DNA of 64,000 nucleotides from Candidatus Cloacimonadota bacterium (GTDB taxonomy: Bacteria > Cloacimonadota > Cloacimonadia > Cloacimonadales > GCA-2742885). The stretch covers positions 9,043 through 73,042 of the forward strand of contig PDOO01000029.1 of assembly GCA_002742885.1 (NCBI GenBank), given 5' to 3'. The stretch's first letter is position 1; every line of letters begins with the position of its first letter. The translations under genes were made by a program, and so were the position numbers. Below are positions 1 through 64,000 of the stretch, one piece after another. Under the pieces are notes generated by a model. The model worked only from the letters and a program-made list of their open reading frames with translations. It made no database searches and had not been told where the DNA came from.

Positions 1-1848
1 GCCGGAGTTGAACTTAATGTAATTTTGAAAGCTTTTTTTCTGGGGCTGAGATTTGATGTTTCGATTCTGGGATTTATTCTGGCTCCTGTTGTTTTATTCG
101 GTTCCATGCCTTGGATCGGTCTTGAATTTCATAGATTTTCCCGTCGCTTTTGGGCGACTTTTTCCGCTTTATTTTTCGGAGCAGTTACAATCGGACATAT
201 CGTTAATCTTGAATTTTTCAAAGAATACAATTCTCATCTTAACTTTACGGCAATTGAATACGCAAATAACGGCGGACTTATTGTTTATACGATATGGAGA
301 GAATCTCCGGTTATCCGTTACATTTTGCTTGCGGCTGCTTTTATTTTTATTTTTACTTTTTTGCAAAATAAGATTTTTAAAAGCATTAAGTTTGATTCTT
401 GGCGTATTCCCGGACGAATATTTTATTTTATTTTAACAGGCGGATTATTGTTCTTGGGGATTAGGGGAAGAACCAAAGAAGGCGTTATGAATTGGGGATT
501 GGCTTTTTTCAGTTCCGATAATATGGTTAATCAATTAACTCTGAATCCTATTTATAATCTTTCCAAAGATATTTATTATACCCAAAAAAATAAACGACAT
601 GACATTAAAAATAAATTGCAGTATTTTAAATCCAACCGGGAAGCGATTGATTTTACGGTAAAAGAAATTGTTGCTCCGACCGATTCTCTTATTGATCCCG
701 AATATCCTTTTTACAGGATGACTGATTTCGGTGAAGAGAAACAATATAATGTTGTTGTTTTGCTTATGGAAACAATGTCTGCCGAGTTGACCGGTATTTT
801 GGGAGGAAAACATAATCTTACTCCCAATTTTGATCGTTTGTCTAAAGAAGGTATTTTATTTAATAATTTTTATACTAACGGACAACGTTCCAATCGCGCC
901 GTCAGCTCTTCAATGTGTTCTTATCCTGTTTTGGCGGGGAAATCTATTTTGTTGCAAATAGAAGGTCAGCAACCTATGCCTTCTGTTCCGGGAATTTTAA
1001 AAAAACGCGGTTATTCGACAACTTTTCTTTACGGAGGAGATATTTCTTTTGACAACATGAAAGGATTTTTACGTTCCAAAGGAGTTGATAATTTTATTTC
1101 GGAAGAGGACTTCCCTCATAAATACAAATTAAATAAGTGGGGAGTTCCGGATCATCTCGTTTTTGACAGATTACTGGAAGTTATGGATAACAGTATCGGA
1201 AAACCGTTTTTTGCCATGCTTTTTTCTCTTACCAATCATGAACCTTTCGATGTCCCGGATAATATTGACTTTGGACACATTGATACGGGAGAACCGCTTA
1301 ATAAGCACTATAATACTTTTAAATATACGGACTGGGCAATAGGACGTTTTTTTGAGGAAGTAAAGAAAAGAGATTATTTCAAAAATACGATTTTCGTAAT
1401 TTTCGGGGATCACGGCAAAAGTTATCATCATGATTTGGCTTTTGATTATCGGATCAGCCATGTTCCCTGCCTTTGGTACGCTCCGGAAATTATCGGATCA
1501 TCTCCCGTAAATGAAAGATTGTCTTCGCAAATTGATATTGCTCCTTCTCTGTTTTCTCTTTTGGGCGGTAAATTCCCGCATTCTTTCTTCGGACGAAATA
1601 TGTTAAAAGAGCCTGCTGAACCGGTTGTCATAACAAAATATTCGCAGATGGGAATAATAGAAGACTCTCTTTACTACTATGCAAAAATAGGAGAACCGGG
1701 GAAATTAGCGAAATACAATAAATTTCCTGCGGAAGATATATCTTTATTGCATAAAGAAAAGTTAAAAGAGATGAGAAAATATCTCTACGGAATATCGCAA
1801 GCGGCTTATGATGTTTACAAATCCAAGAAAATTGCACCGAGACAATGA
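1..1848 (+). CDS. LTA-synthase / sulfatase-family membrane phosphotransferase (5' end probably outside the window)
   Basis: The reading frame is open from nt 1 and the track start at 25 is a TTG. A multi-TM N-terminus is followed by an alkaline-phosphatase-fold domain with LLMETMSAE, NHEPFDVP and FGDHG motifs typical of the LtaS/MdoB-like family. Confidence 0.75.
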   Translation, partial: AGVELNVILKAFFLGLRFDVSILGFILAPVVLFGSMPWIGLEFHRFSRRFWATFSALFFGAVTIGHIVNLEFFKEYNSHLNFTAIEYANNGGLIVYTIWRESPVIRYILLAAAFIFIFTFLQNKIFKSIKFDSWRIPGRIFYFILTGGLLFLGIRGRTKEGVMNWGLAFFSSDNMVNQLTLNPIYNLSKDIYYTQKNKRHDIKNKLQYFKSNREAIDFTVKEIVAPTDSLIDPEYPFYRMTDFGEEKQYNVVVLLMETMSAELTGILGGKHNLTPNFDRLSKEGILFNNFYTNGQRSNRAVSSSMCSYPVLAGKSILLQIEGQQPMPSVPGILKKRGYSTTFLYGGDISFDNMKGFLRSKGVDNFISEEDFPHKYKLNKWGVPDHLVFDRLLEVMDNSIGKPFFAMLFSLTNHEPFDVPDNIDFGHIDTGEPLNKHYNTFKYTDWAIGRFFEEVKKRDYFKNTIFVIFGDHGKSYHHDLAFDYRISHVPCLWYAPEIIGSSPVNERLSSQIDIAPSLFSLLGGKFPHSFFGRNMLKEPAEPVVITKYSQMGIIEDSLYYYAKIGEPGKLAKYNKFPAEDISLLHKEKLKEMRKYLYGISQAAYDVYKSKKIAPRQ

Positions 1849-1910
1849 TCTGAAAAATATTATTGATTGCGGCAGTAATTTAAATATTTAAATACTGCAA
1901 GATTTTTGTG

Positions 1911-3383
1911 TTATTGAGTAAAAAACAGCCATAAAAGCTGAATGCATCCGATCATAAAGCCTATTATACCGCCGAAAACAGTAATGTAGTGTAATTCTTT
2001 TTTGGCAACATTTCTAACAATTTCTTCCAGTTTTTGCAATGAAAAAGAAGAAACTTTTGTTTGGACTATTTCCCTGAAATTTACTGTTTTAATTATTTCG
2101 GGAAGCTTTTCTTTTAAGGTTTTATTTAACGTAAGCAAAGATTTTTCTTCTATATAAAGTTTCAGATTGCGAGGAACAAGCTTGCCCGGAGTTCCTATTT
2201 TTACCTTAGTCAAGCGAAGTAATATTTTAACGGTAAATTTCTTTGCTTCAAGCTTCAATTTATCCGATTTACAAAAAGTTTTTAAATTCCCGGCAAGTTG
2301 ATGAAAGTCTGCTTTTTGAAAAGATTCTTCGGCAACCGAAAATAAATAATTTTGAATATTTTCTCTGTTATATAAAGTTAATTGATATAATTTATTGCCG
2401 AGTTCGGATGCAATATCCGCTTTTTTCATAAATTTTGCAATATCGGCAAGTTTTACCTTACTGAGATCCGATAAAATTTTTTCGCTTTGGTGTTCCAAAA
2501 CATTCTCGGGAATGTTATCCGCAATATATCCGACCCAGCTTTCGCCGTTGCTTTGAATAACTTTCAAAATTACGCTTTTGATAAAATCCGGACTCAGAAA
2601 AGCCGACATCATGGAAAGTTCGGGCATTTCGGTAAGCGAAACCGAGATTTTATCTGCAATGCTTTCGCATAAATGTTGATTTTCAAAAATTGATCCCATT
2701 CCTGATGATAATTTTCTTAAAAATCCTGTCAGTTCCGTCTTTAAAATTTCAACTGCGCGATCATTAAGAAGAATTTCAAGAGTGTAATCAGATGAATCAA
2801 GATAATCGATAATTCCTTCTGTAAAACTTATCAGGAAGTCTGAAGAAAGAACATTGTTTGCCGTTTCTCCGACATATTTTTTTATGACCGAATTATCGGA
2901 TTTAAAATCGTCTGCAATTATTTTTTCCAAAAAAGATATTGTTTCGGAAAGGATTTGCCGATGGTTCTCGGAAGATAAATTTTCAAGAACTGAATCTACG
3001 ACTTTTTCGCTTAAATGCAACAGCATAACACTGAAATTTTCTTGCAGTTCAGGAGGTAGCATTTCCGATATTGAGGGAATTTCCGAGTTAAGCCGATTTT
3101 CCAAAGTTGCATGAATAGTATTTCTTAACATGCCTTGTACTTTTTCTGAATCAATTTTGGCGATAATATCTTCCGCATTCAAAAGATCGTTATGAACCGT
3201 TTCACCGATTTTTTCCGCTAAACGAAATTGATTTTTGGGGATAACGCCTTTGGGGATTAATTTCAAACCGCCTATTTTTTTGTCTTTATACGGTCTGAAA
3301 AGCATTATAACTGCTAAATAATTGGTGAATAAGCCGATAAATCCCCCTATAAAGGGCATGGCAAACATACTAGGATTAAGCAT
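1911..3383 (-). CDS. DUF445-family membrane protein
   Basis: The N-terminal TM segment plus 'FRPYKDKKIGGLKLIPKGVIPKNQFRLAEKIGETV' and a C-terminal TM with 'ITVFGGIIGFMIG' match my recollection of DUF445/YheB-like proteins. Confidence 0.6.
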   Translation of the reverse strand: MLNPSMFAMPFIGGFIGLFTNYLAVIMLFRPYKDKKIGGLKLIPKGVIPKNQFRLAEKIGETVHNDLLNAEDIIAKIDSEKVQGMLRNTIHATLENRLNSEIPSISEMLPPELQENFSVMLLHLSEKVVDSVLENLSSENHRQILSETISFLEKIIADDFKSDNSVIKKYVGETANNVLSSDFLISFTEGIIDYLDSSDYTLEILLNDRAVEILKTELTGFLRKLSSGMGSIFENQHLCESIADKISVSLTEMPELSMMSAFLSPDFIKSVILKVIQSNGESWVGYIADNIPENVLEHQSEKILSDLSKVKLADIAKFMKKADIASELGNKLYQLTLYNRENIQNYLFSVAEESFQKADFHQLAGNLKTFCKSDKLKLEAKKFTVKILLRLTKVKIGTPGKLVPRNLKLYIEEKSLLTLNKTLKEKLPEIIKTVNFREIVQTKVSSFSLQKLEEIVRNVAKKELHYITVFGGIIGFMIGCIQLLWLFFTQ

Positions 3384-3408
3384 TAAAAAAACTCCGTGAT
3401 CAAAAATT

Positions 3409-4380
3409 TTATAATTTATCGAGGGTTGAAGTTAATTTGGCTCTTATGTCGTCAATATCATCGAAAATAATTTCGGTAATGCAAGAGATAAGAGGTATGG
3501 ACAAATTGAATTTTGCCAGTTTTTGAATCGTTTTAGCCATGGAAACTCCTTCTACGACCATTCCTACTTCCGCCAATGCTTCATCTCTGCTCATCCCTTG
3601 AGCAAGGTACCTTCCGAAAGATCTGTTACGGCTGTTTTCAGATAAACAGGTGGTGATTAAATCTCCCATTCCGGCAATTCCGTAAACCGTATCTGTGGAT
3701 ACGCCCAAAAAATTCATTACAATATTAAATTCTCGCAAACCGTAAGTCATAATCAAACCGAAAATATTTGTTTTATAACCGAGTCCGTCTGCCAAGCCCA
3801 CGGCAATGGCAATCAACCCTTTTAAAGAAGCGCAAAGTTCTATGCCGTCCACATCCCGGCTGAATTCAAATTTGAGTAAACTGTTTTGAAGATGTTCCTG
3901 AAGATAAAATAAAAGAGAGACGTCAGAAGAAGCAATTATGGCTTTTGCGGGCAATCCTTCGGCAATTTCCCTGGCAATGGTGGGACCGCTCAAATTGGCA
4001 AAACGAGCCTCCGGCAAAACTTCTCTGATTATTTCGTGAATGGTTTTCAGAGAAGAATGTTTTACGCCTTTGGAGACATTGACCAGAATATTATTTTTTA
4101 CGCCTTTTTCTTTAAGCTCCAAAGCAACATTTTCTATCTTTCGGGACGGAACCGCCAAAATAATAATATCGTCTTCTTCAATGGGAGAAGCATATTTTTC
4201 TTCAGCCGTAATTGAAGCAGGTAAATTTATTCCCGGCAAAAATGTTTCGTTCATGCCTGCCTTGTTTATTTTATCGGCTTCTTCTTTATTTATTGTCCAA
4301 AGTCTGACATTTTTTCTTTCCGAAAAACAGATTGCCAAAGCAGTTCCCCAATTGCCTGCTCCCAAAATAATTATCTTCAT
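3409..4380 (-). CDS. gpsA: NAD(P)H-dependent glycerol-3-phosphate dehydrogenase
   Basis: N-terminal Rossmann motif 'MKIIILGAGNWGTALA', a length of 323 aa, and 'GLKGLIAIAVGLADGLG' / 'TCLSENSRNRSFG' blocks characteristic of GpsA. Confidence 0.9.
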   Translation of the reverse strand: MKIIILGAGNWGTALAICFSERKNVRLWTINKEEADKINKAGMNETFLPGINLPASITAEEKYASPIEEDDIIILAVPSRKIENVALELKEKGVKNNILVNVSKGVKHSSLKTIHEIIREVLPEARFANLSGPTIAREIAEGLPAKAIIASSDVSLLFYLQEHLQNSLLKFEFSRDVDGIELCASLKGLIAIAVGLADGLGYKTNIFGLIMTYGLREFNIVMNFLGVSTDTVYGIAGMGDLITTCLSENSRNRSFGRYLAQGMSRDEALAEVGMVVEGVSMAKTIQKLAKFNLSIPLISCITEIIFDDIDDIRAKLTSTLDKL

Positions 4381-4418
4381 AAATCTTCCTTTTTATAAAT
4401 GAATCGTAAAATTATTGC

Positions 4419-5666
4419 TTATTTCCTGAGTATCGGCATTGTCATGCAGCGACAACCGCCTCCGCCTCTTGCCAATTCAGAACCTTCTATGGTTACGACA
4501 CAACGTTTATAATCGTCAACATTTACTTTGTCGCTAATAACGTCAACCGCTTTGATTATTTCGAAACCGGCTCGGTTCATTGCCTCCATAGTGTAAACAT
4601 TGCGTCCGTAACCGAGAACTTTTCCGGGAGCAAAAGCAAAGAAATTGGCTCCGCTGTGCCATTGTTCGCGTTCTTGTATTCTTAAATCTTTCGATCCTCC
4701 GCAATAAACAGGCTCAAGATCCATGCCTAAATTTTTCAAAGCCGACAATAAATTATTTTCATCTTTGATCGAAACTGCTTTTCCGTTATCCGCAGTTATA
4801 TGAATCGTGCGATATTGGTTTGGAGTAAGAATAAGAGGAGCGTAAACCATGCAATGAGTTTTGTCCAATAAAGTGAAAACCATATCCAGATGAATAAAAG
4901 ATTCCGGGGTTTTAGGCAATTGTTGAATAATTATATGTCGTTTTTCTCGACTTTCCTTAATTTTTTTCAAAACATAATCAACGCCGCTCGTATTTGTTCT
5001 GTCTCCTACGCCGATAAGATAAATATCTTCCCTCGCAACCAGAAAATCGCCGCCCTCAACGGTTGCATTTTTAAATTCGGGATCATAAGCCGGATTCAAG
5101 GTTTCGGAAGAAAAGTATGAGTTATAATTGAAAATTGCTTCCATGATCATGGATTCTCCTGCTCGAACCGGACTCTTCATTTTACCTATTAACACATGAT
5201 TGCCGACAGACATTGAAGCGTCTCTGGTGAAGAAGAAGTTATGAAGAGGACGCAAAGCATAAACATCTTCGCTCATATATTTGGTCAGGGTATTTTTTTT
5301 CATAAGAACGCCTTGCATCAATTGAGAAGCGAGCAATCCGGCATTCATGGAAACCAAATCTTCATAAATTTCCGTTTGGTTTTCTTTTTCGCAAATATTT
5401 TTCAGTAATTTTTCTTTTGCCGTCTTGTTTTCTAAAACATTTTCCAATAAATCCGTAACTTCAAAAGTTTTTGTAAGTTTTGACAAGACGCCTTTCATTT
5501 GAGCATATTCGGGAGTTGCGACGGATAAATTAAGAATATCGCTGTACAATGCTTTTTCCGCATTTTGCGGGGTCATATTTTCTATTTCCTGACCGGGAGT
5601 GTGTAAAATTACTGCTTGGAGTTCTCCCGTTTCCGATTTTACTTCCGTCTTAAATTTATGTTCCAT
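4419..5666 (-). CDS. arcA: arginine deiminase
   Basis: 415 aa. It has N-terminal 'SETGELQAVILHTPGQE', 'FFTRD', 'HLDMVF' and the C-terminal catalytic 'GGGGCRCMTMPI' signature of arginine deiminase. No arcB/arcC lies adjacent. Confidence 0.85.
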   Translation of the reverse strand: MEHKFKTEVKSETGELQAVILHTPGQEIENMTPQNAEKALYSDILNLSVATPEYAQMKGVLSKLTKTFEVTDLLENVLENKTAKEKLLKNICEKENQTEIYEDLVSMNAGLLASQLMQGVLMKKNTLTKYMSEDVYALRPLHNFFFTRDASMSVGNHVLIGKMKSPVRAGESMIMEAIFNYNSYFSSETLNPAYDPEFKNATVEGGDFLVAREDIYLIGVGDRTNTSGVDYVLKKIKESREKRHIIIQQLPKTPESFIHLDMVFTLLDKTHCMVYAPLILTPNQYRTIHITADNGKAVSIKDENNLLSALKNLGMDLEPVYCGGSKDLRIQEREQWHSGANFFAFAPGKVLGYGRNVYTMEAMNRAGFEIIKAVDVISDKVNVDDYKRCVVTIEGSELARGGGGCRCMTMPILRK

Positions 5667-5732
5667 TTTTATCTCCGTTTGATTATGTTTGGGTAAAAGT
5701 ATTTTTATTAATTAATTGCAATACCTAAATTT

Positions 5733-8700
5733 TTAAGTTCTTTCTCCGGTCAATATTTTTATCCTCGGCTGATTCTGTAACGTTTGTTTGAAAAACTTAT
5801 CTCGGTCGCCGATTCGGATTAAAGCATTGTTCTTTTGCAGTTTTTTTAACAATTGCTCATAATGGATATTTTTTTTTACAAAGCCAGGAGTTCCGGTAAG
5901 AATAACATAATCTTTTGCCCTTGAAAGCATTACGTTTAATTTTCTGTCAACTTTTCCGTTACTGTTGACAGCCGTTATTGATTCGGGATCCGAATTTTTA
6001 TTTAATCCGAAGGAAAAAATAATCAAATTGCGTTCGGCTCCCTGAAAACGTTCTACGGTATCGACTGTTATTTGTTCAGAACCTGGAATTTTTCTGATTT
6101 CGTTTCCGATTAATCCGATTTGAGATCTGAAAGGAGTAATAATGCCGAGATATTCCGCCGGATTTTCCGGAAGATTCAGATTTCGCAAAATAACGGAGAT
6201 TAATTTTGCTTCTTCGTAATGACAATTCGTAAAATTAAATTCAGGCTTTGATTCAATGAAAATTACTCTTTTCCTGTATAAAATTTTTTCCAGAGGAGTC
6301 ATATCTTCGGATATTTTTATCTCATATTTTTGTTTTTCCGATGCGGGTTTTAATTTCCCGTCGTAGAAAGGATTTATCAAATCGGCAATTTTAGCGTGCA
6401 TTCTGAAATGTTCGCGCAAAACAACTGCGCTTTCGTCCCATTCGTTTTCTCTGCATCTAAAGAATAATCTTTCAAACAGAGAATTTCCCGACCAGGTAAA
6501 ATGAATTCTTCGAAGATTTTCGGAATGGATTTGCATTTTTTTCGGGTTCTGAGTAACTACAGCCGGCAATTGATTTTGGTCTCCTATCAAGATCATTTTG
6601 TCAAACTCGGAAGCGATCCCGATAATGTCTGATTCTAAGAGTTGAGCAGCTTCATCAACTATTAACACATCAAAACTTTTCAGATTTTTTATTTGACAGG
6701 ACATATTTTTAAAAGAGGCGACCGTACCGGTAAAAATACGACATTCCCTGATCTTTATTTTCAATTCCTCGAAAGAATATTTATGAATAAGATTATAAAT
6801 ATCTTCCTCGTTGCCGGAATTTCCGAAGCGGATGAAATTTAAATCTGCTTTTCTCAATTTATCTGAAATTTCTTCTATGCTGCGATTGGTAAATCCCAAA
6901 AGAAAAATATTTTCAAAATCGGTTTTTGCCAAAAGAGATTTTACGATATTCAGCAGGATATAAGATGTTTTTCCCGTGCCGGGAGGTCCCTGAATCAAAA
7001 AATAATCTTCGGTTTGAACGGCCTTGGTTACGATTTCTTTTTGAAGCGCTGTCAATTCATCGGATAATTCGGGAATGCAGTCATCGTACTCGGGTTTTCT
7101 TAATCCAAGCAATAACATTCTTTTATCTTTGTCTGCCGACGCAAAGCGAGTCATCTGATTAATTACGGAATAATAGCCGCGATCCATCATGTCATGTTCA
7201 ATTTGCCAAATTTGGTCTCTGTCAAAAAAATCATCATTAAAATAATGATTCCGGAATTTAACGTAAATTTTATCGGCGGTTCGGGATTGCAAAACACCTT
7301 TGTAAATTTGATTTTCTATCGGTGAAAATGAATTTACGGGGTAAATAACGATTATGTCATTCAAGCGGAAATTATCGATTTTGGAGTTTTGCTTTTCAAA
7401 ACAAATAATCTTTTCCGATTTATTGAATGAATGAAATCGTAGTTCTGAAATAATTTGATCGCTTTCTTTTTTTTCCTCTTGAGAAAGTAACCAAAGAGAT
7501 GAAAAGCCCGGGCGTAAACCGTTGCCTGATTTTGCTTCGATAAGTTCTCGGAATACAAAGGAAACGCATTCGTTGACATAATCTGTTTCAATCGGAGAAA
7601 GGCTGTTTATTTTTTTATTGATGTCATAAACAAAATCATGTTTAAACGGCGGTATTATCGTTTTTTGGGATTCAATAATCAGATCCGTAAATTTTTTCTT
7701 TTCGGAAGCAAGATCGATTATTAAAGAAACCGTAAAGTTTCTCAACATTACAAAGCGTTGAGCATCGTTTTTGCATTCTTTTACTTCCCGGATAAAATTA
7801 TTTTTAACTTTAGGGTAGAAAACAGCCGAATCTCCCGTTATTCTCTTTTTTATGTCATTCAGCAAAAGACGATAACCGATTACCTGCATTCTGTGATTCA
7901 GCCAAACGCCTTTTCCGTTCGGCGGATTGCCGCTTTTTAATTCGTAAATATCTTGTATTGCTTCCGATATTTTACTTTGCGCCAACACGTCCAAACGTCC
8001 CTGTAAACCGAATTTTGCTGAATAAAAAGACGGTTCGACCAAAATTTCTGAATCTCCCGTAATTGAAGAAAATTCAATTAATGCAGTTTGGTAAATATTT
8101 TTTATCTCCGAAAAAATTTCGGATAATTCCGAATTATCAAAATTCAGGGCTTGCAAGACATAAGCCTGTAATCTCTTGCCGAAAAAATCTTTTCCGTCGT
8201 TAAGTCCTCGAAAAAGAATCTCATCCAAAAAATCATTTACGATCATTCCTTTTATCATCGCCAATGATGGTTTTACGGATTCTGCATATTTCAGGAAAAA
8301 AAGATAAGGATTGGCTGTTTCGCGTTTATTTTTTTTATCCCAAACGAAAGTTTCCGCTGCTGAGCTTACATCAATTTGAAAATCAGGCATAAAAGCAATA
8401 ATCGAATCTTCCGAAACCGTAAAAATCTTTTCTTTAATCCAAATTATATTATCAAGGTAAAGTTTTTGATACTTACGCAAAACCTTATGAAGAAGATGGA
8501 ATTTTTTCCCCGAAGTTTCGGGTTTCCCTAAAGTTGACAAATCTTTTAAAATAAGTTCAAATTTTCCCGTATCTTCTGAATAAGCCTTAATTTTTTTTAC
8601 CCCGGAATCTTCTGTAAGATCAATAATAACGCAGAAAAAGCTCAATTTTTCTTTCCCGAAGACGCAATTTCTTTTTATTGTGTTTTTAAAGTCTGTATTT

Positions 8701-9068
8701 TTAAAGAGGTTATGCGGAGACGGAAAGGAAGAAAAATAATAAATAAGAAATTCAAAAGCAGCTGAGTATTCTTTCAGTAAATCAGGTTGAAAATTTTTCC
8801 CCTTGGTTTCTCTCAACAAAAACCAAAAGCATTTGCGAGGAAAATCTTCTACTTTTAAATATTCAAAAATAAATATTGCCGCAGGTTCTAAACCTGAAAA
8901 AATACTTTTGGATTCCGTATTGAAAGAATAGATGAAGGTTCTTAAAAGGTTATGGATTTTTAAACCTGCGTTTTTTTTCTCAAAAAAAATTTTACGCAGA
9001 TTTTCATAATAATAAAATGCTTTTTCTTTAGCAAGAACATTAAGGGCAGAAATGTTTTCCGGCATCAT
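5733..9068 (-). CDS. large SF1 (Upf1/DNA2-like) helicase with central PD-(D/E)XK-like nuclease motif
   Basis: 1111 aa. Walker A 'GPPGTGKTS', 'VDEAAQ' (motif II), 'IGDQNQLPAV' and 'TVERFQGAERNLIIFS' are present. Upstream, 'GRLDVL...IYELKSG' fits a D...(D/E)xK nuclease core. The N-terminal roughly 330 aa are unassigned. Confidence 0.75.
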   Translation of the reverse strand: MMPENISALNVLAKEKAFYYYENLRKIFFEKKNAGLKIHNLLRTFIYSFNTESKSIFSGLEPAAIFIFEYLKVEDFPRKCFWFLLRETKGKNFQPDLLKEYSAAFEFLIYYFSSFPSPHNLFKNTDFKNTIKRNCVFGKEKLSFFCVIIDLTEDSGVKKIKAYSEDTGKFELILKDLSTLGKPETSGKKFHLLHKVLRKYQKLYLDNIIWIKEKIFTVSEDSIIAFMPDFQIDVSSAAETFVWDKKNKRETANPYLFFLKYAESVKPSLAMIKGMIVNDFLDEILFRGLNDGKDFFGKRLQAYVLQALNFDNSELSEIFSEIKNIYQTALIEFSSITGDSEILVEPSFYSAKFGLQGRLDVLAQSKISEAIQDIYELKSGNPPNGKGVWLNHRMQVIGYRLLLNDIKKRITGDSAVFYPKVKNNFIREVKECKNDAQRFVMLRNFTVSLIIDLASEKKKFTDLIIESQKTIIPPFKHDFVYDINKKINSLSPIETDYVNECVSFVFRELIEAKSGNGLRPGFSSLWLLSQEEKKESDQIISELRFHSFNKSEKIICFEKQNSKIDNFRLNDIIVIYPVNSFSPIENQIYKGVLQSRTADKIYVKFRNHYFNDDFFDRDQIWQIEHDMMDRGYYSVINQMTRFASADKDKRMLLLGLRKPEYDDCIPELSDELTALQKEIVTKAVQTEDYFLIQGPPGTGKTSYILLNIVKSLLAKTDFENIFLLGFTNRSIEEISDKLRKADLNFIRFGNSGNEEDIYNLIHKYSFEELKIKIRECRIFTGTVASFKNMSCQIKNLKSFDVLIVDEAAQLLESDIIGIASEFDKMILIGDQNQLPAVVTQNPKKMQIHSENLRRIHFTWSGNSLFERLFFRCRENEWDESAVVLREHFRMHAKIADLINPFYDGKLKPASEKQKYEIKISEDMTPLEKILYRKRVIFIESKPEFNFTNCHYEEAKLISVILRNLNLPENPAEYLGIITPFRSQIGLIGNEIRKIPGSEQITVDTVERFQGAERNLIIFSFGLNKNSDPESITAVNSNGKVDRKLNVMLSRAKDYVILTGTPGFVKKNIHYEQLLKKLQKNNALIRIGDRDKFFKQTLQNQPRIKILTGERT

Positions 9069-9101
9069 ATCTCCGGCAATGATTATATTTTATAAAATGT
9101 T

Positions 9102-9500
9102 ACAGAGAAGACGGTAAGCCGAATTTTGTCCTTTACCTAAGAAGTAAAGTAATGTCTATTTATCTCAGTCGTACATTGCTGTTTCTCAAAAGGAACCTTT
9201 TAAGGACGACTTAAGCTGCCCACCCGAAAGTCTCAGGATCGGGCAGATCCTCTTTGCCGAAGCAAACGACTTTCCTATTTGGCATTGCACCGGATAAGGT
9301 TTACCTTGCATTTCGACTCACATCGAAACCGGTAGTCTCTTACACTGCCTTTTCACCCTTACCCGAAATAATTCGGGCGGTATAATTTCTGCGGCACTTT
9401 CTCCGCATCGCTGCGACTTTCCGTTAGAAAGTATCCTGCCCTGCGGTGTTCGGACTTTCCTCTTCGCCTCAAGACGAAGCAGACATTTCGTCTTCTCTGT
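9102..9500 (-). ncRNA. rnpB: RNase P RNA, bacterial type A
   Basis: This is a GC-enriched, ORF-free 460-nt gap. The minus strand reads 'GAGGCGAAGAGGAAAGUCCGAACACC' (conserved GAGGAAAGUCCG), 'GGGUAAGGGUGAAAAGGCAGUGUAAGAGACUACC', 'CCAAAUAGGAAA' and a 3' 'ACAAAAUUCGGCUUACCG'. The 5' ACAGAGAAGACG pairs with the 3' CGUCUUCUCUGU to form P1. Confidence 0.88.
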
Positions 9501-9531
9501 TTTAACTGAAATTAAAATAAAGGCGTTAAAT

Positions 9532-10269
9532 TTATTGCTGTTGCGATTCTTCGAGGGATGTCGGTATAAATATTCTTCCGCATGATTCGCATTGAATTAT
9601 TTTCGATTGGCTGACATCAATCTGGTTTTGCGGAGTCATGGCGTTTCCGCAACCCGAGCAGGCATTTTTTTTGTTATAAGCAAGAGCTCTTCTGTCAAAA
9701 TGTCTTTCAATTAAACGACGATATTTGTATATAATGTTTTTCGGAAGATTTATTGCCAAAGCATTTCGTTTTTCTTTGAATCCGCTTATTTCCTGATCGG
9801 TAACTTTAATCTCTTCTTCTATTTTTGATTCGTTTTCCTGAAGTTCTTTTTCCGCTTTTTCGAATTTACTTTCAGCTTCCGTCAACACTTCTTTCAGATT
9901 ATTTTCTTTTTCCATTAATTTAACGGTTTCTTCGTCAATTTTTTGATTTTTTTCTTTAAGGTGATTGATTTCGCTGTTTAAGGCTTTATATTCTTTATTT
10001 GTTTTAATAGAAGTTAATTGTTCAGAATATTTTGTAATAGTATCTTTGTGTGAACCTATTTTCAGTTCGTTTGATTTTTGAGATTTAATATTTTCTTCAA
10101 GTTTTTTCTTGGCGGCGGACATTTCTTTTTCGGCTTCTTCCAAATTGGATTTTAAACCCGAAAGTTTCTCCGGCAATTCCTTTTTCTTTTGATTAAGTTT
10201 GGTTATTTCATCTTCAAATACCTGCATTTTGACAAGTATTTCCAAGTTCTCTTTTGTTTTTTTATTCAT
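9532..10269 (-). CDS. coiled-coil protein with C-terminal C4 zinc ribbon (COG1579-like)
   Basis: A long Lys/Glu-rich coiled coil is followed by 'CSGCGNAMTPQ...CESCGRI' (CxxC...CxxC). Confidence 0.65.
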   Translation of the reverse strand: MNKKTKENLEILVKMQVFEDEITKLNQKKKELPEKLSGLKSNLEEAEKEMSAAKKKLEENIKSQKSNELKIGSHKDTITKYSEQLTSIKTNKEYKALNSEINHLKEKNQKIDEETVKLMEKENNLKEVLTEAESKFEKAEKELQENESKIEEEIKVTDQEISGFKEKRNALAINLPKNIIYKYRRLIERHFDRRALAYNKKNACSGCGNAMTPQNQIDVSQSKIIQCESCGRIFIPTSLEESQQQ

Positions 10270-10272
10270 TAT

Positions 10273-11094
10273 TTACTCCTTAAATAATAATGATATGTCC
10301 ATTGATTTACATGAATGCGTTAACGCTCCGCTGGATATGTAATCAACCCCTGTTTCGGCAATTTCTCTTATTTTTTCGAGAGTAACGTTGCCGGATGCTT
10401 CCAATTCAACGATACCTCCGTATTTTTCGACTGCTTTTTTCATCTCTTGAATTGACATGTTATCAAGCATAACTCTGTCAACTTTTGCTCTGACAGCTTC
10501 ATCAAGTTCTTCTGAGTTTGTTACTTCCGCTTCAATTTTATACGTTGTGTTATTTTTTTTGATCAGTTCCGTCGCTTTGGTGATTGAGCCGGCTGCTCTG
10601 ATATGGTTTTCTTTGAGCATTATCATGTCAAAAAGACCGAAACGATGGTTAAATCCGCCTCCCGTTTTTACAGAATATTTTTCAAGAAAACGCAAGCCCG
10701 GGGTTGTTTTTCTGGTATCCAGAATCTTTGCTTTTGTACCGGAAACGGCTTTTACCAGACGATTGGTTGCGGAAGCTATTCCGCTCATTCTTTGCAGAAA
10801 ATTAAGGGCAACTCTTTCGCCTTTGAGAATAGACGAAGCATTACCTTTTATTTTGATGATTTCTTCGCCTTTTTTTACTGCATCGCCGTCTTTGCAATAG
10901 GCGATAATGTTGATTTGCGGATCAACTTGCCTGAAGACTTCTCGCACTGTTTCCAAACCGGCAATTATTCCGTCTTCTTTTGCAATCAAAAATGCCGAAA
11001 CCTGCTTGACTCCGAGTTCGAGATATTCTGTTGAAATGTCTCCGTGTCCGAGATCTTCTTTCAATCCTAATGCCACAATTTCAGATATGTTCAT
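10273..11094 (-). CDS. nadC: nicotinate-nucleotide pyrophosphorylase (carboxylating)
   Basis: 'LKEDLGHGDISTE', 'ILDTRKTTPGLR' and 'GGGFNHRFGLFDMIMLKENH' are NadC hallmarks. I chose the internal ATG (MNISEIV, preceded by GGAAG) over the track start at 11166, because the extra 24 aa look non-native. Confidence 0.85.
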   Translation of the reverse strand: MNISEIVALGLKEDLGHGDISTEYLELGVKQVSAFLIAKEDGIIAGLETVREVFRQVDPQINIIAYCKDGDAVKKGEEIIKIKGNASSILKGERVALNFLQRMSGIASATNRLVKAVSGTKAKILDTRKTTPGLRFLEKYSVKTGGGFNHRFGLFDMIMLKENHIRAAGSITKATELIKKNNTTYKIEAEVTNSEELDEAVRAKVDRVMLDNMSIQEMKKAVEKYGGIVELEASGNVTLEKIREIAETGVDYISSGALTHSCKSMDISLLFKE

Positions 11095-11171
11095 ATAACT
11101 TCCCGAATAAAAATATTTATGTTTCCGATATATAAGCTTTTGATTAAAGAAACAATATCTTTGCATGAAAA

Positions 11172-11210
11172 AAGCATTTATCCCTAAATCAGGAATAAAT
11201 GCTTAATGAG
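11172..11210 (-). terminator. rho-independent terminator-like hairpin between uvrB and nadC
   Basis: The minus strand reads AAGCAUUUAU-12 nt-AUAAAUGCUU followed by UUUU. This is a perfect 10-bp stem. Confidence 0.55.
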
Positions 11211-11490
11211 TTTCAATCTTCTGTCGTAAAATTTTCTTATCTTTAATCATAAGTTATAATCTCCTTACGGATTACAAAAAAATAGGTAAAATACTTATGT
11301 CAATTAAAAAAATAAATTTTAGCCGAATGTCTTTTACGGCGTAAATTAAGTTAAGTTAATTTTTATTTTCAAAGCATATTTAAACATATTTGATATTTTT
11401 CGGAAACGTTATCTCAGTTAATTTTTATGCCTGATAAATCGTTGTTTTGCGTAAGGGTGAAAATGAATTTATTTGTTTGATTGAAGAAAA

Positions 11491-13506
11491 TTACAAGTCC
11501 AAAAGACTTTGCATTTCCGAAATTCTGTCCCTAAGCTCGGCGGCTTTTTCAAATTCCAGTTTTTCGGCGGCTTTATTCATTTCTTTTTCCAGCAGAGCAA
11601 TTACTTTTTCAGGATTATCAAGATGCAGATATTCTTCGAAATTATCTTTTCCTGATTCTGATTTTGACTTTGTATTTTTGGCATTGTAGGGAGCATAGCC
11701 CTCAGCAACTCTTGTGGAACTCATGATTTGTTCTGTTGTCTTAAAAATAGTTTCAGGCGTAATATTATGTATTTTATTGTATTCTGTTTGTTTTTTCCTT
11801 CTTCTGTTTGTTTCTTCTATGGTTTCTCTTATGGAATCTGTAATTTTATCGGCATAAAAAATAACTCTTCCGTTCGCATTGCGAGCAGCGCGTCCGGCGG
11901 TTTGAATTAAGGATCGGGAAGAACGCAAGAATCCTGTTTTATCGGCATCCAGAATGGCAACCAAAGAGACTTCCGGCATATCAAGACCCTCTCTAAGCAG
12001 GTTTACGCCGATCAAAACATCAAATTCCCCGAGTCTGAAATCTCGAATAACTCCCGAACGCTCGATTGCCGACAATTCGCTGTGCAGATATCTTGCTTTT
12101 ATTCCTGCATCGGTCATATATTTGCTTAAATCTTCCGACATTCTTTTTGTTAAAGCAGTAACCAGAATTTTTTCGCCTTTTTCGTAAGTTAAACGGCATT
12201 CCTCAAGTAAATCGTCAACTTGTGAAGCAACGGGTTTTATAATAATTTCCGGATCGAGAAGTCCCGTCGGACGTATTACCTGTTCGACAAAAACGCCTTC
12301 CGTTTTTTCCAATTCGTAGTTGCCGGGAGTGGCAGAAACAAAAATAACTTGATTTATATGATCTTCAAATTCATTAAATTTTAAAGGACGATTGTCGAAA
12401 GCGGACGGCAGACGAAATCCGTATTCCACCAAACTTTTTTTACGGCTGTAATCTCCGCTGTACATAGCGTGAAACTGAGGAAGAGTAACGTGAGATTCGT
12501 CTATTACAAGAAGATAATCTTTCGGGAAGTAATCAATCAGACAAAAAGGAGGTTCTCCCTTTTGGGCGCCGGTTAAGTGGCGCGAATAATTTTCAATTCC
12601 TGAACAATACCCCAATTCTTTCAACATTTCCGCATCAAATTTTGTTCTTTGTTCCAATCGTTGCGCTTCAACGAATTTTCCTGCGTCCAAAAAATTCGCT
12701 ACGCATTCGTTAAGTTCTTTTTGAATGGATAAAACCGCTTTTTCAAGCATTTCTTTGGATGTAATAAAATGGTTGGCAGGATAAACGGCATATTCGTCCA
12801 CTTCCTCTAAAATATGATTATCAATGGGGTTTATTCTGGAAATTCTTTCTATTTCGTCACCGAAAAATTCAACTCTTATCGAATGCTCCATATAGGCGGG
12901 ATAAATATCTACAACATCTCCCGTTACTCGAAACGCTCCTCTCTGAAAGGCAACGTCATTTCTGGAATAATGAATATTTATCAATTTTTTGAGTAATTCG
13001 TTTCTTTCGATTGTTTCGCCGACTTTTATGGGAATTTGAGCCTGGCGGTATTCTTCCGGAATCCCCAATCCGTAGATACAGGAAACGCTTGCCACTATGA
13101 TAACGTCTCTGCGTTCCGTCAGGGACATGGTTGCGTGAAGTCGCAATTTTTCTATTTCGTCGTTTATGTCCGAATCTTTTTCAATATAAACGTCTTTTCC
13201 CGGTATATAAGCTTCAGGCTGATAGTAATCGTAATAACTTATGAAAAATTCAACTGCATTTTCGGGAAACAATTGTTTAAATTCGCCGTAAAGCTGGGCT
13301 GCTAATGTTTTATTGTGAGAAATGACGAGAGTCGGTTTATTCACTTTTTCGATTGTATTGGCAACAGTAAACGTTTTGCCTGAACCGGTTACGCCGAGCA
13401 AAGTTTGAAATTTCTCTCCTCGCAATACGCCTTCGGTGAGTTCCCGAATCGCCTGAATTTGATCTCCCTCAGGTTTATATTTTGAAAATAATTTAAACTT
13501 GTTCAT
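11491..13506 (-). CDS. uvrB: excinuclease ABC subunit B
   Basis: 671 aa. 'GVTGSGKTFT' Walker A, 'DESHVT', helicase motifs and the C-terminal UVR motif 'EFEKAAELRDRI'. Confidence 0.95.
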   Translation of the reverse strand: MNKFKLFSKYKPEGDQIQAIRELTEGVLRGEKFQTLLGVTGSGKTFTVANTIEKVNKPTLVISHNKTLAAQLYGEFKQLFPENAVEFFISYYDYYQPEAYIPGKDVYIEKDSDINDEIEKLRLHATMSLTERRDVIIVASVSCIYGLGIPEEYRQAQIPIKVGETIERNELLKKLINIHYSRNDVAFQRGAFRVTGDVVDIYPAYMEHSIRVEFFGDEIERISRINPIDNHILEEVDEYAVYPANHFITSKEMLEKAVLSIQKELNECVANFLDAGKFVEAQRLEQRTKFDAEMLKELGYCSGIENYSRHLTGAQKGEPPFCLIDYFPKDYLLVIDESHVTLPQFHAMYSGDYSRKKSLVEYGFRLPSAFDNRPLKFNEFEDHINQVIFVSATPGNYELEKTEGVFVEQVIRPTGLLDPEIIIKPVASQVDDLLEECRLTYEKGEKILVTALTKRMSEDLSKYMTDAGIKARYLHSELSAIERSGVIRDFRLGEFDVLIGVNLLREGLDMPEVSLVAILDADKTGFLRSSRSLIQTAGRAARNANGRVIFYADKITDSIRETIEETNRRRKKQTEYNKIHNITPETIFKTTEQIMSSTRVAEGYAPYNAKNTKSKSESGKDNFEEYLHLDNPEKVIALLEKEMNKAAEKLEFEKAAELRDRISEMQSLLDL

Positions 13507-13515
13507 TGAGTTTTT

Positions 13516-13995
13516 TTAACGATATATTTTAAAATTAAAAAAGTTGCTTTTTTTATTGAGCGGAATTTTTAAATTAATGAAATTACCTGTTTCCGTTGCT
13601 TTTTTTATATTTGTCGAAATAATTAAGTAATCGGTAAGATTTACTTTGTATAAGTCTTTATAAATATATTTATTGTAAAAATCTATCGGCAAATAATCCA
13701 TTGTTGCGTCAAAAGAACTCCAATCGGCAAGAAAAGGATATTCCATAAGAATGTTAAGCATAATCTCGTTTTTGCATAAAAGACCGCGGTTATTTCTTCC
13801 GGTCGGATTGGTAAGAAAAATGCTGAGAGGCTCCTTCGCAGGATAATTTCTGAAAAATTGAACCTTAATTCTGTTTTTTTTCGGAATAAATACAGGAGTG
13901 TAAGAGAGCTTTTGCAACAAAGAGTCTTCATCCAAGGCAAGGCATGAACAAATAAAAAAAATAAATATTGCAAAACTAATAGTGAGACGGATCAT
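13516..13995 (-). CDS. hypothetical exported protein
   Basis: It has an N-terminal hydrophobic signal-like segment (MIRLTISFAIFIFFICSCLAL). I recognise no family. Its start overlaps the rsmE stop by 20 nt. Confidence 0.5.
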   Translation of the reverse strand: MIRLTISFAIFIFFICSCLALDEDSLLQKLSYTPVFIPKKNRIKVQFFRNYPAKEPLSIFLTNPTGRNNRGLLCKNEIMLNILMEYPFLADWSSFDATMDYLPIDFYNKYIYKDLYKVNLTDYLIISTNIKKATETGNFINLKIPLNKKSNFFNFKIYR

Positions 13996-14707
13996 TTTCC
14001 AAAAGTTTTCCTAAGATTACAGATGCAAAATTTACGGCTGCGGTTTCTGCTCTGAGAATATGATTGCCGAGTGTTATTTGAGAAATATTTTCTCTTGTAA
14101 AAAATTCTCTTTCTTCCGGAGAAAATCCGCCTTCAGGTCCTATTGCGAAACAAAGATTTTCCTTCTTGTCCCAACAATCGGCAAGAGTATTTTCCGGTTG
14201 AAGTTCTGAGGCTGTTATTATTTTATATTGTTTTGATTTAATAAATTTAATCTGTTCCGTAAGTTTCCGAGGTTCATAGATTTTCGGAAGATAAGCGTTA
14301 TCGCATTGCTTGATGGCGGAAATTGCTGTTTTTGTCATTTTCTCCGCCGTATTTGAATTGGGTTTTCTTACTGTAAATTGTGAGATAAAAGGATAAAATT
14401 CAGATATTCCGAGTTCTGTTAATTTTTCTATGATCATAAAATCATGCTTTGATCTCAATAACGAAAAAGCGCAAGCGATTATCGGTTTTGATTTTAATTT
14501 TTTTTCCGATTTCAGTATTTTGCAAATTACTTCTTTTTTATTTGTTGCAATTATCTGAGCCGAAATGAGAAGACCTTTTCCGTTTGTAACCTGAACAGTG
14601 TCTCCGTTTTTTTTTCGGAATACATTCAGGATATGATGCGCTTCTTCTCCTTTAATATTTACTGTTCCGGATGTTAAATCCGTATATTCGCTGTAAAATC
14701 CCGACAT
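13976..14707 (-). CDS. rsmE: 16S rRNA (uracil1498-N3)-methyltransferase
   Basis: 243 aa. N-terminal PUA-like 'EEAHHILNVFRKKNGD' and a C-terminal SPOUT knot 'FAIGPEGGFSPEE...LGNHILRAETA'. Confidence 0.85.
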   Translation of the reverse strand: MSGFYSEYTDLTSGTVNIKGEEAHHILNVFRKKNGDTVQVTNGKGLLISAQIIATNKKEVICKILKSEKKLKSKPIIACAFSLLRSKHDFMIIEKLTELGISEFYPFISQFTVRKPNSNTAEKMTKTAISAIKQCDNAYLPKIYEPRKLTEQIKFIKSKQYKIITASELQPENTLADCWDKKENLCFAIGPEGGFSPEEREFFTRENISQITLGNHILRAETAAVNFASVILGKLLENDPSHY

Positions 14708-14709
14708 AA

Positions 14710-14737
14710 ATAAAAAAGGCGGGTTAAAGAACCCGCT
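14710..14737 (-). terminator. rho-independent terminator after HU gene
   Basis: The minus strand reads GCGGGUU-CUUU-AACCCGC followed by CUUUUUUAUUU, immediately 3' of the HU stop. Confidence 0.75.
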
Positions 14738-14745
14738 CTTAACAA

Positions 14746-15030
14746 TTATTTTGCAGCTTCAGCTATTTGATCTTTGAAATCTTTAGAAAATTTAATAGAC
14801 GGAACGGTTCTTTCTTCTACTTTAACCGTTTCCCCGGTTTTGGGGTTTCTTGCTTCGCGAGCATTGCGTTTCTTGGTTTTGAAAGTAGCAAAGCCGCGAA
14901 TTTCAATATGATTTCCTTCTTTTAAGGAATTAACTATCGTTTCCAATAATGAATCAACAATAATGGCTACATCTTTACGGATGATTCCTGTCTCAGCCGA
15001 AACACTTTTTACTAAATCCGCTTTGGTCAT
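14746..15030 (-). CDS. hup: HU-family DNA-binding protein
   Basis: 94 aa. 'MTKADLV...', 'GFATFKTKKRNAREARNPKTGETVKVEERTVPSIKFSK' is the classic HU/IHF beta-arm. Confidence 0.9.
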   Translation of the reverse strand: MTKADLVKSVSAETGIIRKDVAIIVDSLLETIVNSLKEGNHIEIRGFATFKTKKRNAREARNPKTGETVKVEERTVPSIKFSKDFKDQIAEAAK

Positions 15031-15498
15031 GTTTTTCTCCTGTTTATATTTTAATCTTATTATATAACTGAACTCTCTAAAAAGAGATACATTATCCGAT
15101 CTTTAAATTTTCGGACGTTTTTTATGTCAATAAATAAATAACTTTAAGGCTTATCGCATAAGTTCTGACAATATATTTTCTTTATTTTAAATGCTTTCTA
15201 AACTTTTTTATGCCTTGCTGAAGAGCTTTGACCTGAAAAATTTGCTCGGCAGTTAAATAAATCGAATCTTGCCTTAAATTAATTCACCGGGTAAAAAAGA
15301 ACAAATTTTTAAATTGAGCAGTTTTATTTTCCGTTAAATTGACAGATATGTTTTTTTAAGTTAAAAAAATTATTTCATTTAATTTTCTGATTAAGCTTAA
15401 CAATAATATGTTTTGTCTGTTTTTTTATTTTTCGGGTTAAATATTTTTTGTTAAAATTTACTTATTGATTAGGTTAGTATAATATTTTTGGAGGTATC

Positions 15499-17772
15499 AT
15501 GATAAAAAAATTAATTTTGCTTGCTTCTTTTTTTATATTGGGGGCAGGTTTAAATGCTCAAAGCGTATTTTTATGGCTAAATGAAAATCCGTCTTTTCAT
15601 TTTGATGATCCCGAAACCGGCGAATACGCTTCATCGGAAGACAGGATTACGGGATTTCTGGATGAAATGAACATAAATTACGACTCTGATTACGAGTTGC
15701 CTGAAGACTTATTGCAATATGATGCCGTACTCGTCTTTCTGGGCGGGTTCTGCGTTTCCTGAGATTGGTGGCCGCCCGGCGCCGTGAGCGTCGAACAACA
15801 AAACGTTTTGGTCAATTATCTTAATGCGGGAAAAGCTCTTTATGTTGAAGGAACCAATATCGGTATTGATTTTGCCGGCACGGAGTTTCTTGCCATGCTG
15901 GGCATAGCTTCCGGCATTCAAGGAGAAGATGAAGAAATAACAGGCGGAATTCGCGGTATTGACGATACTTTTACCGCCGGAAAGAATTACGATTATCGGG
16001 ATGAAAATCCCGGGCAAACGCCTTCTTATTGCATAGGAAGAATGAATCGTTTAACAGCAGGAACAGGAACGGCAATATTGAACTCCGTAAACGGAGATTA
16101 CGTAAGAGCTGTTGCCAATAAAGGCGAAAATTACAGGGCGATAGGTTCAACCGTTATAACCGGAGCGCTCTTTGACGGAGAAAGCGACAACACCAAAAAG
16201 AATTTGTTTCAATTGTATTTATCTTTTCTGTTTGGGCAAACGGAACCGGAATGTTATTCTTCCGAAGATGAAATATCTTTTGGAAATATTGATCCGGGAG
16301 AAACGCCGGAAATTAATTTTTTCCTTCAAAATCAGGGAGAAAATGATTTGAATATTACTGACGTAATTCTTGATTCCGATGATTTTGTTTTAACCGGAGC
16401 CGAATCTGCTTCTCTTGTTTTCGGAGAATCAATTCCTTATTCTGTTCAGCTTAATCCGAACGAAACAGGAATTTTCAGCGTTAATATAGAGATTCATTCC
16501 AATGATCCGGAAGAGCCCGTTAAAATAATTCCCGTAAGCGCGACTGTTCAATATCCGCCTCAACTGAGTATTCCTGCAGAAGAGGTTGCGGATATTAAAT
16601 TCGGGGAAACTAATTATCTGAATTTTAACTTGGAAAATACCGGCGAAGCGGATCTCAGTTATTGGACGAGAATAATCGGATTGTCTGTTAATGCTTCGGG
16701 TGATCCCGATAATTACGGATACAATTGGTGGAAAGCGTCTGATTATCCTGGAGAGCTTTCCGAATGGAACGATATTTCGGAAATAGGCGATTTACATCCG
16801 ATGAACGGTTCAAATACTTTTTATAATCTTGAATTGCCTTTTTTATTCCCGTTTTACGGTAAGCTTAAAACAAACGTAAAAGTTTCGTCCAACGGTTATC
16901 TTACTTTCGGACGAGACGGGATTGATTATTCCAATGACGAAATTCCCAATTCAATAAAACCCAATGATATGATTGCGCCGTTTTGGGACGACTTGAAATC
17001 AAATTCCGGAGATTTATACTCTTATTTTGATGAGGACGGCAAGAAGATTATTATACAATATACGAATTGGGTATTTTATAATGAAACGGGAAATCTCAAT
17101 TTTCAGGTGATATTGCATCAAAACGGAGATATTGAATTTTTATACGGAAATATGGACGGAGAGCTTAACGAAGCGACCGTAGGTATTGAAAATGCCGATG
17201 CTGACGACGGTTTACAGATTGCTTATAATCAAGATTTTGTCGAGAGCAACACTTCCGTTTTTATTTCGCCGAACGCATCATTTATAAAATTGGATGATCC
17301 TCAGGCAATTGTTGAAGCGGGAGTTCCTTTTACCGTAAATTATGCGGTTGACGGAAATCAATTGGCTTTGAACCAGTCTTACAATGCTGAAATTGAATTT
17401 TACTCAAATGATCCTGATGATTCTCTTAAAACTTTGCCTTTGACGTTAAATGTTATTCAGGTTGCCAACGATAATGATATTGCTGAATATAAATCGGAAG
17501 CAAATATTTATCCTAATCCTTTTATTGCAACCGGAAGCAGAGCAAATATTACAATATCTTTTTCTCTTCCTGAAGACTCGCCTGTCGAGATCGGAGTTTA
17601 TAATATTAAAGGTCAGAAAGTTTACGAGCAAAAGATTCCTGAAATAAAATCCGGAAAACATATTCTCGAATTAAAATCCGAATTTTCCGAACGTAGTGTC
17701 AGCGGAATTTACTTCGTTAATCTGAAAACTCAAACAAACCGGTTAAATAAAAAAATATTGCTTGTGAAGTAA
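15499..17772 (+). CDS. candidate selenoprotein: secreted multidomain T9SS cargo with in-frame TGA (residue 88) in a C-V-S-U motif
   Basis: Track ORFs 15499..15762 and 15784..17772 are in the same frame, separated only by TGA 15760-15762. The first has SD GGAGG plus a signal peptide but no sorting domain. The second has a T9SS C-terminal domain but no signal peptide, no SD and only a GTG start. See the finding for details. Confidence 0.6.
15777..15793 (+). promoter_or_regulatory. SECIS-like hairpin downstream of TGA 15760
   Basis: CGGCGC-CGUGA-GCGUCG forms a 6-bp stem (one G:U) with a 5-nt G-containing loop, starting 14 nt after the TGA. It lies in a locally very GC-rich patch of an AT-rich gene. 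Confidence 0.4.
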
Positions 17773-17799
17773 TTTCGGTTACGCGCAAAATAACTTATT

Positions 17800-17835
17800 T
17801 CCCTCGCTTTTTTATGATTGCGAGAGATTTTTTTT
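17800..17835 (+). terminator. rho-independent terminator
   Basis: UCCCUCGC-12 nt-GCGAGAGA (8 bp, one mismatch) followed by U8, 28 nt after the stop codon. Confidence 0.65.
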
Positions 17836-18371
17836 GTTTATCTCTATGTTTTACTTCATGCTTCATATTAAAAATGTATGATTGCATAAATAATTATTGT
17901 TAATGTGTTTATTTTGATATTTAAGGATATTTTTCATTCCGGGGTTTCGTAAATTACAGCTTAAGTAAAACGGCTGAACCGGGCGACGGGAAAAAGTGCG
18001 GATTATCTGTCTGAGATAAGCATAACTTATAAGATTAAAAAATCTTGCAAAATGAAACACGGATATTTTTATTAATTAATTATCCCTATTATTCGGAACC
18101 GAGTGTTTATTTATTATTTTTTTTGTTTTTATTTTAAAAATTAACTATTATAAGAGAACAATTATTTGACAATAAAACGAATATTTGTTTTTGATCCGAA
18201 AAAATAAAAAAATTATTGTTTTTTATACGCAGAATAATATTTTAAATGTTGTAATCTTTTTTATTAAAATGAAATAAGTGATTGCCATCCGAGATAAATT
18301 TATTTTCTTTAAGATAAACCGGATTATATTTTAATGCAAAGTAAAGCATAAAAATAAGGGAGATTATCGGA

Positions 18372-19325
18372 ATGTTAAAAAAAATAATAAAGTACGCATT
18401 GCTTTCGGCTGTTGTTTTATTGCTCGGCTGTGAAGCGGATTCTCAATCGGTAAACAGTTCCGATCTTTTGATAAGAACAATTTTGGATAAAATAACAACT
18501 GATTTCAATAACAGCAATTACGAAGAAATTATGAGTTACTATGCCGATGATTTTTTGCATAACGGTAAAACCAAAGATCATGTTTTCAGCGAGTGGCAAA
18601 GTTATTATGTCAATTTTGACTATATGGAGACGGAAAATATAGAAATTGATATTGATTACGATGAAGCTGTTGTCTCATTCAGAATCGAATTCAGCTCTAG
18701 TGATGAAACTCAGGTTTTTACTGAACCTTACGACAACGGATTTATGTCTTACTTCAAGAAAATAAACGGAGAATGGATGATTTACGGTAACAGGGAGTCG
18801 GGAAATTCTATAGTCGGGTTTCCTTTTAAAATTGCCAGTAATCCTCCGGGAGCTCAAATTTATTTTGACAATAATCGAATTTTTCAACAAACTCCGGTTA
18901 TGTTGCAGGATATTCCTTCCGGCGATCATAAGATAAGACTTTTTTTACCGGGTTACAACGAAACTGAAGTCAGCGTAAATGTTCCCGGTCAATTATCTGT
19001 TGATCTTAATCTCAGTCATCCGAATTATCCTTATGCCGAATTTTATGATTTTTCTCCCGGCGAAGATCAGGTTGTAGAGCATAATTTTTATGTTATAACG
19101 GGTTTGCTGCGTTTGAAAAAATCAGATAATCATACGGATTTATTTCCCGGCGGAGAGATTATTCTTAACTTAAACGGTCAGGAAACCTCTCATTCTTTGC
19201 TAAACGGTCAATTCAGAGCAGAAGTAAATTTACGGGCAGGAACAAATCGTTATTTTTTGAGATGTTCGGATCCTGAAGGAAATACCGGAATGTCTGAGGT
19301 TATTTCTTTTGAAGCTGAATTTTAG
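18372..19325 (+). CDS. lipoprotein with SnoaL/DUF4440-like N-domain and PEGA domain
   Basis: Lipobox-like 'VLLLGC'. The PEGA-type segment is 'SNPPGAQIYFDNNRIFQQTPVMLQDIPSGDHKIRLFLPGYNETEVSV'. Confidence 0.6.
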   Translation: MLKKIIKYALLSAVVLLLGCEADSQSVNSSDLLIRTILDKITTDFNNSNYEEIMSYYADDFLHNGKTKDHVFSEWQSYYVNFDYMETENIEIDIDYDEAVVSFRIEFSSSDETQVFTEPYDNGFMSYFKKINGEWMIYGNRESGNSIVGFPFKIASNPPGAQIYFDNNRIFQQTPVMLQDIPSGDHKIRLFLPGYNETEVSVNVPGQLSVDLNLSHPNYPYAEFYDFSPGEDQVVEHNFYVITGLLRLKKSDNHTDLFPGGEIILNLNGQETSHSLLNGQFRAEVNLRAGTNRYFLRCSDPEGNTGMSEVISFEAEF

Positions 19326-19374
19326 TTAAATATCAGCGTTTTATGGAAAAAATATAGAAATAAGGAGAGTTTTA

Positions 19375-20745
19375 TTGGGACAAAACAATGATGTTTTTGA
19401 TTTAAACAATAAGAAAAAAATAATTATTATTGATGATAATGATATGGTTCGTTCTGTTATCAGGTCAATGCTTGAAAGTTTGCATTACGATTGCATTACT
19501 GCCGAAAACGGTTTAACAGGTTTGGAATTGATTAAAAAAGAAAAGGTTGATCTTGCTTTTATTGATTTGGATATGCCCGTAATGGACGGATTTGAACTTT
19601 TAAATATTTTGAATAAAGAATATCCTACTTTGCCTGTTTTGATTGTTTCCGGGAGCAGCGATATCGAAAGCGCCATAAGAGCAATTAAAAAAGGAGCTTG
19701 GGACTTTATAGTAAAACCGGTTTTCAATTTGGATCTTGTTGATGCCAATATAAAGCAGGCATTTGAAAAATCTGATCTTATGAAAAAAAACATTCGTTAC
19801 GAACAAGAACTTGAGGAAATGGTAATAAAAAGAACCGCAAAACTTAAAGAGCAGGCCCTTGCATTAGAGAAATCTTACGTTGAATTATCAAAAGAGATAA
19901 AGCAAAGAATGATTGCAGAAGAAAAATTATCGGACTTAAATCGCAAGCTTGAATTGAAAGTGAAAGAAAGAACCGGACAATTGGAAAAATTGAATAAAAA
20001 ATTGCAAGCATCCGTTACCGAACTTCGGGAAGATGAAATTGCCGGACGTAAAATTCAATTTGAGCTTTTACCGGAAAAAAACAAAAAGATTTCCGGATAT
20101 GAATTAAACCATTATTTGATTCCGTCCGATTATTTGAGCGGAGATTTCATTGATTATTTTAACGTCGGAGAGAATCATTTGGTCTTTTATTTGGCAGATG
20201 TTTCGGGACACGGCGTTCCGGCAGCGTTCATTACTGTTTTTCTTAAAAATTTTGTCCGTAAGTATCTTGATTTATTTAATTGGGAGTTTAACGACATTGT
20301 ATTGCAACCGCATGAAATTTGTCGTCTTTTGAATTGTGAAATGCTTGATTTTGTCTCCGATAAGTTTATAACGCTTTTTTACGGAGTAATAGATTTGCGT
20401 AAAAATACTTTATCCTGCATAAATTGCGGTCAATATCCTCAACCTGTTATTTATAAAAACGGAAAAGCCGAATATATAAATTTGAAAGGATCGCCTTTGG
20501 GCATAATTGATAATATATCGGCAGAATCAACAGAAATAGATTTTAACGTAAACGATAAAATTGTTTGTCTTTCGGACGGAATTCTGGAAATTCTTCCGCA
20601 ATACCCTTCTCTCAAAGACAGGCATGACATAATACTGACTCTTTTTGATGAACATGATGTTGAAGGAGTTATTAATAATCATAAATTAAACAGTAACCGC
20701 ATTCCGGATGACGTAACCCTTCTGACAATAGAGAGAAAGGAATAA
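19375..20745 (+). CDS. response regulator receiver fused to PP2C/SpoIIE-type phosphatase (RsbU-like)
   Basis: It has a REC domain ('IIIIDDNDMV...DLAFIDLDMPVMDG...KP'), a coiled-coil linker and a PP2C block 'SGDFIDYF...LADVSGHGVPAA...DGILE'. It uses a TTG start 7 nt after AAGGAG. Confidence 0.85.
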   Translation: MGQNNDVFDLNNKKKIIIIDDNDMVRSVIRSMLESLHYDCITAENGLTGLELIKKEKVDLAFIDLDMPVMDGFELLNILNKEYPTLPVLIVSGSSDIESAIRAIKKGAWDFIVKPVFNLDLVDANIKQAFEKSDLMKKNIRYEQELEEMVIKRTAKLKEQALALEKSYVELSKEIKQRMIAEEKLSDLNRKLELKVKERTGQLEKLNKKLQASVTELREDEIAGRKIQFELLPEKNKKISGYELNHYLIPSDYLSGDFIDYFNVGENHLVFYLADVSGHGVPAAFITVFLKNFVRKYLDLFNWEFNDIVLQPHEICRLLNCEMLDFVSDKFITLFYGVIDLRKNTLSCINCGQYPQPVIYKNGKAEYINLKGSPLGIIDNISAESTEIDFNVNDKIVCLSDGILEILPQYPSLKDRHDIILTLFDEHDVEGVINNHKLNSNRIPDDVTLLTIERKE

Positions 20746-20755
20746 AATTAAAGGC

Positions 20756-21262
20756 ATGGTTCATCTTTATACGGGAAACGGAAAAGGCAAAACTACTTCA
20801 GCTTTCGGATTGGCTCTGAGAGCGGTCGGAGCAGGGAAAAAAGTTTTTATCGGACAATTTATAAAGGGAATGACTTATTCCGAAGTTAAATTGTGCAACG
20901 ATAAACTGCCGGATATAAAAACAGATCTTTTCGGAAATGAATGTTTTCTTGACAGAACTCCGGATGAGAAAGATATCAGTAATGCCAAAGACGGTTTAAT
21001 AAAGATCAGGGACGTTTTGCGTTCAGGCAAATATCAACTCGTTATTTTAGACGAAGTTACTATTGCCGTTTATTATAATTTGTTTTCATCTCAGGAGTTG
21101 CTGAGAATTTTGCATGAAAAAAATCCGGAAACCGAAGTTGTTTTAACGGGACGTTACGCTTCTCCTGATTTAATAGAATTTGCCGACTTGGTAACAGAAA
21201 TGAGAGAAATAAAACATTATTATGCCAAAGGAGTTCTTTCCCGTAAAGGTATAGAGTTCTAA
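20756..21262 (+). CDS. cobO: cob(I)yrinic acid a,c-diamide / corrinoid adenosyltransferase
   Basis: 'LYTGNGKGKTTSAFGLALRAVGAGKKVFIGQFIKG' and 'LVILDE' match the CobO/BtuR P-loop family. Confidence 0.85.
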   Translation: MVHLYTGNGKGKTTSAFGLALRAVGAGKKVFIGQFIKGMTYSEVKLCNDKLPDIKTDLFGNECFLDRTPDEKDISNAKDGLIKIRDVLRSGKYQLVILDEVTIAVYYNLFSSQELLRILHEKNPETEVVLTGRYASPDLIEFADLVTEMREIKHYYAKGVLSRKGIEF

Positions 21263-22989
21263 AAATTATATATTATTTGAAAAGCATATTCTTTTTGGTC
21301 TTTTTTGTCTAAACAGTCTCTGAAATAAATTTCCGATTTTAAATTTCTTCTGATATTTTGTTTCAGCAACAAAACCAAGGCGGAACCTGAACCGTTATGA
21401 ATACGATTCAATAAAACTCCCGTTAAATTATTTTCATGTTCATATAAGCTTATTTTAGTGTCCCAAGCCGTTAACCTTACATAAAAATTGTACAGTTTTT
21501 TGTGCATTTCCAATTGAGCATAGACCAGAAATCCGCTTTTGTATTTATTTTCCGATTTTTCTTCTTTGAATTGAATATTCTGAGTTATTTTTAATGATTT
21601 TGACGGCATGATATGATGTTTCAGGCGATAAGTTCTTGTTCTTAAACTAAACCTTGAATTTGATATTCCCGTTTTCTTTTGTTTTACGGATAATGCGAAA
21701 ATTTTTGACTTAACGGTTATCTTTTGGTTGAAGCGAGATTTTTTAAAAGGAAATTCAGACGATTTTTTACGAGTATAACCTGTATTTAACATGTACTCTA
21801 ATTTTATTTTATTGAAAAGCTTAGTTTCCGTTTTCCATAATATGCCTTTTTCTTCCGTATGCAAAGCTTGCGAAAATCTTATGGCATTTTGGTGAAAAGA
21901 ATGATATTTTGCCGGGAAATGTCTGTAAGAAAGGACAGATTTTAAACTGTCTGTCATAAATCCCGTCCCTATATGAAAAGCCGAAATCTTATTTGAGTTT
22001 GCCAGCTCTCCGAAGCAGGATAAATTATCGTATTTTAGAGTTCCGATAAGAGATACGAGATTATTGTTTTTGCTGAGATAAGGGTTGTTAAATGAATGTG
22101 AAAAATTGTCTGTTGCAGCCGAAATTCCGATATCCGCATAAGTTGATTGAAAGAATAAATCGACTCCTGCGATGTTTTCTTTAACTTCCGGAGTCTCGTT
22201 TTCAGCATGAATCCCGTCATCGCTTAAAGAAGTAATTTTTCCGTTTTCCAGCCGATAATATTTACCTGTATGAGACATGAATGCGTTTACGGTTACATTT
22301 TCGTAATTGTACCCCGCGCTTACTCCCGAAAGATAACCTGACTCGAAGGATGATTTATGCAATGATATTTTATTGGTCGGATTTATCATTTTCTTAACTG
22401 AGGAAAAATCAGGCTTTCCCAAAGGTTTTGCAAAAACAAGTCCGTATCCCCAGTTTATAATGTAATTTCCGGCGTTTATTTTAAATTTATCTTTTTTTAA
22501 TTCTCCGTAATATGAAGTAAATTCGTATATTTCTTTTTCTGATTTATCTTTTTCCAAAACTAAACCGGCGCTGATTGATTTAGACGAAACCGAATATTTT
22601 TGTAAAAGAGGAAGACTTGATTTCGTTTTTTTGTTTTCGCTTTTATAACTTGTTCTGCATAAAAAATTGAAATTATATTTTTTATTTTTTTCCAAAGTAT
22701 AATAATTTTTCAAGAAAATAACAGTTTCCGGGCTGACTCCGATTTTTTTCAGTTTATTCCAGTTTTCAGGATAGCGATATTTGAGGTAATCCGAAATTAT
22801 CTTTGCTTCTTTGTCTGTTACTTCTTCATGAGCAGACAATTCTTTTGACGAAACAAAATAAATGGATTTTAAAGTTGTTTGATGCTCGGCGTCTTCGTAA
22901 TCTTCTCCGGAAAAATCATCTTCCGCAAATAAAAGGAAGCAAGATAATGACAAGATGACAAATTTAGATTTTAAATTCCAAAGAAACAT
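21259..22989 (-). CDS. hypothetical outer-membrane protein (N-terminal HhH-like segment, beta-rich body)
   Basis: It has a signal peptide and alternating aromatic/polar beta-strand-like composition, and ends in '...AFQIIYNF' (a C-terminal aromatic typical of OM barrels). I recognise no family. Confidence 0.45.
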   Translation of the reverse strand: MFLWNLKSKFVILSLSCFLLFAEDDFSGEDYEDAEHQTTLKSIYFVSSKELSAHEEVTDKEAKIISDYLKYRYPENWNKLKKIGVSPETVIFLKNYYTLEKNKKYNFNFLCRTSYKSENKKTKSSLPLLQKYSVSSKSISAGLVLEKDKSEKEIYEFTSYYGELKKDKFKINAGNYIINWGYGLVFAKPLGKPDFSSVKKMINPTNKISLHKSSFESGYLSGVSAGYNYENVTVNAFMSHTGKYYRLENGKITSLSDDGIHAENETPEVKENIAGVDLFFQSTYADIGISAATDNFSHSFNNPYLSKNNNLVSLIGTLKYDNLSCFGELANSNKISAFHIGTGFMTDSLKSVLSYRHFPAKYHSFHQNAIRFSQALHTEEKGILWKTETKLFNKIKLEYMLNTGYTRKKSSEFPFKKSRFNQKITVKSKIFALSVKQKKTGISNSRFSLRTRTYRLKHHIMPSKSLKITQNIQFKEEKSENKYKSGFLVYAQLEMHKKLYNFYVRLTAWDTKISLYEHENNLTGVLLNRIHNGSGSALVLLLKQNIRRNLKSEIYFRDCLDKKDQKEYAFQIIYNF

Positions 22990-23746
22990 GATGGGTCAGA
23001 GGCAGGATTGTATGAGTTAAAATACTCCAGGTTAAATTTATTTTGCGAAAAGAAATAATTGCTCCTGCTCCCAGTCTTTCCGGATTTTGCTGGTAACTGA
23101 CGATTAAACCTAATTCTTTGAAAGGACGAACCGCAATTCCGCTTTTGATAATCGGTTCAAAGTCGGTTTGTTTTTCCAGTCCCAATGATATTTTGGCAAA
23201 CGAAGTCAGTTGAAATGCTGTTTCCGTAATTATATGAGTCGGTAACTTTTCGCCGGAAACAGATGCTCGCATTATGTTTTTTACGGAAGCATGAATATCG
23301 TATCTTTTATATTTAAAATGAAACCCTGCGTCAAACAGAGAGGAATAATCATGGTCATAATTTCTTACATTACAATAGATTAAGCGATAATTAAGCCCTG
23401 CTTCAAAAAATTTGAATTTATATGAAAATCCCAGAAGAGAGTTACTTTCCGAGTAAAGGTTATTGTCCAAAAAGTATTCATGGAAGAAAAAGTTTATTTT
23501 TTGTTTTTGAACCGAGACTCCCGAATAATATGCTGTAATTTCGTTTAAATTGTATAGATTGGAACAGGCAAATTCAATACCCTGAGAATTAACGGACGGA
23601 TTGATAAATGAGCCGGAACAAGTCGGTTCCAAAAGAAGAAGATTGTTGCCGGCGCTCGCAGTTGCCGAGGGATTTAAGAGAAGATCCGCCGCATAAGAAA
23701 AAGAGCCGATCAAAAATATGACCAGCCCGATTGAAAATTTTTTCAT
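22964..23746 (-). CDS. hypothetical outer-membrane beta-barrel protein
   Basis: It has a signal peptide 'MKKFSIGLVIFLIGSFSYA' and beta-barrel-like alternation. It overlaps the downstream OM gene by 26 nt. Confidence 0.45.
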   Translation of the reverse strand: MKKFSIGLVIFLIGSFSYAADLLLNPSATASAGNNLLLLEPTCSGSFINPSVNSQGIEFACSNLYNLNEITAYYSGVSVQKQKINFFFHEYFLDNNLYSESNSLLGFSYKFKFFEAGLNYRLIYCNVRNYDHDYSSLFDAGFHFKYKRYDIHASVKNIMRASVSGEKLPTHIITETAFQLTSFAKISLGLEKQTDFEPIIKSGIAVRPFKELGLIVSYQQNPERLGAGAIISFRKINLTWSILTHTILPLTHHVSLEFKI

Positions 23747-23773
23747 CTTCTCCTCTTTTTAGGGTTATTGCAA

Positions 23774-24877
23774 TCAATAAAGACAAATCTCCGTTTCTGA
23801 ATCGAAAAAGTGAGCTTTTTTCATATCTAAAGCAGCAACGAATTTTTTATCGGGTTCCGGCATTCTTTTGGGATCTATTCTTGCCGTAAGTTTGTTTTTA
23901 CCGGCAAGAAGATAAAGAATAAATTCATTTCCCATCGGTTCAACAACTTCGCAAACCGTTTCCAAGGCGCGAGGTTCCTCGGCAAGGGAACTGAAATCTT
24001 TGTCGTAAATATCTTCCGGACGGATTCCGAGGATAATTTCTTTTCCTGTATAATCGGAAAGCATATCTTTTTGATCTTCAGTGAGAGTTATTTTTATGTC
24101 TTCGGAAATAAAAGCTACCTGATTATTTTCTTTTGTCAGTTTTCCTGAAATACGATTAATGGAAGGACTGCCTATAAATCCGGCAACAAAGAGATTTTTG
24201 GGATTATTATAAACGTTAAGGGGAGAATCTATTTGTTGGATAACTCCGTCTTTCATTACAACGATTTTATCGCCCATGGTCATTGCTTCGACTTGGTCAT
24301 GAGTTACGTAAATCATTGTAGTGGAGAGTCTTCTGTGTAACTTTATTATCTCGGCGCGCATTTGCACTCTGAGTTTGGCATCCAGGTTTGACAACGGTTC
24401 GTCAAAAAGAAAAACTCTCGGTTTTCGTACGATTGCTCGGCCCAAAGCTACGCGCTGACGCTGACCGCCCGATAACTCTTTCGGCTTTCTGTCAAGTAAG
24501 TGCTCAATGTCGAGCATTTTGGCAGCTTCTCTTACTTTTGCGTCAATTTCATCTTTAGGAGTTTTGCGAAGTTTTAAGGCAAAAGACATGTTTTGATAAA
24601 CCGTCATATGCGGATAGAGAGCGTAATTCTGAAAAACCATGGCAATATCGCGGTCTTTCGGAGCAATATTATTTACAATTTTATCGCCTATTTTTATTTC
24701 TCCGTCACTTATGTCTTCCAAGCCGGCTATCATTCTTAAAGTTGTGGTTTTGCCGCAACCGGACGGACCGACTAAAATTACAAATTCCTTATCTTCTGCA
24801 ATAAAATTTGCATTTTTTACGGCATGAAATTTATTATCGTAAAATTTATTAACATTCTTGACCTGTACCTGAGCCAT
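23774..24877 (-). CDS. ABC transporter ATP-binding protein, MalK/UgpC/MsmX type (orphan, no permease nearby)
   Basis: Walker A 'GPSGCGKTT', Q-loop, signature 'LSGGQRQR', Walker B 'FLFDEPLSNLD', and a C-terminal TOBE-like regulatory domain. Confidence 0.9.
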   Translation of the reverse strand: MAQVQVKNVNKFYDNKFHAVKNANFIAEDKEFVILVGPSGCGKTTTLRMIAGLEDISDGEIKIGDKIVNNIAPKDRDIAMVFQNYALYPHMTVYQNMSFALKLRKTPKDEIDAKVREAAKMLDIEHLLDRKPKELSGGQRQRVALGRAIVRKPRVFLFDEPLSNLDAKLRVQMRAEIIKLHRRLSTTMIYVTHDQVEAMTMGDKIVVMKDGVIQQIDSPLNVYNNPKNLFVAGFIGSPSINRISGKLTKENNQVAFISEDIKITLTEDQKDMLSDYTGKEIILGIRPEDIYDKDFSSLAEEPRALETVCEVVEPMGNEFILYLLAGKNKLTARIDPKRMPEPDKKFVAALDMKKAHFFDSETEICLY

Positions 24878-24945
24878 TTAAATCCTCACTTGGTTAACTT
24901 TTTTTTATTGTTTAAATTATAATATTTTTTTATCTGATCAGATTT

Positions 24946-26097
24946 TTACTCTTCATTAAATTCGCCGGATAAATCCAACATCAATTGATTGTCCGAATAA
25001 TTGGTATATTCGGCAGAATCTATGTTTTTCAATTTATTCAGAATACTTTGTATTCTATTTATCGCATTGAAAGATTTATCCAAATATTTTTTTTCTTTTT
25101 CGTTTAGATTATCTCCGATTCGATGGACAAGCAAATCCAAATTTCCCTGTAAAATCATTAGCGGCTGATTAATTTCGTGATTAGCGGTAACGCCCGTTGC
25201 CAAAACTGCGTTTTTCTTTTCCGATTGCAGTAATTTGTTTTGTGTTGTTCTCAAAGAATCGTTGCTTTCTTTTAATTTTTCTATTAATAACTCGTTATCT
25301 TGAATTTTTTGATCCAGTAATTTCAAAGATTTTATCCTTTCCAAATGATTATGTAAACGAGCAACCAATTCTTCTTTCAGGAAAGGTTTGGTAATATAAT
25401 CGGTAATTCCGTGAGTGAAGAAATTAAGTATTTCTTCGTTGCTGCTGTCCGGCGAAGTTATGATTACCGGTATTTTTTTATTTCCCAGATTATGTCTTAT
25501 GAAAAATGTAAGCTCAATACCGTTTATATCCGGAAGGTTATACTCCAAGAAGACTAAATCCAAATCCTGAATATTTTCGGATAAAAATTTCCTCGCATCT
25601 TTGGAATTATTGATTACGGTAACTTTTGCTCCTTCATTTTCCAAAGATTTTTTTATAATGCGTTGCGATATTTTGCAATCGTCCACTACCAGAATATTGG
25701 TATCGGAAAAGATAGTTGTCTGAAATAAAATTTCTTCCGCCATCTTATATAATTGTCCGTTTTCGAAAGGTTTTACCAAAAAGTTAATTGCTCCGAGTTC
25801 AAATCCTTTAAAGCGGTCTCTTACGCTGTCTGAGGATGTAACGAAAATTACGGGAACTGCTTCTCTTTTTTTTATCTCCTGAAGATGGCGTATTTTTTCC
25901 AATGTTTCAAAACCTGAAAATCCTTCCATGTTAAGGTCAAGCGTAATCAATGATATATCGTCATGCATTACAAAATATCGAATTGCTTCTTCTCCTGAGC
26001 TTACTTCCGCAAATTCGACATCAAGTCCTTCAAGTTCTTTTTTTATAATCGTTCTTATAATTTTATTGTCATCTACTATCAATATTTTCATGCTCAA
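24946..26097 (-). CDS. tandem receiver (REC-REC) protein with C-terminal H-box/DHp-like domain and no ATPase domain
   Basis: There are two REC domains ('ILIVDDN...LDLNMEG...KP' and 'ILVVDDC...LEYNLPD...KP'). A coiled coil follows, then 'ANHEINQPLMILQGNLDLL...INRIQSILNKL'. The protein ends about 30 aa later. Confidence 0.75.
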   Translation of the reverse strand: MSMKILIVDDNKIIRTIIKKELEGLDVEFAEVSSGEEAIRYFVMHDDISLITLDLNMEGFSGFETLEKIRHLQEIKKREAVPVIFVTSSDSVRDRFKGFELGAINFLVKPFENGQLYKMAEEILFQTTIFSDTNILVVDDCKISQRIIKKSLENEGAKVTVINNSKDARKFLSENIQDLDLVFLEYNLPDINGIELTFFIRHNLGNKKIPVIITSPDSSNEEILNFFTHGITDYITKPFLKEELVARLHNHLERIKSLKLLDQKIQDNELLIEKLKESNDSLRTTQNKLLQSEKKNAVLATGVTANHEINQPLMILQGNLDLLVHRIGDNLNEKEKKYLDKSFNAINRIQSILNKLKNIDSAEYTNYSDNQLMLDLSGEFNEE

Positions 26098-26224
26098 TTC
26101 CGTTAATTTTTATTTTTGAATTTAAGAATTTGATTTATGACTTCAGACAGATTCAAATACAGAAAAAATAATACCGTCGTCAAGAGAAATGAATAAAAAT
26201 ATTATTTTAAGAAATATTCATCTT

Positions 26225-26788
26225 TCATAAAATTGTATTTTCGTCCGAACAGTTTTTTTCGTTCATAAAAATAATATGTGTTAAACCCGCTTCTTTTCGG
26301 GTAATCTCAAATGTTTCCGAAAAATCTTTTAATTTTTCTTTCTTTGAATATTCTGCAACGACACGTCCGCCGGGTTTAAGTATATCAAACTCAATTATTT
26401 TTTCTATTGTGGGATTTATCAAACCTTTGTTGTAGGGAGGATCAAGGAAAATAAGATCATATTTTTTTTCGCATTTACCTAAAAAAGATAAAACTTTTTT
26501 CCGATTTATCCGAGTTTGTTTTTTACAGTTCAATTTCTCTATGTTTTTCCCGATTACGCTTACCGATTTTTGAGAACCGTCAACAAATTCCGCATATCCT
26601 GCTCCGCGACTGAGAGCTTCCAAACCCAAAGAACCTGAGCCTGCATAGAGATCCAGGACATCTGAGTCTTTGCAGTCGAAGAGGGTTGAAAAAATCATTT
26701 CTTTAACCGCATCGGAAGTCGGTCTGGTTGTATTTCCCGGCACAGAGAAAAGATTTGCTTTTTTAAATTTTCCTGAAATTATTCTCAT
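26225..26788 (-). CDS. rsmD: 16S rRNA (guanine966-N2)-methyltransferase
   Basis: 'MRIISGKFKK...PGNTTRPTSDAVKEMIFS', 'LDLYAGSGSLGLEALSRGA' and 'FLDPPY'. Confidence 0.85.
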   Translation of the reverse strand: MRIISGKFKKANLFSVPGNTTRPTSDAVKEMIFSTLFDCKDSDVLDLYAGSGSLGLEALSRGAGYAEFVDGSQKSVSVIGKNIEKLNCKKQTRINRKKVLSFLGKCEKKYDLIFLDPPYNKGLINPTIEKIIEFDILKPGGRVVAEYSKKEKLKDFSETFEITRKEAGLTHIIFMNEKNCSDENTIL

Positions 26789-26834
26789 AAATTTTCCTTT
26801 TTAGGGAATTTTTGTATTTTTGTTTGCATATTAT

Positions 26835-26864
26835 AAAAAAGATAAAAGGGCGTAAAAACGCCCT
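26835..26864 (-). terminator. rho-independent terminator
   Basis: The minus strand reads AGGGCG-UUUUUA-CGCCCU followed by a U-rich tract, just 3' of the 551-aa gene. Confidence 0.65.
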
Positions 26865-26882
26865 GAAATTATTGCCGTATTT

Positions 26883-28538
26883 TTATTTCATAAGCAACAT
26901 TTTGCCGACGACGTTTTTATTGCCGTTGACGAGCCGGTAATAATAAATACCGCTTGCTGCCGCATTATTGTTTTTGTCTTTTCCGTTCCATCTTATTTCG
27001 TAACGCCCTTTCTCCATATTTTGATCAACCAAGGTACAAACTTTTTGACCTTTTACATTGAATATTGAAAGATTGACTTTTCCCGATGAGGAAACATTAT
27101 AAACAATTGATGTTTCCGGGTTTAAAGGATTGGGATAATTGCTTAATTCATTCGGAGTGATTGCTTCAAATGAGTCTTCTTCGTTATCGGTTGTCAAACC
27201 CGTAAATGTTATGTAATCGATTTTTAAGGCGAATCCGTTATTCCCTGCCGGCATATCATGTTGTATCGCCACTCTTATATCTTCTCCGGAATAAGATGAA
27301 AGCGAGTAAGTATATTTTTCGTAATTGAAACCGGTTGTGTCTCTTCCGATTATTTGATAAGCCGCCAAGTTATTCGGGTCTTCTTGGGCAGAAACCGATA
27401 CATTAAAACATTCTTGATTGTAATATTGATCCTGACCCGAAGCGTAAAAACTTATTGATGCTTCTTCTTCAACATGAACTCTCGGAGAGATCAGCCAATT
27501 GTTTACGGCAAAAGCAATTTGATTTACGTTGTCGTAAGAATATGAAACGGCGCAACGATTTCCGTCATAAGCGTCCATTCCGGCAGTGGATAAAGTCCAG
27601 TTAAAATCGTTTTGAGCAACATTTATTCTGAGCCAATTATAAAATCCCAATTCAAAACTCATGCCGTCTCTCGGAATAATGCTGATAGGATCCGTGTAAT
27701 CGGAAACCTCGTCTCCGTAAATTTGAGCAACTTTATAAGAGTAAGTTGTTTCAATCGTTACGTTTGAATCCATATAATAAAGTCCGGCATAATTATCTGC
27801 AATGATTTCCTCGTTGCGTTGAATGACAAATTCTTCCGATTCTCTGTAATCGTAATTTATTTCCGGAATTTCATTTCGCATTTGATTTTCATTGCTTGTC
27901 GCATTTTCGGAATCAATGTAAGGCCTTGCCGCAAGCAGACGTTCTCCCGGCGTTTCAACAACCAAGGTGATGAGAAAATCTCCTTTATCGACAGGATCGT
28001 TTATTGAATAGTCGTTGTTTAAAATATAAGAACTTCCGTCATAATCTTGATCAATTGCGATAACCGGTTTAGCATCGGTGTTTATTCCTGATTCAGGTCT
28101 TATGAAAACACCGAGCACTCCTGAAGCCGGAGTGGCTTCCGCCGGCACTTCAATTTGGTATTCCCAATTATTTGAGGTTGTTGTTTTGTAATTTTCCAGT
28201 ATGTAAACAGGTTGATGAGATGCCCAGTCAAGAAAAACGATGTCGCATGAATCTCCGGGATTGCTCCAGGAAGTGAAAAATTCCACAGAATAAACATTTG
28301 CTGACGGCATGGATGTCAAATCAAAGAGAGAACCGTAAAGTTTTTGTTTATTTTGATAGTATCCGTCATCCGGTATTCCGTCATGCAATTTAATTTCTTG
28401 AGTTCCTTCCGGTATGGCAGGTCCCCAATTTAAGTGGCAGGAACCTTGATCGGAAACAACCGAAAAGTGGCGGGGAGAGTTTAATGCCGATAAGATGCAA
28501 ACAGTCGACATTAAAAATACAGATAAAAATTTTTTCAT
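26883..28538 (-). CDS. secreted T9SS cargo protein (choice-of-anchor-J-like domain)
   Basis: It has a signal peptide and a C-terminal sorting domain 'YPNPLNPETSIVYNV...LSIFNVKGQKV...SGIYYYRL...KMLLMK'. The mid-region 'NNWLISPRV...ISFYASGQD' resembles choice-of-anchor J / cleaved-adhesin folds. Confidence 0.7.
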   Translation of the reverse strand: MKKFLSVFLMSTVCILSALNSPRHFSVVSDQGSCHLNWGPAIPEGTQEIKLHDGIPDDGYYQNKQKLYGSLFDLTSMPSANVYSVEFFTSWSNPGDSCDIVFLDWASHQPVYILENYKTTTSNNWEYQIEVPAEATPASGVLGVFIRPESGINTDAKPVIAIDQDYDGSSYILNNDYSINDPVDKGDFLITLVVETPGERLLAARPYIDSENATSNENQMRNEIPEINYDYRESEEFVIQRNEEIIADNYAGLYYMDSNVTIETTYSYKVAQIYGDEVSDYTDPISIIPRDGMSFELGFYNWLRINVAQNDFNWTLSTAGMDAYDGNRCAVSYSYDNVNQIAFAVNNWLISPRVHVEEEASISFYASGQDQYYNQECFNVSVSAQEDPNNLAAYQIIGRDTTGFNYEKYTYSLSSYSGEDIRVAIQHDMPAGNNGFALKIDYITFTGLTTDNEEDSFEAITPNELSNYPNPLNPETSIVYNVSSSGKVNLSIFNVKGQKVCTLVDQNMEKGRYEIRWNGKDKNNNAAASGIYYYRLVNGNKNVVGKMLLMK

Positions 28539-28676
28539 TATATTCCTCCGAAGTTATCGCTTTTTTATACCAAAAGAAAAATTCAATCGAAATGTCAATT
28601 GAAGATTAAGAAAATAAAAAAAGCATTAACGAGATTATGATTTATAAATAAATGAGAGGGGATTTTTACCTGATAT

Positions 28677-29333
28677 TTATTTGTTTTCCCGCTTATGCCA
28701 AATAAACGAAAAAACAATCGGAATCAGCGTAAAAATAACGATAAAAACCGATAAAGCCGTATTGACAACAGGATTGAAATTTTTCCCGAAAGACATTAAT
28801 ATCATTAGGATTCCCGATGCGAAAAAATTTATTCCTCCCAAGCGATGAGTTTTGCGCCAAACCGTTTCCGATGATAAAGTCCACGGAGTACGAATCCCCA
28901 AAAAGAAATTTGACGGTACTTTGGGAAGCAAGTTACCGATAAACATAAAAAGAAATCCTGTCAGCATAAAAATCGGATTGATTTCGGAATTTATTCTTCC
29001 TGTTGCAATTAACAGCATAAATATGTGTATCATCGCAAAGAAAATTATCATAATCAAATTAAAATCAGGCAATAGTTTTGCAAAACGATCTTCCGATTTT
29101 TTATAGCGAACCGAGTAAAGCGGCATAAAAAACATCATCGCCGAAATAAGCAAATTTATTGCCGGGAACAAAAATATTCCTAATTGTTTTCCTGCGTAAC
29201 CGTCAACCTCGCCTTTAAAATTCCAATGTATCGGGATTTTACCGTCCGCCGGGATTTGCGATGCAATCGCTAAACTTATTATTACTTCAATGATGATGAT
29301 AACGAGTGCTGCCGTAAATTTCTTATTTTTCAT
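28677..29333 (-). CDS. SdpI/YhfL-family membrane protein (DUF1648 + SdpI domains)
   Basis: 'IPIHWNFKGEVDGYAGK' is DUF1648-like and 'NFFLGIRTPWTLSSETVWRKTHRLGG' is an SdpI-family motif. It has about 6 TM segments, and its start overlaps the ArsR gene stop. Confidence 0.8.
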   Translation of the reverse strand: MKNKKFTAALVIIIIEVIISLAIASQIPADGKIPIHWNFKGEVDGYAGKQLGIFLFPAINLLISAMMFFMPLYSVRYKKSEDRFAKLLPDFNLIMIIFFAMIHIFMLLIATGRINSEINPIFMLTGFLFMFIGNLLPKVPSNFFLGIRTPWTLSSETVWRKTHRLGGINFFASGILMILMSFGKNFNPVVNTALSVFIVIFTLIPIVFSFIWHKRENK

Positions 29334-29613
29334 TTTTTCCCTCCTTGTTATCTCCGAAAAGTTCCCAAACGGAACTTATAAATCCTTCTATTACGGAAGT
29401 ATTTAAAAAATAATTAACGTATTGTCCTTTTTTCTCGGATCCGATCAAATCGGCATTTTTCAGAATTTTAAGATGTTCGCTGATTGAAGGCTTGGAAATG
29501 GAAAAATGTTCCGCAATTTTTCCTGCCGTCATATCATTTTCTTTCAGCAATTGCAGAATTTTTCTTCGATTTTTATCTGCCAATGCTTTAAAAACCTTAT
29601 CATTTATAAACAA
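29323..29613 (-). CDS. ArsR/SdpR-family transcriptional repressor
   Basis: 'FKALADKNRRKILQLLKENDMTAGKIAEHFSISKPSISEHLKILKNADLI' is a winged HTH of the ArsR family. It uses a TTG start after GGAGA. Confidence 0.85.
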   Translation of the reverse strand: MFINDKVFKALADKNRRKILQLLKENDMTAGKIAEHFSISKPSISEHLKILKNADLIGSEKKGQYVNYFLNTSVIEGFISSVWELFGDNKEGKNEK

Positions 29614-29627
29614 GCGCTCTCCGTTAG

Positions 29628-29651
29628 ATATTTAGTTAAACGACTAAATAT
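29628..29651. promoter_or_regulatory. perfect 9-bp inverted repeat, candidate ArsR/SdpR operator
   Basis: ATATTTAGT-TAAACG-ACTAAATAT lies 15 nt upstream of the repressor start codon. Confidence 0.45.
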
Positions 29652-29751
29652 ATGAGCAAATGTTTTTGTCAAATAAAAAAATCCTCCCGGCAACTTTAAA
29701 GATTACCGAAAGGATTTTGCTTAAACATTAAAATTAAAGATCAATTTCCGG

Positions 29752-29949
29752 TTACGACTCCTGATTTTCGTCTTTGGACCGGATTTGCTTTATCTCAATT
29801 TTTACAAGCGAATAAAGAGCAAAGACTTCCAAAAGAACTCCGATTGCGATTGCTTTACCCAATTTGTAATAAAGGATTGTATTGCCCGCGCAAAGTACCA
29901 GAAATGCCAAAAAGCTGAGCAATTTGTATAATCTCTTTTTGCTTTTCAT
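29752..29949 (-). CDS. small two-TM membrane protein
   Basis: 65 aa. There is a strong SD (GGAGG, 7-nt spacer) and two hydrophobic helices. It has the same orientation as, and lies just upstream of, the SdpR/SdpI-like pair. Confidence 0.55.
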   Translation of the reverse strand: MKSKKRLYKLLSFLAFLVLCAGNTILYYKLGKAIAIGVLLEVFALYSLVKIEIKQIRSKDENQES

Positions 29950-30238
29950 AACAAAACCTCCGTTAAAATTTTATTGAGGTTAAAATTAGCACTAAAGTTC
30001 ATGAGGTACTAAAAGTAGACTTAGAGTAAGAGCTAAGGTGCCACCCCAACAAATTGTAAGCATATGAATAATTGCACTTATTAAAAAATTAACTGCATAC
30101 CATCCCATCTCTCTACTATTTTTATGAAACATTTTATATGCTTCCATAGTTATTATGCCAATAATGGATGGGTTTGCAGCTGCAATTCATGGAAAATATA
30201 TTTTTTATTGAAAACACAATATAATATATAAGTGTTCA

Positions 30239-31360
30239 TTAGGTTACACTACCAAATATATTAATAAAATTCTTTATATCGTTTTTTTTGTGTTCAGAAG
30301 TTACGGTTACTCTCAGAATCGCTTTTTTCAGGGGAACCGAGGGATAACGGGATGCAAGCGCATGGAATCCTTTTTCGAACAGTCGGTTTGATATTTGAAC
30401 CGCTTTTTTTTCTTCGCCGATAAAAATCGGAACTATATGGGAGTTTCCGCCGTAATTTATCTTATTTTTTTGCAGGAGATTTTTAAAAAATTCGGTATTT
30501 TCGCGAAGCCGTTTTCTTTTGTCGTCCGCATCGGCGATGATGTCCAGAATTTCTCCGGCTGTTACGATTACCGCTTCCGGCAACATGGTGGTATAAATAA
30601 TTTCCCGGCATTTGTTCAATAAATATTCTTTGATTATTTCAGGAAGCAGTATAAAAGCTCCGAATAATCCGAAAGCTTTTCCCATTGTTCCGACGACAAT
30701 ATCGCCTTTGTTTATGCCTTTCCCGGCTTCTCCGTAAGCTCCGACGGAATGAGCTTCGTCAACAACGGTAAAGATATTATTCTTTTTTGCCGTCTCAAAA
30801 AAATTATCGTCGAGAAAATCTCCGTCCATGCTGTAAAGAGCTTCCGCAACGGCAACGGAAATATGTGCATTTGCTTTGATTCTTCTTTCCATATGGCTGA
30901 TTTTATTGTGATTAAAACCGATTGATTTGGCGCCTGAAGCTTTTATGCCGGTAACAATGCTGGCGTGGATGCGCTTATCGTACAAAACCGTGTCATCTTC
31001 GGAAAACAGGCTGGAAAACAAGCCGGAATTTGCCTGAAAACCGGAATTAAAAAAAAGACAATCCTCAAAACCGAAATGTCGGGCAAACTTCATCTCAACA
31101 TCTTTTACCGATTGCCGACCGGCGGAAACCAGCCGAGAAGAAGATGCTGATGAGCCGTATTTTAAAATATTGTTTGCCAAAATTTCTTTTACCTGATTTG
31201 ATCCGGCAATTCCCAGAATGTCATTGGATGAAAAATTTATGATTTTTTTGTTTTTCCTAAAAAGAAATATGCCCTCGGCTTTATCGAAAATTCTCGGTTC
31301 CCGAAAAAGGTTTTCTTCTTTTAATAATCTGATGCGTTCCGCTGTTTTTTTTGTAAGCAC
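30239..31360 (-). CDS. bioF: 8-amino-7-oxononanoate synthase
   Basis: Class-II aminotransferase fold with 'DEAHSVGAYGEAGKG' and the PLP-lysine motif 'GTMGKAFG'. It is the last gene of the bio operon. Confidence 0.85.
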   Translation of the reverse strand: MLTKKTAERIRLLKEENLFREPRIFDKAEGIFLFRKNKKIINFSSNDILGIAGSNQVKEILANNILKYGSSASSSRLVSAGRQSVKDVEMKFARHFGFEDCLFFNSGFQANSGLFSSLFSEDDTVLYDKRIHASIVTGIKASGAKSIGFNHNKISHMERRIKANAHISVAVAEALYSMDGDFLDDNFFETAKKNNIFTVVDEAHSVGAYGEAGKGINKGDIVVGTMGKAFGLFGAFILLPEIIKEYLLNKCREIIYTTMLPEAVIVTAGEILDIIADADDKRKRLRENTEFFKNLLQKNKINYGGNSHIVPIFIGEEKKAVQISNRLFEKGFHALASRYPSVPLKKAILRVTVTSEHKKNDIKNFINIFGSVT

Positions 31361-31782
31361 TCAAATACCTTTTTATAATATTTTTGATTTATTTTATTGA
31401 TTTTATCGGATGAAGCGATTTTCAGAAGACCCGTTATTTCTTTTCCGTTTAAAGAGGTCATAACTTTATAAACGCCGACCGATTCCGATTGATTCAGCAA
31501 TTCTGCTTTTACTGTATAATTTCGGTTTTCGGGCAATTCCTCATCAAAATTAAAACTGTCGATGCTGAGCAAAAAATGATGTTTTTCGAAATTATGAAGT
31601 CGGCGTTGATGATAAGTTGCGGTTTGAGCAAATGTTTCCAACAAAAGAAAGTGTTCCGGTTTATCCTGAAAATATTTTTCGGTAATCAGAAATTTATCCG
31701 AAAACAAGGAAATTTTATCCGGCATCAAGTAGTCTTTCAGACCTGTATTGACAACTAATATTTTTTTATTATCAAAGCGCAA
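31321..31782 (-). CDS. hotdog-fold-like protein (FabZ-like 'LLLETFAQ' block, no catalytic His)
   Basis: 153 aa. 'YFQDKPEHFLLLETFAQTA' resembles the FabZ 'HFxxxPxxPGxLxxEAxAQ' block but has Tyr at the His position and retains the Glu. It is translationally coupled to both the KS gene and bioF. Confidence 0.45.
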   Translation of the reverse strand: MRFDNKKILVVNTGLKDYLMPDKISLFSDKFLITEKYFQDKPEHFLLLETFAQTATYHQRRLHNFEKHHFLLSIDSFNFDEELPENRNYTVKAELLNQSESVGVYKVMTSLNGKEITGLLKIASSDKINKINQKYYKKVFECLQKKQRNASDY

Positions 31783-32948
31783 TTTTGTCCTCCGAAACCG
31801 AAATTTTCCAATAAAATACGGTTTAAAGCCGCTTTTCGGGATTTTTTTGCAAAATCAATTTCCTCATCGAGAGAATGAACAAGATTGCGGACGGCAGGAA
31901 TTTTACAATTATTCATAAAGTCAATCATAACGGCTGTTTCCATTGCTCCGCAGGCTGCCGAAAGATGCCCCGTCCAAGATTTCAACGCCGTAACGGGCGG
32001 TGAGGATTTACCGAATATTTGCTTGATTACTTTTGCTTCCGTTTCATCGTTTTTCAAAGTTCCCGTGCCGTGAGCATGGATTAAATCTATTTCCTCCGGT
32101 TTTAAATCTGCTTCCATCAAAGCATTTTTAACGGCTTCGGCGGCAAATTTTCCGTCCGGTCTCGGGTCGGTCATGCTGTATCCGTCCGCCGTGAATCCGC
32201 AACCGACAATTTCTGCTAAAATTTTTGCGTTTCGTTTTTTTGCCGATTCCAATTCTTCCAACAATAAAAATCCTCCTCCTTCGCCCGGAATAAATCCGAA
32301 TCTTTGATTTGAAAAAGAAGCATAATTTTTATCGGGATTTTCGCCTTTAAAGAGAGCGGATGCTTTGTTGTAAGCCGTTATTCCGCCGAGATTTAATCTG
32401 GAATCTCCGCCGCCCGTTAAAATTATGTCCGCTCCGTTATTTTTGATTTCCCGATAAGCCGAAGCAACCGCATGAAGCGAAGCGGCGCAAGCGGAAGTTA
32501 CGGTTCTGTTTTCTCCGTGCAAATCAAATTGTTTGGCAATACAGGCTCCCAAAGTATTGGGTAAAAATTTCAGAATCCAAAGAGCCTGCAAACCGTCCGT
32601 TCCGAAAACGGCATTGTTTATTTCGGGAAAGGATTCCGTAATATCGAGATTGGGACCGGCTCCGATAAAGACCGCGCAATTGTCGGGTAATTCGGTAAAA
32701 CCGCTTTTTTTGATACATTCGGCAGCGGCGGCAAATCCGAGCTTTGCTCCCCGATTCAAATAACGGGCATCTTTGCATCGTTTAACGTAATCTTTAAGAT
32801 TAAAATTTTCTATCGGTAAAATCGGAGTGTCTTTAAACGTTTTAAATTGATAATCGTTCTTTTCGATATTTTCCGAAAATTCGGTGAAATTATTTCCCAA
32901 AGCCGTGATATAAGCGTTTGAGGTTATCGCTACTCGTCTTTTTTTCAT
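31755..32948 (-). CDS. beta-ketoacyl-ACP synthase, KAS I/II (Cys-His-His) type
   Basis: It has the active-site 'VTSACAASLHAV', 'HAHGTGT', 'GHLSAACG' and a C-terminal 'NFGFGGQN'. Confidence 0.9.
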   Translation of the reverse strand: MKKRRVAITSNAYITALGNNFTEFSENIEKNDYQFKTFKDTPILPIENFNLKDYVKRCKDARYLNRGAKLGFAAAAECIKKSGFTELPDNCAVFIGAGPNLDITESFPEINNAVFGTDGLQALWILKFLPNTLGACIAKQFDLHGENRTVTSACAASLHAVASAYREIKNNGADIILTGGGDSRLNLGGITAYNKASALFKGENPDKNYASFSNQRFGFIPGEGGGFLLLEELESAKKRNAKILAEIVGCGFTADGYSMTDPRPDGKFAAEAVKNALMEADLKPEEIDLIHAHGTGTLKNDETEAKVIKQIFGKSSPPVTALKSWTGHLSAACGAMETAVMIDFMNNCKIPAVRNLVHSLDEEIDFAKKSRKAALNRILLENFGFGGQNCALIIKKY

Positions 32949-32957
32949 ATTGTCATC

Positions 32958-33557
32958 TTAAAATTTGCAAAATTCTTCGACCGGCAGTCTGTGAAGAGGC
33001 TCCGGTTTTTCGTCCGGATAACCTATGGCGATAAAACCTTTCAGGTTAAAGTCAAAATCCGTATTTTTATATTCCCTCAAAAAAAACATCGGAGCGGTAT
33101 AAATGCAAAGTCCCAAATCTTCTTCGACGCAAAGCAAAGAAAAATTTTGCAGAGCGATTCCCAAACCGATGTCAACCGGTGTTTCCGTATCCTTGAAAAG
33201 CCCTTTTGAGGCGAGTAATTGCCCCAGACTTTTTCTGTCCGCCGTGCCGAAAGCCAAAGAAAGGGGAGCATCGGCAAAAGCTTTTCCGAAGCGGTAATAA
33301 GTTTTTATTTTATAAATGTCTCTTTCCGATAAATCCGGGCAGGTAAGAATGTCTTCTTTTTCCTTTTCCATGTGAGAAAGCAACTCTTTTTTATCGTCCT
33401 CGGTCAAGACCGTAAATCGGCAGGATTGGCAATTTGACGGAGAAGCGTAAAATCTGGCGGCATCGGCTATTTTTCGTAAAATTTCTTCGGGAACGGATTC
33501 ATTTTTAAATTTTCGGCAGCTTCGTCTTTTTTTTATCAGTGAATATAAATCTTTCAT
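32958..33557 (-). CDS. nitroreductase-family flavoprotein
   Basis: 'LIKKRRSCRKFKNESVPEE' is the typical N-terminal RxSxRxF motif. The length is 199 aa, and the start overlaps the ACP stop (ATGA). Confidence 0.8.
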   Translation of the reverse strand: MKDLYSLIKKRRSCRKFKNESVPEEILRKIADAARFYASPSNCQSCRFTVLTEDDKKELLSHMEKEKEDILTCPDLSERDIYKIKTYYRFGKAFADAPLSLAFGTADRKSLGQLLASKGLFKDTETPVDIGLGIALQNFSLLCVEEDLGLCIYTAPMFFLREYKNTDFDFNLKGFIAIGYPDEKPEPLHRLPVEEFCKF

Positions 33558-33919
33558 GATTTTTCCTTTTCATATTCGGCGTAAGCAATAACATCTTTTA
33601 TTTTGATGACGGGAGCGTTCGGCAAATCTTCGATAATTTCTTTGATTCTTTCACTTGAAAGATGAGGGTAAGATTCGCTTAAAACTTCTTCCGGATTTTT
33701 ATTTTCATTTTCAGCTTCTTTCATAATCAATCTCAAATCACGCAAAAAAAGTTTGCTGTCGCTTACATGTATTCCGAATTCCGCATTCAGAGAAATTCCG
33801 ATTTCCAGCAGGTCAATTGATTCAGCTTCCAAATCTCTGACGAGATAATCTTCTTCCGATATATTTTCCGCTTCCAAATCAAGCAATTCGGCGGTAATTT
33901 CTTTAATTTTTTTATTCAT
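33554..33919 (-). CDS. acyl-carrier-protein-like protein with C-terminal extension
   Basis: 'RDLEAESIDLLEIGISLNAEFGI' fits the ACP helix II phosphopantetheine site (D/E-S-[LI]-D). At 121 aa it is about 40 aa longer than canonical ACP. Confidence 0.65.
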   Translation of the reverse strand: MNKKIKEITAELLDLEAENISEEDYLVRDLEAESIDLLEIGISLNAEFGIHVSDSKLFLRDLRLIMKEAENENKNPEEVLSESYPHLSSERIKEIIEDLPNAPVIKIKDVIAYAEYEKEKS

Positions 33920-33925
33920 GGTTCC

Positions 33926-34633
33926 TCACTTGGCAATATTCATTCCGCCGTCAATTGTTATGACCGAGCCGTTAAACGAAGCGGAATTTTCATTTATTAT
34001 CATATTGATTGTGTTGACGATACTTTCGGCGGAAACGGGATTTTTGTCCGGTATTTTATTTAAGGCTTCCGGATTTTCGGCAAGATAATCTTTTCCTCTG
34101 CCGAGATTTAAATAACCGGGACGAATTACGGTACAGGATATTCCTTTGCGGGCAAGCTCAATGCCGACCGCTTTGTAAATCTGCTCACAGGCAAGTTTGG
34201 CGGAAGAATAAAAACCCTGACCGGGATTAATTTTACTTGCGGCGCTTGAAGAAATATAAATCATTTTACCGTGTTTTTGTCTCAACATTTTCCCGGCGAT
34301 AAGTTTAATAAGAGCAATGCGGTTGATTACATTTGTTTTGTAAAAATCCGATATTTTGTCATAATCGGCGGCAGCAACCAGAGATTCGTAATTTCCCTGA
34401 GCAAAATCCGCAACCGCATCAATTTGTTTTACGGAAGCCAATATTTCGGTAAACGATTCGGGAGCGGAAAAATCCGTTTTTATCGGTATGAGTTTAGGAT
34501 TTTTGATATTTTCAAGTCGCATAAGACTTTCTTTGCTTCGGTAACCTGCCCAAAAATTGTAATCCGCCGATCCGATAAAACTCAAACCGAGTTCGCAACC
34601 TGCCCCGAGAACCAAAATATTTTTATTTTGCAT
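33926..34633 (-). CDS. SDR-family oxidoreductase (FabG-like ketoreductase)
   Basis: Rossmann 'ILVLGAGCELG', catalytic 'SSSAA' Ser and 'YSSAKLACE' (YxxxK). Confidence 0.8.
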   Translation of the reverse strand: MQNKNILVLGAGCELGLSFIGSADYNFWAGYRSKESLMRLENIKNPKLIPIKTDFSAPESFTEILASVKQIDAVADFAQGNYESLVAAADYDKISDFYKTNVINRIALIKLIAGKMLRQKHGKMIYISSSAASKINPGQGFYSSAKLACEQIYKAVGIELARKGISCTVIRPGYLNLGRGKDYLAENPEALNKIPDKNPVSAESIVNTINMIINENSASFNGSVITIDGGMNIAK

Positions 34634-34913
34634 AGAATACTCCGCTTACCGCTTTTTTATCGAATTGTTCCAGAATAATTTTTATTTTTTTGCCTTCGCA
34701 AACCCATTTTAAAAGGCATTTATCCGGTTTTACGAAAACTCCGAAGCGAAATTTTTCCGCTTTCGAGATGCGACAATTTTCCTCTTTTTCGATTATTTCT
34801 TTGCATTTGCCGATAATCAAAGCTCCGGGAACAACCGGGTTTCCGGGAAAGTGGAAATCATATATTTTATCTGATTTATCGAAAATCAAATCGATTTTTT
34901 TGTAACTTTGCAT
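34623..34913 (-). CDS. mini hotdog protein with FabZ-type His motif
   Basis: 96 aa. 'HFPGNPVVPGALIIGKC' matches the FabZ 'HFPxxPVMPGVLxxE' motif, except that the catalytic Glu position is Gly. Confidence 0.6.
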   Translation of the reverse strand: MQSYKKIDLIFDKSDKIYDFHFPGNPVVPGALIIGKCKEIIEKEENCRISKAEKFRFGVFVKPDKCLLKWVCEGKKIKIILEQFDKKAVSGVFYAK

Positions 34914-36244
34914 ATCGCATTTACGGTTACGTTCAACAACGTCTCAAGTTCCCGTTCGTTGATAACCAAAGGCGGCATTAAAATAATGACGTTGCCGAGA
35001 GGACGAATTATTGCGCCGTTTTTACGCGCTTCCAAGGTAACTTGATGTCCGATTCTCAAAGCCGGTTCAAATTCTTCTTTTGATGCTTTGTCTTTTACGA
35101 GTTCTGCTCCGACCATCATTCCGCATTGTCTTATATCTCCGACATTGGGGTGATCAGCTAATTTCTTCATGGCTTTTGCAATTTGTTCGGCGCGTAATTT
35201 TACATTTTCCAAAACGTTATTTTTTCGGAATAATTCCAGGTTGGCGAGAGCTGCCGCGCAAGCGACCGGATTTCCGGTGAAAGTGTGTCCGTGAAAAAAA
35301 GTTCGGAAATCTTCGTATTTTCCCAAGAAACCCCGATAAATTTTTTCCGTAACAAAGGTGGCGGCAAGCGGAAGATAACCTGCCGAAATTCCTTTGGCAA
35401 CCGCCATTAAATCGGGTTTTACGTTTTCCTGTTCGCAGGCAAATAATGTTCCCGTTTTCCCGAATCCGACCGCAACTTCGTCGCAAATCATCAAAATATC
35501 GTATTTTGAGCAAAGTTCTCTTACTTTGGCAAGGAATCCTTTCGGATGAACGATTAATCCGCCGGCTCCCTGCACAAGCGGTTCTATGACGAGAGCTCCG
35601 ATTTCTTCGGCTCCGTTTTTCATTATTTCTTCCAATTGTTCGGAACAAAATTTAAGCGTTTCCTCTTCCGACATTCCGCCGTTAAGACGATAGGAAAAAG
35701 GAGAATCCGCCTTGACGGTCTCAAAAATCAAACCTCCGTAAACTTTGTGAAAAAGATCAATTCCGCCTGCGCTTACGGAACCTATCGTGTCGCCGTGATA
35801 AGCGTTTTTGAAAGAGATAAATTTTTTCTTTTCGGGTTTCCCGTTTTGTTGATTGTATTGATAAGCAATTTTTAAAGCAATTTCAACGGCTTCGGAACCG
35901 CTGTCGGAATAAAAAACTTTGGTCAGATTTTCCGGCGTAATTTCAATTAATTTTTCAGCCAATTCTATTGCCGGAACGTTTCCGACTCCCAACATGGTGG
36001 TGTGGGATATTTTATCGATTTGCTCTTTCATGGCTTTATTTAATTCAGGATGATTGTGTCCGTGAACGTTGGTCCAGATGGAAGCAACGCCGTCTATATA
36101 TTTTTTCCCGTTTACGTCTGTCAAAAATACGCCTTCGCCTGATTCTATAACAGGATATTCTTCTTCGACGAAACCCTGCATTTGCGAAAACGGATACCAA
36201 AGATTTTTATCGGATTTTTCTTTAAGCAATTTATATCTTTTCAT
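34886..36244 (-). CDS. bioA: adenosylmethionine-8-amino-7-oxononanoate aminotransferase
   Basis: Class-III aminotransferase with 'YSDSGSEAVEIALKIA' and 'CDEVAVGFGKTGTLFA'. 452 aa. Confidence 0.9.
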   Translation of the reverse strand: MKRYKLLKEKSDKNLWYPFSQMQGFVEEEYPVIESGEGVFLTDVNGKKYIDGVASIWTNVHGHNHPELNKAMKEQIDKISHTTMLGVGNVPAIELAEKLIEITPENLTKVFYSDSGSEAVEIALKIAYQYNQQNGKPEKKKFISFKNAYHGDTIGSVSAGGIDLFHKVYGGLIFETVKADSPFSYRLNGGMSEEETLKFCSEQLEEIMKNGAEEIGALVIEPLVQGAGGLIVHPKGFLAKVRELCSKYDILMICDEVAVGFGKTGTLFACEQENVKPDLMAVAKGISAGYLPLAATFVTEKIYRGFLGKYEDFRTFFHGHTFTGNPVACAAALANLELFRKNNVLENVKLRAEQIAKAMKKLADHPNVGDIRQCGMMVGAELVKDKASKEEFEPALRIGHQVTLEARKNGAIIRPLGNVIILMPPLVINERELETLLNVTVNAICKVTKKSI

Positions 36245-37214
36245 AATTAAGCTCCAGTTTTTTTATCATTTTATTGTCGTTTGATATTGCTCTGCCGCTT
36301 GTGGTCAAATAGTTTCCGATCATGATGCCGTTTGCTCCCGCTCTGAATAATTCTTCCTGTTTTTCTCCCAAAATAAGTTCTCTTCCTCCGGCTATGCCGA
36401 TGGGAGTTTGGGGATTTATGAGTCTGAAAAGAGCAATTGTCTTTAAGGCTTCTTCGGCAGACAGAAGTTTTTGATTTTCCAATCTCGTTCCTTTAATCGG
36501 ATTAAGAAAGTTAAGAGGAATGGAATCAACTTTCATTTTTTTTAAGGTAAAAGCAAGTTCCGTTCGCTGTTTCCAAGATTCTCCCAAACCGATGATTCCT
36601 CCGCAACAAATTTTCATGCCTGCAGCCGAGGCAATTTCAATTGTTTTGTAATCCTCCTCCAAAGTATGCGTAGAGCATATTTCCGAGAAATAACTCGGAG
36701 CAGTTTCCAAATTATGATGAAAACGTTCCACGCCCGCTTCAACCAGCATTTTCGCTTTTTCTTCCGTCAACATTCCCAATGATCCGCAGAGGGCAAGATC
36801 GGTTTTTTCTTTTAAAGCGCGAGCAGCTTTGCAAATAATTTCCAGTTCCTTTTCCGTAACCGAATGTCCGGCGGTAACAAAAGAATATTGAGTTGCGTTT
36901 TGTTCGGCGTTTCGTAATCCGCTTTCAACTAATTTATCATAAGACACTAAAGGATAAATTTTTACTCCCGTTTCATGATGAACGGATTGAGCGCAAAAAG
37001 CGCAGTTTTCGGGACAGTGTCCGGATTTTGCATTTAAAATACTGCAAGTAAATATTTTGTCTGAATGGAACTTTTCCCGTAAAAAATTCGTTGCAGGAGC
37101 CAAATCAGCCCAAGTTATTTTATCGTCTTCGGCAATTTTTATCGCCGTTTCTTCGGAAATATTGCCGTTTTCAATTAAATCATCTTCTTCCGCATAAGGA
37201 ATATTAAATTTCAT
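36231..37214 (-). CDS. bioB: biotin synthase (radical SAM)
   Basis: 'CPENCAFCAQS' is the CxxxCxxC cluster. 'YSFVTAG' and 'CCGGIIGLGE' are BioB blocks. Confidence 0.9.
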   Translation of the reverse strand: MKFNIPYAEEDDLIENGNISEETAIKIAEDDKITWADLAPATNFLREKFHSDKIFTCSILNAKSGHCPENCAFCAQSVHHETGVKIYPLVSYDKLVESGLRNAEQNATQYSFVTAGHSVTEKELEIICKAARALKEKTDLALCGSLGMLTEEKAKMLVEAGVERFHHNLETAPSYFSEICSTHTLEEDYKTIEIASAAGMKICCGGIIGLGESWKQRTELAFTLKKMKVDSIPLNFLNPIKGTRLENQKLLSAEEALKTIALFRLINPQTPIGIAGGRELILGEKQEELFRAGANGIMIGNYLTTSGRAISNDNKMIKKLELNYEKI

Positions 37215-37695
37215 TTCAACCTCTGTAATTTAATTACGAAGATTACAAATTTCAAGCAGTCCGTAAGCTGTCAAATACAATACCGATAAACTTAGCTCGC
37301 GATGATCTGAATCAGGCAGCAGAATAAATTATCGTTAAAATTTTATTCTCTGAAAAGCCGTAAATTCAATTCTGAGGGGCGCAACTTATGTTGCTCGGTA
37401 AATTTTAGTTTCTCGAAGCAAATGCCGGAAATATGCGGTTTAATAATTCACTTCCCGGATTTCGTCAACTTTTGTTGTCTTGTTGAAAATCATGTTGCGA
37501 TTCAGTTAAAATATATGTTTTAAAAAATTATATTCTTATATGCAAATATGTTATAATCTTATTCTTTTTTTATTTTTCGCCTTTGGCATAATTTTTGTTG
37601 GAAAGGAAGGGCATTGCGAAATAATATTTCGGAATTTTAAGATGTTTATTTTGCTTGATAAAAAACAGTGATTTTAACCATGTAAGGAGGAATAA

Positions 37696-39024
37696 ATGAA
37701 ACTGGAAATAGGAAATTTCCAAGTCAAAGATGCAGTCTTCGGCGATAAGACTTCATTTGCAGACGGAATTTTAACCGTAAATAAACAGGAAGCTCTGGAT
37801 TACGTAAGGGAAGATTCTCATATTACCTTTGCGGACATCGAAATTGCTCGTCCCGGAGAATCGATTCGTATCGTCCCCATAAAAGAAGCTGTCGAACCCA
37901 GAGTTAAATTGGACGGAACGCCTCTTTTTCCCGGGGTAACCGGTGATTTGGCAAAATGCGGAAACGGAAAGTCTCATGCTCTTAAAGGTTGCAGCGTTAT
38001 GGCTGTCGGAAAACATTGGGGAAGCTTCGGAGACGGCTTGCTTGATATGAGCGGAGAAGGAGCAAAATATTCTTATTTCTCCCAATTAATTAATATTTGT
38101 CTGGTGGTTGATACCGACGAAGAATTTGAAAGATACGAGCAACAAAAGAAAAACAGAGCCATTCGCTGGGCTGCTCATAAGTTGGCTGAATTCATCGCCG
38201 AAAAATCAATCAAAGATTTGGAACCGGAATCGGTTGAAACTTTTGAATTGGAGCCGATTACCAAAAGAGGCGAGAAATTCAATGATCTTCCAAGCGTTGT
38301 TTTGGTTATGCAACCTCAATCTCAGATGGAAGAAGCCGGATACAATGATCTTGTTTACGGTTGGGATTTGAATAATTTCGTTCCTACTTTCATGCATCCG
38401 AACGAAGTTCTTGACGGAGCTCTTATTTCCGGAAGTTTCATGCCTTGCTCTTCAAAATGGTCAACTTACGACTTCCAGAATTTCCCTACAATTAAAGAAT
38501 TATACAGCCGTCACGGCAAAGAAATAAATTTCCTCGGCGTTATCATGAGCAATCTTAACGTTGCTCTCGACCAAAAACAGCGTTCGGCTCAATTTGTGGC
38601 TCAAATCGCCAAAACGTTAGGAGCCGACGGCGCCATCGTAACCGAAGAAGGTTACGGAAATCCTGATACAGACTACATTGCCTGCATTGCAGCTTTGGAA
38701 GATGTCGGAGTAAAAGTTGTCGGGATCAGCAATGAGTGTACCGGACGCGACGGAGCTTCACAGCCATTGGTTGCCTTGGATACAAAAGCCGATGCTTTGG
38801 TCTCCACCGGCAATGTTTCGCATCTTATCAAGCTTCCGCCCATGGATAAAGTTATCGGCGAATTGGAAGCTTTGGCTCGCGACGGTCTTTCAGGCGGTTG
38901 GGCTGATGATGAAATCTTGGGTTCTTCCGTAAAAGAAGACGGATCCGTTATTATGGAAAATAACGCAATGTTCTGCGGAGATCAGATTGCCGGCTGGTCA
39001 ACCAAAACCATGAAAGAATTTTAG
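37696..39024 (+). CDS. glycine/sarcosine/betaine reductase component B, GrdE/GrdG/GrdI-type subunit
   Basis: 442 aa. 'MKLEIGNFQVKD...', 'FMHPNEVLDGALISG' and its position directly upstream of the Sec-containing GrdB-type gene support the call. There is a strong SD (AAGGAGG). Confidence 0.85.
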   Translation: MKLEIGNFQVKDAVFGDKTSFADGILTVNKQEALDYVREDSHITFADIEIARPGESIRIVPIKEAVEPRVKLDGTPLFPGVTGDLAKCGNGKSHALKGCSVMAVGKHWGSFGDGLLDMSGEGAKYSYFSQLINICLVVDTDEEFERYEQQKKNRAIRWAAHKLAEFIAEKSIKDLEPESVETFELEPITKRGEKFNDLPSVVLVMQPQSQMEEAGYNDLVYGWDLNNFVPTFMHPNEVLDGALISGSFMPCSSKWSTYDFQNFPTIKELYSRHGKEINFLGVIMSNLNVALDQKQRSAQFVAQIAKTLGADGAIVTEEGYGNPDTDYIACIAALEDVGVKVVGISNECTGRDGASQPLVALDTKADALVSTGNVSHLIKLPPMDKVIGELEALARDGLSGGWADDEILGSSVKEDGSVIMENNAMFCGDQIAGWSTKTMKEF

Positions 39025-39035
39025 GAAGGTTTGAA

Positions 39036-40385
39036 ATGAAAAAAGCAATATTATACATAAATCAGTTTTTTGCGGGAATAGGCGGAGAAGATAAAGCCGA
39101 TCATGCTCCGGAAATTCGCGAAGGATTAGTCGGTCCCGCCCTTGCTCTCAATGATGTTCTTGATGCTGAAATTACTCATACCGTAGTTTGCGGCGATAAC
39201 TTTATGGGTTCAAAAACGGAAGAAGCAATAGATACGATTATCGGATTTCTCGACGGTAAGGACTTTGACATTTTCTTTGCAGGTCCCGCTTTCAGAGCAG
39301 GACGTTACGGAGTTGCCTGCGGGCATATTTGCAAAGCTGTTAAGGAAAAATTCAATGTTCCGGTTATTACATCCATGAACGAAGAAAATCCGGGTGTTGA
39401 AATGTTCAAAGCTGAAATGCCTGTTTTTAAAGGCGGTAAAAGCGCTGCCAAGATGCGCGCAGACGTCAAAAAAATGGCGAAATACGCCAATAAGATTTTG
39501 AATGGCGAAGAAACTCTCGGAGCTGATGCAGAAGGTTATTTCCCTCGCGGCATCAGACAGCAGGTTTGGTTGAAAGGAGAAGAAGCTGTTTCTGCCGCAA
39601 AACGCGGCGTTGACATGCTTATCAAAAAAATGAGCGGTCTTCCTTATCAAACCGAATTAGTTATTCCGAAAGTTGATATGGTTCCGATTGCTGCTCCGGT
39701 TAAGGATCTTTCCAAAGCCAGAATCGCAATTGTTACCAGCGGCGGTATTGTCCCGGTTGATAATCCTGACAAAATTCAGTCTGCTTCTGCTACTCGCTGG
39801 GGAAAATACGATATTTCCATGTTAGACAGATTGCCGGCAGCCGGAGACGATTCTCCCGAATCAAATCCGCATAAAGCTTACAAAACAATTCATGCCGGTT
39901 ATGATCCGGCGGCGGCAGATACCGATCCCAACAGAGTTGTTCCTTTGGATGCCCTTCGCGCTTATCAAAAAGAAGGAAAAATCGGCTCGGTTGCCAAATA
40001 TTTCTATTCAACCGTAGGAACCGGAACTACTCAGGCTGAAGCTGCCAGAATGGGAAATGAGATAGTTGAACATCTCCGCGAAGATAATACGGATGCTGTT
40101 ATAATGACATCTACGTGAGGCACTTGCACACGTTGCGGCGCAACGATGCTTAAAGAAATTGAAAGAGCCGGTTTCCCGATTGTCCAAATGGCAAATCTTA
40201 TTCCTGTTTCCGTTTCAGTCGGAGCCAATAAAATTGTTCCGACCATTTCCATTCCTTATCCGTTGGGAGACCCGAATACTCCTGCCGAAGATCAATGGAA
40301 ATTGCGTTATCACAGAGTCGGAGTCGCTCTTGATGCTTTGACTGCCGACATAAAAGAACAAACAATATTTAAAGTTAAAATCTAA
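39036..40385 (+). CDS. glycine/sarcosine/betaine reductase component B selenoprotein (GrdB/F/H type), Sec at codon 361
   Basis: Track ORFs 39036..40118 and 40146..40385 are in frame across TGA 40116-40118. The junction reads 'IMTST-U-GTCTRCGATM', the GrdB-family UxxCxxC selenocysteine site. Confidence 0.9.
40131..40145 (+). promoter_or_regulatory. SECIS-like hairpin after the grdB-type TGA
   Basis: CGUUGC-GGC-GCAACG has a 6-bp stem and starts 12 nt after the UGA. Confidence 0.5.
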
Positions 40386-40443
40386 ATTTTAATCAGGGAC
40401 TGTTTTTTTATAGAACAGTCCCGCAACATTTTACGGAAAAGTT

Positions 40444-41928
40444 ATGAAGAAACAAAATCAAACGGTATTCTACGTATCATTTATCGTAACCCTTGCGATA
40501 TCCCTTTGGGGAATGCTTGCTCCCGAGACTTTCGGAAAGCAGGCTCAGACGTTATTCAATTATTTGACGACAAATTTCGGTTGGCTTTATTTAATTACAA
40601 TGTTTTCCTTTATAGGTTTTTCTCTTTATTTGGCGGGCAGTAAATACGGTTCCGTTAAACTTGGAAAGGATGACTCTGAACCGGAGTACAGTTATATCTC
40701 ATGGTTTGCCATGCTTTTCAGCGCAGGTATGGGCATCGGATTGGTTTTTTGGGGAATTGCCGAACCTCTAAACCATTACATGTCTCAATGGGGAGCCGAA
40801 CCCGGAACTGCTCAGGCGGCGGATTTTGCCATAAAAAAATCTTTCTTTCACTGGGGACTTCATCCATGGGCAGGTTACAGCGTTGTAGCTTTGGCTTTGG
40901 CTTATATGCAATTCAGAAAGAATAAACCCGGGCTTATTTCGAGTATTTTTATTCCTGTTTTGGGAGATGATGCGCAACATACGCTTGTCGGAAAAATAAT
41001 AGATATTCTGGCTATTTTTGCTACTGTTGCCGGAGTTGCCACCTCTTTGGGCATGGGAACTCTCCAAATTGAAAGCGGTTTAAATTATTTGTTTGGGGTT
41101 CCGATAAATACCGTTACGGAGATTATCATTATAATAGCGGTAACATTCTTGTTTATGCTTTCGGCGATAACCGGTTTGGATAAAGGAATTAAGATACTGT
41201 CTAATTGCAATTTAAGCCTTGCCGGTCTTTTGATGATTTTAGGTTTGATTATCGGACCGACCGTAATGATCATAAATGCTTTTACCAATGGTATCGGCAT
41301 GTATTTTCAAGATATTATTCAAGACAGTTTTAATGTTGAAGCATTCGGCAACAATAGTTTTGTTAACGGCTGGACAATTTTTTATTGGGCATGGTGGATT
41401 GCCTGGGCTCCTTTTGTGGGCGTATTTATTGCCAGAATTTCCCGGGGGAGAACTATTCGCGAATTTGTAACAGGAGTTCTTCTTGTTCCCGCATTGGGTT
41501 CTTTTCTCTGGTTTGCCATTTTCGGAACTATGGGGATTGCTCAAGGTTCGGAAGTTGCCTCTGAAGCAATTAAATCGACTCCTACCGCTCTTTTTGTGGT
41601 AATGGGGCATTATCCCATGGGAGCCGTTATAAGTTTTGTTGCAGTTATTTTGCTTTGTACTTTCTTTGTAACTTCTGCCGATTCAGCCACTTTTGTTTTG
41701 GGAATGATGTCGCAAAACGGAAATCTTAATCCGGATACCAAACGTAAAGTCGTTTGGGGAATTATCCAGTCATTGTTGGCTTTGGCGCTGATGTTGACCG
41801 GCGGTTTAAAAGCATTGCAGACGGGATCCATCGTTGCTGCTTTTCCGTTCCTTTTTGTAATGATTTTTGCGATGTACTCTTTCTTTAAGGCATTGAAAAG
41901 CGACGATAAGTTTAAGAAAAACAAGTAA
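40444..41928 (+). CDS. BCCT-family (betaine/carnitine/choline) transporter
   Basis: 494 aa with about 12 TM segments. 'ISWFAMLFSAGMGIGLVFWGIAEP' and 'WTIFYWAWWIAWAPFVGVFIARISRGRTIREF' form the BCCT Trp-rich signature. Confidence 0.9.
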   Translation: MKKQNQTVFYVSFIVTLAISLWGMLAPETFGKQAQTLFNYLTTNFGWLYLITMFSFIGFSLYLAGSKYGSVKLGKDDSEPEYSYISWFAMLFSAGMGIGLVFWGIAEPLNHYMSQWGAEPGTAQAADFAIKKSFFHWGLHPWAGYSVVALALAYMQFRKNKPGLISSIFIPVLGDDAQHTLVGKIIDILAIFATVAGVATSLGMGTLQIESGLNYLFGVPINTVTEIIIIIAVTFLFMLSAITGLDKGIKILSNCNLSLAGLLMILGLIIGPTVMIINAFTNGIGMYFQDIIQDSFNVEAFGNNSFVNGWTIFYWAWWIAWAPFVGVFIARISRGRTIREFVTGVLLVPALGSFLWFAIFGTMGIAQGSEVASEAIKSTPTALFVVMGHYPMGAVISFVAVILLCTFFVTSADSATFVLGMMSQNGNLNPDTKRKVVWGIIQSLLALALMLTGGLKALQTGSIVAAFPFLFVMIFAMYSFFKALKSDDKFKKNK

Positions 41929-42182
41929 AAACAAGCGATAAAGGGGGCAACGTTTTTTTTCTTTTCAGAGAATGCAATAATTTTTTTTATCTGTAAAATG
42001 GAATCTGACGATAAATTATTTATTGCATTCCTCTGAAATTCAGACAGGCTTTTACGGTTAATTTCGATTAAAATAAAATAAAGTTTGAAAATTTATTTTT
42101 TTTATGGACAAAGAATAAGTCTGAAAATCTTTGAAATCCGTTTACTTAAAGAATAAAATAAAAATAAATACAATGTGAGGAT

Positions 42183-43385
42183 ATGATGAATGAAATCTAT
42201 GATCTTATAATAATCGGCGGCGGACCGGGAGGATTATCTGCCGGTGTTTATGCGGCTCGCTCTAAAATGAAGACTTTATGTCTGGAAGAGAAAAGAAGAG
42301 TCGGCGGTCAATGCGCAACTACTACGGAAATGGAAAATTATCCGGGTATTCTTGAGTCAACGGGACCGGGTTTGATGGATAATTTCCGAGCTCACTGCGA
42401 AAAATTCGGAGTTGAGTTCAGAAGAGGAAAAGTCGATTCTTTGGAGATTGCGGAAGACGGATTCATTAAAACGGTCAATACTCAAAAAGGCGAAAAAATT
42501 TACGGTAAATCCATTATCATTTCAACAGGAGCCGAGGCTAGAGTTTTAGGTATTCCGGGCGAAAGAGAATTACGAGGACGCGGTGTTTCTTATTGCGCAA
42601 CTTGCGATGCCGATTTTTTTGAAGACCTTGATATAATTGTTGTGGGAAGCGGAAATACGGCAGTTGAAGAATCTGTGTTTCTGACTAAATTCGTGAATAA
42701 AATAACAATGGTTATCCTTCATGAAGAAGGAAAAATGGATGCCGATAAAACTGCTCAAGAACAATGTCTGGCGAATGAAAAAATCGATTATATCTGGAAT
42801 TCCACGGTTGAAGAAATAGTCGGAGATGAGCTGGTTACCGGAGTCAGGGTTAAAAATATTAAAACCGGAGAAATCAGTGAAGTCGAATGCGACGGAGTTT
42901 TTATGTTTGTGGGAACGGTTCCAAAAACTGATTTTGTAAAAGATTTAATTGAACTCACTCCTCATAAATATATAAAAACAACCGAAAAAATGGAAACAAA
43001 TATTCCCGGTATTTTTGCCGCAGGAGATGTTCGGGATAAATATCTTCGTCAAGTCGTAACAGCAGCCGGAGACGGCGCAATTGCCGCAGTAGCCGCAGAA
43101 AAATACGTTGAAAACGAAGAAATGTGGCAAAAAAATGTTTTGAAAGCCGAGAAACCGGTTGTCGTTGCTTTTTGGAGTCCTGTAAATAAAGAAAGTATGG
43201 CTGTTTTGACGAAATTGGAAGTCGCAGAAAGAGATGAATACGATCTTGTAAAAATAGATGCCTACAAAGATTCCATGTTGGCAGATCGATACGGAGTAAA
43301 AGAACTTCCCGCAGTTCTCAGATTTGAATCCGGTAAATTGATTAAGAAATACGATCTTGAAAAAGAACTGGACGAAATAATTTGA
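42183..43385 (+). CDS. trxB: thioredoxin-disulfide reductase fused to a Cys-less thioredoxin-fold C-terminal domain
   Basis: 'DLIIIGGGPGGLSAG', redox 'CATCDADFF', 'VVGSGNTAVEES' and 'GIFAAGDV' identify TrxB. The C-terminal roughly 90 aa, 'PVVVAFWSPVNKESMAVL...ELPAVLRFESGKL', is Trx-like but has no CxxC. Confidence 0.88.
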   Translation: MMNEIYDLIIIGGGPGGLSAGVYAARSKMKTLCLEEKRRVGGQCATTTEMENYPGILESTGPGLMDNFRAHCEKFGVEFRRGKVDSLEIAEDGFIKTVNTQKGEKIYGKSIIISTGAEARVLGIPGERELRGRGVSYCATCDADFFEDLDIIVVGSGNTAVEESVFLTKFVNKITMVILHEEGKMDADKTAQEQCLANEKIDYIWNSTVEEIVGDELVTGVRVKNIKTGEISEVECDGVFMFVGTVPKTDFVKDLIELTPHKYIKTTEKMETNIPGIFAAGDVRDKYLRQVVTAAGDGAIAAVAAEKYVENEEMWQKNVLKAEKPVVVAFWSPVNKESMAVLTKLEVAERDEYDLVKIDAYKDSMLADRYGVKELPAVLRFESGKLIKKYDLEKELDEII

Positions 43386-43436
43386 TAAATATTTAACGCA
43401 TAAAACAATTAATACTTTATAACAAAGGAGTCATAA

Positions 43437-43889
43437 ATGTTAAAAGGAAAAAAAGTCATCGCTATAGGCGACAGAGACGGAATTCCCGGTCCGGCTATTG
43501 AAGAATGCGCAAAATCAGCCGGCGCGGAAGTAATATTTGCTTCAACCGAATGCTTTGTCTGAACGGCTGCCGGAGCTATGGATCTGGAGATCCAAAAAAG
43601 AGTTAAAGAATTGGCTGAAAAAGAAGGAAAAGAAAACCTGGTAGTATTGCTCGGAGGAGCCGAAGCCGAGGCTTCCGGATTGGCTGCCGAAACAGTTCTT
43701 ACCGGCGATCCGACTTTTGCGGGACCTCTTTCCGGAGTTGCATTGGGACTTGACGTTTATCACATCACCGAACAGGAAATTAAAGATGAAGTAAATGCCG
43801 AAGTTTATGAAGAACAATGCGGAATGATGGAAATGGTTCTTGATGTTGATGAAATTAAAAGCGAAATGGATGAAATACGTAACGCTTAG
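43437..43889 (+). CDS. grdA: glycine/sarcosine/betaine reductase complex selenoprotein A, Sec at codon 42
   Basis: I hand-translated from ATG 43437: '[42 protein letters not shown](TGA 43560)-TAAGAMDLE...', in frame with track ORF 43578..43889. 'CFVUTAAGAMD' is the GrdA active-site signature. Confidence 0.95.
43580..43593 (+). promoter_or_regulatory. SECIS-like hairpin after grdA TGA
   Basis: GGAUC-UGGA-GAUCC starts 17 nt after the UGA. A weaker GCU-GCCGG-AGC stem precedes it. Confidence 0.45.
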
Positions 43890-43912
43890 TCAATGCTTAA
43901 AAAATATTTGTA

Positions 43913-43944
43913 AGGGCATGTCTTTATTGATATGCCCTCTTTTT
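43913..43944 (+). terminator. terminator/attenuator-like hairpin between grdA and grdC
   Basis: AGGGCAU-12 nt-AUGCCCU followed by CUUUUU, 24 nt after the grdA stop. Confidence 0.6.
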
Positions 43945-44000
43945 AAAAATAAATCATCTTTGTCGATTATGCAGAGTTCGACAAAATTAAAGGAGAAATA

Positions 44001-45539
44001 ATGACTTATCCCGTTATAAAGGCTTCAAGTTATGTTTTGGTGCATACCCCGGATGTATTAAAACAAAACGGAGCTACTCAGGTCAGTACAAGATTGCAAG
44101 ATCCGAATCATGAGTATCTTTTGAATATAGATAAAAGTTTAAGAAATTTTGACGAAGTTGTCAGATATGCGCCTAATCAGGTTTATATCGGCAATGTCAG
44201 TACGGAAGATCTTCGAGAAATTGCAAAACCTTGGTTCAAAGAAGAAAATCTTTCGGAAAACAAGCGTTTCGGTAAATTCGGCGAAATTATGCCGCAAGAC
44301 GAATTTTATCTTTTGGTTCAACACGCAGATTCTTTCGGTTTGGTTTTGTTGACTCCGGAATTTATTGAAAAAACTTCTCCCAAAATAGAAGTTCATCCCG
44401 TATTGAGCAAAATGAACATTAAAAATACAGGAACAGATTTAGCCGCAATTAAAGAATTGGTTGATGCTCACGCCGCCGAAGGTCTGTACCAAGACGGAGA
44501 ACTTATCGGTTGCGTCAAAGAAGCTCATAATACCGATGAAAATCTCAGCGCTCACTTTATGCTTGAAAATCTTATGGTAAAAGCTTCCGGAGCTTTGACT
44601 TTAATGAACATGGCGGAAAGAAATAATCTTGATTTGGCTTCGATAGATTATATTATCGAGTGTTCGGAAGAAGCCTGCGGCGATGTAAATCAGCGCGGCG
44701 GAGGCAACTTTGCCAAAGCTGTCGGAGAAGTTTGCGGTTGCGTAAATGCCACAGGTTCGGATGTTCGTTCTTTTTGCGCTGCTCCGGCTCATGCCGTTGT
44801 TTACGCATCTTCTCTGGTAAAATCAGGTATTTATAAAAATGTTGTCGTGGTTGCCGGCGGAGCTGTTGCCAAACTCGGAATGAACGGTAAAGACCACGTC
44901 AAAAAAGAAATGCCGATTTTGGAAGATACTTTGGGCGGATTTGCCGTTTGCGTAAGCGAAAACGACGGCGTTAATCCTATTATCAGAACAGACATTATCG
45001 GTCGCCATAAAATAGGAACAGGTTCTTCTCCGCAAGCCGTAATGACTTCTTTGATCGCAGAACCGCTTGAAAGAAACAATCTGAAAATTGTCGATATAGA
45101 CAAATATTCTCCCGAAATGCAAAATCCGGAAATTACGGTTCCCGCAGGCGCCGGCGACGTTCCTCTTTCCAATTTCAAAATGATAGGAGCCTTAGCCGTT
45201 AAACGTAAAGAAATGGACAGAAAAGATATTCAAAACTTCGTAAATGAACACGGTGTAATCGGTTTTGCCGTAACTCAAGGTCATATTCCGTCCGGAGTTC
45301 CTTATATCGGACCGGCTCGAGAATTAATGTTGGAAAACAAACTTAATAATGCCATGATCGTCGGTAAAGGTTCTTTGTTCTTGGGAAGAATGACCAATCT
45401 TTTTGACGGCGTTTCGTTTGTAATCGAAAAAAATCCTGGAAAAGTCGAAGAAACGGAAGCTTTTGATGAAGCAAAAGTTAAAAGTCTGATTGCCGAATCA
45501 ATGCGTAAAATGGCAGCAACCCTTTTTGCTGAAGAATAG
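44001..45539 (+). CDS. grdC: glycine reductase complex component C, beta subunit
   Basis: 512 aa with a thiolase-like fold. Its position after grdA and before grdD and its conserved N-terminus 'YPVIKASSYVLVHTPD' support the call. Confidence 0.88.
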   Translation: MTYPVIKASSYVLVHTPDVLKQNGATQVSTRLQDPNHEYLLNIDKSLRNFDEVVRYAPNQVYIGNVSTEDLREIAKPWFKEENLSENKRFGKFGEIMPQDEFYLLVQHADSFGLVLLTPEFIEKTSPKIEVHPVLSKMNIKNTGTDLAAIKELVDAHAAEGLYQDGELIGCVKEAHNTDENLSAHFMLENLMVKASGALTLMNMAERNNLDLASIDYIIECSEEACGDVNQRGGGNFAKAVGEVCGCVNATGSDVRSFCAAPAHAVVYASSLVKSGIYKNVVVVAGGAVAKLGMNGKDHVKKEMPILEDTLGGFAVCVSENDGVNPIIRTDIIGRHKIGTGSSPQAVMTSLIAEPLERNNLKIVDIDKYSPEMQNPEITVPAGAGDVPLSNFKMIGALAVKRKEMDRKDIQNFVNEHGVIGFAVTQGHIPSGVPYIGPARELMLENKLNNAMIVGKGSLFLGRMTNLFDGVSFVIEKNPGKVEETEAFDEAKVKSLIAESMRKMAATLFAEE

Positions 45540-45547
45540 GAATTGTT

Positions 45548-46699
45548 ATGTCCCGAAATTTAAATAAAAAAATCGCTGAAATATTCACGAATATTGCGGA
45601 TGCCATAGAGTCAGGAAGTTTTGCCGAGAGAAAAAGAATCGGTCTCACGATTTTGGGCAGCGAACATCCGATTTCAGAATTGGTTCGAGGCGCCGAACTT
45701 GCCTCGGAAAAATATTCCGATCTTGAAATTGTTCTGATAGGAGAAGGCGCCGAAACAGATTTGGAAATGTTGCCGGCAAAAGATCTGGATGAATGCCATA
45801 AGGTAATGGAAAAAGCATTGGCTGAAGGAGTTATTCACGGTTGCGTAACTTTACATTATAATTTTCCGCTCGGCGTATCTACCGTGGGAAGATTAATTAC
45901 TCCCGGACGCGGAAAAGAAATGATTCTCGCCACCACGACCGGAACTTCCGATACGGAAAGAGTTGCCGGAATGGTTAAAAATGCAATTTACGGTGTTGCC
46001 GTTGCCAAATCTTTGGGCAATAAAAACCCTAAAATCGGTATTCTTAACATAGACGGAGCAAACCCGACGGGAAGAAAATTAAAAGAATTGAAAGAAAACG
46101 GTTATGAAATAGATTTTGCCGAATCCGCAAGAAGAGACGGCGGAATCACCATGCGCGGAAACGACCTCTTGGTCGGAACACCCGATGTGATGGTTTGCGA
46201 TACTTTAACCGGAAATCTTTTGATGAAAATGTTTTCTTCGTTTACGACGGGAGGAAGTTATGAAGCTTCCGGTTACGGTTACGGTCCCGGAATAGGCGAA
46301 AATTTCGATTCCGTCATTTCGATTATCTCTCGAGCATCCGGAGCTCCCGTTATTTGCGAAGCTTTGCGTTACAATGCCGATGCGGTAAGCGGTAAGGTTT
46401 TCGATATTCTCAAAAAAGAATTTGATTCTGCCCGAAAAGCCGGTTTGGACGAAATTCTTAAACCTGCTGTAAAAGAAGCGGTAACCAAAGAAGTTGTTTG
46501 TCCGCCCAAAAAAGTTGTGAGCGAACAAATTCCCGGAATCGATATTCTGGAGATCGAAGAAGCCAAAGAAGAACTTTGGGAAGAAAAAATTTATGCGGAA
46601 ACTGGTATGGGTTGCACAGGTCCCATTATTATTGTGGCAAAAGAAGATTTGGAAAGTGCCAAAAAAGTCTTGGCTGCCGCAAAATATATCTCTGCATAA
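45548..46699 (+). CDS. grdD: glycine reductase complex component C, alpha subunit
   Basis: 383 aa. It has PlsX/FabH-like blocks 'GILNIDGAN', 'VMVCDTLTGNLLMK' and a C-terminal 'GMGCTGPII'. Confidence 0.88.
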   Translation: MSRNLNKKIAEIFTNIADAIESGSFAERKRIGLTILGSEHPISELVRGAELASEKYSDLEIVLIGEGAETDLEMLPAKDLDECHKVMEKALAEGVIHGCVTLHYNFPLGVSTVGRLITPGRGKEMILATTTGTSDTERVAGMVKNAIYGVAVAKSLGNKNPKIGILNIDGANPTGRKLKELKENGYEIDFAESARRDGGITMRGNDLLVGTPDVMVCDTLTGNLLMKMFSSFTTGGSYEASGYGYGPGIGENFDSVISIISRASGAPVICEALRYNADAVSGKVFDILKKEFDSARKAGLDEILKPAVKEAVTKEVVCPPKKVVSEQIPGIDILEIEEAKEELWEEKIYAETGMGCTGPIIIVAKEDLESAKKVLAAAKYISA

Positions 46700-46720
46700 A
46701 ACATAAATATATATTTATTC

Positions 46721-46751
46721 GAGTCTCGGTTTTGCCGAGACTCTTTTTTTT
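46721..46751 (+). terminator. rho-independent terminator of the grd operon
   Basis: GAGUCUCGG-UUUUG-CCGAGACUC (perfect 9 bp) followed by U8. Confidence 0.8.
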
Positions 46752-46846
46752 ATGTGAGATAAATGAACGGAGGAATCTTAATAAAAATAATATTTAAAAT
46801 TGTATTTAAAGTTCTCGGCATCGCAAGATTTATTTTAAAGACAATA

Positions 46847-47083
46847 ATCTGACTATGTTTTTCATTTTTTTGTACCGACAAAAGAACGAAACAAGAAAAA
46901 CTCCCGACGGTATAAAAACATCTGAAATCTCCGCAATCATGCTGAATTTTTCAAACTCCCGGCGCTCAACCGGCGAAAAATTCTTAACGCCTGATCTTGA
47001 TATTTCCGAGACGCTGTTTTTATAATGTCGGAAGCAGGAAATTCTTGATCGGGATGTTTTACATATTATTTTTATTTTATATG
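46847..47083 (+). repeat. direct repeat copy A (about 237 bp)
   Basis: It aligns along its whole length with 49876..50104, with scattered substitutions and one 9-nt indel. Confidence 0.9.
46997..47026 (+). promoter_or_regulatory. sigma70-like promoter inside repeat copy A
   Basis: TTGATA (46997-47002), an 18-nt spacer, then TATAAT (47021-47026). The same boxes and spacing are conserved in copy B. Confidence 0.4.
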
Positions 47084-47597
47084 TTTCCGAAATTAAAACA
47101 GGTTAAAATTCCCGTCCTCTGAAGATCTGCAGGCAAATTTATAATAAACTCCCTTCATTGCTTCGGCAACACCTGCAGGGACTGCCTCCTGTCTGCCTTT
47201 TATCTCCCTCGCCCTTCGGGAGAGGGTTAGGGGTGAGGGTTTTAAATCATCGCAAGACCGGCATATTTGACGGAACAGGGAAAATAAAAACGCAAAAATT
47301 GCAAAAAAACGTATCTTTTATATTCCCCGATTTCTCAAAGACGGTTTCTCCGGAATTTTTTTTAATAAAACCACATATTGTAAATAATATATAAAAATAT
47401 GTAATATGTTTTAAAACAAGAGATTACCCCCCCCAAATTTCCACGAACACAGAGCAATATTTTAAATTTATAAAAAAATACATGTTATTAATATTTTAAT
47501 TGACGATATTTTCAATTTGAATTTTTACAATTCTTGAAATCAGGCAATAAAAATACCAAAAAATTTATTGCCCGGAAAACAAAAAAAGGAGATGCAA

Positions 47598-49820
47598 ATG
47601 AAAAAATCTTTAATTATCATGATGTTGGTTTATTTTACTTTCGCAGGTGTTTTATTCGCCGGCGAAGGGATTTCTTTTAATAACGGCAAACTGACAAGTA
47701 AAAGTGCGACAAGTACAAAAAAAATCAGTAAAACACCCGAGTTCTCACAGGACAGAGGTTCAAAAAAAATTCTTTTTGAACAAACCGCTATAGAACCTGA
47801 TGAGGTTGATTGGTGGTCAATAGGCGTATCCGACATGGGATACCAAGAAATCGGTGACGGGCTCATACATGCGGACAATTTTTCCGTAGCCGAAGGAATT
47901 ATTACAAATGTAAAAGTTATCGGTCTTAATCTTTTTAACGGCGATGACTGGTCAGAAGCAGACGAAGATCCCATGAATTTTATCGTTAACTTTTACGAAG
48001 ATAACAACGGTACTGCAGGAGAACTTGTTTCTCACCAAGAGATTAACGGTATCTCTCGTGTTGCCAACGGAAATGATTATTTAGGTTTTATTGCTTACGA
48101 ATGGGACATTCCTCTGGAAACTCCAGTAAACATGCAATCCGGCTGGATTGCCGTTGCAGGTAACAATAACGACACTGAAGGTTGGTTCATGTGGGCAAAC
48201 TCTGCAGAAGGCGACAACGTTGAATATATAAACTATAACGACAGTGACGGCTGGCAGCTGTCAGAAGACGAAGGCAGACCTACGGACAGAGCTTTCACCC
48301 TTACGGGGGACTTTGTAAATACCGATGAATTGATTATCTCCGAAGTAAAAAGCAACGGGGATGCTTCTTATATCGAGTTTTACAATAATACGGATAAAGA
48401 CCTCGATTTGGAAAGCGTAAAAGTAAAATATTTCAATAACGGTTCCTCCGAAGCTTCGGAAACAAACTTATCCGGCAACCTTGAAACCGGAGAATATTAC
48501 GTAATTACTCGTAATCAAAATGCTTTTACAATCGCTTATCCCGGCAAAACAGTGAATGCGATATTCTCCGCAATGCTTTTGGACGGCGGTAAAGATGCTC
48601 TTGCTTTGGTTTGCAATAATCAAGTTATTGACCGTTTTAATGCCGAAGGAGCGGAAGCCGAGACATGGGATAACGGAGATCATTTTGTAAGAACCGATAT
48701 TTTGTCTTCGGGAGAATCTTTGGCAAACGATTGGGCAAAAACAAACGAGAACTCCACGCCCGGAGAAACAAATCAAGCCGACAGCGGAAGCGAATCAAAC
48801 TGGGAGCCGGATACAAATGTTGATTTCGGTTCAAACGGAACAGATCAGCCTGCCGTTGTCTTAAACATGAATAACGGCAATCTGCCCGGAGCAACGACGG
48901 TTGAGATAAAAAGAGGCAAGGACGTTCCCAATGCGGGCGAAGAAACCTTTGTAAAACGTTATGCGAAAATTAATTCCGAAAATCAGCCGAGCGACGCTTC
49001 CTTGAGAATTTACTACAAAGATTCCGAATTAAACGGATTGGACGAAAATAAATTGATCATTGTCGGTTATTGGGACGGATCATGGCATGAGTTCAATAAC
49101 GTAAACCGCAATGCAGATGAAAATTGGGTTGAAACAACCGGCATAAATCATTTCTCGAATTGGGCTTTAAGAGAGGGCAAAGACGGAAATCTTCCGGTTC
49201 AGCTTTCTTCTTTCGCGGCAATACAAACCTCGGACAACTGCGCCGAAATAGAGTGGGTAACGCAAACCGAAAACGATATGAGAGGATATTACGTTTACAG
49301 AGGATATTCGGAAAACATTACGGAAAGCAATAAACTGAATCCGGAAATTATCCCGGCTCACAATTCTCCGACAGCGGTAAAATATTCGTATAAAGACGAA
49401 ACGGTAAACCCGGGCGAAACATATTGGTTCTGGCTTGAATCCGCCGGAAATGACGGAGTCGTTAAAACTTTCGGTCCTCTGATTTTTACCTTGGAAAACC
49501 AAGAAGACGTTAATCCGGCGGATATCCCGGATGTTTCTTACTTAAATAATTCTTACCCCAATCCTTTCAATATTTCCAAAGAAAGAAACGGCGAAGTAAG
49601 CATCAGATTCGGCGTAAAAGAAAATGACGAAGCCGACCTTACCGTTTACAATTTGAAAGGACAGCTTGTAAAAGAATTTAAAAGTTACAAGCCGGGAAAT
49701 CATACCGTAAACTGGAACTTAAAAACCGAAAACGGAAAAAATGCAGAATCAGGCATTTATTTCTATCGCCTGAAAACCAAAACAACAGATATAACGCATA
49801 AGATGCTGATCATAAAATAG
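47598..49820 (+). CDS. secreted T9SS cargo protein with lamin-tail (LTD)-like domain
   Basis: I chose the start at MKKSLIIMMLVYF (AGGAG 6 nt upstream) over the track TTG at 47568. There is a signal peptide, an LTD-like 'LIISEVKSNGDASYIEFYNNTDKDLDL', and a C-terminal 'YPNPFN...LTVYNLKGQLV...SGIYFYRL...KMLIIK'. Confidence 0.75.
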   Translation: MKKSLIIMMLVYFTFAGVLFAGEGISFNNGKLTSKSATSTKKISKTPEFSQDRGSKKILFEQTAIEPDEVDWWSIGVSDMGYQEIGDGLIHADNFSVAEGIITNVKVIGLNLFNGDDWSEADEDPMNFIVNFYEDNNGTAGELVSHQEINGISRVANGNDYLGFIAYEWDIPLETPVNMQSGWIAVAGNNNDTEGWFMWANSAEGDNVEYINYNDSDGWQLSEDEGRPTDRAFTLTGDFVNTDELIISEVKSNGDASYIEFYNNTDKDLDLESVKVKYFNNGSSEASETNLSGNLETGEYYVITRNQNAFTIAYPGKTVNAIFSAMLLDGGKDALALVCNNQVIDRFNAEGAEAETWDNGDHFVRTDILSSGESLANDWAKTNENSTPGETNQADSGSESNWEPDTNVDFGSNGTDQPAVVLNMNNGNLPGATTVEIKRGKDVPNAGEETFVKRYAKINSENQPSDASLRIYYKDSELNGLDENKLIIVGYWDGSWHEFNNVNRNADENWVETTGINHFSNWALREGKDGNLPVQLSSFAAIQTSDNCAEIEWVTQTENDMRGYYVYRGYSENITESNKLNPEIIPAHNSPTAVKYSYKDETVNPGETYWFWLESAGNDGVVKTFGPLIFTLENQEDVNPADIPDVSYLNNSYPNPFNISKERNGEVSIRFGVKENDEADLTVYNLKGQLVKEFKSYKPGNHTVNWNLKTENGKNAESGIYFYRLKTKTTDITHKMLIIK

Positions 49821-49837
49821 CACAGGATTAAAAATTC

Positions 49838-49868
49838 AAATCCTCGGCAAAAGTCGGGGATTTTTTTT
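49838..49868 (+). terminator. rho-independent terminator
   Basis: AAAUCCUCGG-CAAAAG-UCGGGGAUUU (with G:U pairs) running into U8. Confidence 0.55.
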
Positions 49869-49875
49869 ATATGTT

Positions 49876-50104
49876 ATTCTAACGATGTTTTTCATTCTTT
49901 TGTATCGACAAAAGAACGAAACAAGAAAAACTCCCGACGGCATAAAAACATCTGAAAGCATTCTGAATTTTTCAAACTCGCTGCACTCAACCGGTGAAAA
50001 ATTCTTAACGTCTGATCTTGATATTTCCGAGACGATATTTTTATAATGTCTGAAGCAGGCAATTCCTGACCGAGATATTTTACATTTTATTCGTATTTTA
50101 TATG
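49876..50104 (+). repeat. direct repeat copy B (about 229 bp)
   Basis: See copy A. It begins 8 nt after the terminator of the T9SS cargo gene. Confidence 0.9.
50018..50047 (+). promoter_or_regulatory. sigma70-like promoter inside repeat copy B
   Basis: TTGATA (50018-50023), an 18-nt spacer, then TATAAT (50042-50047). Confidence 0.4.
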
Positions 50105-50279
50105 ATGACGGTTACAAAAGTTGCCGGGATAATCTCGAAAAATATTTAAAATACCCGATATATAATTTTAAATTTGACTCAAAATTAATTAAAAGATAAA
50201 TTGTATATCAACAGTGAGGCAAAAAAACACATAGTTCGGGACACTCCCGATTTTTAAATTTCAATAAAGGAAATTAATT

Positions 50280-50924
50280 ATGAAAAATATAAAAAAAATT
50301 GTAAAATTACTGAAAGAATTTCCTCTTTCCACTTCTGCTTATCATCTGAATCCTGAATATTTGCTGGATTTGGATGAGTTTTCTGCCTCATGCTCAATTG
50401 TTTTTGAATATATCGAGAAAACGAATACTGAAAAATGGTATTATATTCGAGACTTTTCTGAAATTGAAGAAGGTCCCGTAATCTTTTATGATTTACCGAC
50501 AGCTGACGATTTATTTATTCGTCCCGAAAGTTCCGATTTCTGGATTCCTTCGCGTTTGCTGGATTTTATTGATACAGAAGAAAAAAAAGAACTTCTTGAG
50601 CCGGTAACTCTTTGTACTTCCGAATCAGTTCACGGCTGCGTCATAGAAGAAACAAAAGGAGTTGTTTTCGGTATTTCCAGGCATAAAAGTTCTGTTTTCG
50701 GAGAAATTATCGGGACGGTAAAAAACTTATTCAAATCAACCTCGGAAGAAGATATTATTATATCGCTCAGTAACCGATTTCGCGCAATTGACCGCATTGT
50801 CAAAGCGGCTCGCAGAAAAAATTGTAATGCTGTTATTTCCTTAAGATTCAATCAAGTCTGTCCTGATTTTTCTTCCCGAGAATTTACATTTTACGGCACA
50901 GCCGTTCGCATATCCAAAAAATAA
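50280..50924 (+). CDS. hypothetical protein with C-terminal YbjQ/UPF0145-like domain
   Basis: The C-terminal 'GVVFGISRH...AIDRIVKAARRKNCNAVISLRFNQ...FTFYGTAVRI' resembles the YbjQ family (A..GANAV...GTAV). The N-terminal roughly 110 aa are unassigned. Confidence 0.5.
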   Translation: MKNIKKIVKLLKEFPLSTSAYHLNPEYLLDLDEFSASCSIVFEYIEKTNTEKWYYIRDFSEIEEGPVIFYDLPTADDLFIRPESSDFWIPSRLLDFIDTEEKKELLEPVTLCTSESVHGCVIEETKGVVFGISRHKSSVFGEIIGTVKNLFKSTSEEDIIISLSNRFRAIDRIVKAARRKNCNAVISLRFNQVCPDFSSREFTFYGTAVRISKK

Positions 50925-50995
50925 AAAGCTTCCGCATCTTTAAAAGAAACGGAAGCCGATAATTATATTCTGCAATAAACCTCAAACAAAATCAT

Positions 50996-53824
50996 TCATT
51001 TAAGATATTTTTTTAAGTATTGTCCTGTGTAGGAGTTGGGATTGGAAGCTATTTCTTCAGGAGTTCCGGTACCGATTATCATTCCTCCTTCTTCGCCTCC
51101 TTCGGGTCCCAAATCAACAATGTAATCAGCGCATTTTATAACATCCAGATTATGTTCTATCACGATGACGGTGTTGCCCATTTTTACCAAACGTTTCAAT
51201 ACTTTCAATAATTTTTTTATGTCGTCAAAATGAAGTCCGGTAGTCGGTTCATCCAAAATATACATGGTTTTCCCGGTGCCTGTTTTGCTCAATTCTCGAG
51301 CCAGTTTTATTCTTTGAGCTTCGCCTCCGGAAAGCGTGGTTGAAGATTGTCCGAGTTTGATGTATTCCAAACCGACATCGGCGAGAGTTTGCAGTTTTTT
51401 ATTTATTTTAGGTATATTTTCAAAAATCTCAATTGCTTCCTGGACATCCAAATCAAGCACTTCCGCAATATTTTTTCCTTTGTAGCGAACCGATAAGGTT
51501 TCCTTTGTGTAGCGTTGTCCTCCGCAAACTTCGCAGGTTACGAATATATCCGGTAAAAAGTGCATTTCAATTTGTTTTACGCCTGCTCCTCGGCAGGATT
51601 CGCAACGTCCTCCTTTCACGTTAAAAGAAAAACGTCCTGACTTATAACCTCGTATTTTTGATGCGGGCAATTCGGCAAATATTTCTCTTATCGAATCAAA
51701 TAATTTTATGTAAGTTGCGGGATTGGAGCGAGGAGTTCTTCCTATAGGCTGCTGATTTATGGCAATAACTTTATCAAAGTGTTCGATTCCTTCCACTCGC
51801 AGATGCTTGCCTGGTTTATGGGATGATTTGTTTAAAGCATTGGCTGTTACGGGATATAAAATTTGATTTATCAGCGAGCTTTTCCCCGAACCTGAAACGC
51901 CTGTTACGCAATTAAATGTTCCGACCGGAAATTCAACGTCCAAAGATTTTAGATTATTTTGAGAAGCTCCTGTTATTTTTAATTTTCTGCTGTCAGCTTT
52001 GATTCGTTCTTTCGGAATCTCTATTTTTAACTCCCCTGACATATATTTTCCCGTTAAGGATTTTTTGTTTTCCATTACTTGTTGCAAGGTTCCTTGAGCG
52101 ACTGCTTCGCCTCCGTTTACGCCTGCTCCGGGTCCGAAATCTATGATTTGGTCAGCGGTTCTGATCATCTCTTCGTCATGTTCCACTGCCAAAACCGTAT
52201 TGCCTGCATCTCGCAATTGACACAGCATATTTATCAGTCGCGCATTGTCTCTTTGATGCAATCCGATACTCGGTTCATCTAAAATATACATGACGCCGAC
52301 GAGAGAATTTCCTATCTGACCGGCTAAACGTATTCTTTGGGCTTCTCCTCCCGACAGCGTCGGGGCTGAGCGATCCAAAGTCAAATAATGCAAACCTACG
52401 TTAATCAAAAATCCGAGTCTGGCTTTGATTTCTTTTAAAACGTCTTTGGAAATAATTTCGTCATTTCCCGTTAATTCTATCTCTTCGAAAAATTTATGCA
52501 AATCTTTTATTGAATAAGCAGTAAGTTCATCAATTGTCTTATTTTCGACTTTTACCGCCAAACTTTCGGGACGCAGTTTTTTGCCTTTGCATTCGGTACA
52601 GGGTTTGTTGGAAAGGAATTGTAAATAATATTTTTTCATGTACTCGGAATTGGTGTCCTGAAATCGTCTGGCAAGAGCGGGAATAATTCCTTCATAACCT
52701 GATTTGGGAATTACGTAACGTCCGAATCTGTTCTTTTTTGCCAATTTGAAATTCTTGCCTTTCTTTCCCCAAAGCAAAAAATCCCTCATTTGTTTGGGAA
52801 TGTCTTTCCAAGCTGAATCTAAGGAAAATCCGAGTTCTTCGGAAATTTTTTTTATTTTTTTAAATCCTTGGCTGTCTTTTTTTTCGCCTATTTTTCCCCA
52901 TGGAATGACTGCTCCTTCCTGAATACTCAAATCTGAGTCCGGCACAACCAATTCCGGATCGAATTCAAATTTGGAGCCGAGACCGTTGCAGGCGGGACAC
53001 ATTCCCAGAGGACTGTTAAAAGAAAATCTTTGAGGAGATAAATCCGGATAACTTATGCCGCATTTATTACAGGAATTTGACTCGGAGAACATCTTCGTTT
53101 CTCCTCTTTCGATAAAATCAACTTTCAAAAATCCCGAGGTTAATTTCAATGCGGTTTCAATTGAATCAGCCAATCTTGCTTCAATTCCCGGTTTTACTAT
53201 AAGTCTGTCCACAATAATATCAATATTGTGTTTGCTTTTTTTGTCCAAAATTATTTCTTCGGACAGGTCTCTTATTTTTCCGTTTATCGAAACCCTGACG
53301 AATCCTTCTCTTCTTGCTTCTTCGAGTTCTTCTTTATGTTCCCCTTTTCTGTTTTGAACAACGGGGGCAAGAATTTGAATTTTTGTTCTTTCCGGATTGT
53401 TCATGATTCTTTTAACCATTTGATCAACCGTTTGAGAACCGGCTTCCTCACCGCATTTATAACAATGTTGAATACCGATTCCGGAAAAAAGAATACGCAA
53501 ATAATCGTAAATTTCGGTTACTGTTCCCACTGTGGAACGGGGATTTTTGCTTGTTGATTTCTGTTCGATGGAAATTGCCGGAGAAAGCCCGTCTACATAA
53601 TCAACTTTCGGTTTTTCCATTTGTCCCAAAAATTGTCTGGCGTAAGAAGACAAAGATTCGACATATCTTCTTTGTCCCTCTGCATAGAGAGTATCGAAAA
53701 CAAAAGAGGATTTTCCTGATCCCGAAACTCCCGTACAAACTACGAGTTTATTTCTCGGGATTGTTATGTCTATATTTTTAAGGTTATGCTCGCGCGCTCC
53801 TTTAATTCGAATTTCTGTTTTCAT
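50996..53824 (-). CDS. uvrA: excinuclease ABC subunit A
   Basis: 942 aa. There are two ABC modules ('GVSGSGKSS' twice, 'LSGGEAQR' twice) and zinc-finger Cys clusters 'CNKCG...CPACNG' and 'CESCRGAG...CEVCGG'. Confidence 0.95.
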
Positions 53825-53825
53825 T

Positions 53826-55070
53826 TTACCTCCGCCGGTTTTTTAAATTTTCGTTACGATTTATTTCCGGCTGAAATACGCAATTAAGATGTTTTTGTTT
53901 ATCTATGCGTCTGATGACAAAAACCTCAAAACTTTTTCCCGTCCGAACAATAAAAATTGTTTTTTTGTTTTTGCCTTCCGGCTTTAATTTTTTTCTCAGA
54001 TCTTCAACGGTCATGTGAAAACCTCTGGTTTTGACGGTTAAATCTCCGATTTTTTCTTCTTTTAATTTTTTTTTCAGATTTCGCAGGTTATAGGGAAATT
54101 GTTCTTCTGTTCTGTACCAGGTTCCCGTCATGTCTTCCCGATAAAAATCTGATGTCAACAGAGCAATATTTTCATTTATGAAATTAAGTTTGTATTTAAA
54201 GGCATCCTGTTCAATCAACCCCGCTCTTATAACCGCCGGATCAGGTTCATAAAGATATTTCCCCGGTTCTGATACCGATTTAAAGCCGGGATCGTTTGAT
54301 CTGAGATAAGAAATATTTCCCTCAGAAGAAATTATTACGGCTTTTTTCCGGGCTTTGTCTTTCAGACTTCCGAGCGTCAAAAGAATTTCTTTCAATTCTC
54401 CGCCTGACGAAACAAATTCCAATCCGAATCCGACATCTGTTTTTATAACGGAATAATTCATCGCCGGAGAGAGTTTTATCATTATATTTTTATTATATTT
54501 TGATATTTTTAGAAGGTCGTAAAGGTTCGGAGACAAATCTTCCGGTCTTATTTTTCGTTTATTCCCGATGCGTCTGTCCGGATCACAAAAAACGGCATCG
54601 ACTTTATCCGCAAATTCTTCCGCTTTTTGACATTTAAAAGTTATATTCTTTATATTTCTGACTTTTGCGTTATACTTTGCGATCTCCAAAATTTCGGGAT
54701 CGAGATCAACCGCCGTAACTTTATTTTTACCGTCGCACATTGCAATAAGATCCATGCCGGCTCCGCAACAAAGGTCAGCTTTTCGAGGATAATCTTTTAA
54801 TTTCAAAGCATGATATTCGGCTGCCGGTTCAGGAGTTGCCTGTTGAAGAGATTTATCGGTAAAGATGAACTTATCGGCATTCGAAAACTTTTTTTCGGCT
54901 CTGAGGCGCAATTTATGAAGAGAAATTAAATCGCCTGCGGGCAGATCCGGATATTTTTTTCTTAATCTTGTGATCTCGTTAATCGAAAAATCTTTTTTCC
55001 CTCGAATTTCATCTTGAAAAGAAGAGTCTTTTCCCGACCTTAAAACATCAATCAGCCGGTAAATATCCAT
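53826..55070 (-). CDS. class I SAM-dependent methyltransferase with THUMP-like C-terminal region
   Basis: '[14 protein letters not shown]' is SAM motif I and 'VFCDPDRR' is motif IV-like. The architecture resembles the Bacteroidota-type THUMP-like methyltransferases, from memory. Confidence 0.7.
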
Positions 55071-56364
55071 TAGCTTTTTTCCAATTTTTTATCCAACGCA
55101 ATGTTTTGAAATACTTGCTTTGAGCATTCCATAAAAGGTAACCTTTACCTTTTGCGTTTTTTATTGCCGTAATTTGAGCTGCTACATACTCCGGAGTATA
55201 ATTTACTTTCCAGCTGTTTGCCTGGATATAAGGTATAACTTTGCAGTCTTTTTCGGAGTTTTTATCGGTAAGCGAGACAGCTTTGTACAATATGTCGTAA
55301 GGCTCATTTTCCACATTTTCCCTGTATCCGAAGTTTGACGAAAAATGAGATGAATAAACCATGGGATGAATTTTTGACAAATGTTTGGTCATAAAAGAAA
55401 ATTTTTGTCCTGTATTTTCCACATCAACCCTTCTTTGCCATGAAGAAATAGCAAAAACATCTGCTGTCAAATCAACGTCATACCGATCGCAAATAATTTC
55501 CGCTTTTCGGCAAAATTCTTTTATGATATCGTATTTTTTTCGTCTTATATGAGTTGAATCGCGTAAAATTTTTAATGAATCTTCCGTTTGAAAATAAAAA
55601 ATAGCATCTTTTATTTTTCCCTGAGTGGGAAACCTGACATAATCCATTTGAATTTCATCAACTCCTTGACTTGCCGCCTGAGAAATCAATTCCAGCAAAT
55701 CTCGTTGAACAAGCGGATGAGAAGAATCAAGCCAAGACGGTTTTTTGCGTTTTGACTCGACCCAACGCTTTCCCGTTTTTAATCTCGGGCAGAAAGAAGA
55801 ATCTTCTCCGGCAATATAAATATCATGGAACATAACCATTCTGGCGACTGCTCGAAATCCTTTTTCGTGAAGCATTTCAACCGTTTCCGGAATATTTATT
55901 ATCGATAATTTATTGTGAGGCAGTTTAAGTTTTTTGTCGTCAAAATCGAAAAAGATATTACCGTCCATATTTTTTAAGTCAAAAACGACTGTATTTAATC
56001 CTGCTCCTGAAGCGGAATCCAGCAAAGCCGGGAAACTTTTTGATTTAACTTTAAAAGCGCTGACATAAAGACCTTCGGTAAATTCATTTTCGGCAAGATG
56101 TTTCATTGATTTTTCGTTATTCGGAGAAGAATATTCTTCCGGTATGTCGCCGTCGGAGTCGTAAAAATCGTTTTTGTAAGCTTTTGCAATTTCATTTTCC
56201 AAAGAATCTGTTATTGTTTCTGTTCCGGTAAACTCTTCCTTGTTTTTGTTTTTCATTTGTGTTTCCGGATGATTTTTATATTTTTTTATATTGTCTGTCT
56301 TACACGAAATCATAAAAATCAGTAAGCTCAAAATAATCGTTATTTTTCTCATTCTGTCCTTCAT
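55048..56364 (-). CDS. putative TIM-barrel glycoside-hydrolase-like lipoprotein (COG1306-like)
   Basis: Lipobox 'FMISC'. 'GLNTVVFDLKNMDG', 'VARMVMFHD' and 'GVDEIQMDYVRFP' blocks recall the GHL/DUF4015 family. Confidence 0.55.
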   Translation of the reverse strand: MKDRMRKITIILSLLIFMISCKTDNIKKYKNHPETQMKNKNKEEFTGTETITDSLENEIAKAYKNDFYDSDGDIPEEYSSPNNEKSMKHLAENEFTEGLYVSAFKVKSKSFPALLDSASGAGLNTVVFDLKNMDGNIFFDFDDKKLKLPHNKLSIINIPETVEMLHEKGFRAVARMVMFHDIYIAGEDSSFCPRLKTGKRWVESKRKKPSWLDSSHPLVQRDLLELISQAASQGVDEIQMDYVRFPTQGKIKDAIFYFQTEDSLKILRDSTHIRRKKYDIIKEFCRKAEIICDRYDVDLTADVFAISSWQRRVDVENTGQKFSFMTKHLSKIHPMVYSSHFSSNFGYRENVENEPYDILYKAVSLTDKNSEKDCKVIPYIQANSWKVNYTPEYVAAQITAIKNAKGKGYLLWNAQSKYFKTLRWIKNWKKANGYLPAD

Positions 56365-56617
56365 AAAATAAATTTCAGGTAAGATTCCAATCTTTCGGTT
56401 TAGTGTCCAGAAAAGAATTTTATCTTTTATTTAACATCTTAATCCGAAATATTATAAATAAAAAAATGTCCTGCTTGCAACAGCCTGTGTTCAATAAAAA
56501 AAATCAGGGAAACCGGTTTAAATATAAAAAATTGACAAGATTAAGCAATATTCAAAAACAGTTCAAAAAAACGTTAATCTTAAAACTTGCTCAGGCAAGG
56601 ATGAACGGCAGGTTATA

Positions 56618-57394
56618 ATGAAAGAATTTCCCCGAAGAAGAATAAAATTTTTTGAAGAACAATATTGGTATTCGCAAAATTTTTTGCAAAAGTATTTGGA
56701 TATTTCCGATTATGAAAATTTAAACATTCTGGAAACCGGATCGGCAGAAGGCGGAAGCATAAAATTTTTTTCGGAACAAAAAGCAAATTGTTGGGGAGTG
56801 GAAATTTCAAAAGGCAGAAGCGATTTTTCGATTGAATATTGCCGAGACAAAAACATAAATTTTATCTGCGGAGACATCTGTAAAAACGAAATTGTCGAAA
56901 AACTTCCCGAAATGGACATAATCATTATAAGGGACGTTATCGAGCATATTCCCGATAAAATAACGGCATTAAAAAACATGAATCGTCTTCTCAAAAAAGA
57001 CGGAAAACTTTTTCTTTCTTATCCTCCGAAATATTCTCCTTATGCCGGACATCAGCAAAATGTAAAAAAAATTATCGGCAGACTTCCTTTTATCCATTTA
57101 TTGCCGAAATTTATCTACAGAATTTTTCTTAAAGCCGCTCAGCAAACGGATCAGAGGATTGAAGGATATATGGACGTAAAACGAGATATGATCTCAATCC
57201 GTAAAATTGAAAATTATTTTAAGCGGACTAATTATAAAATTTTGAAAAAAGATTATTACTTTATTCGTCCTTGTTTTGAGAAACGATTCGGTTGGAAACC
57301 TCGCAAACTTTTTTTGAGTAAAATTCCGATTTTAAAGGAAATGTTTACTGTCGGCGCATTGTATGTTCTGGGCAAAAAAACACAGCGGCAATAA
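56618..57394 (+). CDS. class I SAM-dependent methyltransferase
   Basis: 'ILETGSAEGGS' is motif I. 'IIIIRDVIEHIPD' and 'LKKDGKLFLS' are typical Methyltransf_11/23 blocks. Confidence 0.75.
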   Translation: MKEFPRRRIKFFEEQYWYSQNFLQKYLDISDYENLNILETGSAEGGSIKFFSEQKANCWGVEISKGRSDFSIEYCRDKNINFICGDICKNEIVEKLPEMDIIIIRDVIEHIPDKITALKNMNRLLKKDGKLFLSYPPKYSPYAGHQQNVKKIIGRLPFIHLLPKFIYRIFLKAAQQTDQRIEGYMDVKRDMISIRKIENYFKRTNYKILKKDYYFIRPCFEKRFGWKPRKLFLSKIPILKEMFTVGALYVLGKKTQRQ

Positions 57395-57487
57395 ACAGAT
57401 TTACAGATTGTTGAAAATCATATCGGATCATGCGTGAATCCGTAAGACATAAAAATTCCCTCGCAATAAATTTATTCTGGAGAACCA

Positions 57488-58810
57488 ATGAGTTTCTTTT
57501 GTAAATCATGCGGATACGAATCCGTAAAATGGGCAGGTCAATGCCCGGGATGCGGAGACTGGAATACTTTTAAGGAAGTAACCGTTTCCGTTAAAAAAAA
57601 TAAAAATAAAAGCTCCGTTTTAAAACTTAAAGAAACCCCGCCTCTTAAATTAAAAGATATATCATTTGAAAATAAAGAAAGAATTTTGACCGGCATGGTT
57701 GAGTTTGACAACGTTTTGGGAGGAGGAATTATCCCCGGAATGGTATTGCTGACGGGAGGAGAACCGGGAATCGGCAAATCAACTCTGCTTTTGCAAATAT
57801 CTCAAATAGTAAGCAGTAAAATATCTGTGCTTTACGTGAGCGGAGAAGAAAGTCTGCAACAGATAAAAATCAGGGCTGAAAGAATTAACGCGCATTCCGA
57901 TAACATTATTTTTTTGAATACCAATTCCGCAGAGCGCGTTATTGCCGTATGCGATCAGATAAAACCGGACTTTGTCGTGGTCGATTCCATCCAATCCATG
58001 AGTGTGCAATACTTGGACAGTCCGCCCGGAAGCATGAATCAAATGAAAGAATCTGCATCGATCTTCACTTCACATGCCAAATCAACTCAAACTCCCTTTT
58101 TTTTGATCGGACACATTACAAAAGACGGTTATGTCGCAGGTCCGAAAATGATAGAACATCTCGTTGATACCGTTTTGTATTTTGAAGGAGATCCGAGTTT
58201 ACAGCATAAAATCCTGCGGTCTGTCAAAAATCGTTTCGGCTCAACTGATGAAATAGCCGTTTTCGAGATGACCGGCAACGGTTTGCAACAGGTTCTTAAT
58301 CCGTCAGGTTTATTTGTGGAAAACAGAGCTGAAAGTACGGGAAGCGCCGTAGGCTGTTTTGTCAGCGGAACCAGAGCTTTTTTAGTGGAAATACAGGCTT
58401 TGGTTACAAAATCCGTTTACGGAACGGCTCAAAGAGTATCTGTGGGATATGATCCCAAACGTCTTGCCATGCTTCTTGCGGTCGCCGAAAAATATTTGGA
58501 TGCCGATTTACGCCAATTTGATATTTTTTTGAATGTTACCGGAGGTTTTAAGTCAAAAGATACATCTCTTGATCTTGCCGTTCTTGCCGCCATTATTTCA
58601 GGTTACGAAGACCGTCCCGTAAAAGCATTGTCCGCAACAGCCGGCGAAGTGGGATTAAACGGCTGTATCCGCAGAGTTTCTCATTTGGAAAAGCGTATAA
58701 AAGAAGCCGAAAAAATGGGTTTTAAGCATCTTTTTTGCAAAAATAAAAGTAAAAATTCGATTGTAAACGATGTTTCTGCCATTAAGGATTTTTACCGTCA
58801 AATATTTTGA
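57488..58810 (+). CDS. radA: DNA repair protein RadA/Sms
   Basis: N-terminal zinc ribbon 'CKSCGYES..CPGCGDWNT', Walker A 'GEPGIGKSTL', 'KNRFG' and a Lon-like C-terminal domain. Confidence 0.95.
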   Translation: MSFFCKSCGYESVKWAGQCPGCGDWNTFKEVTVSVKKNKNKSSVLKLKETPPLKLKDISFENKERILTGMVEFDNVLGGGIIPGMVLLTGGEPGIGKSTLLLQISQIVSSKISVLYVSGEESLQQIKIRAERINAHSDNIIFLNTNSAERVIAVCDQIKPDFVVVDSIQSMSVQYLDSPPGSMNQMKESASIFTSHAKSTQTPFFLIGHITKDGYVAGPKMIEHLVDTVLYFEGDPSLQHKILRSVKNRFGSTDEIAVFEMTGNGLQQVLNPSGLFVENRAESTGSAVGCFVSGTRAFLVEIQALVTKSVYGTAQRVSVGYDPKRLAMLLAVAEKYLDADLRQFDIFLNVTGGFKSKDTSLDLAVLAAIISGYEDRPVKALSATAGEVGLNGCIRRVSHLEKRIKEAEKMGFKHLFCKNKSKNSIVNDVSAIKDFYRQIF

Positions 58811-58852
58811 AAGCGACGTTAATTAATCCGATTTTGCCGTAAGGATTTAGTT

Positions 58853-60409
58853 ATGAATGAAAATAAACTGTCAAAATATCTGGATATTTCCGGTTCTTTT
58901 ATTATATCCCTCAACAGAGAACAAATTATAACCTATATAAATAAAAGCGGAGCAAATATCCTGGGATATGAAGTTAATGAAATCATCGGAAAAGATTATT
59001 TTAATCTTTGCGTTTCTGAAAACGAAAGAGAAAAAATACGCGAACGTTTTATAAAATTATTTGAAAAACCTTTCTTGAAACCCAATAATTTCGAAAGTAA
59101 CGTAGTTACCTCGTCAGGAAAAAAAAGAACAATAAACTGGACTAATACGGCATTGCGAGACGAAGAGGGAAATATTATTGAAATTGTCAGTTCCGGTAAC
59201 GACATCACCTGGAGAATATGCGCATTGGAAAAACTTGCGGAAAGCAAAAAAAAATATAAGTCTCTTATTGAAGCGACCGATACGGGATTTTGTATTTTGG
59301 ATAAAAACGGCTATTTTTTGGAAGCTAATAAAAAAATACTTAATATTCTGGGGAAAAAATATTTTCAAGACTTGCAAAACCGACAAATTTATGAGTTTAT
59401 TGCCGAAAAACATCGTGATTTTTTAAAAGAAAACATTAAATTCGGACTTGAAGAAAATAAAGTAAGGCATTGTGAAGCGGATTTTTTGAATAACGACAAA
59501 AAAATTATTCCCGTACACGTCAGCGCCAATCGTTTTGAAGATCGTCATCAAACAAAAATAATTTTATTGTGCCAAGACATAACGGAACGCAGAAAAAGCG
59601 AAGAAGCCGCAAGACAGCAGGAAATACAGCTTATGCAAGCCGATAAAATGGCTTCTCTCGGAATCTTGGTTTCCGGCGTTGCTCATGAAATAAACAATCC
59701 GAATAATTTTGTAATGCTTAATATTCCTCTTCTCGAAGGAATGTGGCAACACATTCGTCCCATTTTGGATGAATATTTGGAAGAAAAAGGAGATTTTTTC
59801 ATCGGGAAAAGATTGATGTACTCAACCGTCAAAGATTCTGTTCCCGGTTTATTGACAGGAATATACGAAGGATCAAAAAGAATCCAAACCATTGTAAAAG
59901 AGCTTAAGGATTATTCCCGAAAACAGAACGAAAATTATTTTGAAAAAGTAAATATAAATGAAGTCGTAAAAACGGCAGTAATTCTTACCGAAAGTCTTAT
60001 AAAACGTTCGACATCCGACTTTAAATTCGATCTCGGCAAAGATTTGCCTTTTATAAAAGGAAACTTTCAAAAACTGGAACAGGTTATTATAAATTTGCTG
60101 GAAAACAGTTGTCAGGCGATAACAAACAAAAAACAAAAAATTCAAGTAACTACTTATTGCGACAGAAAAGCTGAAAAAGTTGTTTGCAATATTACCGATG
60201 AAGGAATCGGAATGGATGAAGAAACTTTGAAAAAAATTCTCGAACCGTTTTTTACGACCAAGAGAACGGAGGGAGGAACCGGTCTCGGACTGGCGGTATC
60301 TTCAAAAATTATTGCGGATCACGGCGGAAAATTATCTTTTAAGTCCGAACCGAATGAGGGAACGCGTGTCGAAATTTCCGTTCCTGTATATGAAATTGAG
60401 GAGATTTAA
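58853..60409 (+). CDS. cytoplasmic PAS-PAS sensor histidine kinase (NtrB-like)
   Basis: There is no TM segment. It has two PAS-like regions, an H-box 'SGVAHEINNPNNF', an N-box 'INLLENSCQA', and G-boxes 'DEGIGMD' and 'GTGLGLAVS'. Confidence 0.9.
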   Translation: MNENKLSKYLDISGSFIISLNREQIITYINKSGANILGYEVNEIIGKDYFNLCVSENEREKIRERFIKLFEKPFLKPNNFESNVVTSSGKKRTINWTNTALRDEEGNIIEIVSSGNDITWRICALEKLAESKKKYKSLIEATDTGFCILDKNGYFLEANKKILNILGKKYFQDLQNRQIYEFIAEKHRDFLKENIKFGLEENKVRHCEADFLNNDKKIIPVHVSANRFEDRHQTKIILLCQDITERRKSEEAARQQEIQLMQADKMASLGILVSGVAHEINNPNNFVMLNIPLLEGMWQHIRPILDEYLEEKGDFFIGKRLMYSTVKDSVPGLLTGIYEGSKRIQTIVKELKDYSRKQNENYFEKVNINEVVKTAVILTESLIKRSTSDFKFDLGKDLPFIKGNFQKLEQVIINLLENSCQAITNKKQKIQVTTYCDRKAEKVVCNITDEGIGMDEETLKKILEPFFTTKRTEGGTGLGLAVSSKIIADHGGKLSFKSEPNEGTRVEISVPVYEIEEI

Positions 60410-61827
60410 TGGATTTGTGCCCTAACGGAAAGATTTTATTGATTGATGATGAAGTTCATCTGCTGACAAGTTACGGTTTGACCCTGAATGAAGCCGGCTT
60501 TGACAATATTCTGCTTTGCAGCGATCCGAGAGAATTAAAAAAAATTCTTGAAACGGATTCTGTAAGTTTGATTTTTACCGATTTAACCATGCCTTTCGTT
60601 TCCGGTCAGGAAATTTTATCCTTTGTTCATGCTGATTACCCTGGTATTCCCGTTATTATCATCACCGGTAATGACGATATTGAAACGGCTGTGGAATGTA
60701 TGAAAGAAGGGGCATTTGATTACCTTTTGAAGCCGATTGAAAAAAATCAATTGGTTAACAGCGTCAAACGAGCCTTGCAAATTATAGCTCTTAAGCTTGA
60801 AAATAAAATATTAAAACAACGAATGCTTTTGAAAAAAACGGCTTATCCGGATATTTTTAAGAATATAATTACCCAGAATACCAAAATGCATGCCGTTTTT
60901 CAATATCTCGAAGCTGTTGCAAATTCATCCGAACCGGTTTTGATTTCCGGAGAAACGGGAACGGGGAAAGAAATGATTGCCAAGGCTTATTACGATCTTA
61001 CAGGACTAAAAGGAAATTTCGTTACCGTAAACGTTGCCGGTCTTGATGATCAAATGTTTACGGATACTCTTTACGGACATACAAAAGGAGCTTTTACCGA
61101 TGCCGTTAAAGATCGAGCAGGATTGATCGAAAAGGCTGCGGGCGGAGTTTTGTTTCTGGATGAAATCGGAGATTTAAGCATTGCTTCTCAAGTTAAACTT
61201 TTGAGAGTGCTTCAGGAAAACGAATATTATCCGATAGGAAGCGATGTTCCGCGTTATTCTAATGCCAAAATTGTGGTTGCAACCAATAAAGATCTGTATA
61301 AAATGCAATTGGAAGGAACTTTCAGACGAGATTTATATTATCGACTCAGCGTTCACAACGTTACTATTCCTGCTTTGCGCGAAAGAAAAGACGATTTGCC
61401 TTTGTTAATTGAGCATTTTACGGGAGAAGCCGCTGACCAAATGAATAAACCGAAACCTGCGGTCCCTTACGAATTATTTGTAATGCTGTCCTCTTACGGA
61501 TTTCCCGGAAACATAAGAGAATTGAGAGCAATGATTTACGATGCTGTAGCGGCAAATCAAAGCGATATAATGTCTTTGGATACTTTTAAAACAAATTTGG
61601 AACTGAAAAATCATTTTAAAACCGGAAAATCAAATTTGAATATGAAAGTTGAAGCAAATTTGGTGAAATTTTCAACCGTTCTGCCATCTCTCAAAGATTG
61701 TCAGCTTCTTCTGATAAAGGAGGCAATGAAACGAGCGGAGGGAAACCAAAGCATTGCCGCCAAATTGTTGGGGATTACCAGACAGGGCTTGAATAAACGT
61801 CTGAAAACCATTGACCTTGACGATTAA
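60409..61827 (+). CDS. sigma54-dependent response regulator (NtrC family)
   Basis: REC domain, AAA+ 'GETGTGKE', 'GAFTDA' (GAFTGA loop), 'FLDEIGD' and a C-terminal Fis-type HTH 'AAKLLGITRQGLNKRLK'. Its start overlaps the kinase stop (TAATG). Confidence 0.9.
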   Translation: MDLCPNGKILLIDDEVHLLTSYGLTLNEAGFDNILLCSDPRELKKILETDSVSLIFTDLTMPFVSGQEILSFVHADYPGIPVIIITGNDDIETAVECMKEGAFDYLLKPIEKNQLVNSVKRALQIIALKLENKILKQRMLLKKTAYPDIFKNIITQNTKMHAVFQYLEAVANSSEPVLISGETGTGKEMIAKAYYDLTGLKGNFVTVNVAGLDDQMFTDTLYGHTKGAFTDAVKDRAGLIEKAAGGVLFLDEIGDLSIASQVKLLRVLQENEYYPIGSDVPRYSNAKIVVATNKDLYKMQLEGTFRRDLYYRLSVHNVTIPALRERKDDLPLLIEHFTGEAADQMNKPKPAVPYELFVMLSSYGFPGNIRELRAMIYDAVAANQSDIMSLDTFKTNLELKNHFKTGKSNLNMKVEANLVKFSTVLPSLKDCQLLLIKEAMKRAEGNQSIAAKLLGITRQGLNKRLKTIDLDD

Positions 61828-61854
61828 TCAAAACTGAATAACTGAAAAAATATT

Positions 61855-62904
61855 ATGATAAAAGAAATAAAAGCGGAAGTTTGCATAAAAAATAAATTGC
61901 CGGTTGTCGATGTTCGTTCGCCCGGAGAGTTTCGTTCCGGACATATTCCCGGAGCTGTTAATATACCGATTTTTACGGATGAAGAAAGAGCCGTTATCGG
62001 AACAGTTTACAAGCGCGAAAGCAAAGAAAAAGCAGTAAAACTCGGTTACGAATACGTTACTCCTAAACTAAAAAACATAGAGAGAAAACTGAAAGAAATT
62101 TCTCTTTCCGGAAAATTCAATGTTTACTGCTGGAGAGGCGGAATGAGAAGTCATCGTTTTTCCGAATATGCCGAAAGCAAGGGTTTTGAACCTCATCTGG
62201 TTACAGGAGGCTATAAATCTTTTCGTCATTTGGTTTTATCTTCATTTAAACAAAAATTTGATCTCATTATTGCGGGAGGATTTACGGGAAGCGGAAAAAC
62301 TCGTATTCTGCATGAATTAAAAAAGCGAGGACACCAGGTTATTGATTTGGAAGGACTTGCCAATCATAAAGGTTCCGTTTTCGGAGCCATGGGATGTCCT
62401 GCCCAACCTTCGACGGAACATTTTGAGAATAAATTGTTTAACGAATTGAAAAACATGGATGTTGATAAACCTGTTTGGGCGGAAGACGAAAGCAATAATG
62501 TGGGTTTTGTAAATATTCCTGCGGATTTTTTTCGTCAAATGAGAGAAGCTGTTCTTTATTTTATGGAAATTCCCCGCAAAAAGCGAGCAGAATACCTTAC
62601 CGCAGAATACGGAAACGGCGATGACGAAGCTTTGGAAACCGGTATCAAAAAGATAAGCAAAAGACTCGGAGGATTGCAAACCCGGGAAGCTTTGGAAGCT
62701 TTGAGAAAAAAAGATTATTTGAGAGTTGCCGAAATAACTCTGTCTTATTACGATAAATATTATTTGCGGGGAAGCGCCAAAAGAGACCCCGAAAAAGTTT
62801 ATTTTATTCCTTTTGAAAATACCGATTATATAAAAAATACCGATATTTTATTGAAAGTCGTTAAAGAGAAAAGACAAAGTCGCAAAGTGGCAATTTTGCG
62901 GTAA
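61855..62904 (+). CDS. mnmH: tRNA 2-selenouridine synthase
   Basis: Rhodanese domain with 'CWRGGMRS' and a P-loop 'GGFTGSGKT'. The length is 349 aa. It lies 28 nt downstream of the NtrC-type regulator. Confidence 0.9.
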   Translation: MIKEIKAEVCIKNKLPVVDVRSPGEFRSGHIPGAVNIPIFTDEERAVIGTVYKRESKEKAVKLGYEYVTPKLKNIERKLKEISLSGKFNVYCWRGGMRSHRFSEYAESKGFEPHLVTGGYKSFRHLVLSSFKQKFDLIIAGGFTGSGKTRILHELKKRGHQVIDLEGLANHKGSVFGAMGCPAQPSTEHFENKLFNELKNMDVDKPVWAEDESNNVGFVNIPADFFRQMREAVLYFMEIPRKKRAEYLTAEYGNGDDEALETGIKKISKRLGGLQTREALEALRKKDYLRVAEITLSYYDKYYLRGSAKRDPEKVYFIPFENTDYIKNTDILLKVVKEKRQSRKVAILR

Positions 62905-62922
62905 TTTTTAAACAGTCTTATT

Positions 62923-63573
62923 TCAATAAGTCTTTATTTGCTTTATTCTGAAAGGTTTTATTTTTTTTGTCTGCGGAATAAATTCGTCAACCGTGAGTTT
63001 TAACAATTCTTTTCCTTTGGAATAAACAGTGATGTTTTTGGGGATATTTTTGCTTGAATATTCAAATTCCGCTTTTGTTTTATCTTTCAGAACAATCTTT
63101 TTTAATTGATAATTATCGGTCAAAAATATTTCTGATTCTTTGTCTGAAAAATAGAAATTTCCCAATAGCTGATTTTCGTTTTCTTTTACTTTCAGGTCTA
63201 TAAATTTCCATATCTCGGAAAAGTTTTTATAACCTCTTATTTTTTTCTTTTTTAAGGGCATTCCGAAAGGAGGTTTCAGAAGTATGAGACTGTCAATGTA
63301 CACTGAGGCAAAAGGCGAGGGAGATGCTCCGAACATGCCTCCGCTTATAAGGTCGGCTCGTAAAACTTTTCCGTCTGATTTGATAACGAAATCTTTTCGA
63401 AAAGCAAAAGATTTGTAGTTGACTTCCGCTACTCCTCTCATGGTAAAATTTTTCCATGAATCCAAATTTTTATAAAAAAGCTTTCTTTTCTCTTCCGGAT
63501 TTCTCCATACCGAGCAAGATGCGATAAGCATTAAAATTGCGATCAAAAAAATGAAGCGTAAAATCTTATTCAT
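62923..63573 (-). CDS. hypothetical lipoprotein (LolB/DUF4292-like?)
   Basis: It has a signal peptide with lipobox 'LIASC'. The family assignment is only a guess. Confidence 0.45.
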   Translation of the reverse strand: MNKILRFIFLIAILMLIASCSVWRNPEEKRKLFYKNLDSWKNFTMRGVAEVNYKSFAFRKDFVIKSDGKVLRADLISGGMFGASPSPFASVYIDSLILLKPPFGMPLKKKKIRGYKNFSEIWKFIDLKVKENENQLLGNFYFSDKESEIFLTDNYQLKKIVLKDKTKAEFEYSSKNIPKNITVYSKGKELLKLTVDEFIPQTKKIKPFRIKQIKTY

Positions 63574-64000
63574 GATGAGAATCCTCTTTCAGCAAATCGA
63601 TGATTACTTCTCCGTAAACAGAGTGTTCCAGTTTTAAAACTTTTGCGGCAATTTCTTCCGCTGAAGAACAATCTGAAATATCTGTTTCCTTTTGTTTGAT
63701 AATTGCTCCTTCGTCGTAATTCTCGTTTATGTAATGCACTGTAACTCCCGAAATTTTTTCTCCGGCTTCGAAAACCGCTTTATGAACTGCCGAACCGAAC
63801 ATGCCTTTTCCGCCGTAAGCAGGCAATAAAGCCGGATGAATATTGATAACAGGAACTTTTGCCCGTTCTATGAATTTTGCGGATATTTTTTTCATAAACC
63901 CTGCTAAAACAACAAGATCAATTTTGTTTTTTTTGATTTCCTCCAGCAGATTATCTTCAAATTCTGACAGGTTTCGGGCAGATATAAATTTATACGGAAC
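63566..64000 (-). CDS. purN: phosphoribosylglycinamide formyltransferase (5' end outside the window)
   Basis: 'INIHPALLPAYGGKGMFG' and 'SGVTVHYINENYDEGAII' are present. The frame stays open upstream of the track Met to the window edge ('...KIDLVVLAGFMKKI'). Confidence 0.85.
   Translation of the reverse strand, partial: VPYKFISARNLSEFEDNLLEEIKKNKIDLVVLAGFMKKISAKFIERAKVPVINIHPALLPAYGGKGMFGSAVHKAVFEAGEKISGVTVHYINENYDEGAIIKQKETDISDCSSAEEIAAKVLKLEHSVYGEVIIDLLKEDSHHE

What the first reader, a model, noticed from the sequence alone, without database searches (positions are those of the whole stretch)
15499..17772. Candidate new secreted selenoprotein: CxxU motif at an in-frame TGA joining a signal-peptide ORF to a T9SS-cargo ORF
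ORFs 15499..15762 and 15784..17772 share one frame and are separated by a single TGA (15760-15762). Read-through gives '...YDAVLVFLGGF-C-V-S-U-DWWPPGAVSVEQQNVL...', a beta-strand followed by C-x-x-U, as in redox CxxC/CxxU sites. Only the upstream ORF has an SD and a signal peptide, and only the downstream ORF has the T9SS C-terminal sorting domain. Neither piece makes sense alone. Starting 14 nt after the TGA, a strikingly GC-rich hairpin (CGGCGC-CGUGA-GCGUCG) sits in otherwise AT-rich coding sequence. The confirmed Sec codons of the grdB-type and grdA genes in this window have analogous small G-loop hairpins 12 and 17 nt downstream. The organism clearly decodes UGA as Sec and also encodes selU. 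Exported or surface selenoproteins are rare in bacteria.
Basis: partly seen in the sequence, partly recalled or inferred. Interest (0 to 1): 0.82.

Follow-up and report, generated by a model that had tools for sequence, protein, structure and literature searches.

The report
New secreted selenoprotein family in Cloacimonadota
The TGA at 15760 is best read as a selenocysteine codon inside one 757-residue gene for a cell-surface protein. That gene belongs to a large, apparently undescribed selenoprotein family that public annotation splits into two "hypothetical proteins".

Summary
ORFs 15499..15762 and 15763..17772 share one frame, separated by a single TGA (…GGF-C-V-S-TGA-DWWPPG…).

- **Conservation of the TGA.** The same in-frame TGA, three codons after an invariant Cys, is present at 32 sites in independent MAG and metagenome loci. 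These are mostly Cloacimonadota and go down to about 30-40% protein identity.
- **Selection.** Between the window and its closest orthologue, substitutions concentrate at third codon positions on both sides of the TGA.
- **Cys forms.** Five homologues have Cys at the TGA position (W-C-x-x-C).
- **Split annotation.** 77 of 112 family representatives start just after the site. 45 of 46 orphan upstream ORFs end in C-x-x-stop.
- **Hairpin.** A 5-7 bp hairpin with a G-U-containing loop lies about 14 nt after the TGA. It shows compensatory changes and meets the published bacterial SECIS criteria.
- **Genetic code.** TGA is an ordinary stop elsewhere in the window, and the window carries grdA, grdH and selU.
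- **Structure.** AlphaFold models place the C-x-x-U loop in the middle of one glutamine-amidotransferase-like (ThuA/GIFT-like) domain. The protein has an N-terminal signal peptide and a T9SS C-terminal sorting domain.
- **Novelty.** No Pfam or NCBIfam model, and no listed selenoprotein family, covers the N-terminal domain.

Selenocysteine insertion is inferred, not shown. The proposed function, a surface redox or thiophilic-ligand site, is speculative.

The parts
15490..15494 (+). Shine-Dalgarno GGAGG, 4 nt before the ATG
   Evidence: Read directly from the sequence. No comparable site precedes the GTG at 15784 in the orthologue L001.
15499..17772 (+). One gene for a 757-residue selenoprotein precursor (stop TAA 17770-17772). 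GenBank splits it into PID28254.1 (CSB55_05500, 87 aa) and PID28255.1 (CSB55_05505, 662 aa).
   Evidence: Single-gene status rests.
15499..15558 (+). Signal peptide (MIKKLILLASFFILGAGLNA | Q...). The cleavage site is inferred.
   Evidence: Judged from the sequence only; no predictor was run. Relatives have the same hydrophobic N-terminus followed by A-Q or S-Q.
15562..16248 (+). N-terminal domain with a class I glutamine-amidotransferase-like (ThuA/GIFT-like) fold. The TGA lies inside it.
   Evidence: AlphaFold models of the homologues P0029 (pLDDT 91.5) and P0049 (pLDDT 86.9). Foldseek against the PDB. No Pfam, NCBIfam or PDB sequence match.
15751..15753 (+). Cys85 codon (TGC), first residue of the C-x-x-U motif
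   Evidence: TGY is invariant in all 27 aligned loci. 45 of 46 orphan upstream ORFs end in C-x-x.
15760..15762 (+). In-frame TGA, proposed selenocysteine codon (residue 88)
   Evidence: Conserved at 32 sites. Cys in five homologues. TGA is a normal stop elsewhere in the window.
15777..15793 (+). SECIS-like hairpin: stem 15777-15782 with 15788-15793, loop CGUGA 15783-15787
   Evidence: Covariation. The bSECIS criteria are met.
16252..16527 (+). Ig-like domain (choice-of-anchor D / HYDIN-VesB-like / DUF1573)
   Evidence: Pfam PF22544 at 3.5e-9 and NCBIfam NF012200 at 4.7e-14.
16873..17079 (+). NIDO-like segment
   Evidence: Pfam PF06119 at 3.6e-6, 27.5 bits against a cutoff of 25.
17506..17760 (+). 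T9SS type A C-terminal sorting domain
   Evidence: PF18962 at 30.3 bits (cutoff 27); TIGR04183 at 42 bits (cutoff 23).

Best explanation
**What it is.** 15499..17772 is one gene in a Candidatus Cloacimonadota MAG.

**Recoding (inferred).** The ribosome reaches UGA 15760. The hairpin 14 nt downstream, with a G-U-containing apical loop, recruits SelB carrying Sec-tRNA(Sec). Selenocysteine is inserted as residue 88.

**Export (inferred).** The 757-residue precursor crosses the inner membrane through the Sec translocon using its N-terminal signal peptide. The type IX secretion system then passes it across the outer membrane, and it is probably anchored on the cell surface through its type A C-terminal domain.

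**The selenium site.** The selenocysteine sits in a C-x-x-U-G-x-T-P-P-G loop. This loop is inserted directly after a beta-strand of a glutamine-amidotransferase-like (ThuA/GIFT-like) domain, at the place where true amidotransferases carry their nucleophile elbow.

**Function (inferred only).** Cys85 and Sec88 most likely form a reversible selenenylsulfide. That would be a surface-exposed redox or thiophilic-ligand site, acting for example on disulfides, polysulfide or soft metal(loid)s in anoxic habitats.

**Family.** The gene belongs to a large family in which the Sec form dominates. It has several paralogues per genome, clusters with other T9SS cargo genes, and is related to an accessory domain of gingipain-like C25 peptidases.

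**Shown versus inferred.** Shown computationally: one gene, a conserved TGA with Cys counterparts, a co-varying hairpin, the fold, and the sorting signals. Inferred: actual Sec insertion, export, and the chemistry.
For: **TGA conservation.**
- The same in-frame TGA occurs in the 72%-identical orthologue L001.
- It also occurs in L002 and L003.
- In genome contigs, all 16 loci of the CxxU subtype have it.
- It is present in 9 metagenome loci and at 3 further sites in L042 and L043.

**Selection on both sides.** Window versus L001 differences by codon position are 11/7/34 upstream and 34/26/92 downstream of the TGA.

**Sec/Cys pairs.** P0007 (CTGC), P0017 (CLSC), P0022 (CIGC), P0054 (CVGC) and P0076 (CLRC) align Cys with the TGA. 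Their DNA reads TGC.

**Footprint in protein databases.**
- 77 of 112 representatives are N-truncated within 0-45 residues after the site.
- All 46 hits to the upstream fragment are 65-117 aa long, and 45 of them end in C-x-x-stop.
- The 'W' at the site in P0029 is a TGA translated with code 4.

**Hairpin.**
- 81.5% of cells pair, against 68.1% in shuffles. Covariation is 0.491 against 0.265 (0 of 500 shuffles), and slid controls give 0.19 or less.
- The pair at columns 33-43 occurs as UA, AU, CG, UG and GC. The pair at 34-42 occurs as GC and AU.
- RNAalifold finds the same core independently.
- The window element has a 5-nt loop CGUGA, a 6-bp stem, 20 nt between the UGA and the loop, and an MFE of -13.0 kcal/mol. 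That satisfies the bSECIS model quoted in PMC13188914.
- The one family member with neither Cys nor Sec (L032) has no hairpin.

**Genetic code and selenium use.** TGA ends 10 of 41 long ORFs in the window; one of these is the grdH Sec codon, the rest are taken as real stops. grdA, grdH with an Rfam SECIS_4 hit, and selU are all in the window.

**One domain spans the TGA.** In the pLDDT 91.5 model, strands at residues 21-25, 59-62 and 74-78 lie before the site, and strands from 111 onward lie after it. They form one alpha/beta domain.

**Fold.** Hits include ThuA-like 4jqs (E = 4e-7), the IFT52 GIFT domain, PabA and HisH, with TM about 0.5-0.65.

**Intact products.** All complete read-through products run from a signal peptide to a T9SS domain.
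Against: - There is no experimental evidence for Se incorporation.
- selA, selB, selC and selD are not in the window. No tRNA gene was found there.
- No Rfam SECIS family matches the site, even at E up to 10.
- The single-sequence folding energy is not better than shuffles.
- The hairpin lies in coding sequence for a conserved P-P-G-x-V motif, so part of its conservation is protein-level.
- The Cys forms keep the hairpin too. This fits a recent Sec-to-Cys change, but it also means the hairpin is not exclusive to the TGA forms.
- Only 17 of 26 loci pass the bSECIS criteria automatically on their global MFE fold.
- The fold assignment rests on predicted models of homologues, not of the window protein, with moderate TM-scores.
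- No electron donor or partner gene is evident nearby, so the redox function is conjecture.
Confidence: 0.86

Rival explanations
1. The UGA is read through, but not as selenocysteine. Near-cognate or suppressor decoding would insert Trp, Cys or Gly, or the lineage would have partly reassigned UGA.
For: Selenocysteine itself was not observed. At least one pipeline translated the codon as Trp with code 4. No Rfam SECIS model matches the site.
Against: TGA is a normal stop in about a quarter of the window's long ORFs. The residue aligned in non-TGA homologues is always Cys, the chemical analogue of Sec, inside a C-x-x-C motif. A co-varying hairpin with a G-U loop sits at bSECIS distance. The organism has two classic selenoprotein genes and selU.
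Confidence: 0.06
2. The TGA is a true stop and these are two genes: an 87-residue secreted peptide and a separate downstream protein starting at GTG 15784. This is how GenBank annotates them.
For: GenBank and other gene callers annotate it this way. A GTG start is conserved in many relatives.
Against: - The 21 nt between the TGA and the GTG are conserved as in-frame coding sequence (G-x-T-P-P-G), with synonymous changes.
- Cys forms are single uninterrupted ORFs.
- The structural model shows one domain whose strands come from both sides of the TGA.
- The downstream piece would lack a signal peptide, yet it carries a T9SS sorting domain that only works after Sec-dependent export.
- L001 has no SD before the GTG.
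Confidence: 0.04
3. The TGA is a sequencing or assembly error, or the locus is a decaying pseudogene.
For: The window comes from a MAG. The closest orthologous contig, L001, loses the family reading frame near its 3' part.
Against: The identical lesion recurs at 32 sites from many samples and assemblers. Complete relatives have no other frame disruption. Purifying selection acts on both sides of the TGA.
Confidence: 0.01
4. A rival on function only. The protein is a selenoprotein, but the C-x-x-U loop is not a redox couple. It could be a metal or metalloid binding site (Hg, As, Cu, Zn), or Cys/Sec could act as a hydrolytic nucleophile at the amidotransferase 'elbow', as in a peptidase or amidase.
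For: - The review PMC13188914 states that about 70% of inferred Sec-ligand interactions involve metals.
- The loop sits where GATase1 enzymes have their nucleophile.
- A selenoprotein with a GATase1 fold and Sec at G-x-U-x-G is already listed.
- The homologous Cys-less domain occurs in C25 peptidases.
Against: - There is no conserved His-Glu pair of the amidotransferase type. The 'DH' His of many relatives is Phe in the window protein.
- The nearest structural neighbours are non-catalytic members of the fold: ThuA-like, GIFT and the GH42 trimerisation domain.
- C-x-x-U and C-x-x-C motifs are typical of redox sites (PMC13188914).
Confidence: 0.35

Closest known systems
Bacterial selenoprotein genes with a downstream bSECIS hairpin, for example grdA (C-x-x-U) and grdH/grdB in this same window
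   Same: All have an in-frame UGA followed within about 12-20 nt by a small G-containing hairpin. All have Cys-containing homologues, and grdA shares the C-x-x-U motif.
   Different: The protein fold is unrelated. The target is exported, whereas Grd proteins are cytoplasmic. Rfam's SECIS_4 model matches grdH but not this site. Sec forms far outnumber Cys forms here, the reverse of the usual pattern described in PMC13188914.
[quoted passage not shown]
   Same: It is a predicted selenoprotein of the outer membrane or cell envelope. Its F-C-Y-x-U motif closely resembles the F-C-V-S-U of the window protein.
   Different: It has a TonB-dependent beta-barrel fold and comes from Desulfobacterota. The NCBIfam scan of the joined protein gave no hit to that model. 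The target is T9SS cargo with a GATase1-like domain.
[quoted passage not shown]
   Same: It has a class I glutamine-amidotransferase fold with Sec at or near the nucleophile elbow.
   Different: There, Sec replaces the catalytic Cys of a true cytoplasmic amidotransferase. Here the motif is an inserted C-x-x-U-G-x-T-P-P-G loop in a secreted, probably non-amidotransferase domain. NCBIfam and Pfam give no GATase hit.
ThuA-like and GIFT-domain proteins (PDB 4jqs, 4e5v, 1t0b; IFT52 N-terminal domain 5fms/5fmr; OST subunit in 6ezn)
   Same: These are the best structural matches of the domain-only model, with E from 4e-7 to 1e-5 and TM about 0.5-0.6.
   Different: Sequence identity is only 11-17%. 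None is a selenoprotein, and none has the C-x-x-U/C loop. The match is between predicted and solved structures.
Accessory domain of T9SS gingipain-like C25 peptidases (for example P0034, P0088, P0095)
   Same: It is a homologous domain (HMMER E from 1e-8 to 1e-3) in proteins with the same T9SS sorting domain.
   Different: It lacks the six-residue insertion and has neither Cys nor Sec (G-[IV]-Y-x-x-N-H). It lies in the middle of 1200-1900-residue proteases rather than at the N-terminus.

Membership tests
Bacterial selenoprotein gene (Sec-UGA plus bSECIS) | In-frame UGA with conserved coding sequence on both sides | tested here: met
   Third-position bias on both sides of the TGA, 11/7/34 and 34/26/92. 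The flanks are conserved in 27 aligned loci.
Bacterial selenoprotein gene (Sec-UGA plus bSECIS) | Cys-containing homologues with Cys aligned to the UGA | tested here: met
   P0007, P0017, P0022, P0054 and P0076 have W-C-x-x-C. TGC is confirmed in the DNA of three of them.
Bacterial selenoprotein gene (Sec-UGA plus bSECIS) | TGA-containing homologues in other organisms | tested here: met
   32 sites were found. 45 orphan upstream ORFs end in C-x-x-stop.
Bacterial selenoprotein gene (Sec-UGA plus bSECIS) | Downstream stem-loop fitting the bSECIS model: loop of 3-9 nt, stem of 4-16 bp, G in the first two loop positions, 16-37 nt from the UGA to the loop, MFE of -7.5 kcal/mol or lower | tested here: met
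   The window has loop CGUGA, a 6-bp stem, 20-nt spacing and an MFE of -13.0 kcal/mol. 17 of 26 loci pass automatically. Covariation is shown. bSECISearch itself was not available, and no Rfam SECIS family matches.
Bacterial selenoprotein gene (Sec-UGA plus bSECIS) | The organism has selA, selB, selC and selD | tested here: inconclusive
   None of these is in the 64-kb window, and ARAGORN found no tRNA. The trait is inferred from grdA, grdH and selU in the window.
Bacterial selenoprotein gene (Sec-UGA plus bSECIS) | Selenium incorporated into the protein | not testable with these tools
   This needs 75Se labelling or mass spectrometry.
T9SS type A cargo protein | C-terminal sorting domain above curated cutoffs | tested here: met
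   TIGR04183 scores 42 bits (cutoff 23) and PF18962 scores 30.3 bits (cutoff 27), at residues 670-754.
T9SS type A cargo protein | N-terminal Sec-type signal peptide | tested here: inconclusive
   A hydrophobic N-terminus followed by A-Q is visible by eye in the window and in relatives. No signal-peptide predictor was available.
T9SS type A cargo protein | T9SS machinery encoded by the organism | not tested
   No core T9SS genes were looked for. The literature lists Cloacimonadota among phyla that may have T9SS (PMC11285876). Other T9SS-tailed genes are in the window.
Class I glutamine amidotransferase-like fold | Three-layer alpha/beta/alpha fold matching solved members | tested here: met
   Foldseek hits to ThuA-like proteins, the IFT52 GIFT domain, PabA, HisH and GMP synthase have probability 1.0 and TM 0.45-0.65. 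The models are of homologues, not of the window protein.
Class I glutamine amidotransferase (enzyme) | Cys-His-Glu catalytic triad and a match to GATase sequence models | tested here: not met
   Neither Pfam nor NCBIfam gives a GATase hit, even at E up to 10. The His seen in many relatives (D-H) is Phe in the window protein.
Thioredoxin-fold C-x-x-C/U oxidoreductases | Thioredoxin fold | tested here: not met
   The fold search returns only GATase1-like structures. No Trx-family Pfam hit was found. Only the aromatic-C-x-x-C/U motif resembles Trx.

The most novel reading that the evidence does not exclude
This would be the first family of type-IX-secreted, cell-surface selenoproteins. Selenocysteine would be the ancestral and overwhelmingly dominant state (about 95% Sec against 5% Cys), with several paralogues per genome in Cloacimonadota and related FCB-group lineages. 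It would act as an extracellular selenoenzyme or selenium-based ligand site working on the environment, for example on protein disulfides ahead of gingipain-like proteases, on polysulfide, or on soft metal(loid)s. That would tie the selenium supply of anaerobic digesters and sediments to the surface biology of a major uncultured phylum.
Probability: 0.45. Interest if true: 0.78.

Novelty: new member of a known kind. Interest (0 to 1): 0.66.

Why it matters
**Annotation.** Dozens of gene pairs annotated as "hypothetical protein" in Cloacimonadota, and in MAGs labelled Zixibacteria, Armatimonadota and Bacteroidales, are really single selenoprotein genes. One protein database even holds copies with Trp at the Sec site.

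**The selenoproteome.** The finding adds a family that is absent from Pfam, NCBIfam 20.0 and the family table of the 2026 review. Its combination of features is unusual:
- it is T9SS cargo;
- it has a glutamine-amidotransferase-like scaffold;
- it has a C-x-x-U loop;
- Sec forms vastly outnumber Cys forms;
- Cys forms retain a fossil hairpin.

**Testability.** It gives a concrete target for metaproteomics of anaerobic digesters, where Cloacimonadota are abundant. It also gives a target for asking what selenium does outside the cytoplasm.

**Limits.** The recoding mechanism itself is the standard bacterial one, and new selenoprotein families are reported regularly. This is an extension of known biology, not a new principle.

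Tried and rejected
- **Rfam.** At gathering thresholds, only SECIS_4 at grdH and RNase P were found. At E up to 10 over 15650-15900, there was only a spurious snoRNA match.
- **Single-sequence folding.** The shuffle z-score for 15755-15815 was not significant.
- **First locus scans.** Scans of genome contigs and metagenome contigs with the window/L001 pair (A1) found nothing. The 40-sequence alignment A2 was too diverse to make patterns. The tighter A3 worked.
- **Structure prediction of the window protein.** Homologues P0029 and P0049 were modelled instead.
- **Sequence searches for the N-terminal domain.** Pfam, NCBIfam and PDB sequence searches gave nothing.
- **Paralogues in the window.** tblastn found none. 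Among all in-frame TGAs in the window, only 15760, 40116 and 43560 have credible coding context.
- **Promoter and terminator scan.** The scan of 15200-17950 was uninformative. By eye, a weak hairpin plus T-run follows the stop at about 17803-17835, but the scanner did not call it.
- **Redox partner.** Gene neighbourhoods (L042, L043 and the window) showed only other T9SS cargo genes.
- **Literature.** Searches for Sec with T9SS and for Sec with Cloacimonas/Cloacimonadota found nothing relevant. One paper, PMC12013261, was not held.
- **Code 4/25 reassignment.** Considered and rejected on stop-codon usage.
Full report
**1. Observation**

GGAGG lies at 15490-15494 and ATG at 15499. An 87-codon ORF ends at TGA 15760-15762. 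The same frame is then open from 15763 to TAA 17770-17772. The joined product is 757 residues...YDAVLVFLGGF-C85-V-S-U88-DWWPPGAVSVEQQ...

The hairpin CGGCGC-CGUGA-GCGUCG occupies 15777-15793, 14 nt after the TGA.

Pfam and NCBIfam place three features downstream of the TGA:
- an Ig-like choice-of-anchor D domain at residues 252-343;
- a NIDO-like segment at residues 459-527;
- a T9SS type A sorting domain at residues 670-754.

Residues 1-250 match no family.

On the single sequence the hairpin is not special. Its folding energy is no better than dinucleotide shuffles (z = +1.17). No Rfam SECIS family matches the site, even at E up to 10.

**2. Organism and genetic code**

The two ORFs are GenBank PID28254.1 and PID28255.1 (CSB55_05500 and CSB55_05505). 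Both are "hypothetical protein" entries of a Candidatus Cloacimonadota MAG.

TGA ends 10 of 41 long ORFs in the window, so code 11 applies.

The window uses selenium:
- a betaine/glycine-reductase cluster has GrdH (…MTST-TGA-GTCTRC, TGA 40116) followed by an Rfam SECIS_4 hit at 40119-40156;
- GrdA reads …ECFV-TGA-TAAGAMD, with its TGA at 43560;
- selU/mnmH lies at 61855-62904.

selA, selB, selC and selD are not in the window, and no tRNA gene was found.

Of all in-frame TGAs in the window, only 15760, 40116 and 43560 have credible coding context on both sides.

**3. The TGA is conserved and translated**

The only close homologue in the 5.8-billion-protein index (P0001, 72% identity) lies on a JGI contig with the same split. 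It has an 87-residue ORF, a TGA, then the rest in frame: …FLGGFCIS*GWSPPGTVSAEEQ.

Differences between the window and this orthologue fall mainly on third codon positions on both sides of the TGA. The counts are 11/7/34 for residues 22-87 and 34/26/92 for residues 89-250.

An exhaustive HMMER search with the post-TGA part of the domain found 111 representatives.
- 77 of the 112 family members (these hits plus P0001) begin within 0-45 residues after the site. Many start with MTPPG…, MQPPG… or [MV]SSxxQQ….
- Those that extend upstream fall into two subtypes.
  - Subtype 1 has a six-residue insertion, C-x-x-[C/U]-G-x-T-P-P-G.
  - Subtype 2 lacks the insertion and has no Cys (G-[IV]-Y-x-x-N-H).
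- Five subtype-1 proteins have Cys at the TGA position: CTGC, CLSC, CIGC, CVGC and CLRC.
- Two show "W" there. The DNA of one (L002) has TGA, so it was translated with code 4 by some pipeline.

DNA was recovered for many members.
- L003 has TGA.
- All 16 subtype-1 loci from one-genome-per-species contigs have TGA.
- All 9 subtype-1 TGA loci from metagenome contigs have it.
- Three more sites have it, including two tandem paralogues on a 1.4-Mb contig.

In these two unbiased scans, subtype 1 gave 25 TGA, 0 Cys and 1 with neither residue.

A reciprocal search with the upstream fragments returned 46 proteins. All were 65-117 residues long, and 45 ended in C-x-x-stop.

Every complete read-through product runs from a signal-peptide-like N-terminus (…A/S-Q…) to a T9SS tail (…KKMILLK), with no other lesion.

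Sequencing error, pseudogene and two-gene readings are therefore untenable.

**4. The hairpin**

In 27 distinct 63-nt segments aligned without gaps, the TGY Cys codon, the TGA and the following G are invariant.

With the window's hairpin imposed (columns 30-35 paired with 41-46), one search gives:
- 81.5% of cells pair, against 68.1% in shuffles (0 of 500 reach it);
- the covariation score is 0.491 against 0.265 (0 of 500), and 0.19 or less when the 3' arm is slid by 1-3 columns;
- pair 33-43 occurs as UA(12), AU(8), CG(2), UG(2) and GC(1);
- pair 34-42 occurs as GC(12), AU(9) and GU(1).

The amino acids encoded by the two arms change together. Examples are G-T-V-S-S, G-A-V-S-V, G-I-V-N-S, G-V-V-G-T and P-D-P-L-D-P. 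The base pairing is kept throughout.

RNAalifold predicts the same core without being told.

A G-U dinucleotide is kept in the loop even in the clade whose hairpin is shifted by one nucleotide and whose codon there is Leu rather than Val (L019, L028).

The review PMC13188914 gives the bSECIS model as:
- a loop of 3-9 nt;
- a stem of 4-16 bp;
- G, usually followed by G or U, in the first two loop positions;
- 16-37 nt between the UGA and the loop;
- an MFE of -7.5 kcal/mol or lower.

The window element meets all four criteria: loop CGUGA, 6 bp, 20 nt, -13.0 kcal/mol. 17 of 26 distinct loci pass on their global MFE fold. Several of the rest carry the same local hairpin, such as the GGUGU/GCACC stem of L008, L009, L012 and L016, but the global fold chose another structure.

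Two controls were run.
- The single member with neither Cys nor Sec (L032) has no hairpin (MFE -2.6).
- The three Cys forms examined still have it. I read this as a fossil SECIS, meaning Sec-to-Cys conversion. It also shows that the hairpin alone does not discriminate between the forms.

**5. What the protein is**

An AlphaFold model of P0029 was built with a 68-sequence alignment and reached pLDDT 91.5. P0029 is a 344-residue member with the N-terminal domain plus the T9SS tail.

The model shows one alpha/beta domain. Its strands at residues 21-25, 59-62 and 74-78 lie before the site, and those from residue 111 onward lie after it. The C-x-x-U loop comes directly after strand 74-78, and the next helix starts about ten residues later.

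A domain-only model (P0049, pLDDT 86.9) matches the following structures, with probability 1.0 and TM about 0.45-0.65:
- ThuA-like proteins 4jqs, 4e5v and 1t0b;
- the GIFT domain of IFT52;
- an OST subunit;
- the GH42 trimerisation domain;
- true amidotransferases PabA, HisH and GMP synthase.

This is the class I glutamine-amidotransferase-like fold. The loop sits where the enzymes of that fold have their nucleophile elbow.

The domain is not a recognisable amidotransferase. No GATase model matches it. The His found in many relatives is Phe in the window protein.

Subtype 2 of the domain is an internal accessory domain of large gingipain-like C25 peptidases that carry T9SS tails.

Family genes sit among other T9SS cargo genes. 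No redox partner is nearby.

**6. Mechanism**

Shown computationally:
- this is one gene;
- the UGA is conserved and has Cys counterparts;
- a co-varying bSECIS-like hairpin follows it;
- one domain spans the site;
- a signal-peptide-like N-terminus and a T9SS C-terminal domain are present.

Inferred from established knowledge of bacterial Sec decoding and of T9SS:
- SelB with Sec-tRNA(Sec) is recruited by the hairpin and inserts Sec88;
- the precursor is exported by the Sec translocon, passed through the T9SS, and probably attached to the surface.

Inferred by analogy only: Cys85 and Sec88 form a reversible selenenylsulfide, giving a surface redox or thiophilic-ligand site. I put this at about 0.5. 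The main functional alternatives are metal or metalloid binding and a nucleophile role.

**7. Comparison with what is known**

The recoding mechanism is the ordinary bacterial one. The protein family appears to be undescribed.
- Neither Pfam nor NCBIfam 20.0 has a model for the N-terminal domain. This holds for the window protein and for two core members.
- Nothing comparable appears in Table 1 of the 2026 review, in the deep-Sep paper or in the BSepDB paper.
- No paper links Sec with T9SS or with Cloacimonadota selenoproteins.

The nearest known items are these.
- The FCYXU-type TonB-dependent receptor has a similar motif and is also in the envelope, but has a different fold.
- The G-x-U-x-G amidotransferase-type selenoprotein shares the fold class, but differs in motif, location and family.

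Exported selenoproteins exist, so the location is unusual rather than unprecedented.

The heavy dominance of Sec over Cys forms runs against the general rule stated in the review.

**8. Verdict**

This is a new member (family) of a known kind. Interest is 0.66. Confidence that the UGA encodes Sec within one secreted protein is about 0.86.

The missing pieces are experimental proof of Se incorporation, the Sec machinery in the same genomes, and the function.

Noticed in passing
L040:1501-4347 and L041:233-2020 (Cys forms P0022 and P0017); also L039: The Cys-containing homologues (TGC at the Sec position) still carry the SECIS-like hairpin, for example CGGUGC-GGUCG-GCACCG in L040. This suggests recent Sec-to-Cys conversion, a direction the 2026 review calls rare in bacteria.
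   Followed up: partly
P0029 and P0068 (protein database entries); L002:506-508: Public protein collections hold family members with Trp at the Sec site. At least for P0029/L002, this is because the TGA was translated with genetic code 4.
   Followed up: partly
L001:1554-2735 (JGI Ga0499485_2782): The closest orthologue loses the family reading frame after about residue 497 (…NDLNPDSLINRCNILFSLPHV…stop). Opposite-strand ORFs follow. The contig is probably chimeric, or the gene is disrupted there.
   Followed up: no
L042:8001-10337 and L042:10561-12840: Two tandem paralogues of the family lie on a 1.4-Mb contig. Each has the TGA and the hairpin, and they sit among other T9SS cargo genes. Several MAGs carry two or more paralogues (JAIORE01, JAUXIJ01, JAUVLE01, CBDUTJ01).
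   Followed up: partly
L008, L009, L015; P0117, P0121: Some family members come from MAGs labelled Armatimonadota, Bacteroidales or candidate division Zixibacteria. This could reflect a wider distribution, horizontal transfer or mis-binning.
   Followed up: no
window 37696-46699 (+): A betaine-type reductase cluster: GrdG-like component B alpha, GrdH selenoprotein B (TGA 40116 with an Rfam SECIS_4 hit), a BCCT betaine transporter, thioredoxin reductase, GrdA (TGA 43560), and GrdC and GrdD.
   Followed up: partly
window 47568-49820 (+) and 26883-28538 (-): Further surface-protein genes. One is a 750-residue T9SS-tailed protein with an ExeM-like nuclease segment. The other is a choice-of-anchor J protein.
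   Followed up: no
window 9099-9499 (-): Bacterial RNase P RNA class A (Rfam RF00010, 263.6 bits).
   Followed up: no
window 17803-17835 (+): By eye, a weak hairpin (CTCGC…GCGAG, 12-nt loop) followed by a T-run lies just after the stop codon. It may be a terminator, but the consensus scanner did not call it.
   Followed up: partly
L032 (Ga0208905_1004998); P0073: One subtype-1 member has the P-P-G insertion but neither Cys nor Sec (…LYSFVEQNDPPG…) and no hairpin. It may be a degenerate or neofunctionalised form.
   Followed up: partly

What the first reader, a model, noticed from the sequence alone, without database searches (positions are those of the whole stretch)
30239..37214. Biotin operon with an embedded private KS/KR/DH/ACP/flavoprotein module, a possible uncharacterised pimelate-arm pathway
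Nine minus-strand genes are packed as one translationally coupled unit; junctions overlap by 4 to 40 nt or are separated by fewer than 10 nt. The order is bioB, bioA, a 96-aa FabZ-like hotdog, an SDR ketoreductase, a 121-aa ACP-like carrier, a nitroreductase-fold flavoprotein, a Cys-His-His ketosynthase, a 153-aa hotdog-like protein, and bioF. The ring-assembly enzymes therefore bracket a complete-looking mini fatty-acid-synthase. None of the known pimelate routes is visible in the window: no BioC/BioH, BioW, BioI or BioZ (KAS III type). bioD is also absent from the operon. The simplest reading is a dedicated carrier-protein-bound pathway that builds the pimeloyl thioester and hands it to BioF. 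From memory, FAS-like genes inside bio clusters were flagged by comparative genomics in some sulfate reducers, but I do not know of a resolved mechanism and cannot verify this here.
Basis: partly seen in the sequence, partly recalled or inferred. Interest (0 to 1): 0.82.

Follow-up and report, generated by a model that had tools for sequence, protein, structure and literature searches.

The report
Biotin operon with private pimelate synthase
This is a biotin-synthesis operon from an uncultured Cloacimonadota bacterium that carries its own small fatty-acid-synthase-like gene set, the same kind of cluster already shown genetically in Desulfovibrio to supply the pimelate part of biotin, so it is a new member of a known system whose chemistry is still unsolved.

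Summary
Nine tightly packed minus-strand genes at 30239..37214 encode BioB, BioA, a short FabZ-like protein, an SDR reductase, an acyl carrier protein, a nitroreductase-fold flavoprotein, a Cys-His-His ketosynthase, a second hot-dog protein and a BioF-like synthase.

This is the 'extended biotin operon' predicted in Desulfovibrio in 2004 (PMC545781). In 2023 transposon fitness data showed it is needed for growth without biotin (PMC10102598).

The same gene order recurs in 33 other species-level genomes: Syntrophales, Desulfobacterales, Desulfovibrionales, one Elusimicrobia MAG and a second Cloacimonadota MAG.

Three points are new here:
- The host is a Cloacimonadota MAG.
- The nitroreductase gene sits inside the operon, as reported for Syntrophobacter and Desulfobacter.
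- The two hot-dog proteins carry complementary halves of the FabZ active site. The 96-aa family keeps the His motif. The 153-aa family keeps the Glu helix and lacks the His segment. This predicts an obligate heterodimeric dehydratase.

bioD is missing from the operon and from the window. It directly follows bioF (within 420 nt) in 21 of the related loci.

No BioC, BioH, BioW, BioI or BioZ gene is in the window. Only about 74 kb of the genome could be examined.

The biochemistry remains inferred.

The parts
36231..37214 (-). bioB, biotin synthase (327 aa), first gene of the operon
   Evidence: TIGR00433 scores 389.6 bits against a cutoff of 225, with Radical_SAM and BATS domains. It is 47-56% identical to the bioB genes of related clusters.
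34886..36244 (-). bioA, adenosylmethionine-8-amino-7-oxononanoate transaminase (452 aa)
   Evidence: TIGR00508 scores 550.7 bits against a cutoff of 405. It overlaps bioB by 14 nt.
34623..34913 (-). DH96: truncated FabZ-like hot-dog protein carrying the catalytic-His motif HFPGxPVVPG (H21) but not the FabZ Glu. 96 aa from the ATG at 34913, or 88 aa from the gene-caller's alternative start.
   Evidence: The family profile hits FabZ structures at E 3e-8, and hhalign against FabZ-like proteins gives 98.3%. H21 is invariant in 22 sequences. The column that holds the catalytic Glu in FabZ is H/Q/E/D/G/S/R across 23 sequences. A weak ApeI-like Pfam hit is on record.
33926..34633 (-). SDR-family 3-oxoacyl-ACP reductase candidate (235 aa)
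   Evidence: adh_short and adh_short_C2 hits, and 3oxo_ACP_reduc at E 7e-19, below the equivalog cutoff. The Ser and YxxxK motif (SS...GQGxYaaxK) is conserved in 23 orthologues.
33554..33919 (-). Specialised acyl carrier protein (121 aa) with a conserved insertion of about 40 aa before the last helix
   Evidence: PP-binding hit over residues 4-58 only. The ESIDLLE motif, with the phosphopantetheine serine, is invariant in 26 sequences, and the C-terminal yPxL...R..ei......gPxlkv.Dl..Y region is conserved. ACP equivalog cutoffs are not reached.
32958..33557 (-). Nitroreductase-fold flavoprotein (199 aa), the candidate enoyl-ACP reductase of the module. Its start overlaps the ACP stop by 4 nt.
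   Evidence: PF00881 scores 76.5 bits; the best NCBIfam hits are the FbiB C-terminal domain and BluB, all below cutoff. A homologue (tblastn hit over at least half the query) lies at this position, between ACP and KS, in 18 related loci and upstream of birA-KS in L082. Of the 60 best hits tabulated from a 1.84-billion-protein search (list starting at the second-ranked non-self hit), 30 are 40-77% identical to those in-cluster proteins.
31755..32948 (-). FabF/FabB-type elongating ketosynthase (397 aa), Cys154-His293-His328
   Evidence: ketoacyl-synt N and C domains. C154, H293, H328, K323 and the GFGGQN loop are invariant in 18 sequences and conserved in 32. fabF scores 270 bits against a cutoff of 494. 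It is 45-52% identical to Desulfobacterota in-cluster KS, whereas the FabF-like KS genes at loci without bio genes are only 30-39% identical.
31321..31782 (-). HD153: hot-dog protein carrying the FabZ catalytic-Glu helix (E49-x-x-A52-Q53) plus invariant H58 and R60. The FabZ His-motif segment is deleted.
   Evidence: E49, A52, Q53, H58 and R60 are invariant in 25 sequences. hhalign against FabZ-like proteins gives 96.9%, with E49 aligned on the FabZ Glu and a 14-residue gap opposite DHFPxFPVMPG. FabZ-type PDB chains are the top five hits, best E 0.008. The motif ExxAQxxxxHxR lies between KS and bioF (or downstream of KS) in 32 of the 33 related loci that carry the motif.
30239..31360 (-). bioF-like 8-amino-7-oxononanoate synthase (373 aa), last gene. 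It overlaps HD153 by 40 nt.
   Evidence: TIGR00858 is the best hit at 289.5 bits, below the cutoff of 426, with Aminotran_1_2. The DEAHxxG and GTxGKaxG (PLP lysine) motifs are conserved in 30 orthologues. It is 39-48% identical to cluster bioF genes.
37215..37695 (-). 481-nt region upstream of bioF's operon start (bioB), shared with the divergent glycine-reductase genes; presumed promoter region
   Evidence: Several sigma-70-like matches are present, not clearly above shuffled expectation. There is no BirA operator of the TTGTAAACC-N14-16-GGTTTACAA type; the best match is 12 of 18 positions. No Rfam family matches.

Best explanation
The operon is a Cloacimonadota copy of the Desulfovibrio-type extended biotin operon. 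Its inner six genes form a private type II synthase that works on its own carrier protein and makes pimeloyl-ACP without methyl-ester protection.

Proposed sequence of steps:
1. The special ACP (121 aa) is loaded with malonate by a housekeeping transacylase that is not in the operon. [Inferred]
2. The Cys-His-His ketosynthase takes a dicarboxylic primer with a free omega-carboxylate (malonyl, then glutaryl) and condenses it with malonyl-ACP. [Inferred]
3. The SDR reduces the 3-oxo group. [Inferred]
4. A heterodimer of the 96-aa and 153-aa hot-dog proteins dehydrates the product. The 96-aa protein supplies the catalytic His and the 153-aa protein supplies the catalytic Glu, giving one composite FabZ-type site. 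[Inferred]
5. The nitroreductase-fold flavoprotein reduces the enoyl double bond. [Inferred]
6. Two rounds yield pimeloyl-ACP. The BioF-like enzyme condenses it with alanine, and BioA and BioB carry out later ring steps. [Inferred]
7. The BioD step must be encoded elsewhere. [Inferred]

Shown here: the gene identities, the catalytic motifs, the conservation of the whole arrangement and the complementary active-site pattern.

Shown by others: the requirement of the orthologous Desulfovibrio genes for growth without biotin.

Every chemical step above, the primer identity and the role of the flavoprotein are inferences.
For: - Gene content and order match the published description of DVU2558-DVU2565. 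Those genes, together with a nitroreductase, were specifically needed for growth without biotin (PMC10102598). The pathway was predicted earlier in PMC545781.
- Thirty-three other species-level genomes carry the KS flanked by the same partners. The run bioA-DH96-SDR-ACP-NTR-KS-HD153-bioF is intact in L006, L007, L010, L011, L013, L019, L021 and L032.
- The KS has the C154/H293/H328 triad.
- The ACP has an invariant ESIDLLE serine.
- The SDR has Ser and YxxxK.
- Split dehydratase: H21 is invariant in the DH96 family, while its Glu-equivalent column varies. E49, A52 and Q53 are invariant in the HD153 family, which has a deletion where FabZ carries the His motif.
- Both small-protein families are FabZ homologues by profile comparison.
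- Both motifs are present in every locus whose contig covers both positions, except L024, where the only motif match lies inside the KS coordinates.
- In FabZ the catalytic His and Glu of one tunnel come from different monomers (PMC5143422).
- The nitroreductase is translationally coupled to the ACP (4-nt overlap). It is conserved at that position in the non-Desulfovibrionales loci. It is the only operon member without an assigned step, and enoyl reduction is the only missing step (the same argument is made in PMC10102598).
Against: - No experiment exists for this organism or for any enzyme of the pathway.
- bioD is absent from the operon, from the window and from 9.8 kb beyond it, so the locus alone cannot make biotin.
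- The operon contains no malonyl transacylase and no phosphopantetheinyl transferase.
- The enoyl-reductase role of the flavoprotein rests on elimination and position only. It belongs to no known enoyl-ACP reductase family.
- The heterodimer is inferred from motifs. Both AlphaFold models were unusable (pLDDT 44.6 and 45.5), and no multimer prediction was possible.
- A few DH96 orthologues have Glu or Asp at the FabZ Glu position, so homodimeric activity is not excluded in those.
- Canonical pimelate genes elsewhere in the genome cannot be excluded.
Confidence: 0.62

Rival explanations
1. The module has the same overall role, but only one elongation round occurs. The ketosynthase takes a glutaryl thioester made by amino-acid or aromatic-acid catabolism and extends it once with malonyl-ACP to 3-oxopimeloyl-ACP. 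The SDR, dehydratase and reductase then finish it. This is the logic of the BioZ route, carried out by a different class of ketosynthase.
For: The taxa that carry the cluster are amino-acid fermenters or syntrophs in which glutaryl-CoA is a common intermediate (established knowledge). The window itself encodes glycine/betaine reductase genes, typical of amino-acid fermentation. Nothing in the sequence fixes the number of rounds.
Against: Cys-His-His ketosynthases normally take acyl-ACP primers, not acyl-CoA primers (established knowledge of the family). The operon has no CoA-to-ACP transferase. The authors of the Desulfovibrio study favour elongation from malonyl-ACP.
Confidence: 0.15
2. The nitroreductase-fold flavoprotein is not the enoyl reductase. 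Instead it feeds electrons to the radical-SAM enzyme BioB, or does another redox job in ring assembly. A housekeeping enoyl-ACP reductase completes the private elongation cycle.
For: BioB needs a low-potential electron donor (established knowledge). In D. vulgaris the required nitroreductase DVU1220 lies outside the cluster and is predicted to bind an iron-sulfur cluster as well as FMN. The same paper lists a promiscuous FAS reductase as an alternative. The Desulfovibrionales clusters lack an in-cluster nitroreductase.
Against: In the window and in 18 related loci the gene lies between ACP and KS, not next to bioB, and here it overlaps the ACP stop codon by 4 nt. The in-cluster proteins are about 200 aa with no cysteine cluster. 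The nearest NCBIfam models include the FbiB C-terminal domain, which to my knowledge reduces a C=C bond in dehydro-F420-0; that point is recalled and was not tested here.
Confidence: 0.18
3. HD153 is not half of a dehydratase. It is a hot-dog thioesterase or chain-length gate that acts on pimeloyl-ACP, and DH96 works with some other acid/base partner.
For: Many hot-dog thioesterases use a carboxylate on the central helix (established knowledge). HD153 has extra invariant H58 and R60 that FabZ lacks. HD153 always lies next to bioF, and in one metagenomic protein it is fused to the KS (P0065).
Against: Its best PDB and profile matches are FabZ-type dehydratases, with E49 aligned on the FabZ catalytic Glu. 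DH96 lacks a conserved acidic residue of its own, so it needs a partner. BioF enzymes use the thioester, so hydrolysis would waste the product (established knowledge).
Confidence: 0.12
4. The FAS-like genes are an unrelated lipid or polyketide module that merely sits inside the bio operon.
For: None of the module proteins reaches an equivalog cutoff for a named function.
Against: The module lies between bioA/bioB and bioF in every one of the 33 related genomes, across several phyla. The orthologous Desulfovibrio genes have biotin-specific fitness defects. KS homologues outside bio contexts are only 30-39% identical.
Confidence: 0.03

Closest known systems
Extended biotin operon of Desulfovibrio vulgaris Hildenborough, DVU2558-DVU2565 plus DVU1220 (Rodionov 2004, PMC545781; Trotter 2023, PMC10102598)
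   Same: The order is the same: bioB, bioA, FabZ-like, 3-oxoacyl-ACP reductase, special ACP, KS, second FabZ-like ORF, bioF. A nitroreductase-like protein is involved in both. No bioC or bioH is present. In-cluster nitroreductases were already reported for Syntrophobacter and Desulfobacter. The Desulfovibrio and Halodesulfovibrio loci L026-L029 show the same synteny, with 36-41% KS identity.
   Different: The host phylum is Cloacimonadota; PMC10102598 reported only Desulfobacterota and Chrysiogenetes. The nitroreductase is inside the operon. bioD is missing, whereas DVU2565 follows bioF. No BirA operator or adjacent birA was found. The nearest sequence relatives are Syntrophales and Desulfobacterales, not Desulfovibrio.
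E. coli BioC-BioH route (methyl-ester disguise, housekeeping FAS II)
   Same: Two FAS-type elongation rounds from a malonyl thioester to a pimeloyl-ACP that BioF consumes. This is the proposed logic, and it is inferred.
   Different: The window has no methyltransferase of BioC type; the 258-aa methyltransferase at 56618-57394 gives only a 29-bit UbiG hit. It has no BioH-type esterase either. Dedicated KS, KR, DH and ACP replace the housekeeping enzymes.
BioZ route of alpha-proteobacteria (KAS III condensing glutaryl-CoA with malonyl-ACP)
   Same: A dedicated ketosynthase makes a dicarboxylic 3-oxoacyl-ACP with a free omega-carboxylate.
   Different: The KS here is the Cys-His-His elongating type, not the KAS III Cys-His-Asn type. 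It comes with its own ACP, KR, DH and flavoprotein.
FabZ homodimer, and two-part dehydratases such as the double hot-dog DH domains of PKS/FAS I and the paired ApeI/ApeP of aryl-polyene clusters
   Same: All have the hot-dog fold. The FabZ active site is built from His of one subunit and Glu of the other (PMC5143422). DH96 has a weak ApeI-like Pfam hit on record. Two separate dehydratase genes in one cluster are also seen in aryl-polyene clusters (PMC8253772).
   Different: Here the two catalytic residues are on two separate small proteins encoded four genes apart, so only one of the two pseudo-symmetric sites can be active. The heterodimer itself has not been demonstrated.
Nitroreductase-superfamily flavoenzymes (FbiB C-terminal domain, BluB, iodotyrosine deiodinase)
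   Same: The fold and the N-terminal RRSxR FMN-binding motif.
   Different: No equivalog cutoff is reached. The closest solved structure is an uncharacterised structural-genomics protein (3gfa, E 2e-16). An acyl-ACP substrate would be new for this fold, as far as I know.

Membership tests
Desulfovibrio-type extended biotin operon | FAS-like genes (KS, KR, two FabZ-like, ACP) bracketed by bioB/bioA and bioF in one transcription unit | tested here: met
   The order is identical to that described for DVU2558-DVU2565.
Desulfovibrio-type extended biotin operon | Module proteins are closest to the in-cluster proteins of other such operons, not to housekeeping FAS proteins | tested here: met
   KS is 45-52% identical to in-cluster KS, whereas FabF-like KS genes at loci without bio genes are 30-39% identical. 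Of the 60 best tabulated nitroreductase hits from 1.84 billion representatives, 30 are 40-77% identical to in-cluster nitroreductases.
Desulfovibrio-type extended biotin operon | [quoted passage not shown] | tested here: met
   The gene lies between ACP and KS here and in 18 related loci. Function was not tested.
Desulfovibrio-type extended biotin operon | Genes required for growth without biotin | not testable with these tools
   Shown only for D. vulgaris by RB-TnSeq.
Desulfovibrio-type extended biotin operon | Genome lacks bioC/bioH, bioW, bioI and bioZ | tested here: inconclusive
   None was found in the 64-kb window or in 9.8 kb beyond it. The rest of the MAG could not be searched.
FabF (beta-ketoacyl-ACP synthase II) | Cys-His-His catalytic triad and GFGG loop | tested here: met
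   C154, H293, H328 and FGFGGQN are invariant.
FabF (beta-ketoacyl-ACP synthase II) | Reaches the NCBIfam equivalog score (TIGR03150, 493.75 bits) | tested here: not met
   It scores 270.4 bits. It is a FabF-type enzyme but not the housekeeping FabF.
FabZ (3-hydroxyacyl-ACP dehydratase) | Catalytic His (HFPxxPxxPG) and catalytic Glu (ExxAQ helix) in the same polypeptide | tested here: not met
   DH96 has the His only, and HD153 has the Glu only. Neither protein alone meets the definition, but together they do.
FabZ (3-hydroxyacyl-ACP dehydratase) | Homology to the FabZ hot-dog fold | tested here: met
   hhalign gives 98.3% for DH96 and 96.9% for HD153. PDB profile hits to FabZ have E 3e-8 and E 0.008. 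Structure models were too poor to confirm the fold.
Acyl carrier protein | Phosphopantetheine-attachment serine at the start of helix II | tested here: met
   ESIDLLE is invariant in 26 sequences. PP-binding scores 28.7 bits against a cutoff of 20.8. ACP equivalog cutoffs are not reached (33.7 against 70.45), and a conserved insertion of about 40 aa is present.
BioF (8-amino-7-oxononanoate synthase) | Reaches the TIGR00858 equivalog score (426.45 bits) | tested here: not met
   It scores 289.5 bits, the best hit among alpha-oxoamine synthases. It is filed as BioF-like on the basis of context and orthology to cluster bioF genes.
BioF (8-amino-7-oxononanoate synthase) | PLP-binding lysine and DEAH motif | tested here: met
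   VDEAHxxG and GTxGKaxG are conserved in 30 orthologues.
Known enoyl-ACP reductases (FabI, FabL, FabV, FabK) | SDR fold (FabI/L/V) or TIM-barrel flavoprotein fold (FabK) | tested here: not met
   The candidate has a nitroreductase fold (PF00881). The only SDR in the operon best matches ketoreductases. The reductase role is therefore an inference, not a family membership.
BioD (dethiobiotin synthetase) in the operon | A BioD gene next to bioF | tested here: not met
   No tblastn hit with six cluster BioD proteins. bioD starts within 420 nt of the bioF end in 21 related loci, lies 8 kb upstream in L018, and is absent from L082, L004, L012, L029 and L052 as well.

The most novel reading that the evidence does not exclude
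The module contains two unrecognised enzyme solutions. The first is an obligate heterodimeric 'split FabZ', in which a 96-aa protein supplies the His and a 153-aa protein supplies the Glu of a single active site. The invariant H58/R60 of the larger subunit would hold the free omega-carboxylate. The second is a nitroreductase-fold FMN protein acting as a new class of enoyl-ACP reductase specific for dicarboxylic acyl chains on an ACP that carries a 40-residue insertion. Together these would explain how anaerobes make pimeloyl-ACP without the methyl-ester disguise.
Probability: 0.3. Interest if true: 0.7.

Novelty: new member of a known kind. Interest (0 to 1): 0.4.

Why it matters
How the pimelate part of biotin is made differs between bacterial groups, and the route used by sulfate reducers and syntrophs is the last widespread one with no biochemistry. 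This locus shows that the route also occurs in Cloacimonadota and Elusimicrobia. It offers a compact nine-gene operon with the flavoprotein included, which makes a convenient construct for reconstitution. The complementary His/Glu pattern of the two small hot-dog proteins gives a specific, cheap hypothesis to test. The locus does not change the picture already drawn from Desulfovibrio genetics.

Tried and rejected
- AlphaFold2 of HD153 (two-sequence alignment) and of DH96 (single sequence) gave pLDDT 44.6 and 45.5. The models were too poor for fold searches, so none was run.
- The word-indexed protein search found only one relative each for the nitroreductase and for HD153. Relatives had to be taken from the genome loci instead.
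- Direct profile comparison of the two hot-dog families with each other found nothing (1.4% probability).
- A BirA operator search upstream of bioB found no credible site. The best match was 12 of 18 positions, and an AT-rich TGTAAT-N12-ATTACA palindrome at -35 from the start codon was judged possibly chance.
- An Rfam scan of the operon and its leader found nothing.
- The 258-aa methyltransferase at 56618-57394 was considered as a BioC candidate and rejected, because its only hit is UbiG at 29 bits.
- The KAS III-like domain at 44001-45539 was considered as BioZ and rejected. It is glycine reductase component C beta (782 bits).
- Looking up flanking contigs to extend the search for bioD gave 9.8 kb more with no bioD. 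One look-up found nothing on record.
- Literature searches for later biochemical work on the Desulfovibrio pathway found none in the held library.
- I did not map KS family-specific polar residues (N100, D102, R184) onto the FabF acyl pocket, because no usable coordinates were available.

Full report
**What is there**

Between 30239 and 37214 the minus strand carries nine ORFs. Their junctions are overlaps of 14, 28, 11, 4, 28 and 40 nt and gaps of 6 and 9 nt. If the gene-caller's alternative start for the third gene is used, the 28-nt overlap becomes 4 nt.

HMM scans assign the genes as follows:

| Coordinates | Assignment | Score |
|---|---|---|
| 36231-37214 | BioB | TIGR00433, 389.6 bits, cutoff 225 |
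| 34886-36244 | BioA | TIGR00508, 550.7 bits, cutoff 405 |
| 34623-34913 | 96-aa FabA/FabZ-like | weak, E 5e-4 |
| 33926-34633 | SDR | adh_short families |
| 33554-33919 | 121-aa ACP | PP-binding, residues 4-58 only |
| 32958-33557 | nitroreductase-family flavoprotein | PF00881, 76.5 bits |
| 31755-32948 | KS | fabF best, 270 bits, cutoff 494 |
| 31321-31782 | 153-aa protein | no Pfam hit |
| 30239-31360 | alpha-oxoamine synthase | BioF best, 289.5 bits, cutoff 426 |

**Whose genome**

Identical proteins are on record as hypothetical proteins of a 'Candidatus Cloacimonadota bacterium' MAG, on a contig of 84,682 nt. The same genes are also found on contigs assembled from sequencing run SRR6011893.

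The neighbours fit an amino-acid-fermenting anaerobe:
- glycine/betaine reductase genes with in-frame TGA selenocysteine codons;
- a BCCT transporter;
- a thioredoxin reductase-thioredoxin fusion;
- a tRNA selenouridine synthase.

**Is it conserved**

A scan of one genome per species with a KS alignment returned 80 loci. In 33 of them (L002-L033 and L052) tblastn with the nine window proteins finds the KS flanked by the same partners.

The run bioA-DH96-SDR-ACP-nitroreductase-KS-HD153-bioF is intact in L006, L007, L010, L011, L013, L019, L021 and L032. Every shorter contig is consistent with it.

By record title the hosts are:
- Syntrophales, Syntrophobacteraceae, Desulfobacterales and Desulfoluna;
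- Halodesulfovibrio and Desulfovibrio;
- one Elusimicrobia MAG;
- one other Cloacimonadota MAG;
- one bin labelled Methanosarcinaceae.

The remaining loci hold KS genes only 30-39% identical, with no bio genes. A JGI contig (L082) holds the closest relative, with a KS 72% identical.

The window KS is 47-49% identical to its closest Syntrophales, Syntrophaceae and other delta-proteobacterial copies, but only 45% identical to the other Cloacimonadota copy. This hints at lateral spread. I did not build a tree.

**What is known**

Rodionov et al. 2004 described an extended biotin operon in two Desulfovibrio species with ACP, KS, KR and dehydratase homologues. They proposed a new pimeloyl-CoA pathway (PMC545781).

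Trotter et al. 2023 reported the following (PMC10102598):
- DVU2558-DVU2565 and the nitroreductase DVU1220 are specifically needed for growth without biotin.
- The cluster has two FabZ-like genes, one of them unannotated, between KS and bioF.
- Nitroreductase genes lie inside the cluster in Syntrophobacter fumaroxidans and Desulfobacter vibrioformis.
- The enoyl reductase remained open: either the nitroreductase or a housekeeping enzyme.

I found no later biochemical work in the held library. The window is thus a new member of this known system. Cloacimonadota and Elusimicrobia are not among the phyla listed in that paper.

**Catalytic equipment**

- The KS family keeps C154, H293, H328, K323 and the GFGGQN loop.
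- The SDR family keeps Ser and YxxxK.
- The ACP family keeps ESIDLLE. It also has a conserved stretch of about 40 residues inserted before a final helix that resembles ACP helix IV.
- The BioF-like family keeps DEAH and the GTxGK lysine.
- The nitroreductase keeps the N-terminal RRSxR motif. Its best solved relative is an uncharacterised protein (3gfa).
- In an exhaustive search of 1.84 billion representatives, only 64 proteins reach E 1e-10 against the nitroreductase. Of the 60 best hits tabulated, 30 are 40-77% identical to the in-cluster nitroreductases. It is therefore an orthologue of that subfamily.

**The two hot-dog proteins**

This is the one point that goes beyond the literature I could read.

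In 23 DH96 sequences the FabZ His motif HFPGxPVVPG is essentially invariant (H21). The column where FabZ has its catalytic Glu is H, Q, E, D, G, S or R.

In 25 HD153 sequences E49, A52, Q53, H58 and R60 are invariant. The ExxAQ stretch is the FabZ Glu helix.

Profile comparison with FabZ-like proteins taken from the unrelated control loci gives two results:
- For DH96 the probability is 98.3%, with H21 aligned on the FabZ His.
- For HD153 the probability is 96.9%, with E49 aligned on the FabZ Glu and a 14-residue gap exactly opposite DHFPxFPVMPG.

PDB profile searches agree.

The motif ExxAQxxxxHxR lies downstream of the KS in 32 of the 33 related loci in which it occurs. In L024 the only match lies inside the KS coordinates, and in L017 the contig ends at the KS. 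The His motif lies upstream of the SDR in every locus whose contig reaches that far. In 732 kb of control loci the Glu motif occurs once.

In FabZ each catalytic tunnel uses His from one monomer and Glu from the other (PMC5143422). The simplest reading is a DH96-HD153 heterodimer with one composite active site. This is an inference. Both AlphaFold models were unusable, and no multimer prediction was possible.

**bioD and other biotin genes**

bioD starts within 420 nt of the bioF end in 21 related loci, including the other Cloacimonadota MAG. It lies 8 kb upstream of bioF in L018.

In the window bioF is followed by about 625 nt holding only a short ORF. Six cluster BioD proteins give no tblastn hit anywhere in the window. 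A further 9.8 kb of contig has none either.

The closest relative L082 also lacks bioD after bioF. It has birA inserted between the nitroreductase and the KS.

No BirA operator was found upstream of bioB.

None of the other window ORFs scanned is BioC, BioH, BioW, BioI, BioZ, BioY or BirA. This says nothing about the rest of the genome.

**Mechanism**

I commit to the model of two elongation rounds on the private ACP from a malonyl primer with a free carboxylate. The SDR acts as ketoreductase, DH96-HD153 as dehydratase, and the flavoprotein as enoyl reductase. BioF takes pimeloyl-ACP.

My confidence differs by level:
- Role of the module in making the pimelate moiety: about 0.8. This rests on orthology to genes with biotin-specific phenotypes.
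- Specific chemistry: about 0.45.

The rivals are:
- a single round from a glutaryl primer;
- the flavoprotein serving BioB rather than the elongation cycle;
- HD153 acting as a thioesterase.

An unrelated module is practically excluded by the conservation of context.

**Verdict**

The finding is real and correctly read, but it is not a new kind of system. Its value is as a compact, complete-looking example from a new phylum, and as the source of a testable split-dehydratase hypothesis.

Noticed in passing
window 39036-40385 (+) and about 43430-43900 (+): Glycine/betaine reductase selenoproteins with in-frame TGA codons. The GrdB-like ORF reads ...MTST*GTCTRCG..., and a GrdA-like ORF reads ...ECFV*TAAGAMD.... 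ORF finders split both at the TGA.
   Followed up: partly
window 61855-62904 (+): tRNA 2-selenouridine synthase MnmH (358 bits, above cutoff). Together with the selenoprotein genes it indicates selenium use in this organism.
   Followed up: no
window 42183-43385 (+): Thioredoxin reductase-like flavoprotein with a C-terminal thioredoxin domain, fused in one 400-aa ORF. It lies between the BCCT transporter and the GrdA/GrdC/GrdD genes (44001-46699).
   Followed up: no
P0065 (JGI metagenome protein, 549 aa): A natural fusion of the bio-type KS with the HD153-type hot-dog protein. The KS ends ...LVIKK and is followed directly by MERMTINTGL...ESLAQLGAFHVRH. It is a single sequence on a 3.1-kb contig, so a lost stop codon or a sequencing error is possible.
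   Followed up: partly
L082 679-1647: In the closest relative (KS 72% identical), a birA gene with an HTH domain sits inside the operon between the nitroreductase and the KS. The window has no birA and no recognisable BirA operator.
   Followed up: partly
L017 5821-9083: A contig binned as 'Methanosarcinaceae archaeon' carries the bacterial-type module (DH96, SDR, ACP, nitroreductase, KS; KS 46% identical). This is either a binning error or transfer to an archaeon.
   Followed up: no
window 33554-33919 (-): The carrier protein has a conserved insertion of about 40 residues (motif yPxLxxxRxxEI...GPxLKVxDLxxY) between the ACP core and its last helix. It is shared by all 26 orthologues and has no Pfam match.
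   Followed up: partly
window 29763-29960 (-), between bioF and the ArsR-like regulator gene at 29323-29613: A 65-aa ORF predicted by the gene caller, hydrophobic and with no family hit, occupies the place where bioD lies in most related clusters. A strong terminator-like hairpin follows at 29718-29678.
   Followed up: no
window 26883-28538 (-): A 551-aa secreted protein with FlgD_ig and a Por/T9SS C-terminal sorting domain. L082 also has a T9SS-tailed protein next to its bio operon.
   Followed up: no

What the first reader, a model, noticed from the sequence alone, without database searches (positions are those of the whole stretch)
31321..34913. Two hotdog proteins with complementary halves of the FabZ catalytic dyad, suggesting a heterodimeric dehydratase
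The 96-aa protein (34623..34913) carries 'HFPGNPVVPGALIIGKC'. This is the FabZ His motif, but with Gly where FabZ has the catalytic Glu (HFxxxPxxPGxLxxE). The 153-aa protein (31321..31782) carries 'YFQDKPEHFLLLETFAQTA'. This has the Glu-Ala/Thr-x-Ala-Gln block, but Tyr at the His position. In FabZ/FabA the active site forms at the dimer interface from the His of one subunit and the Glu/Asp of the other. A His-only plus Glu-only pair would therefore give one complete site per heterodimer. The alignment was done by eye from remembered motifs, so it is tentative.
Basis: inference. Interest (0 to 1): 0.6.

Follow-up and report, generated by a model that had tools for sequence, protein, structure and literature searches.

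The report
Split-site dehydratase pair in biotin operon
Two small genes in an unusual biotin-synthesis operon each carry only half of a dehydratase active site, so they most likely pair up as one enzyme; this design is already known from another pathway but has not been described for this one.

Summary
The 96-aa protein (34623-34913, minus strand) is a minimal FabZ-like hotdog. It has the catalytic His (His21) but Gly35 where FabZ has its Glu. The 153-aa protein (31321-31782, minus strand) is a confidently predicted hotdog. It has an invariant Glu49 in an ExxAQ helix motif that aligns with the FabZ Glu, and Tyr37 at the His position. Both patterns hold across each family: His in 120/120 relatives but an acid at +14 in only 3/120; Glu in 113/113 with a variable His position.

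The two genes sit in one operon, bioB-bioA-hd96-SDR-ACP-nitroreductase-KAS-hd153-bioF. This is the Desulfovibrio-type extended biotin cluster, which is genetically required for biotin synthesis in D. vulgaris (Trotter 2023) but biochemically uncharacterised. Here it occurs in a Cloacimonadota genome. The two hotdog genes co-occur in 19 intact loci.

The closest solved structure to the 96-aa model is ApeI of the ApeI:ApeP heterodimeric dehydratase, which has a single active site. ApeP likewise has the Glu but no His.

The heterodimer reading is therefore well supported by analogy. I rate it a new variant of a known kind, of moderate interest.

The parts
36231..37214 (-). bioB, biotin synthase; first gene of the operon
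   Evidence: TIGR00433 bioB, E=9.8e-117, above cutoff
34886..36244 (-). bioA, adenosylmethionine-8-amino-7-oxononanoate transaminase
   Evidence: TIGR00508 bioA, E=1.7e-165, above cutoff
34623..34913 (-). hd96: a minimal (96 aa) FabZ/ApeI-like hotdog and the proposed His-donating subunit. It has His21 but Gly35 at the FabZ Glu position
   Evidence: Pfam FabA E=5e-4, below cutoff. Family profile vs FabZ PDB chains E=2e-7. AF2 pLDDT 93.1 with strand-helix-four-strand topology. Foldseek top hit 6qsr_A (ApeI), TM 0.80. The ATG start at 34913 is preferred over NCBI's 88-aa start, because strand 1 (residues 3-10) aligns with conserved residues of homologues
34803..34853 (-). His motif HFPGNPVVPGALIIGKC (His21 to Cys37; Gly35 at +14)
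33926..34633 (-). SDR, FabG-like 3-oxoacyl-ACP reductase (Ser129/Tyr142/Lys146 conserved)
   Evidence: Pfam adh_short_C2 E=8.5e-19; invariant residues in 15 loci
33554..33919 (-). Dedicated acyl carrier protein, 121 aa, with a conserved C-terminal extension
   Evidence: PP-binding E=1.6e-6; Ser34 and the extension residues are invariant in 17 loci
32958..33557 (-). Nitroreductase-family flavoprotein; candidate enoyl-ACP reductase
   Evidence: PF00881 E=3.7e-21. This role was proposed by Trotter 2023; here it is an inference
31755..32948 (-). FabF-like beta-ketoacyl-ACP synthase (Cys154/His293/His328)
   Evidence: TIGR03150 fabF E=2e-80, below its equivalog cutoff; triad invariant in 18 loci
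31321..31782 (-). hd153: a FabZ-like hotdog with an extra C-terminal helix and the proposed Glu-donating subunit. It has Glu49 but Tyr37 at the FabZ His position. No Pfam family matches it
   Evidence: 119 relatives in the exhaustive search. Glu49 in 113/113. AF2 pLDDT 90.2. Foldseek hits FabZ at E about 1e-5. Profile vs PDB FabZ E=0.002
31579..31674 (-). Central-helix segment YFQDKPEHFLLLETFAQTATYHQRRLHNFEKH. It carries Tyr37, Glu49, Ala52, Gln53, His58, Arg60 and His68
   Evidence: Conservation: E49 113/113, Q53 112, H58 110, R60 108 (+5 K), H68 102
30239..31360 (-). bioF, 8-amino-7-oxononanoate synthase; overlaps the end of hd153 by 40 nt
   Evidence: TIGR00858 bioF E=2.9e-86, below the equivalog cutoff but the best family; coordinates

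Best explanation
The two hotdog proteins are the two different subunits of one 3-hydroxyacyl-ACP dehydratase. It belongs to a dedicated, fatty-acid-synthase-like pathway that builds pimeloyl-ACP for biotin.

In FabZ/FabA dimers, each active site is made from the His of one subunit and the Glu/Asp of the other. Here hd96 supplies only the His (His21) and hd153 supplies only the Glu (Glu49). A hd96:hd153 heterodimer would therefore have one complete site. The symmetry-related site (Tyr37 of hd153 plus Gly35 of hd96) would be dead. This is the arrangement of ApeI:ApeP and of fused double-hotdog PKS dehydratase domains.

The proposed pathway runs as follows. The cluster's own ACP carries malonate. 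The FabF-like KAS extends it while keeping the free omega-carboxylate. The SDR reduces the 3-oxo group. hd96:hd153 dehydrates 3-hydroxyglutaryl-ACP and then 3-hydroxypimeloyl-ACP. The nitroreductase-like flavoprotein (or a housekeeping enzyme) reduces the enoyl. BioF takes pimeloyl-ACP, and BioA and BioB continue the pathway.

What is shown: the fold, which half of the dyad each protein carries, conservation across each family, operon linkage, and genetic necessity of the orthologous cluster in D. vulgaris.

What is inferred: the heterodimer itself, the substrates, and the idea that the invariant His58/Arg60/His68 of hd153 line the acyl tunnel and bind the omega-carboxylate. Arg60 is at Glu+11, the position of Phe83 in the H. 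pylori FabZ tunnel.
For: 1. Complementary dyad, confirmed by profile alignment to solved FabZ chains and a joint alignment with E. coli FabZ, ApeI and ApeP.

2. The pattern holds across each family. His is in 120/120 hd96 relatives but an acid at +14 in only 3/120. Glu is in 113/113 hd153 relatives with no conserved His at the FabZ position.

3. Both are confidently predicted hotdogs. In both, the key residue sits five residues into the central helix, as inferred for FabZ from the alignment.

4. The order hd96-SDR-ACP-(NTR)-KAS-hd153-bioF is conserved in Cloacimonadota and Desulfobacterota. Both genes are present in 15/15 intact loci found through hd153 and 4/4 found through hd96.

5. Precedent. 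The top structural hit of hd96 is 6qsr_A, ApeI of 'The Dehydratase Heterocomplex ApeI:P'. E. coli ApeP has ELMAQ with Phe at the His column, and ApeI has the His. ApeI/ApeP are described as heterodimeric with a single active site (PMC8041823). Precomputed Pfam annotation marks hd96 relatives as PF22818 ApeI-like.

6. Genetics. Nine clustered genes (DVU2558:DVU2565) are specifically needed without biotin. The cluster includes two FabZ-like genes, DVU2560 and DORF42491 (PMC10102598). The range DVU2558:DVU2565 gives only eight locus tags, so I infer that both FabZ-like genes are among the nine; the text read does not list them. If so, the two hotdog genes are not redundant.

7. The H. pylori FabZ tunnel pocket includes Gly79 and Phe83, at +7 and +11 from Glu72 (PMC2692856). 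hd153 has a small residue at +7 and an invariant Arg at +11.
Against: - No direct test of interaction or interface geometry was possible.
- hd153 does not match Pfam ApeP-like. The hd96 relatives tested reach ApeI-like only at E about 0.02 with the library I could run, and the window's own hd96 gave no ApeI-like hit there at E<=10. hd96 scores higher against FabZ than against ApeI. The pair is therefore analogous to ApeI:P, not demonstrably derived from it.
- hd153 has other invariant His residues (His58, His68) whose positions I could not inspect in 3D. A self-sufficient, non-canonical site in hd153 is not excluded.
- 72% of hd96 relatives have His at +14, which may have a role of its own.
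- One Bilophila hd96 homologue has Glu at +14.
- In one MAG the hd153-bioF pair is separated from the rest of the cluster.
- The substrates have never been shown biochemically.
Confidence: 0.62

Rival explanations
1. hd96 is the whole dehydratase, working as a homodimer. It uses His21 with some other group (water, backbone, or the frequent +14 His) in place of the Glu. hd153 is a non-catalytic hotdog partner that only shapes the substrate pocket or docks the special ACP, like HadA/HadC beside the catalytic HadB.
For: Heterodimers with one catalytic and one structural hotdog subunit exist, such as HadAB/BC/BD (papers listed). hd96 keeps the full FabZ His motif. 72% of relatives have His at +14.
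Against: The window's own hd96 has Gly at +14, and across the family this position is H/N/Q/R/S/W/G, which is not a conserved catalytic group. By contrast, hd153 keeps Glu49, Ala52 and Gln53 essentially invariant in the exact FabZ ExxAQ register. That conservation is hard to explain for a purely structural subunit.
Confidence: 0.15
2. hd153 is not a dehydratase subunit. It is a hotdog thioesterase or other acyl-ACP-handling enzyme that uses Glu49 as base or nucleophile. It might set chain length or release/transfer the C7 product to BioF. hd96 would act separately.
For: Foldseek hits of the hd153 model include 4-hydroxybenzoyl-CoA thioesterase (3r34, E=2.9e-5), PA1618 and HI1161 thioesterases alongside FabZ. 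hd153 is always coupled to bioF, even when the rest of the cluster is absent nearby. Its extra invariant residues His58, Arg60, His68 and Tyr105 have no FabZ counterpart.
Against: The only significant sequence-profile hits are FabZ chains, with Glu49 on the catalytic Glu and the ExxAQ motif shared. All top nine Foldseek hits are FabZ entries. Free pimelate would need a BioW-type ligase, and none is in these clusters. This reading would also leave the pathway with a dehydratase that lacks its acid.
Confidence: 0.1
3. The complementary pattern has no functional meaning. The two proteins are degenerate FabZ paralogues that do not interact, and dehydration is done by the housekeeping FabZ.
For: Neither protein passes a curated FabZ/FabA cutoff. 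No interaction data exist.
Against: Motifs are strongly conserved in hundreds of relatives. Synteny is strict across two phyla. The orthologous D. vulgaris cluster gives a specific biotin phenotype.
Confidence: 0.04

Closest known systems
ApeI:ApeP dehydratase heterocomplex of aryl-polyene type II PKS clusters (PDB 6QSR; Pfam PF22818 ApeI-like and PF22817 ApeP-like)
   Same: - It has two different single-hotdog subunits encoded several genes apart in one FAS-like cluster.
- The small subunit (ApeI, 117 aa) carries the HFxxxPxxPG His.
- The roughly 154-aa subunit (ApeP) has Glu in ExxAQ and no His (Phe in that column).
- It is described as having a single active site per heterodimer.
- ApeI is the best structural match of hd96.
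   Different: - hd153 gives no match to ApeP-like.
- The hd96 relatives tested match ApeI-like only weakly, at E about 0.02 (cutoff not reached); the window's own hd96 gave no ApeI-like hit in my scan.
- hd96 is shorter (96 aa) and closer in sequence to FabZ than to ApeI.
- E. coli and X. doucetiae ApeI keep an Asp at +14, whereas hd96 has Gly or His.
- The pathway is primary metabolism with presumed omega-carboxy C5/C7 substrates and full reduction, not a polyene.
Desulfovibrio-type extended biotin cluster (Rodionov 2004; Trotter et al. 2023, DVU2558-DVU2565 with DVU2560 and DORF42491 'FabZ-like')
   Same: It has the same gene content and order: bio genes bracketing the small hotdog, SDR, ACP, KAS and the second hotdog next to bioF. 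Some Desulfobacterota also have an in-cluster nitroreductase. The window's genes are orthologues of this cluster.
   Different: The window's genome is Cloacimonadota. The paper found the cluster only in Desulfobacterota and Chrysiogenetes. The paper does not mention a split dyad or a heterodimer. There is no bioD or birA in this operon.
FabZ / FabA homodimeric 3-hydroxyacyl-ACP dehydratases
   Same: They share the hotdog fold, the His motif and the ExxAQ helix motif. The active site is built across the dimer interface from the His of one chain and the Glu/Asp of the other.
   Different: Each FabZ chain has both residues, giving two sites per dimer. Here each chain has one residue. Both proteins score below the curated FabZ/FabA cutoffs. 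hd96 lacks about 35 N-terminal residues of FabZ, and hd153 adds a C-terminal helix.
Double-hotdog dehydratase domains of modular PKS / PUFA synthases
   Same: The His is in the N-terminal hotdog and the acid (DxxxQ/H) is in the C-terminal hotdog, giving one site per pseudo-dimer. The MlnB DH domain (5hst) is among the Foldseek hits of hd96. The position of the two residues in the two halves is from established knowledge.
   Different: Those are fused into one chain and use Asp. Here there are two separate genes four genes apart, and the acid is Glu.
HadAB/HadBC/HadBD heterodimeric dehydratases of mycobacterial FAS-II
   Same: They are obligate heterodimers of two hotdog proteins with a single active site (papers listed).
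   Different: They are MaoC/hydratase-2 type. The whole catalytic dyad lies in HadB and the partner is non-catalytic. The dyad is not split between chains.

Membership tests
FabZ/FabA 3-hydroxyacyl-ACP dehydratase | Single hotdog fold (long central helix wrapped by an antiparallel sheet) | tested here: met
   AF2 models have pLDDT 90.2 and 93.1 with helix-in-sheet topology. Foldseek hits FabZ chains with probability 1.00.
FabZ/FabA 3-hydroxyacyl-ACP dehydratase | Catalytic His in the HFxxxPxxPG motif in every chain | tested here: not met
   hd96 has it (His21; 120/120 in its family). hd153 has Tyr37, and that column is variable in its family.
FabZ/FabA 3-hydroxyacyl-ACP dehydratase | Catalytic Glu/Asp 14 residues after the His, on the central helix, in every chain | tested here: not met
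   hd153 has Glu49 (113/113). hd96 has Gly35, and only 3/120 relatives have an acid there.
FabZ/FabA 3-hydroxyacyl-ACP dehydratase | Score above the curated family cutoffs (Pfam PF07977; NCBIfam fabZ/fabA) | tested here: not met
   hd96 scores 20.1 bits against a 23-bit cutoff. hd153 has no Pfam hit. NCBIfam FabZ scores are 18.9 and 13.9 bits against a 113-bit cutoff.
ApeI:ApeP-type heterodimeric dehydratase | A small His-bearing hotdog subunit resembling ApeI | tested here: met
   The best Foldseek hit is 6qsr_A (ApeI), TMq 0.80, E=2.5e-5. The His motif is shared. Precomputed Pfam gives PF22818, weak for the window protein and unmarked for relatives.
ApeI:ApeP-type heterodimeric dehydratase | A larger subunit with Glu in ExxAQ and no catalytic His (ApeP-like pattern) | tested here: met
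   hd153 has Glu49 and no His. E. coli ApeP has ELMAQ with Phe in the His column. The sizes are 153 and 154 aa.
ApeI:ApeP-type heterodimeric dehydratase | Sequence membership of Pfam PF22818 (ApeI-like) and PF22817 (ApeP-like) at the curated cutoffs | tested here: not met
   The window's hd96 has no PF22818 hit at E<=10. Its relatives reach 15 bits against a 28.5-bit cutoff. hd153 and its relatives have no PF22817 hit. hhalign of the hd153 family against ApeP gives probability 25%.
ApeI:ApeP-type heterodimeric dehydratase | The two subunits form a physical heterocomplex with the His and Glu facing each other | not testable with these tools
Desulfovibrio-type extended bio cluster (dedicated pimeloyl-ACP synthesis) | bioB/bioA/bioF bracketing an ACP, a FabF-like KAS, an SDR and two FabZ-like genes, with or without a nitroreductase-like gene | tested here: met
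   The same order is seen in 22 Desulfobacterota loci and 4 more loci. The cluster is described in PMC10102598.
Desulfovibrio-type extended bio cluster (dedicated pimeloyl-ACP synthesis) | Genes required for growth without biotin | not testable with these tools
   This was shown only for D. vulgaris Hildenborough by RB-TnSeq. No data exist for this organism.

The most novel reading that the evidence does not exclude
The hd96:hd153 pair is a dedicated dehydratase for omega-carboxy-acyl-ACPs. Its catalytic dyad is split between two chains. Its Glu subunit has replaced hydrophobic FabZ tunnel residues with an invariant His58/Arg60/His68 set that binds the free distal carboxylate. This would be the structural trick that lets a FAS-like machine make pimeloyl-ACP directly from malonyl-ACP, without the BioC/BioH methyl-ester disguise. 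It would define the enzymology of a further route to the pimelate moiety of biotin, a route that reaches beyond Desulfobacterota into Cloacimonadota.
Probability: 0.3. Interest if true: 0.6.

Novelty: new variant of a known kind. Interest (0 to 1): 0.45.

Why it matters
How Desulfovibrio-type anaerobes make the pimelate part of biotin has been open since the cluster was noticed in 2004. In 2023 it was shown only genetically.

Reading the two 'FabZ-like' genes as one split-site heterodimer explains why both would be needed. It also tells biochemists to co-express them, since either protein alone is predicted to be inactive. It names the residues to mutate: His21 of hd96 and Glu49 of hd153. It points to candidate carboxylate-binding residues (Arg60, His58, His68) that could explain how a free dicarboxylate is handled.

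The finding also gives the 153-aa family its first functional hypothesis; it has about 119 representative clusters and no Pfam model. It extends the pathway to Cloacimonadota. It is incremental rather than surprising, because the same architecture is solved for ApeI:ApeP.

Tried and rejected
- **Heterodimer prediction.** The interface could not be modelled.
- **Word-based homologue search.** Single sequences found only 2-3 relatives each. Profiles and the exhaustive search were needed.
- **The search for related loci with the 92-sequence alignment.** It failed because no conserved stretch was found. A 10-sequence alignment worked.
- **Rosetta-stone fusions.** The two long hd153 relatives (476 and 325 aa) only carry low-complexity insertions and extensions, not a second hotdog.
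- **Are hd96/hd153 simply ApeI/ApeP orthologues?** Rejected at the sequence level.
- **Is hd153 a thioesterase?** Kept as a minor rival, not rejected outright.
- **Literature.** I found no later paper on the pathway and no mention of a heterodimer in Trotter 2023.
- **bioD, birA or housekeeping fabZ in the window.** None found.

Full report
**What is at the coordinates**

Both ORFs are real and lie on the minus strand: 34623-34913 (96 aa, 'hd96') and 31321-31782 (153 aa, 'hd153'). The quoted peptides are present exactly. They are two genes of one tightly packed, overlapping minus-strand operon:

- bioB (36231-37214)
- bioA (34886-36244)
- hd96
- an SDR/FabG-like reductase (33926-34633)
- a 121-aa acyl carrier protein (33554-33919)
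- a nitroreductase-family flavoprotein (32958-33557)
- a FabF-like ketoacyl synthase (31755-32948)
- hd153
- bioF (30239-31360)

The identical proteins are on record from a Candidatus Cloacimonadota MAG.

**The observation checked by proper alignment**

hd96 on its own only just misses the Pfam FabA cutoff (20.1 against 23 bits). A 13-sequence profile of its family hits solved FabZ chains at E=2e-7. It aligns HFPgnPvvPGsliihaf with HFPKRPVMPGVLIIEAL, so the residue 14 after the His (Gly35 in the window) falls on the catalytic Glu.

hd153 has no Pfam hit. An exhaustive HMMER search found 119 relatives. A 92-sequence profile hits FabZ chains at E=0.002, with 'liEalAQ' on 'IVEALAQ', so Glu49 falls on the catalytic Glu.

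AlphaFold2 gives confident hotdog models:
- hd153: pLDDT 90.2, two strands, helix 44-62, four strands, plus an extra C-terminal helix 130-145.
- hd96: pLDDT 93.1, strand 3-10, helix 30-45, four strands.

In both models the key residue is five residues into the central helix. Foldseek places hd153 with FabZ chains. It places hd96 first with ApeI (6qsr_A) and then with FabZ chains.

**The pattern holds across each family**

In 120 hd96 relatives the His motif is always present. The +14 residue is H86 N10 Q10 R4 S3 W2 D2 Y1 G1 E1, so it is acidic in only 3.

In 113 hd153 relatives Glu49 is invariant. Ala52, Gln53, His58, Arg60 (or Lys), His68, Phe70, Leu71, Tyr105 and Tyr136 are nearly invariant. 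The position equivalent to the FabZ His is variable, with T, S, R and H the commonest residues.

So one family is characteristically 'His-only' and the other 'Glu-only'.

**Linkage**

A scan of one genome per species found 22 loci with an hd153 relative, all from Desulfobacterota-type lineages by record title (Syntrophales, Desulfobacterales, Halodesulfovibrio, Bilophila; three are labelled only 'Deltaproteobacteria' or 'Proteobacteria').

- Wherever the contig reaches far enough and the cluster is intact, the order hd96-SDR-ACP-(nitroreductase)-KAS-hd153-bioF is the same. This holds in 14 loci plus the window.
- Starting instead from four hd96 relatives on long contigs, all four loci have an hd153-family ORF between KAS and bioF.
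- Exceptions: in one MAG, hd153-bioF sits behind pgk without the rest of the cluster nearby. One cluster is decayed.
- A second Cloacimonadota-like metagenome contig has nitroreductase-birA-KAS-hd153-bioF.

**What the cluster is**

This is the 'extended' biotin cluster first noted in Desulfovibrio. Trotter et al. 2023 showed by RB-TnSeq that nine clustered genes (DVU2558:DVU2565) are specifically needed without biotin. [quoted passage not shown] They say the biochemistry is undefined (PMC10102598).

The range DVU2558:DVU2565 gives only eight locus tags. I therefore infer that the ninth gene is DORF42491 and that both hotdog genes are individually required; the text I read does not list the nine genes.

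The paper reports the cluster from Desulfobacterota and Chrysiogenetes only. It does not mention a heterodimer or a hotdog fold. I found no later work.

The other enzymes look catalytically competent: KAS Cys154/His293/His328, SDR Ser129/Tyr142/Lys146 and ACP Ser34 are invariant across loci.

**Mechanism proposed**

In FabZ the site is formed by His58 of one subunit and Glu72' of the other, at the kink of a tunnel on the dimer interface (PMC2692856).

A hd96 homodimer would pair His21 with Gly35'. A hd153 homodimer would pair Tyr37 with Glu49'. Neither site is complete. A hd96:hd153 heterodimer gives one complete site (His21 + Glu49') and one dead site.

The precedent is solved. PDB 6QSR is 'The Dehydratase Heterocomplex ApeI:P', and its ApeI chain is the best structural match of hd96 (TM 0.80). 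[quoted passage not shown] I fetched E. coli CFT073 ApeI and ApeP. ApeI (117 aa) has the His. ApeP (154 aa) has ELMAQ with Phe at the His column. That is the same division of labour and the same size classes as hd96/hd153.

As in the aryl-polyene cluster, the two genes are several genes apart.

**Limits of the analogy**

- hd153 does not match Pfam ApeP-like. The hd96 relatives tested reach ApeI-like only at E about 0.02 in the library I could run, and the window's hd96 gave no ApeI-like hit there. The precomputed, newer Pfam annotation does mark the hd96 family as PF22818.
- hhalign probabilities to single ApeI/ApeP sequences are low.
- The hd96 HMM scores E. coli FabZ (32.5 bits) above ApeI (18.2 bits). 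The hd153 HMM scores both FabZ and ApeP near zero.

I therefore treat the pair as working like ApeI:P, not as members of those families.

**A further inference**

In H. pylori FabZ the pocket near the catalytic site includes Gly79 and Phe83, at +7 and +11 from Glu72 on the same helix. hd153 has a small residue at +7 and an invariant Arg60 at +11, flanked by invariant His58 and, at the start of the next strand, His68.

A positively charged end of the tunnel would suit the free omega-carboxylate of glutaryl and pimeloyl intermediates. It also fits Trotter's guess that these active sites are less hydrophobic.

This rests on an ungapped helix alignment and not on inspected coordinates. I give it roughly 30%.

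**What could not be done**

**Rivals**

- hd96 is the sole catalyst and hd153 is a structural partner. The invariant ExxAQ of hd153 and the non-conserved +14 of hd96 make this unlikely.
- hd153 is a thioesterase-like enzyme. Some thioesterase fold hits appear, but the sequence profile points to FabZ, and free pimelate would need a ligase that these clusters lack.
- There is no functional relation. Conservation, synteny and the genetics contradict this.

**Verdict**

It is a new variant of a known kind: an ApeI:P-style split-dyad dehydratase recruited to a known but biochemically uncharacterised biotin pathway, seen here in a phylum not previously listed for it.

Interest is moderate (0.45). 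The result is useful and directly testable, but not surprising to a specialist.

Noticed in passing
window 39036-40385 (+) and about 43434-43889 (+): Two glycine-reductase selenoproteins with in-frame TGA codons. GrdB reads through TGA at 40116-40118 ('IMTST*GTCTRCGATM'). GrdA reads 'STECFV*TAAGAMD'. The mechanical ORF list splits each into two ORFs. They lie in a grd cluster (Gly_reductase 37696-39024, BCCT transporter 40444-41928, thioredoxin-reductase/thioredoxin fusion 42183-43385) divergent from the bio operon.
   Followed up: partly
window 33554-33919 (-): The cluster's ACP is 121 aa. An ACP domain (Ser34) is followed by a C-terminal extension of roughly 60 aa whose residues Pro85, Arg91, Pro103, Asp109 and Tyr113 are invariant in 17 related loci. 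The extension has no family match and its role is unknown.
   Followed up: partly
window 32958-33557 (-): A nitroreductase-family flavoprotein is embedded in the FAS-like part of the bio operon. This placement is conserved in most related loci but absent from the Halodesulfovibrio and Bilophila loci. It is the only candidate for the missing enoyl-ACP reductase, as suggested in Trotter 2023.
   Followed up: partly
whole window: tblastn finds no bioD, birA or housekeeping fabZ in the 64 kb. Related loci carry bioD right after bioF (L027-L029), and L001 has birA inside the cluster. Here bioF is followed by a 65-aa ORF, an ArsR-type regulator and an SdpI-like membrane protein.
   Followed up: yes
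window 37221-37244: An imperfect palindrome, TGTAAT-N12-ATTACA, lies just upstream of the bioB ribosome-binding site, in the 480-bp intergenic region shared with the divergent grd operon. It may be a BirA-type operator.
   Followed up: no
L006 8178-9724; L020 9489-11550: In one Deltaproteobacteria MAG, hd153-bioF sits directly behind gyrA-gpsA-pgk, with none of the other cluster genes within 8 kb. In one Desulfobacterium assembly the cluster is decayed: KAS is truncated, bioF is split, and a 1025-aa ORF lies on the opposite strand in between.
   Followed up: partly
L021 2313-2840 (Bilophila) and statistics: A few hd96 relatives (3/120, plus the Bilophila homologue) do carry Glu or Asp at +14, and 72% carry His there. 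The dead second site may therefore not be equally dead in all lineages.
   Followed up: partly
window 34886-34913: The start of hd96 is ambiguous. The ATG at 34913 gives 96 aa and overlaps bioA by 28 nt. NCBI calls an 88-aa product starting at a TTG that overlaps the bioA stop (TTGA). Homologue alignment and the predicted first strand favour the longer form.
   Followed up: yes
window 32001-36000: GC content is 0.40-0.41 across the FAS-like core of the operon, against about 0.35 in the preceding 30 kb. Together with the mainly Desulfobacterota distribution, this might reflect lateral acquisition. The downstream grd region is also GC-richer, however.
   Followed up: no
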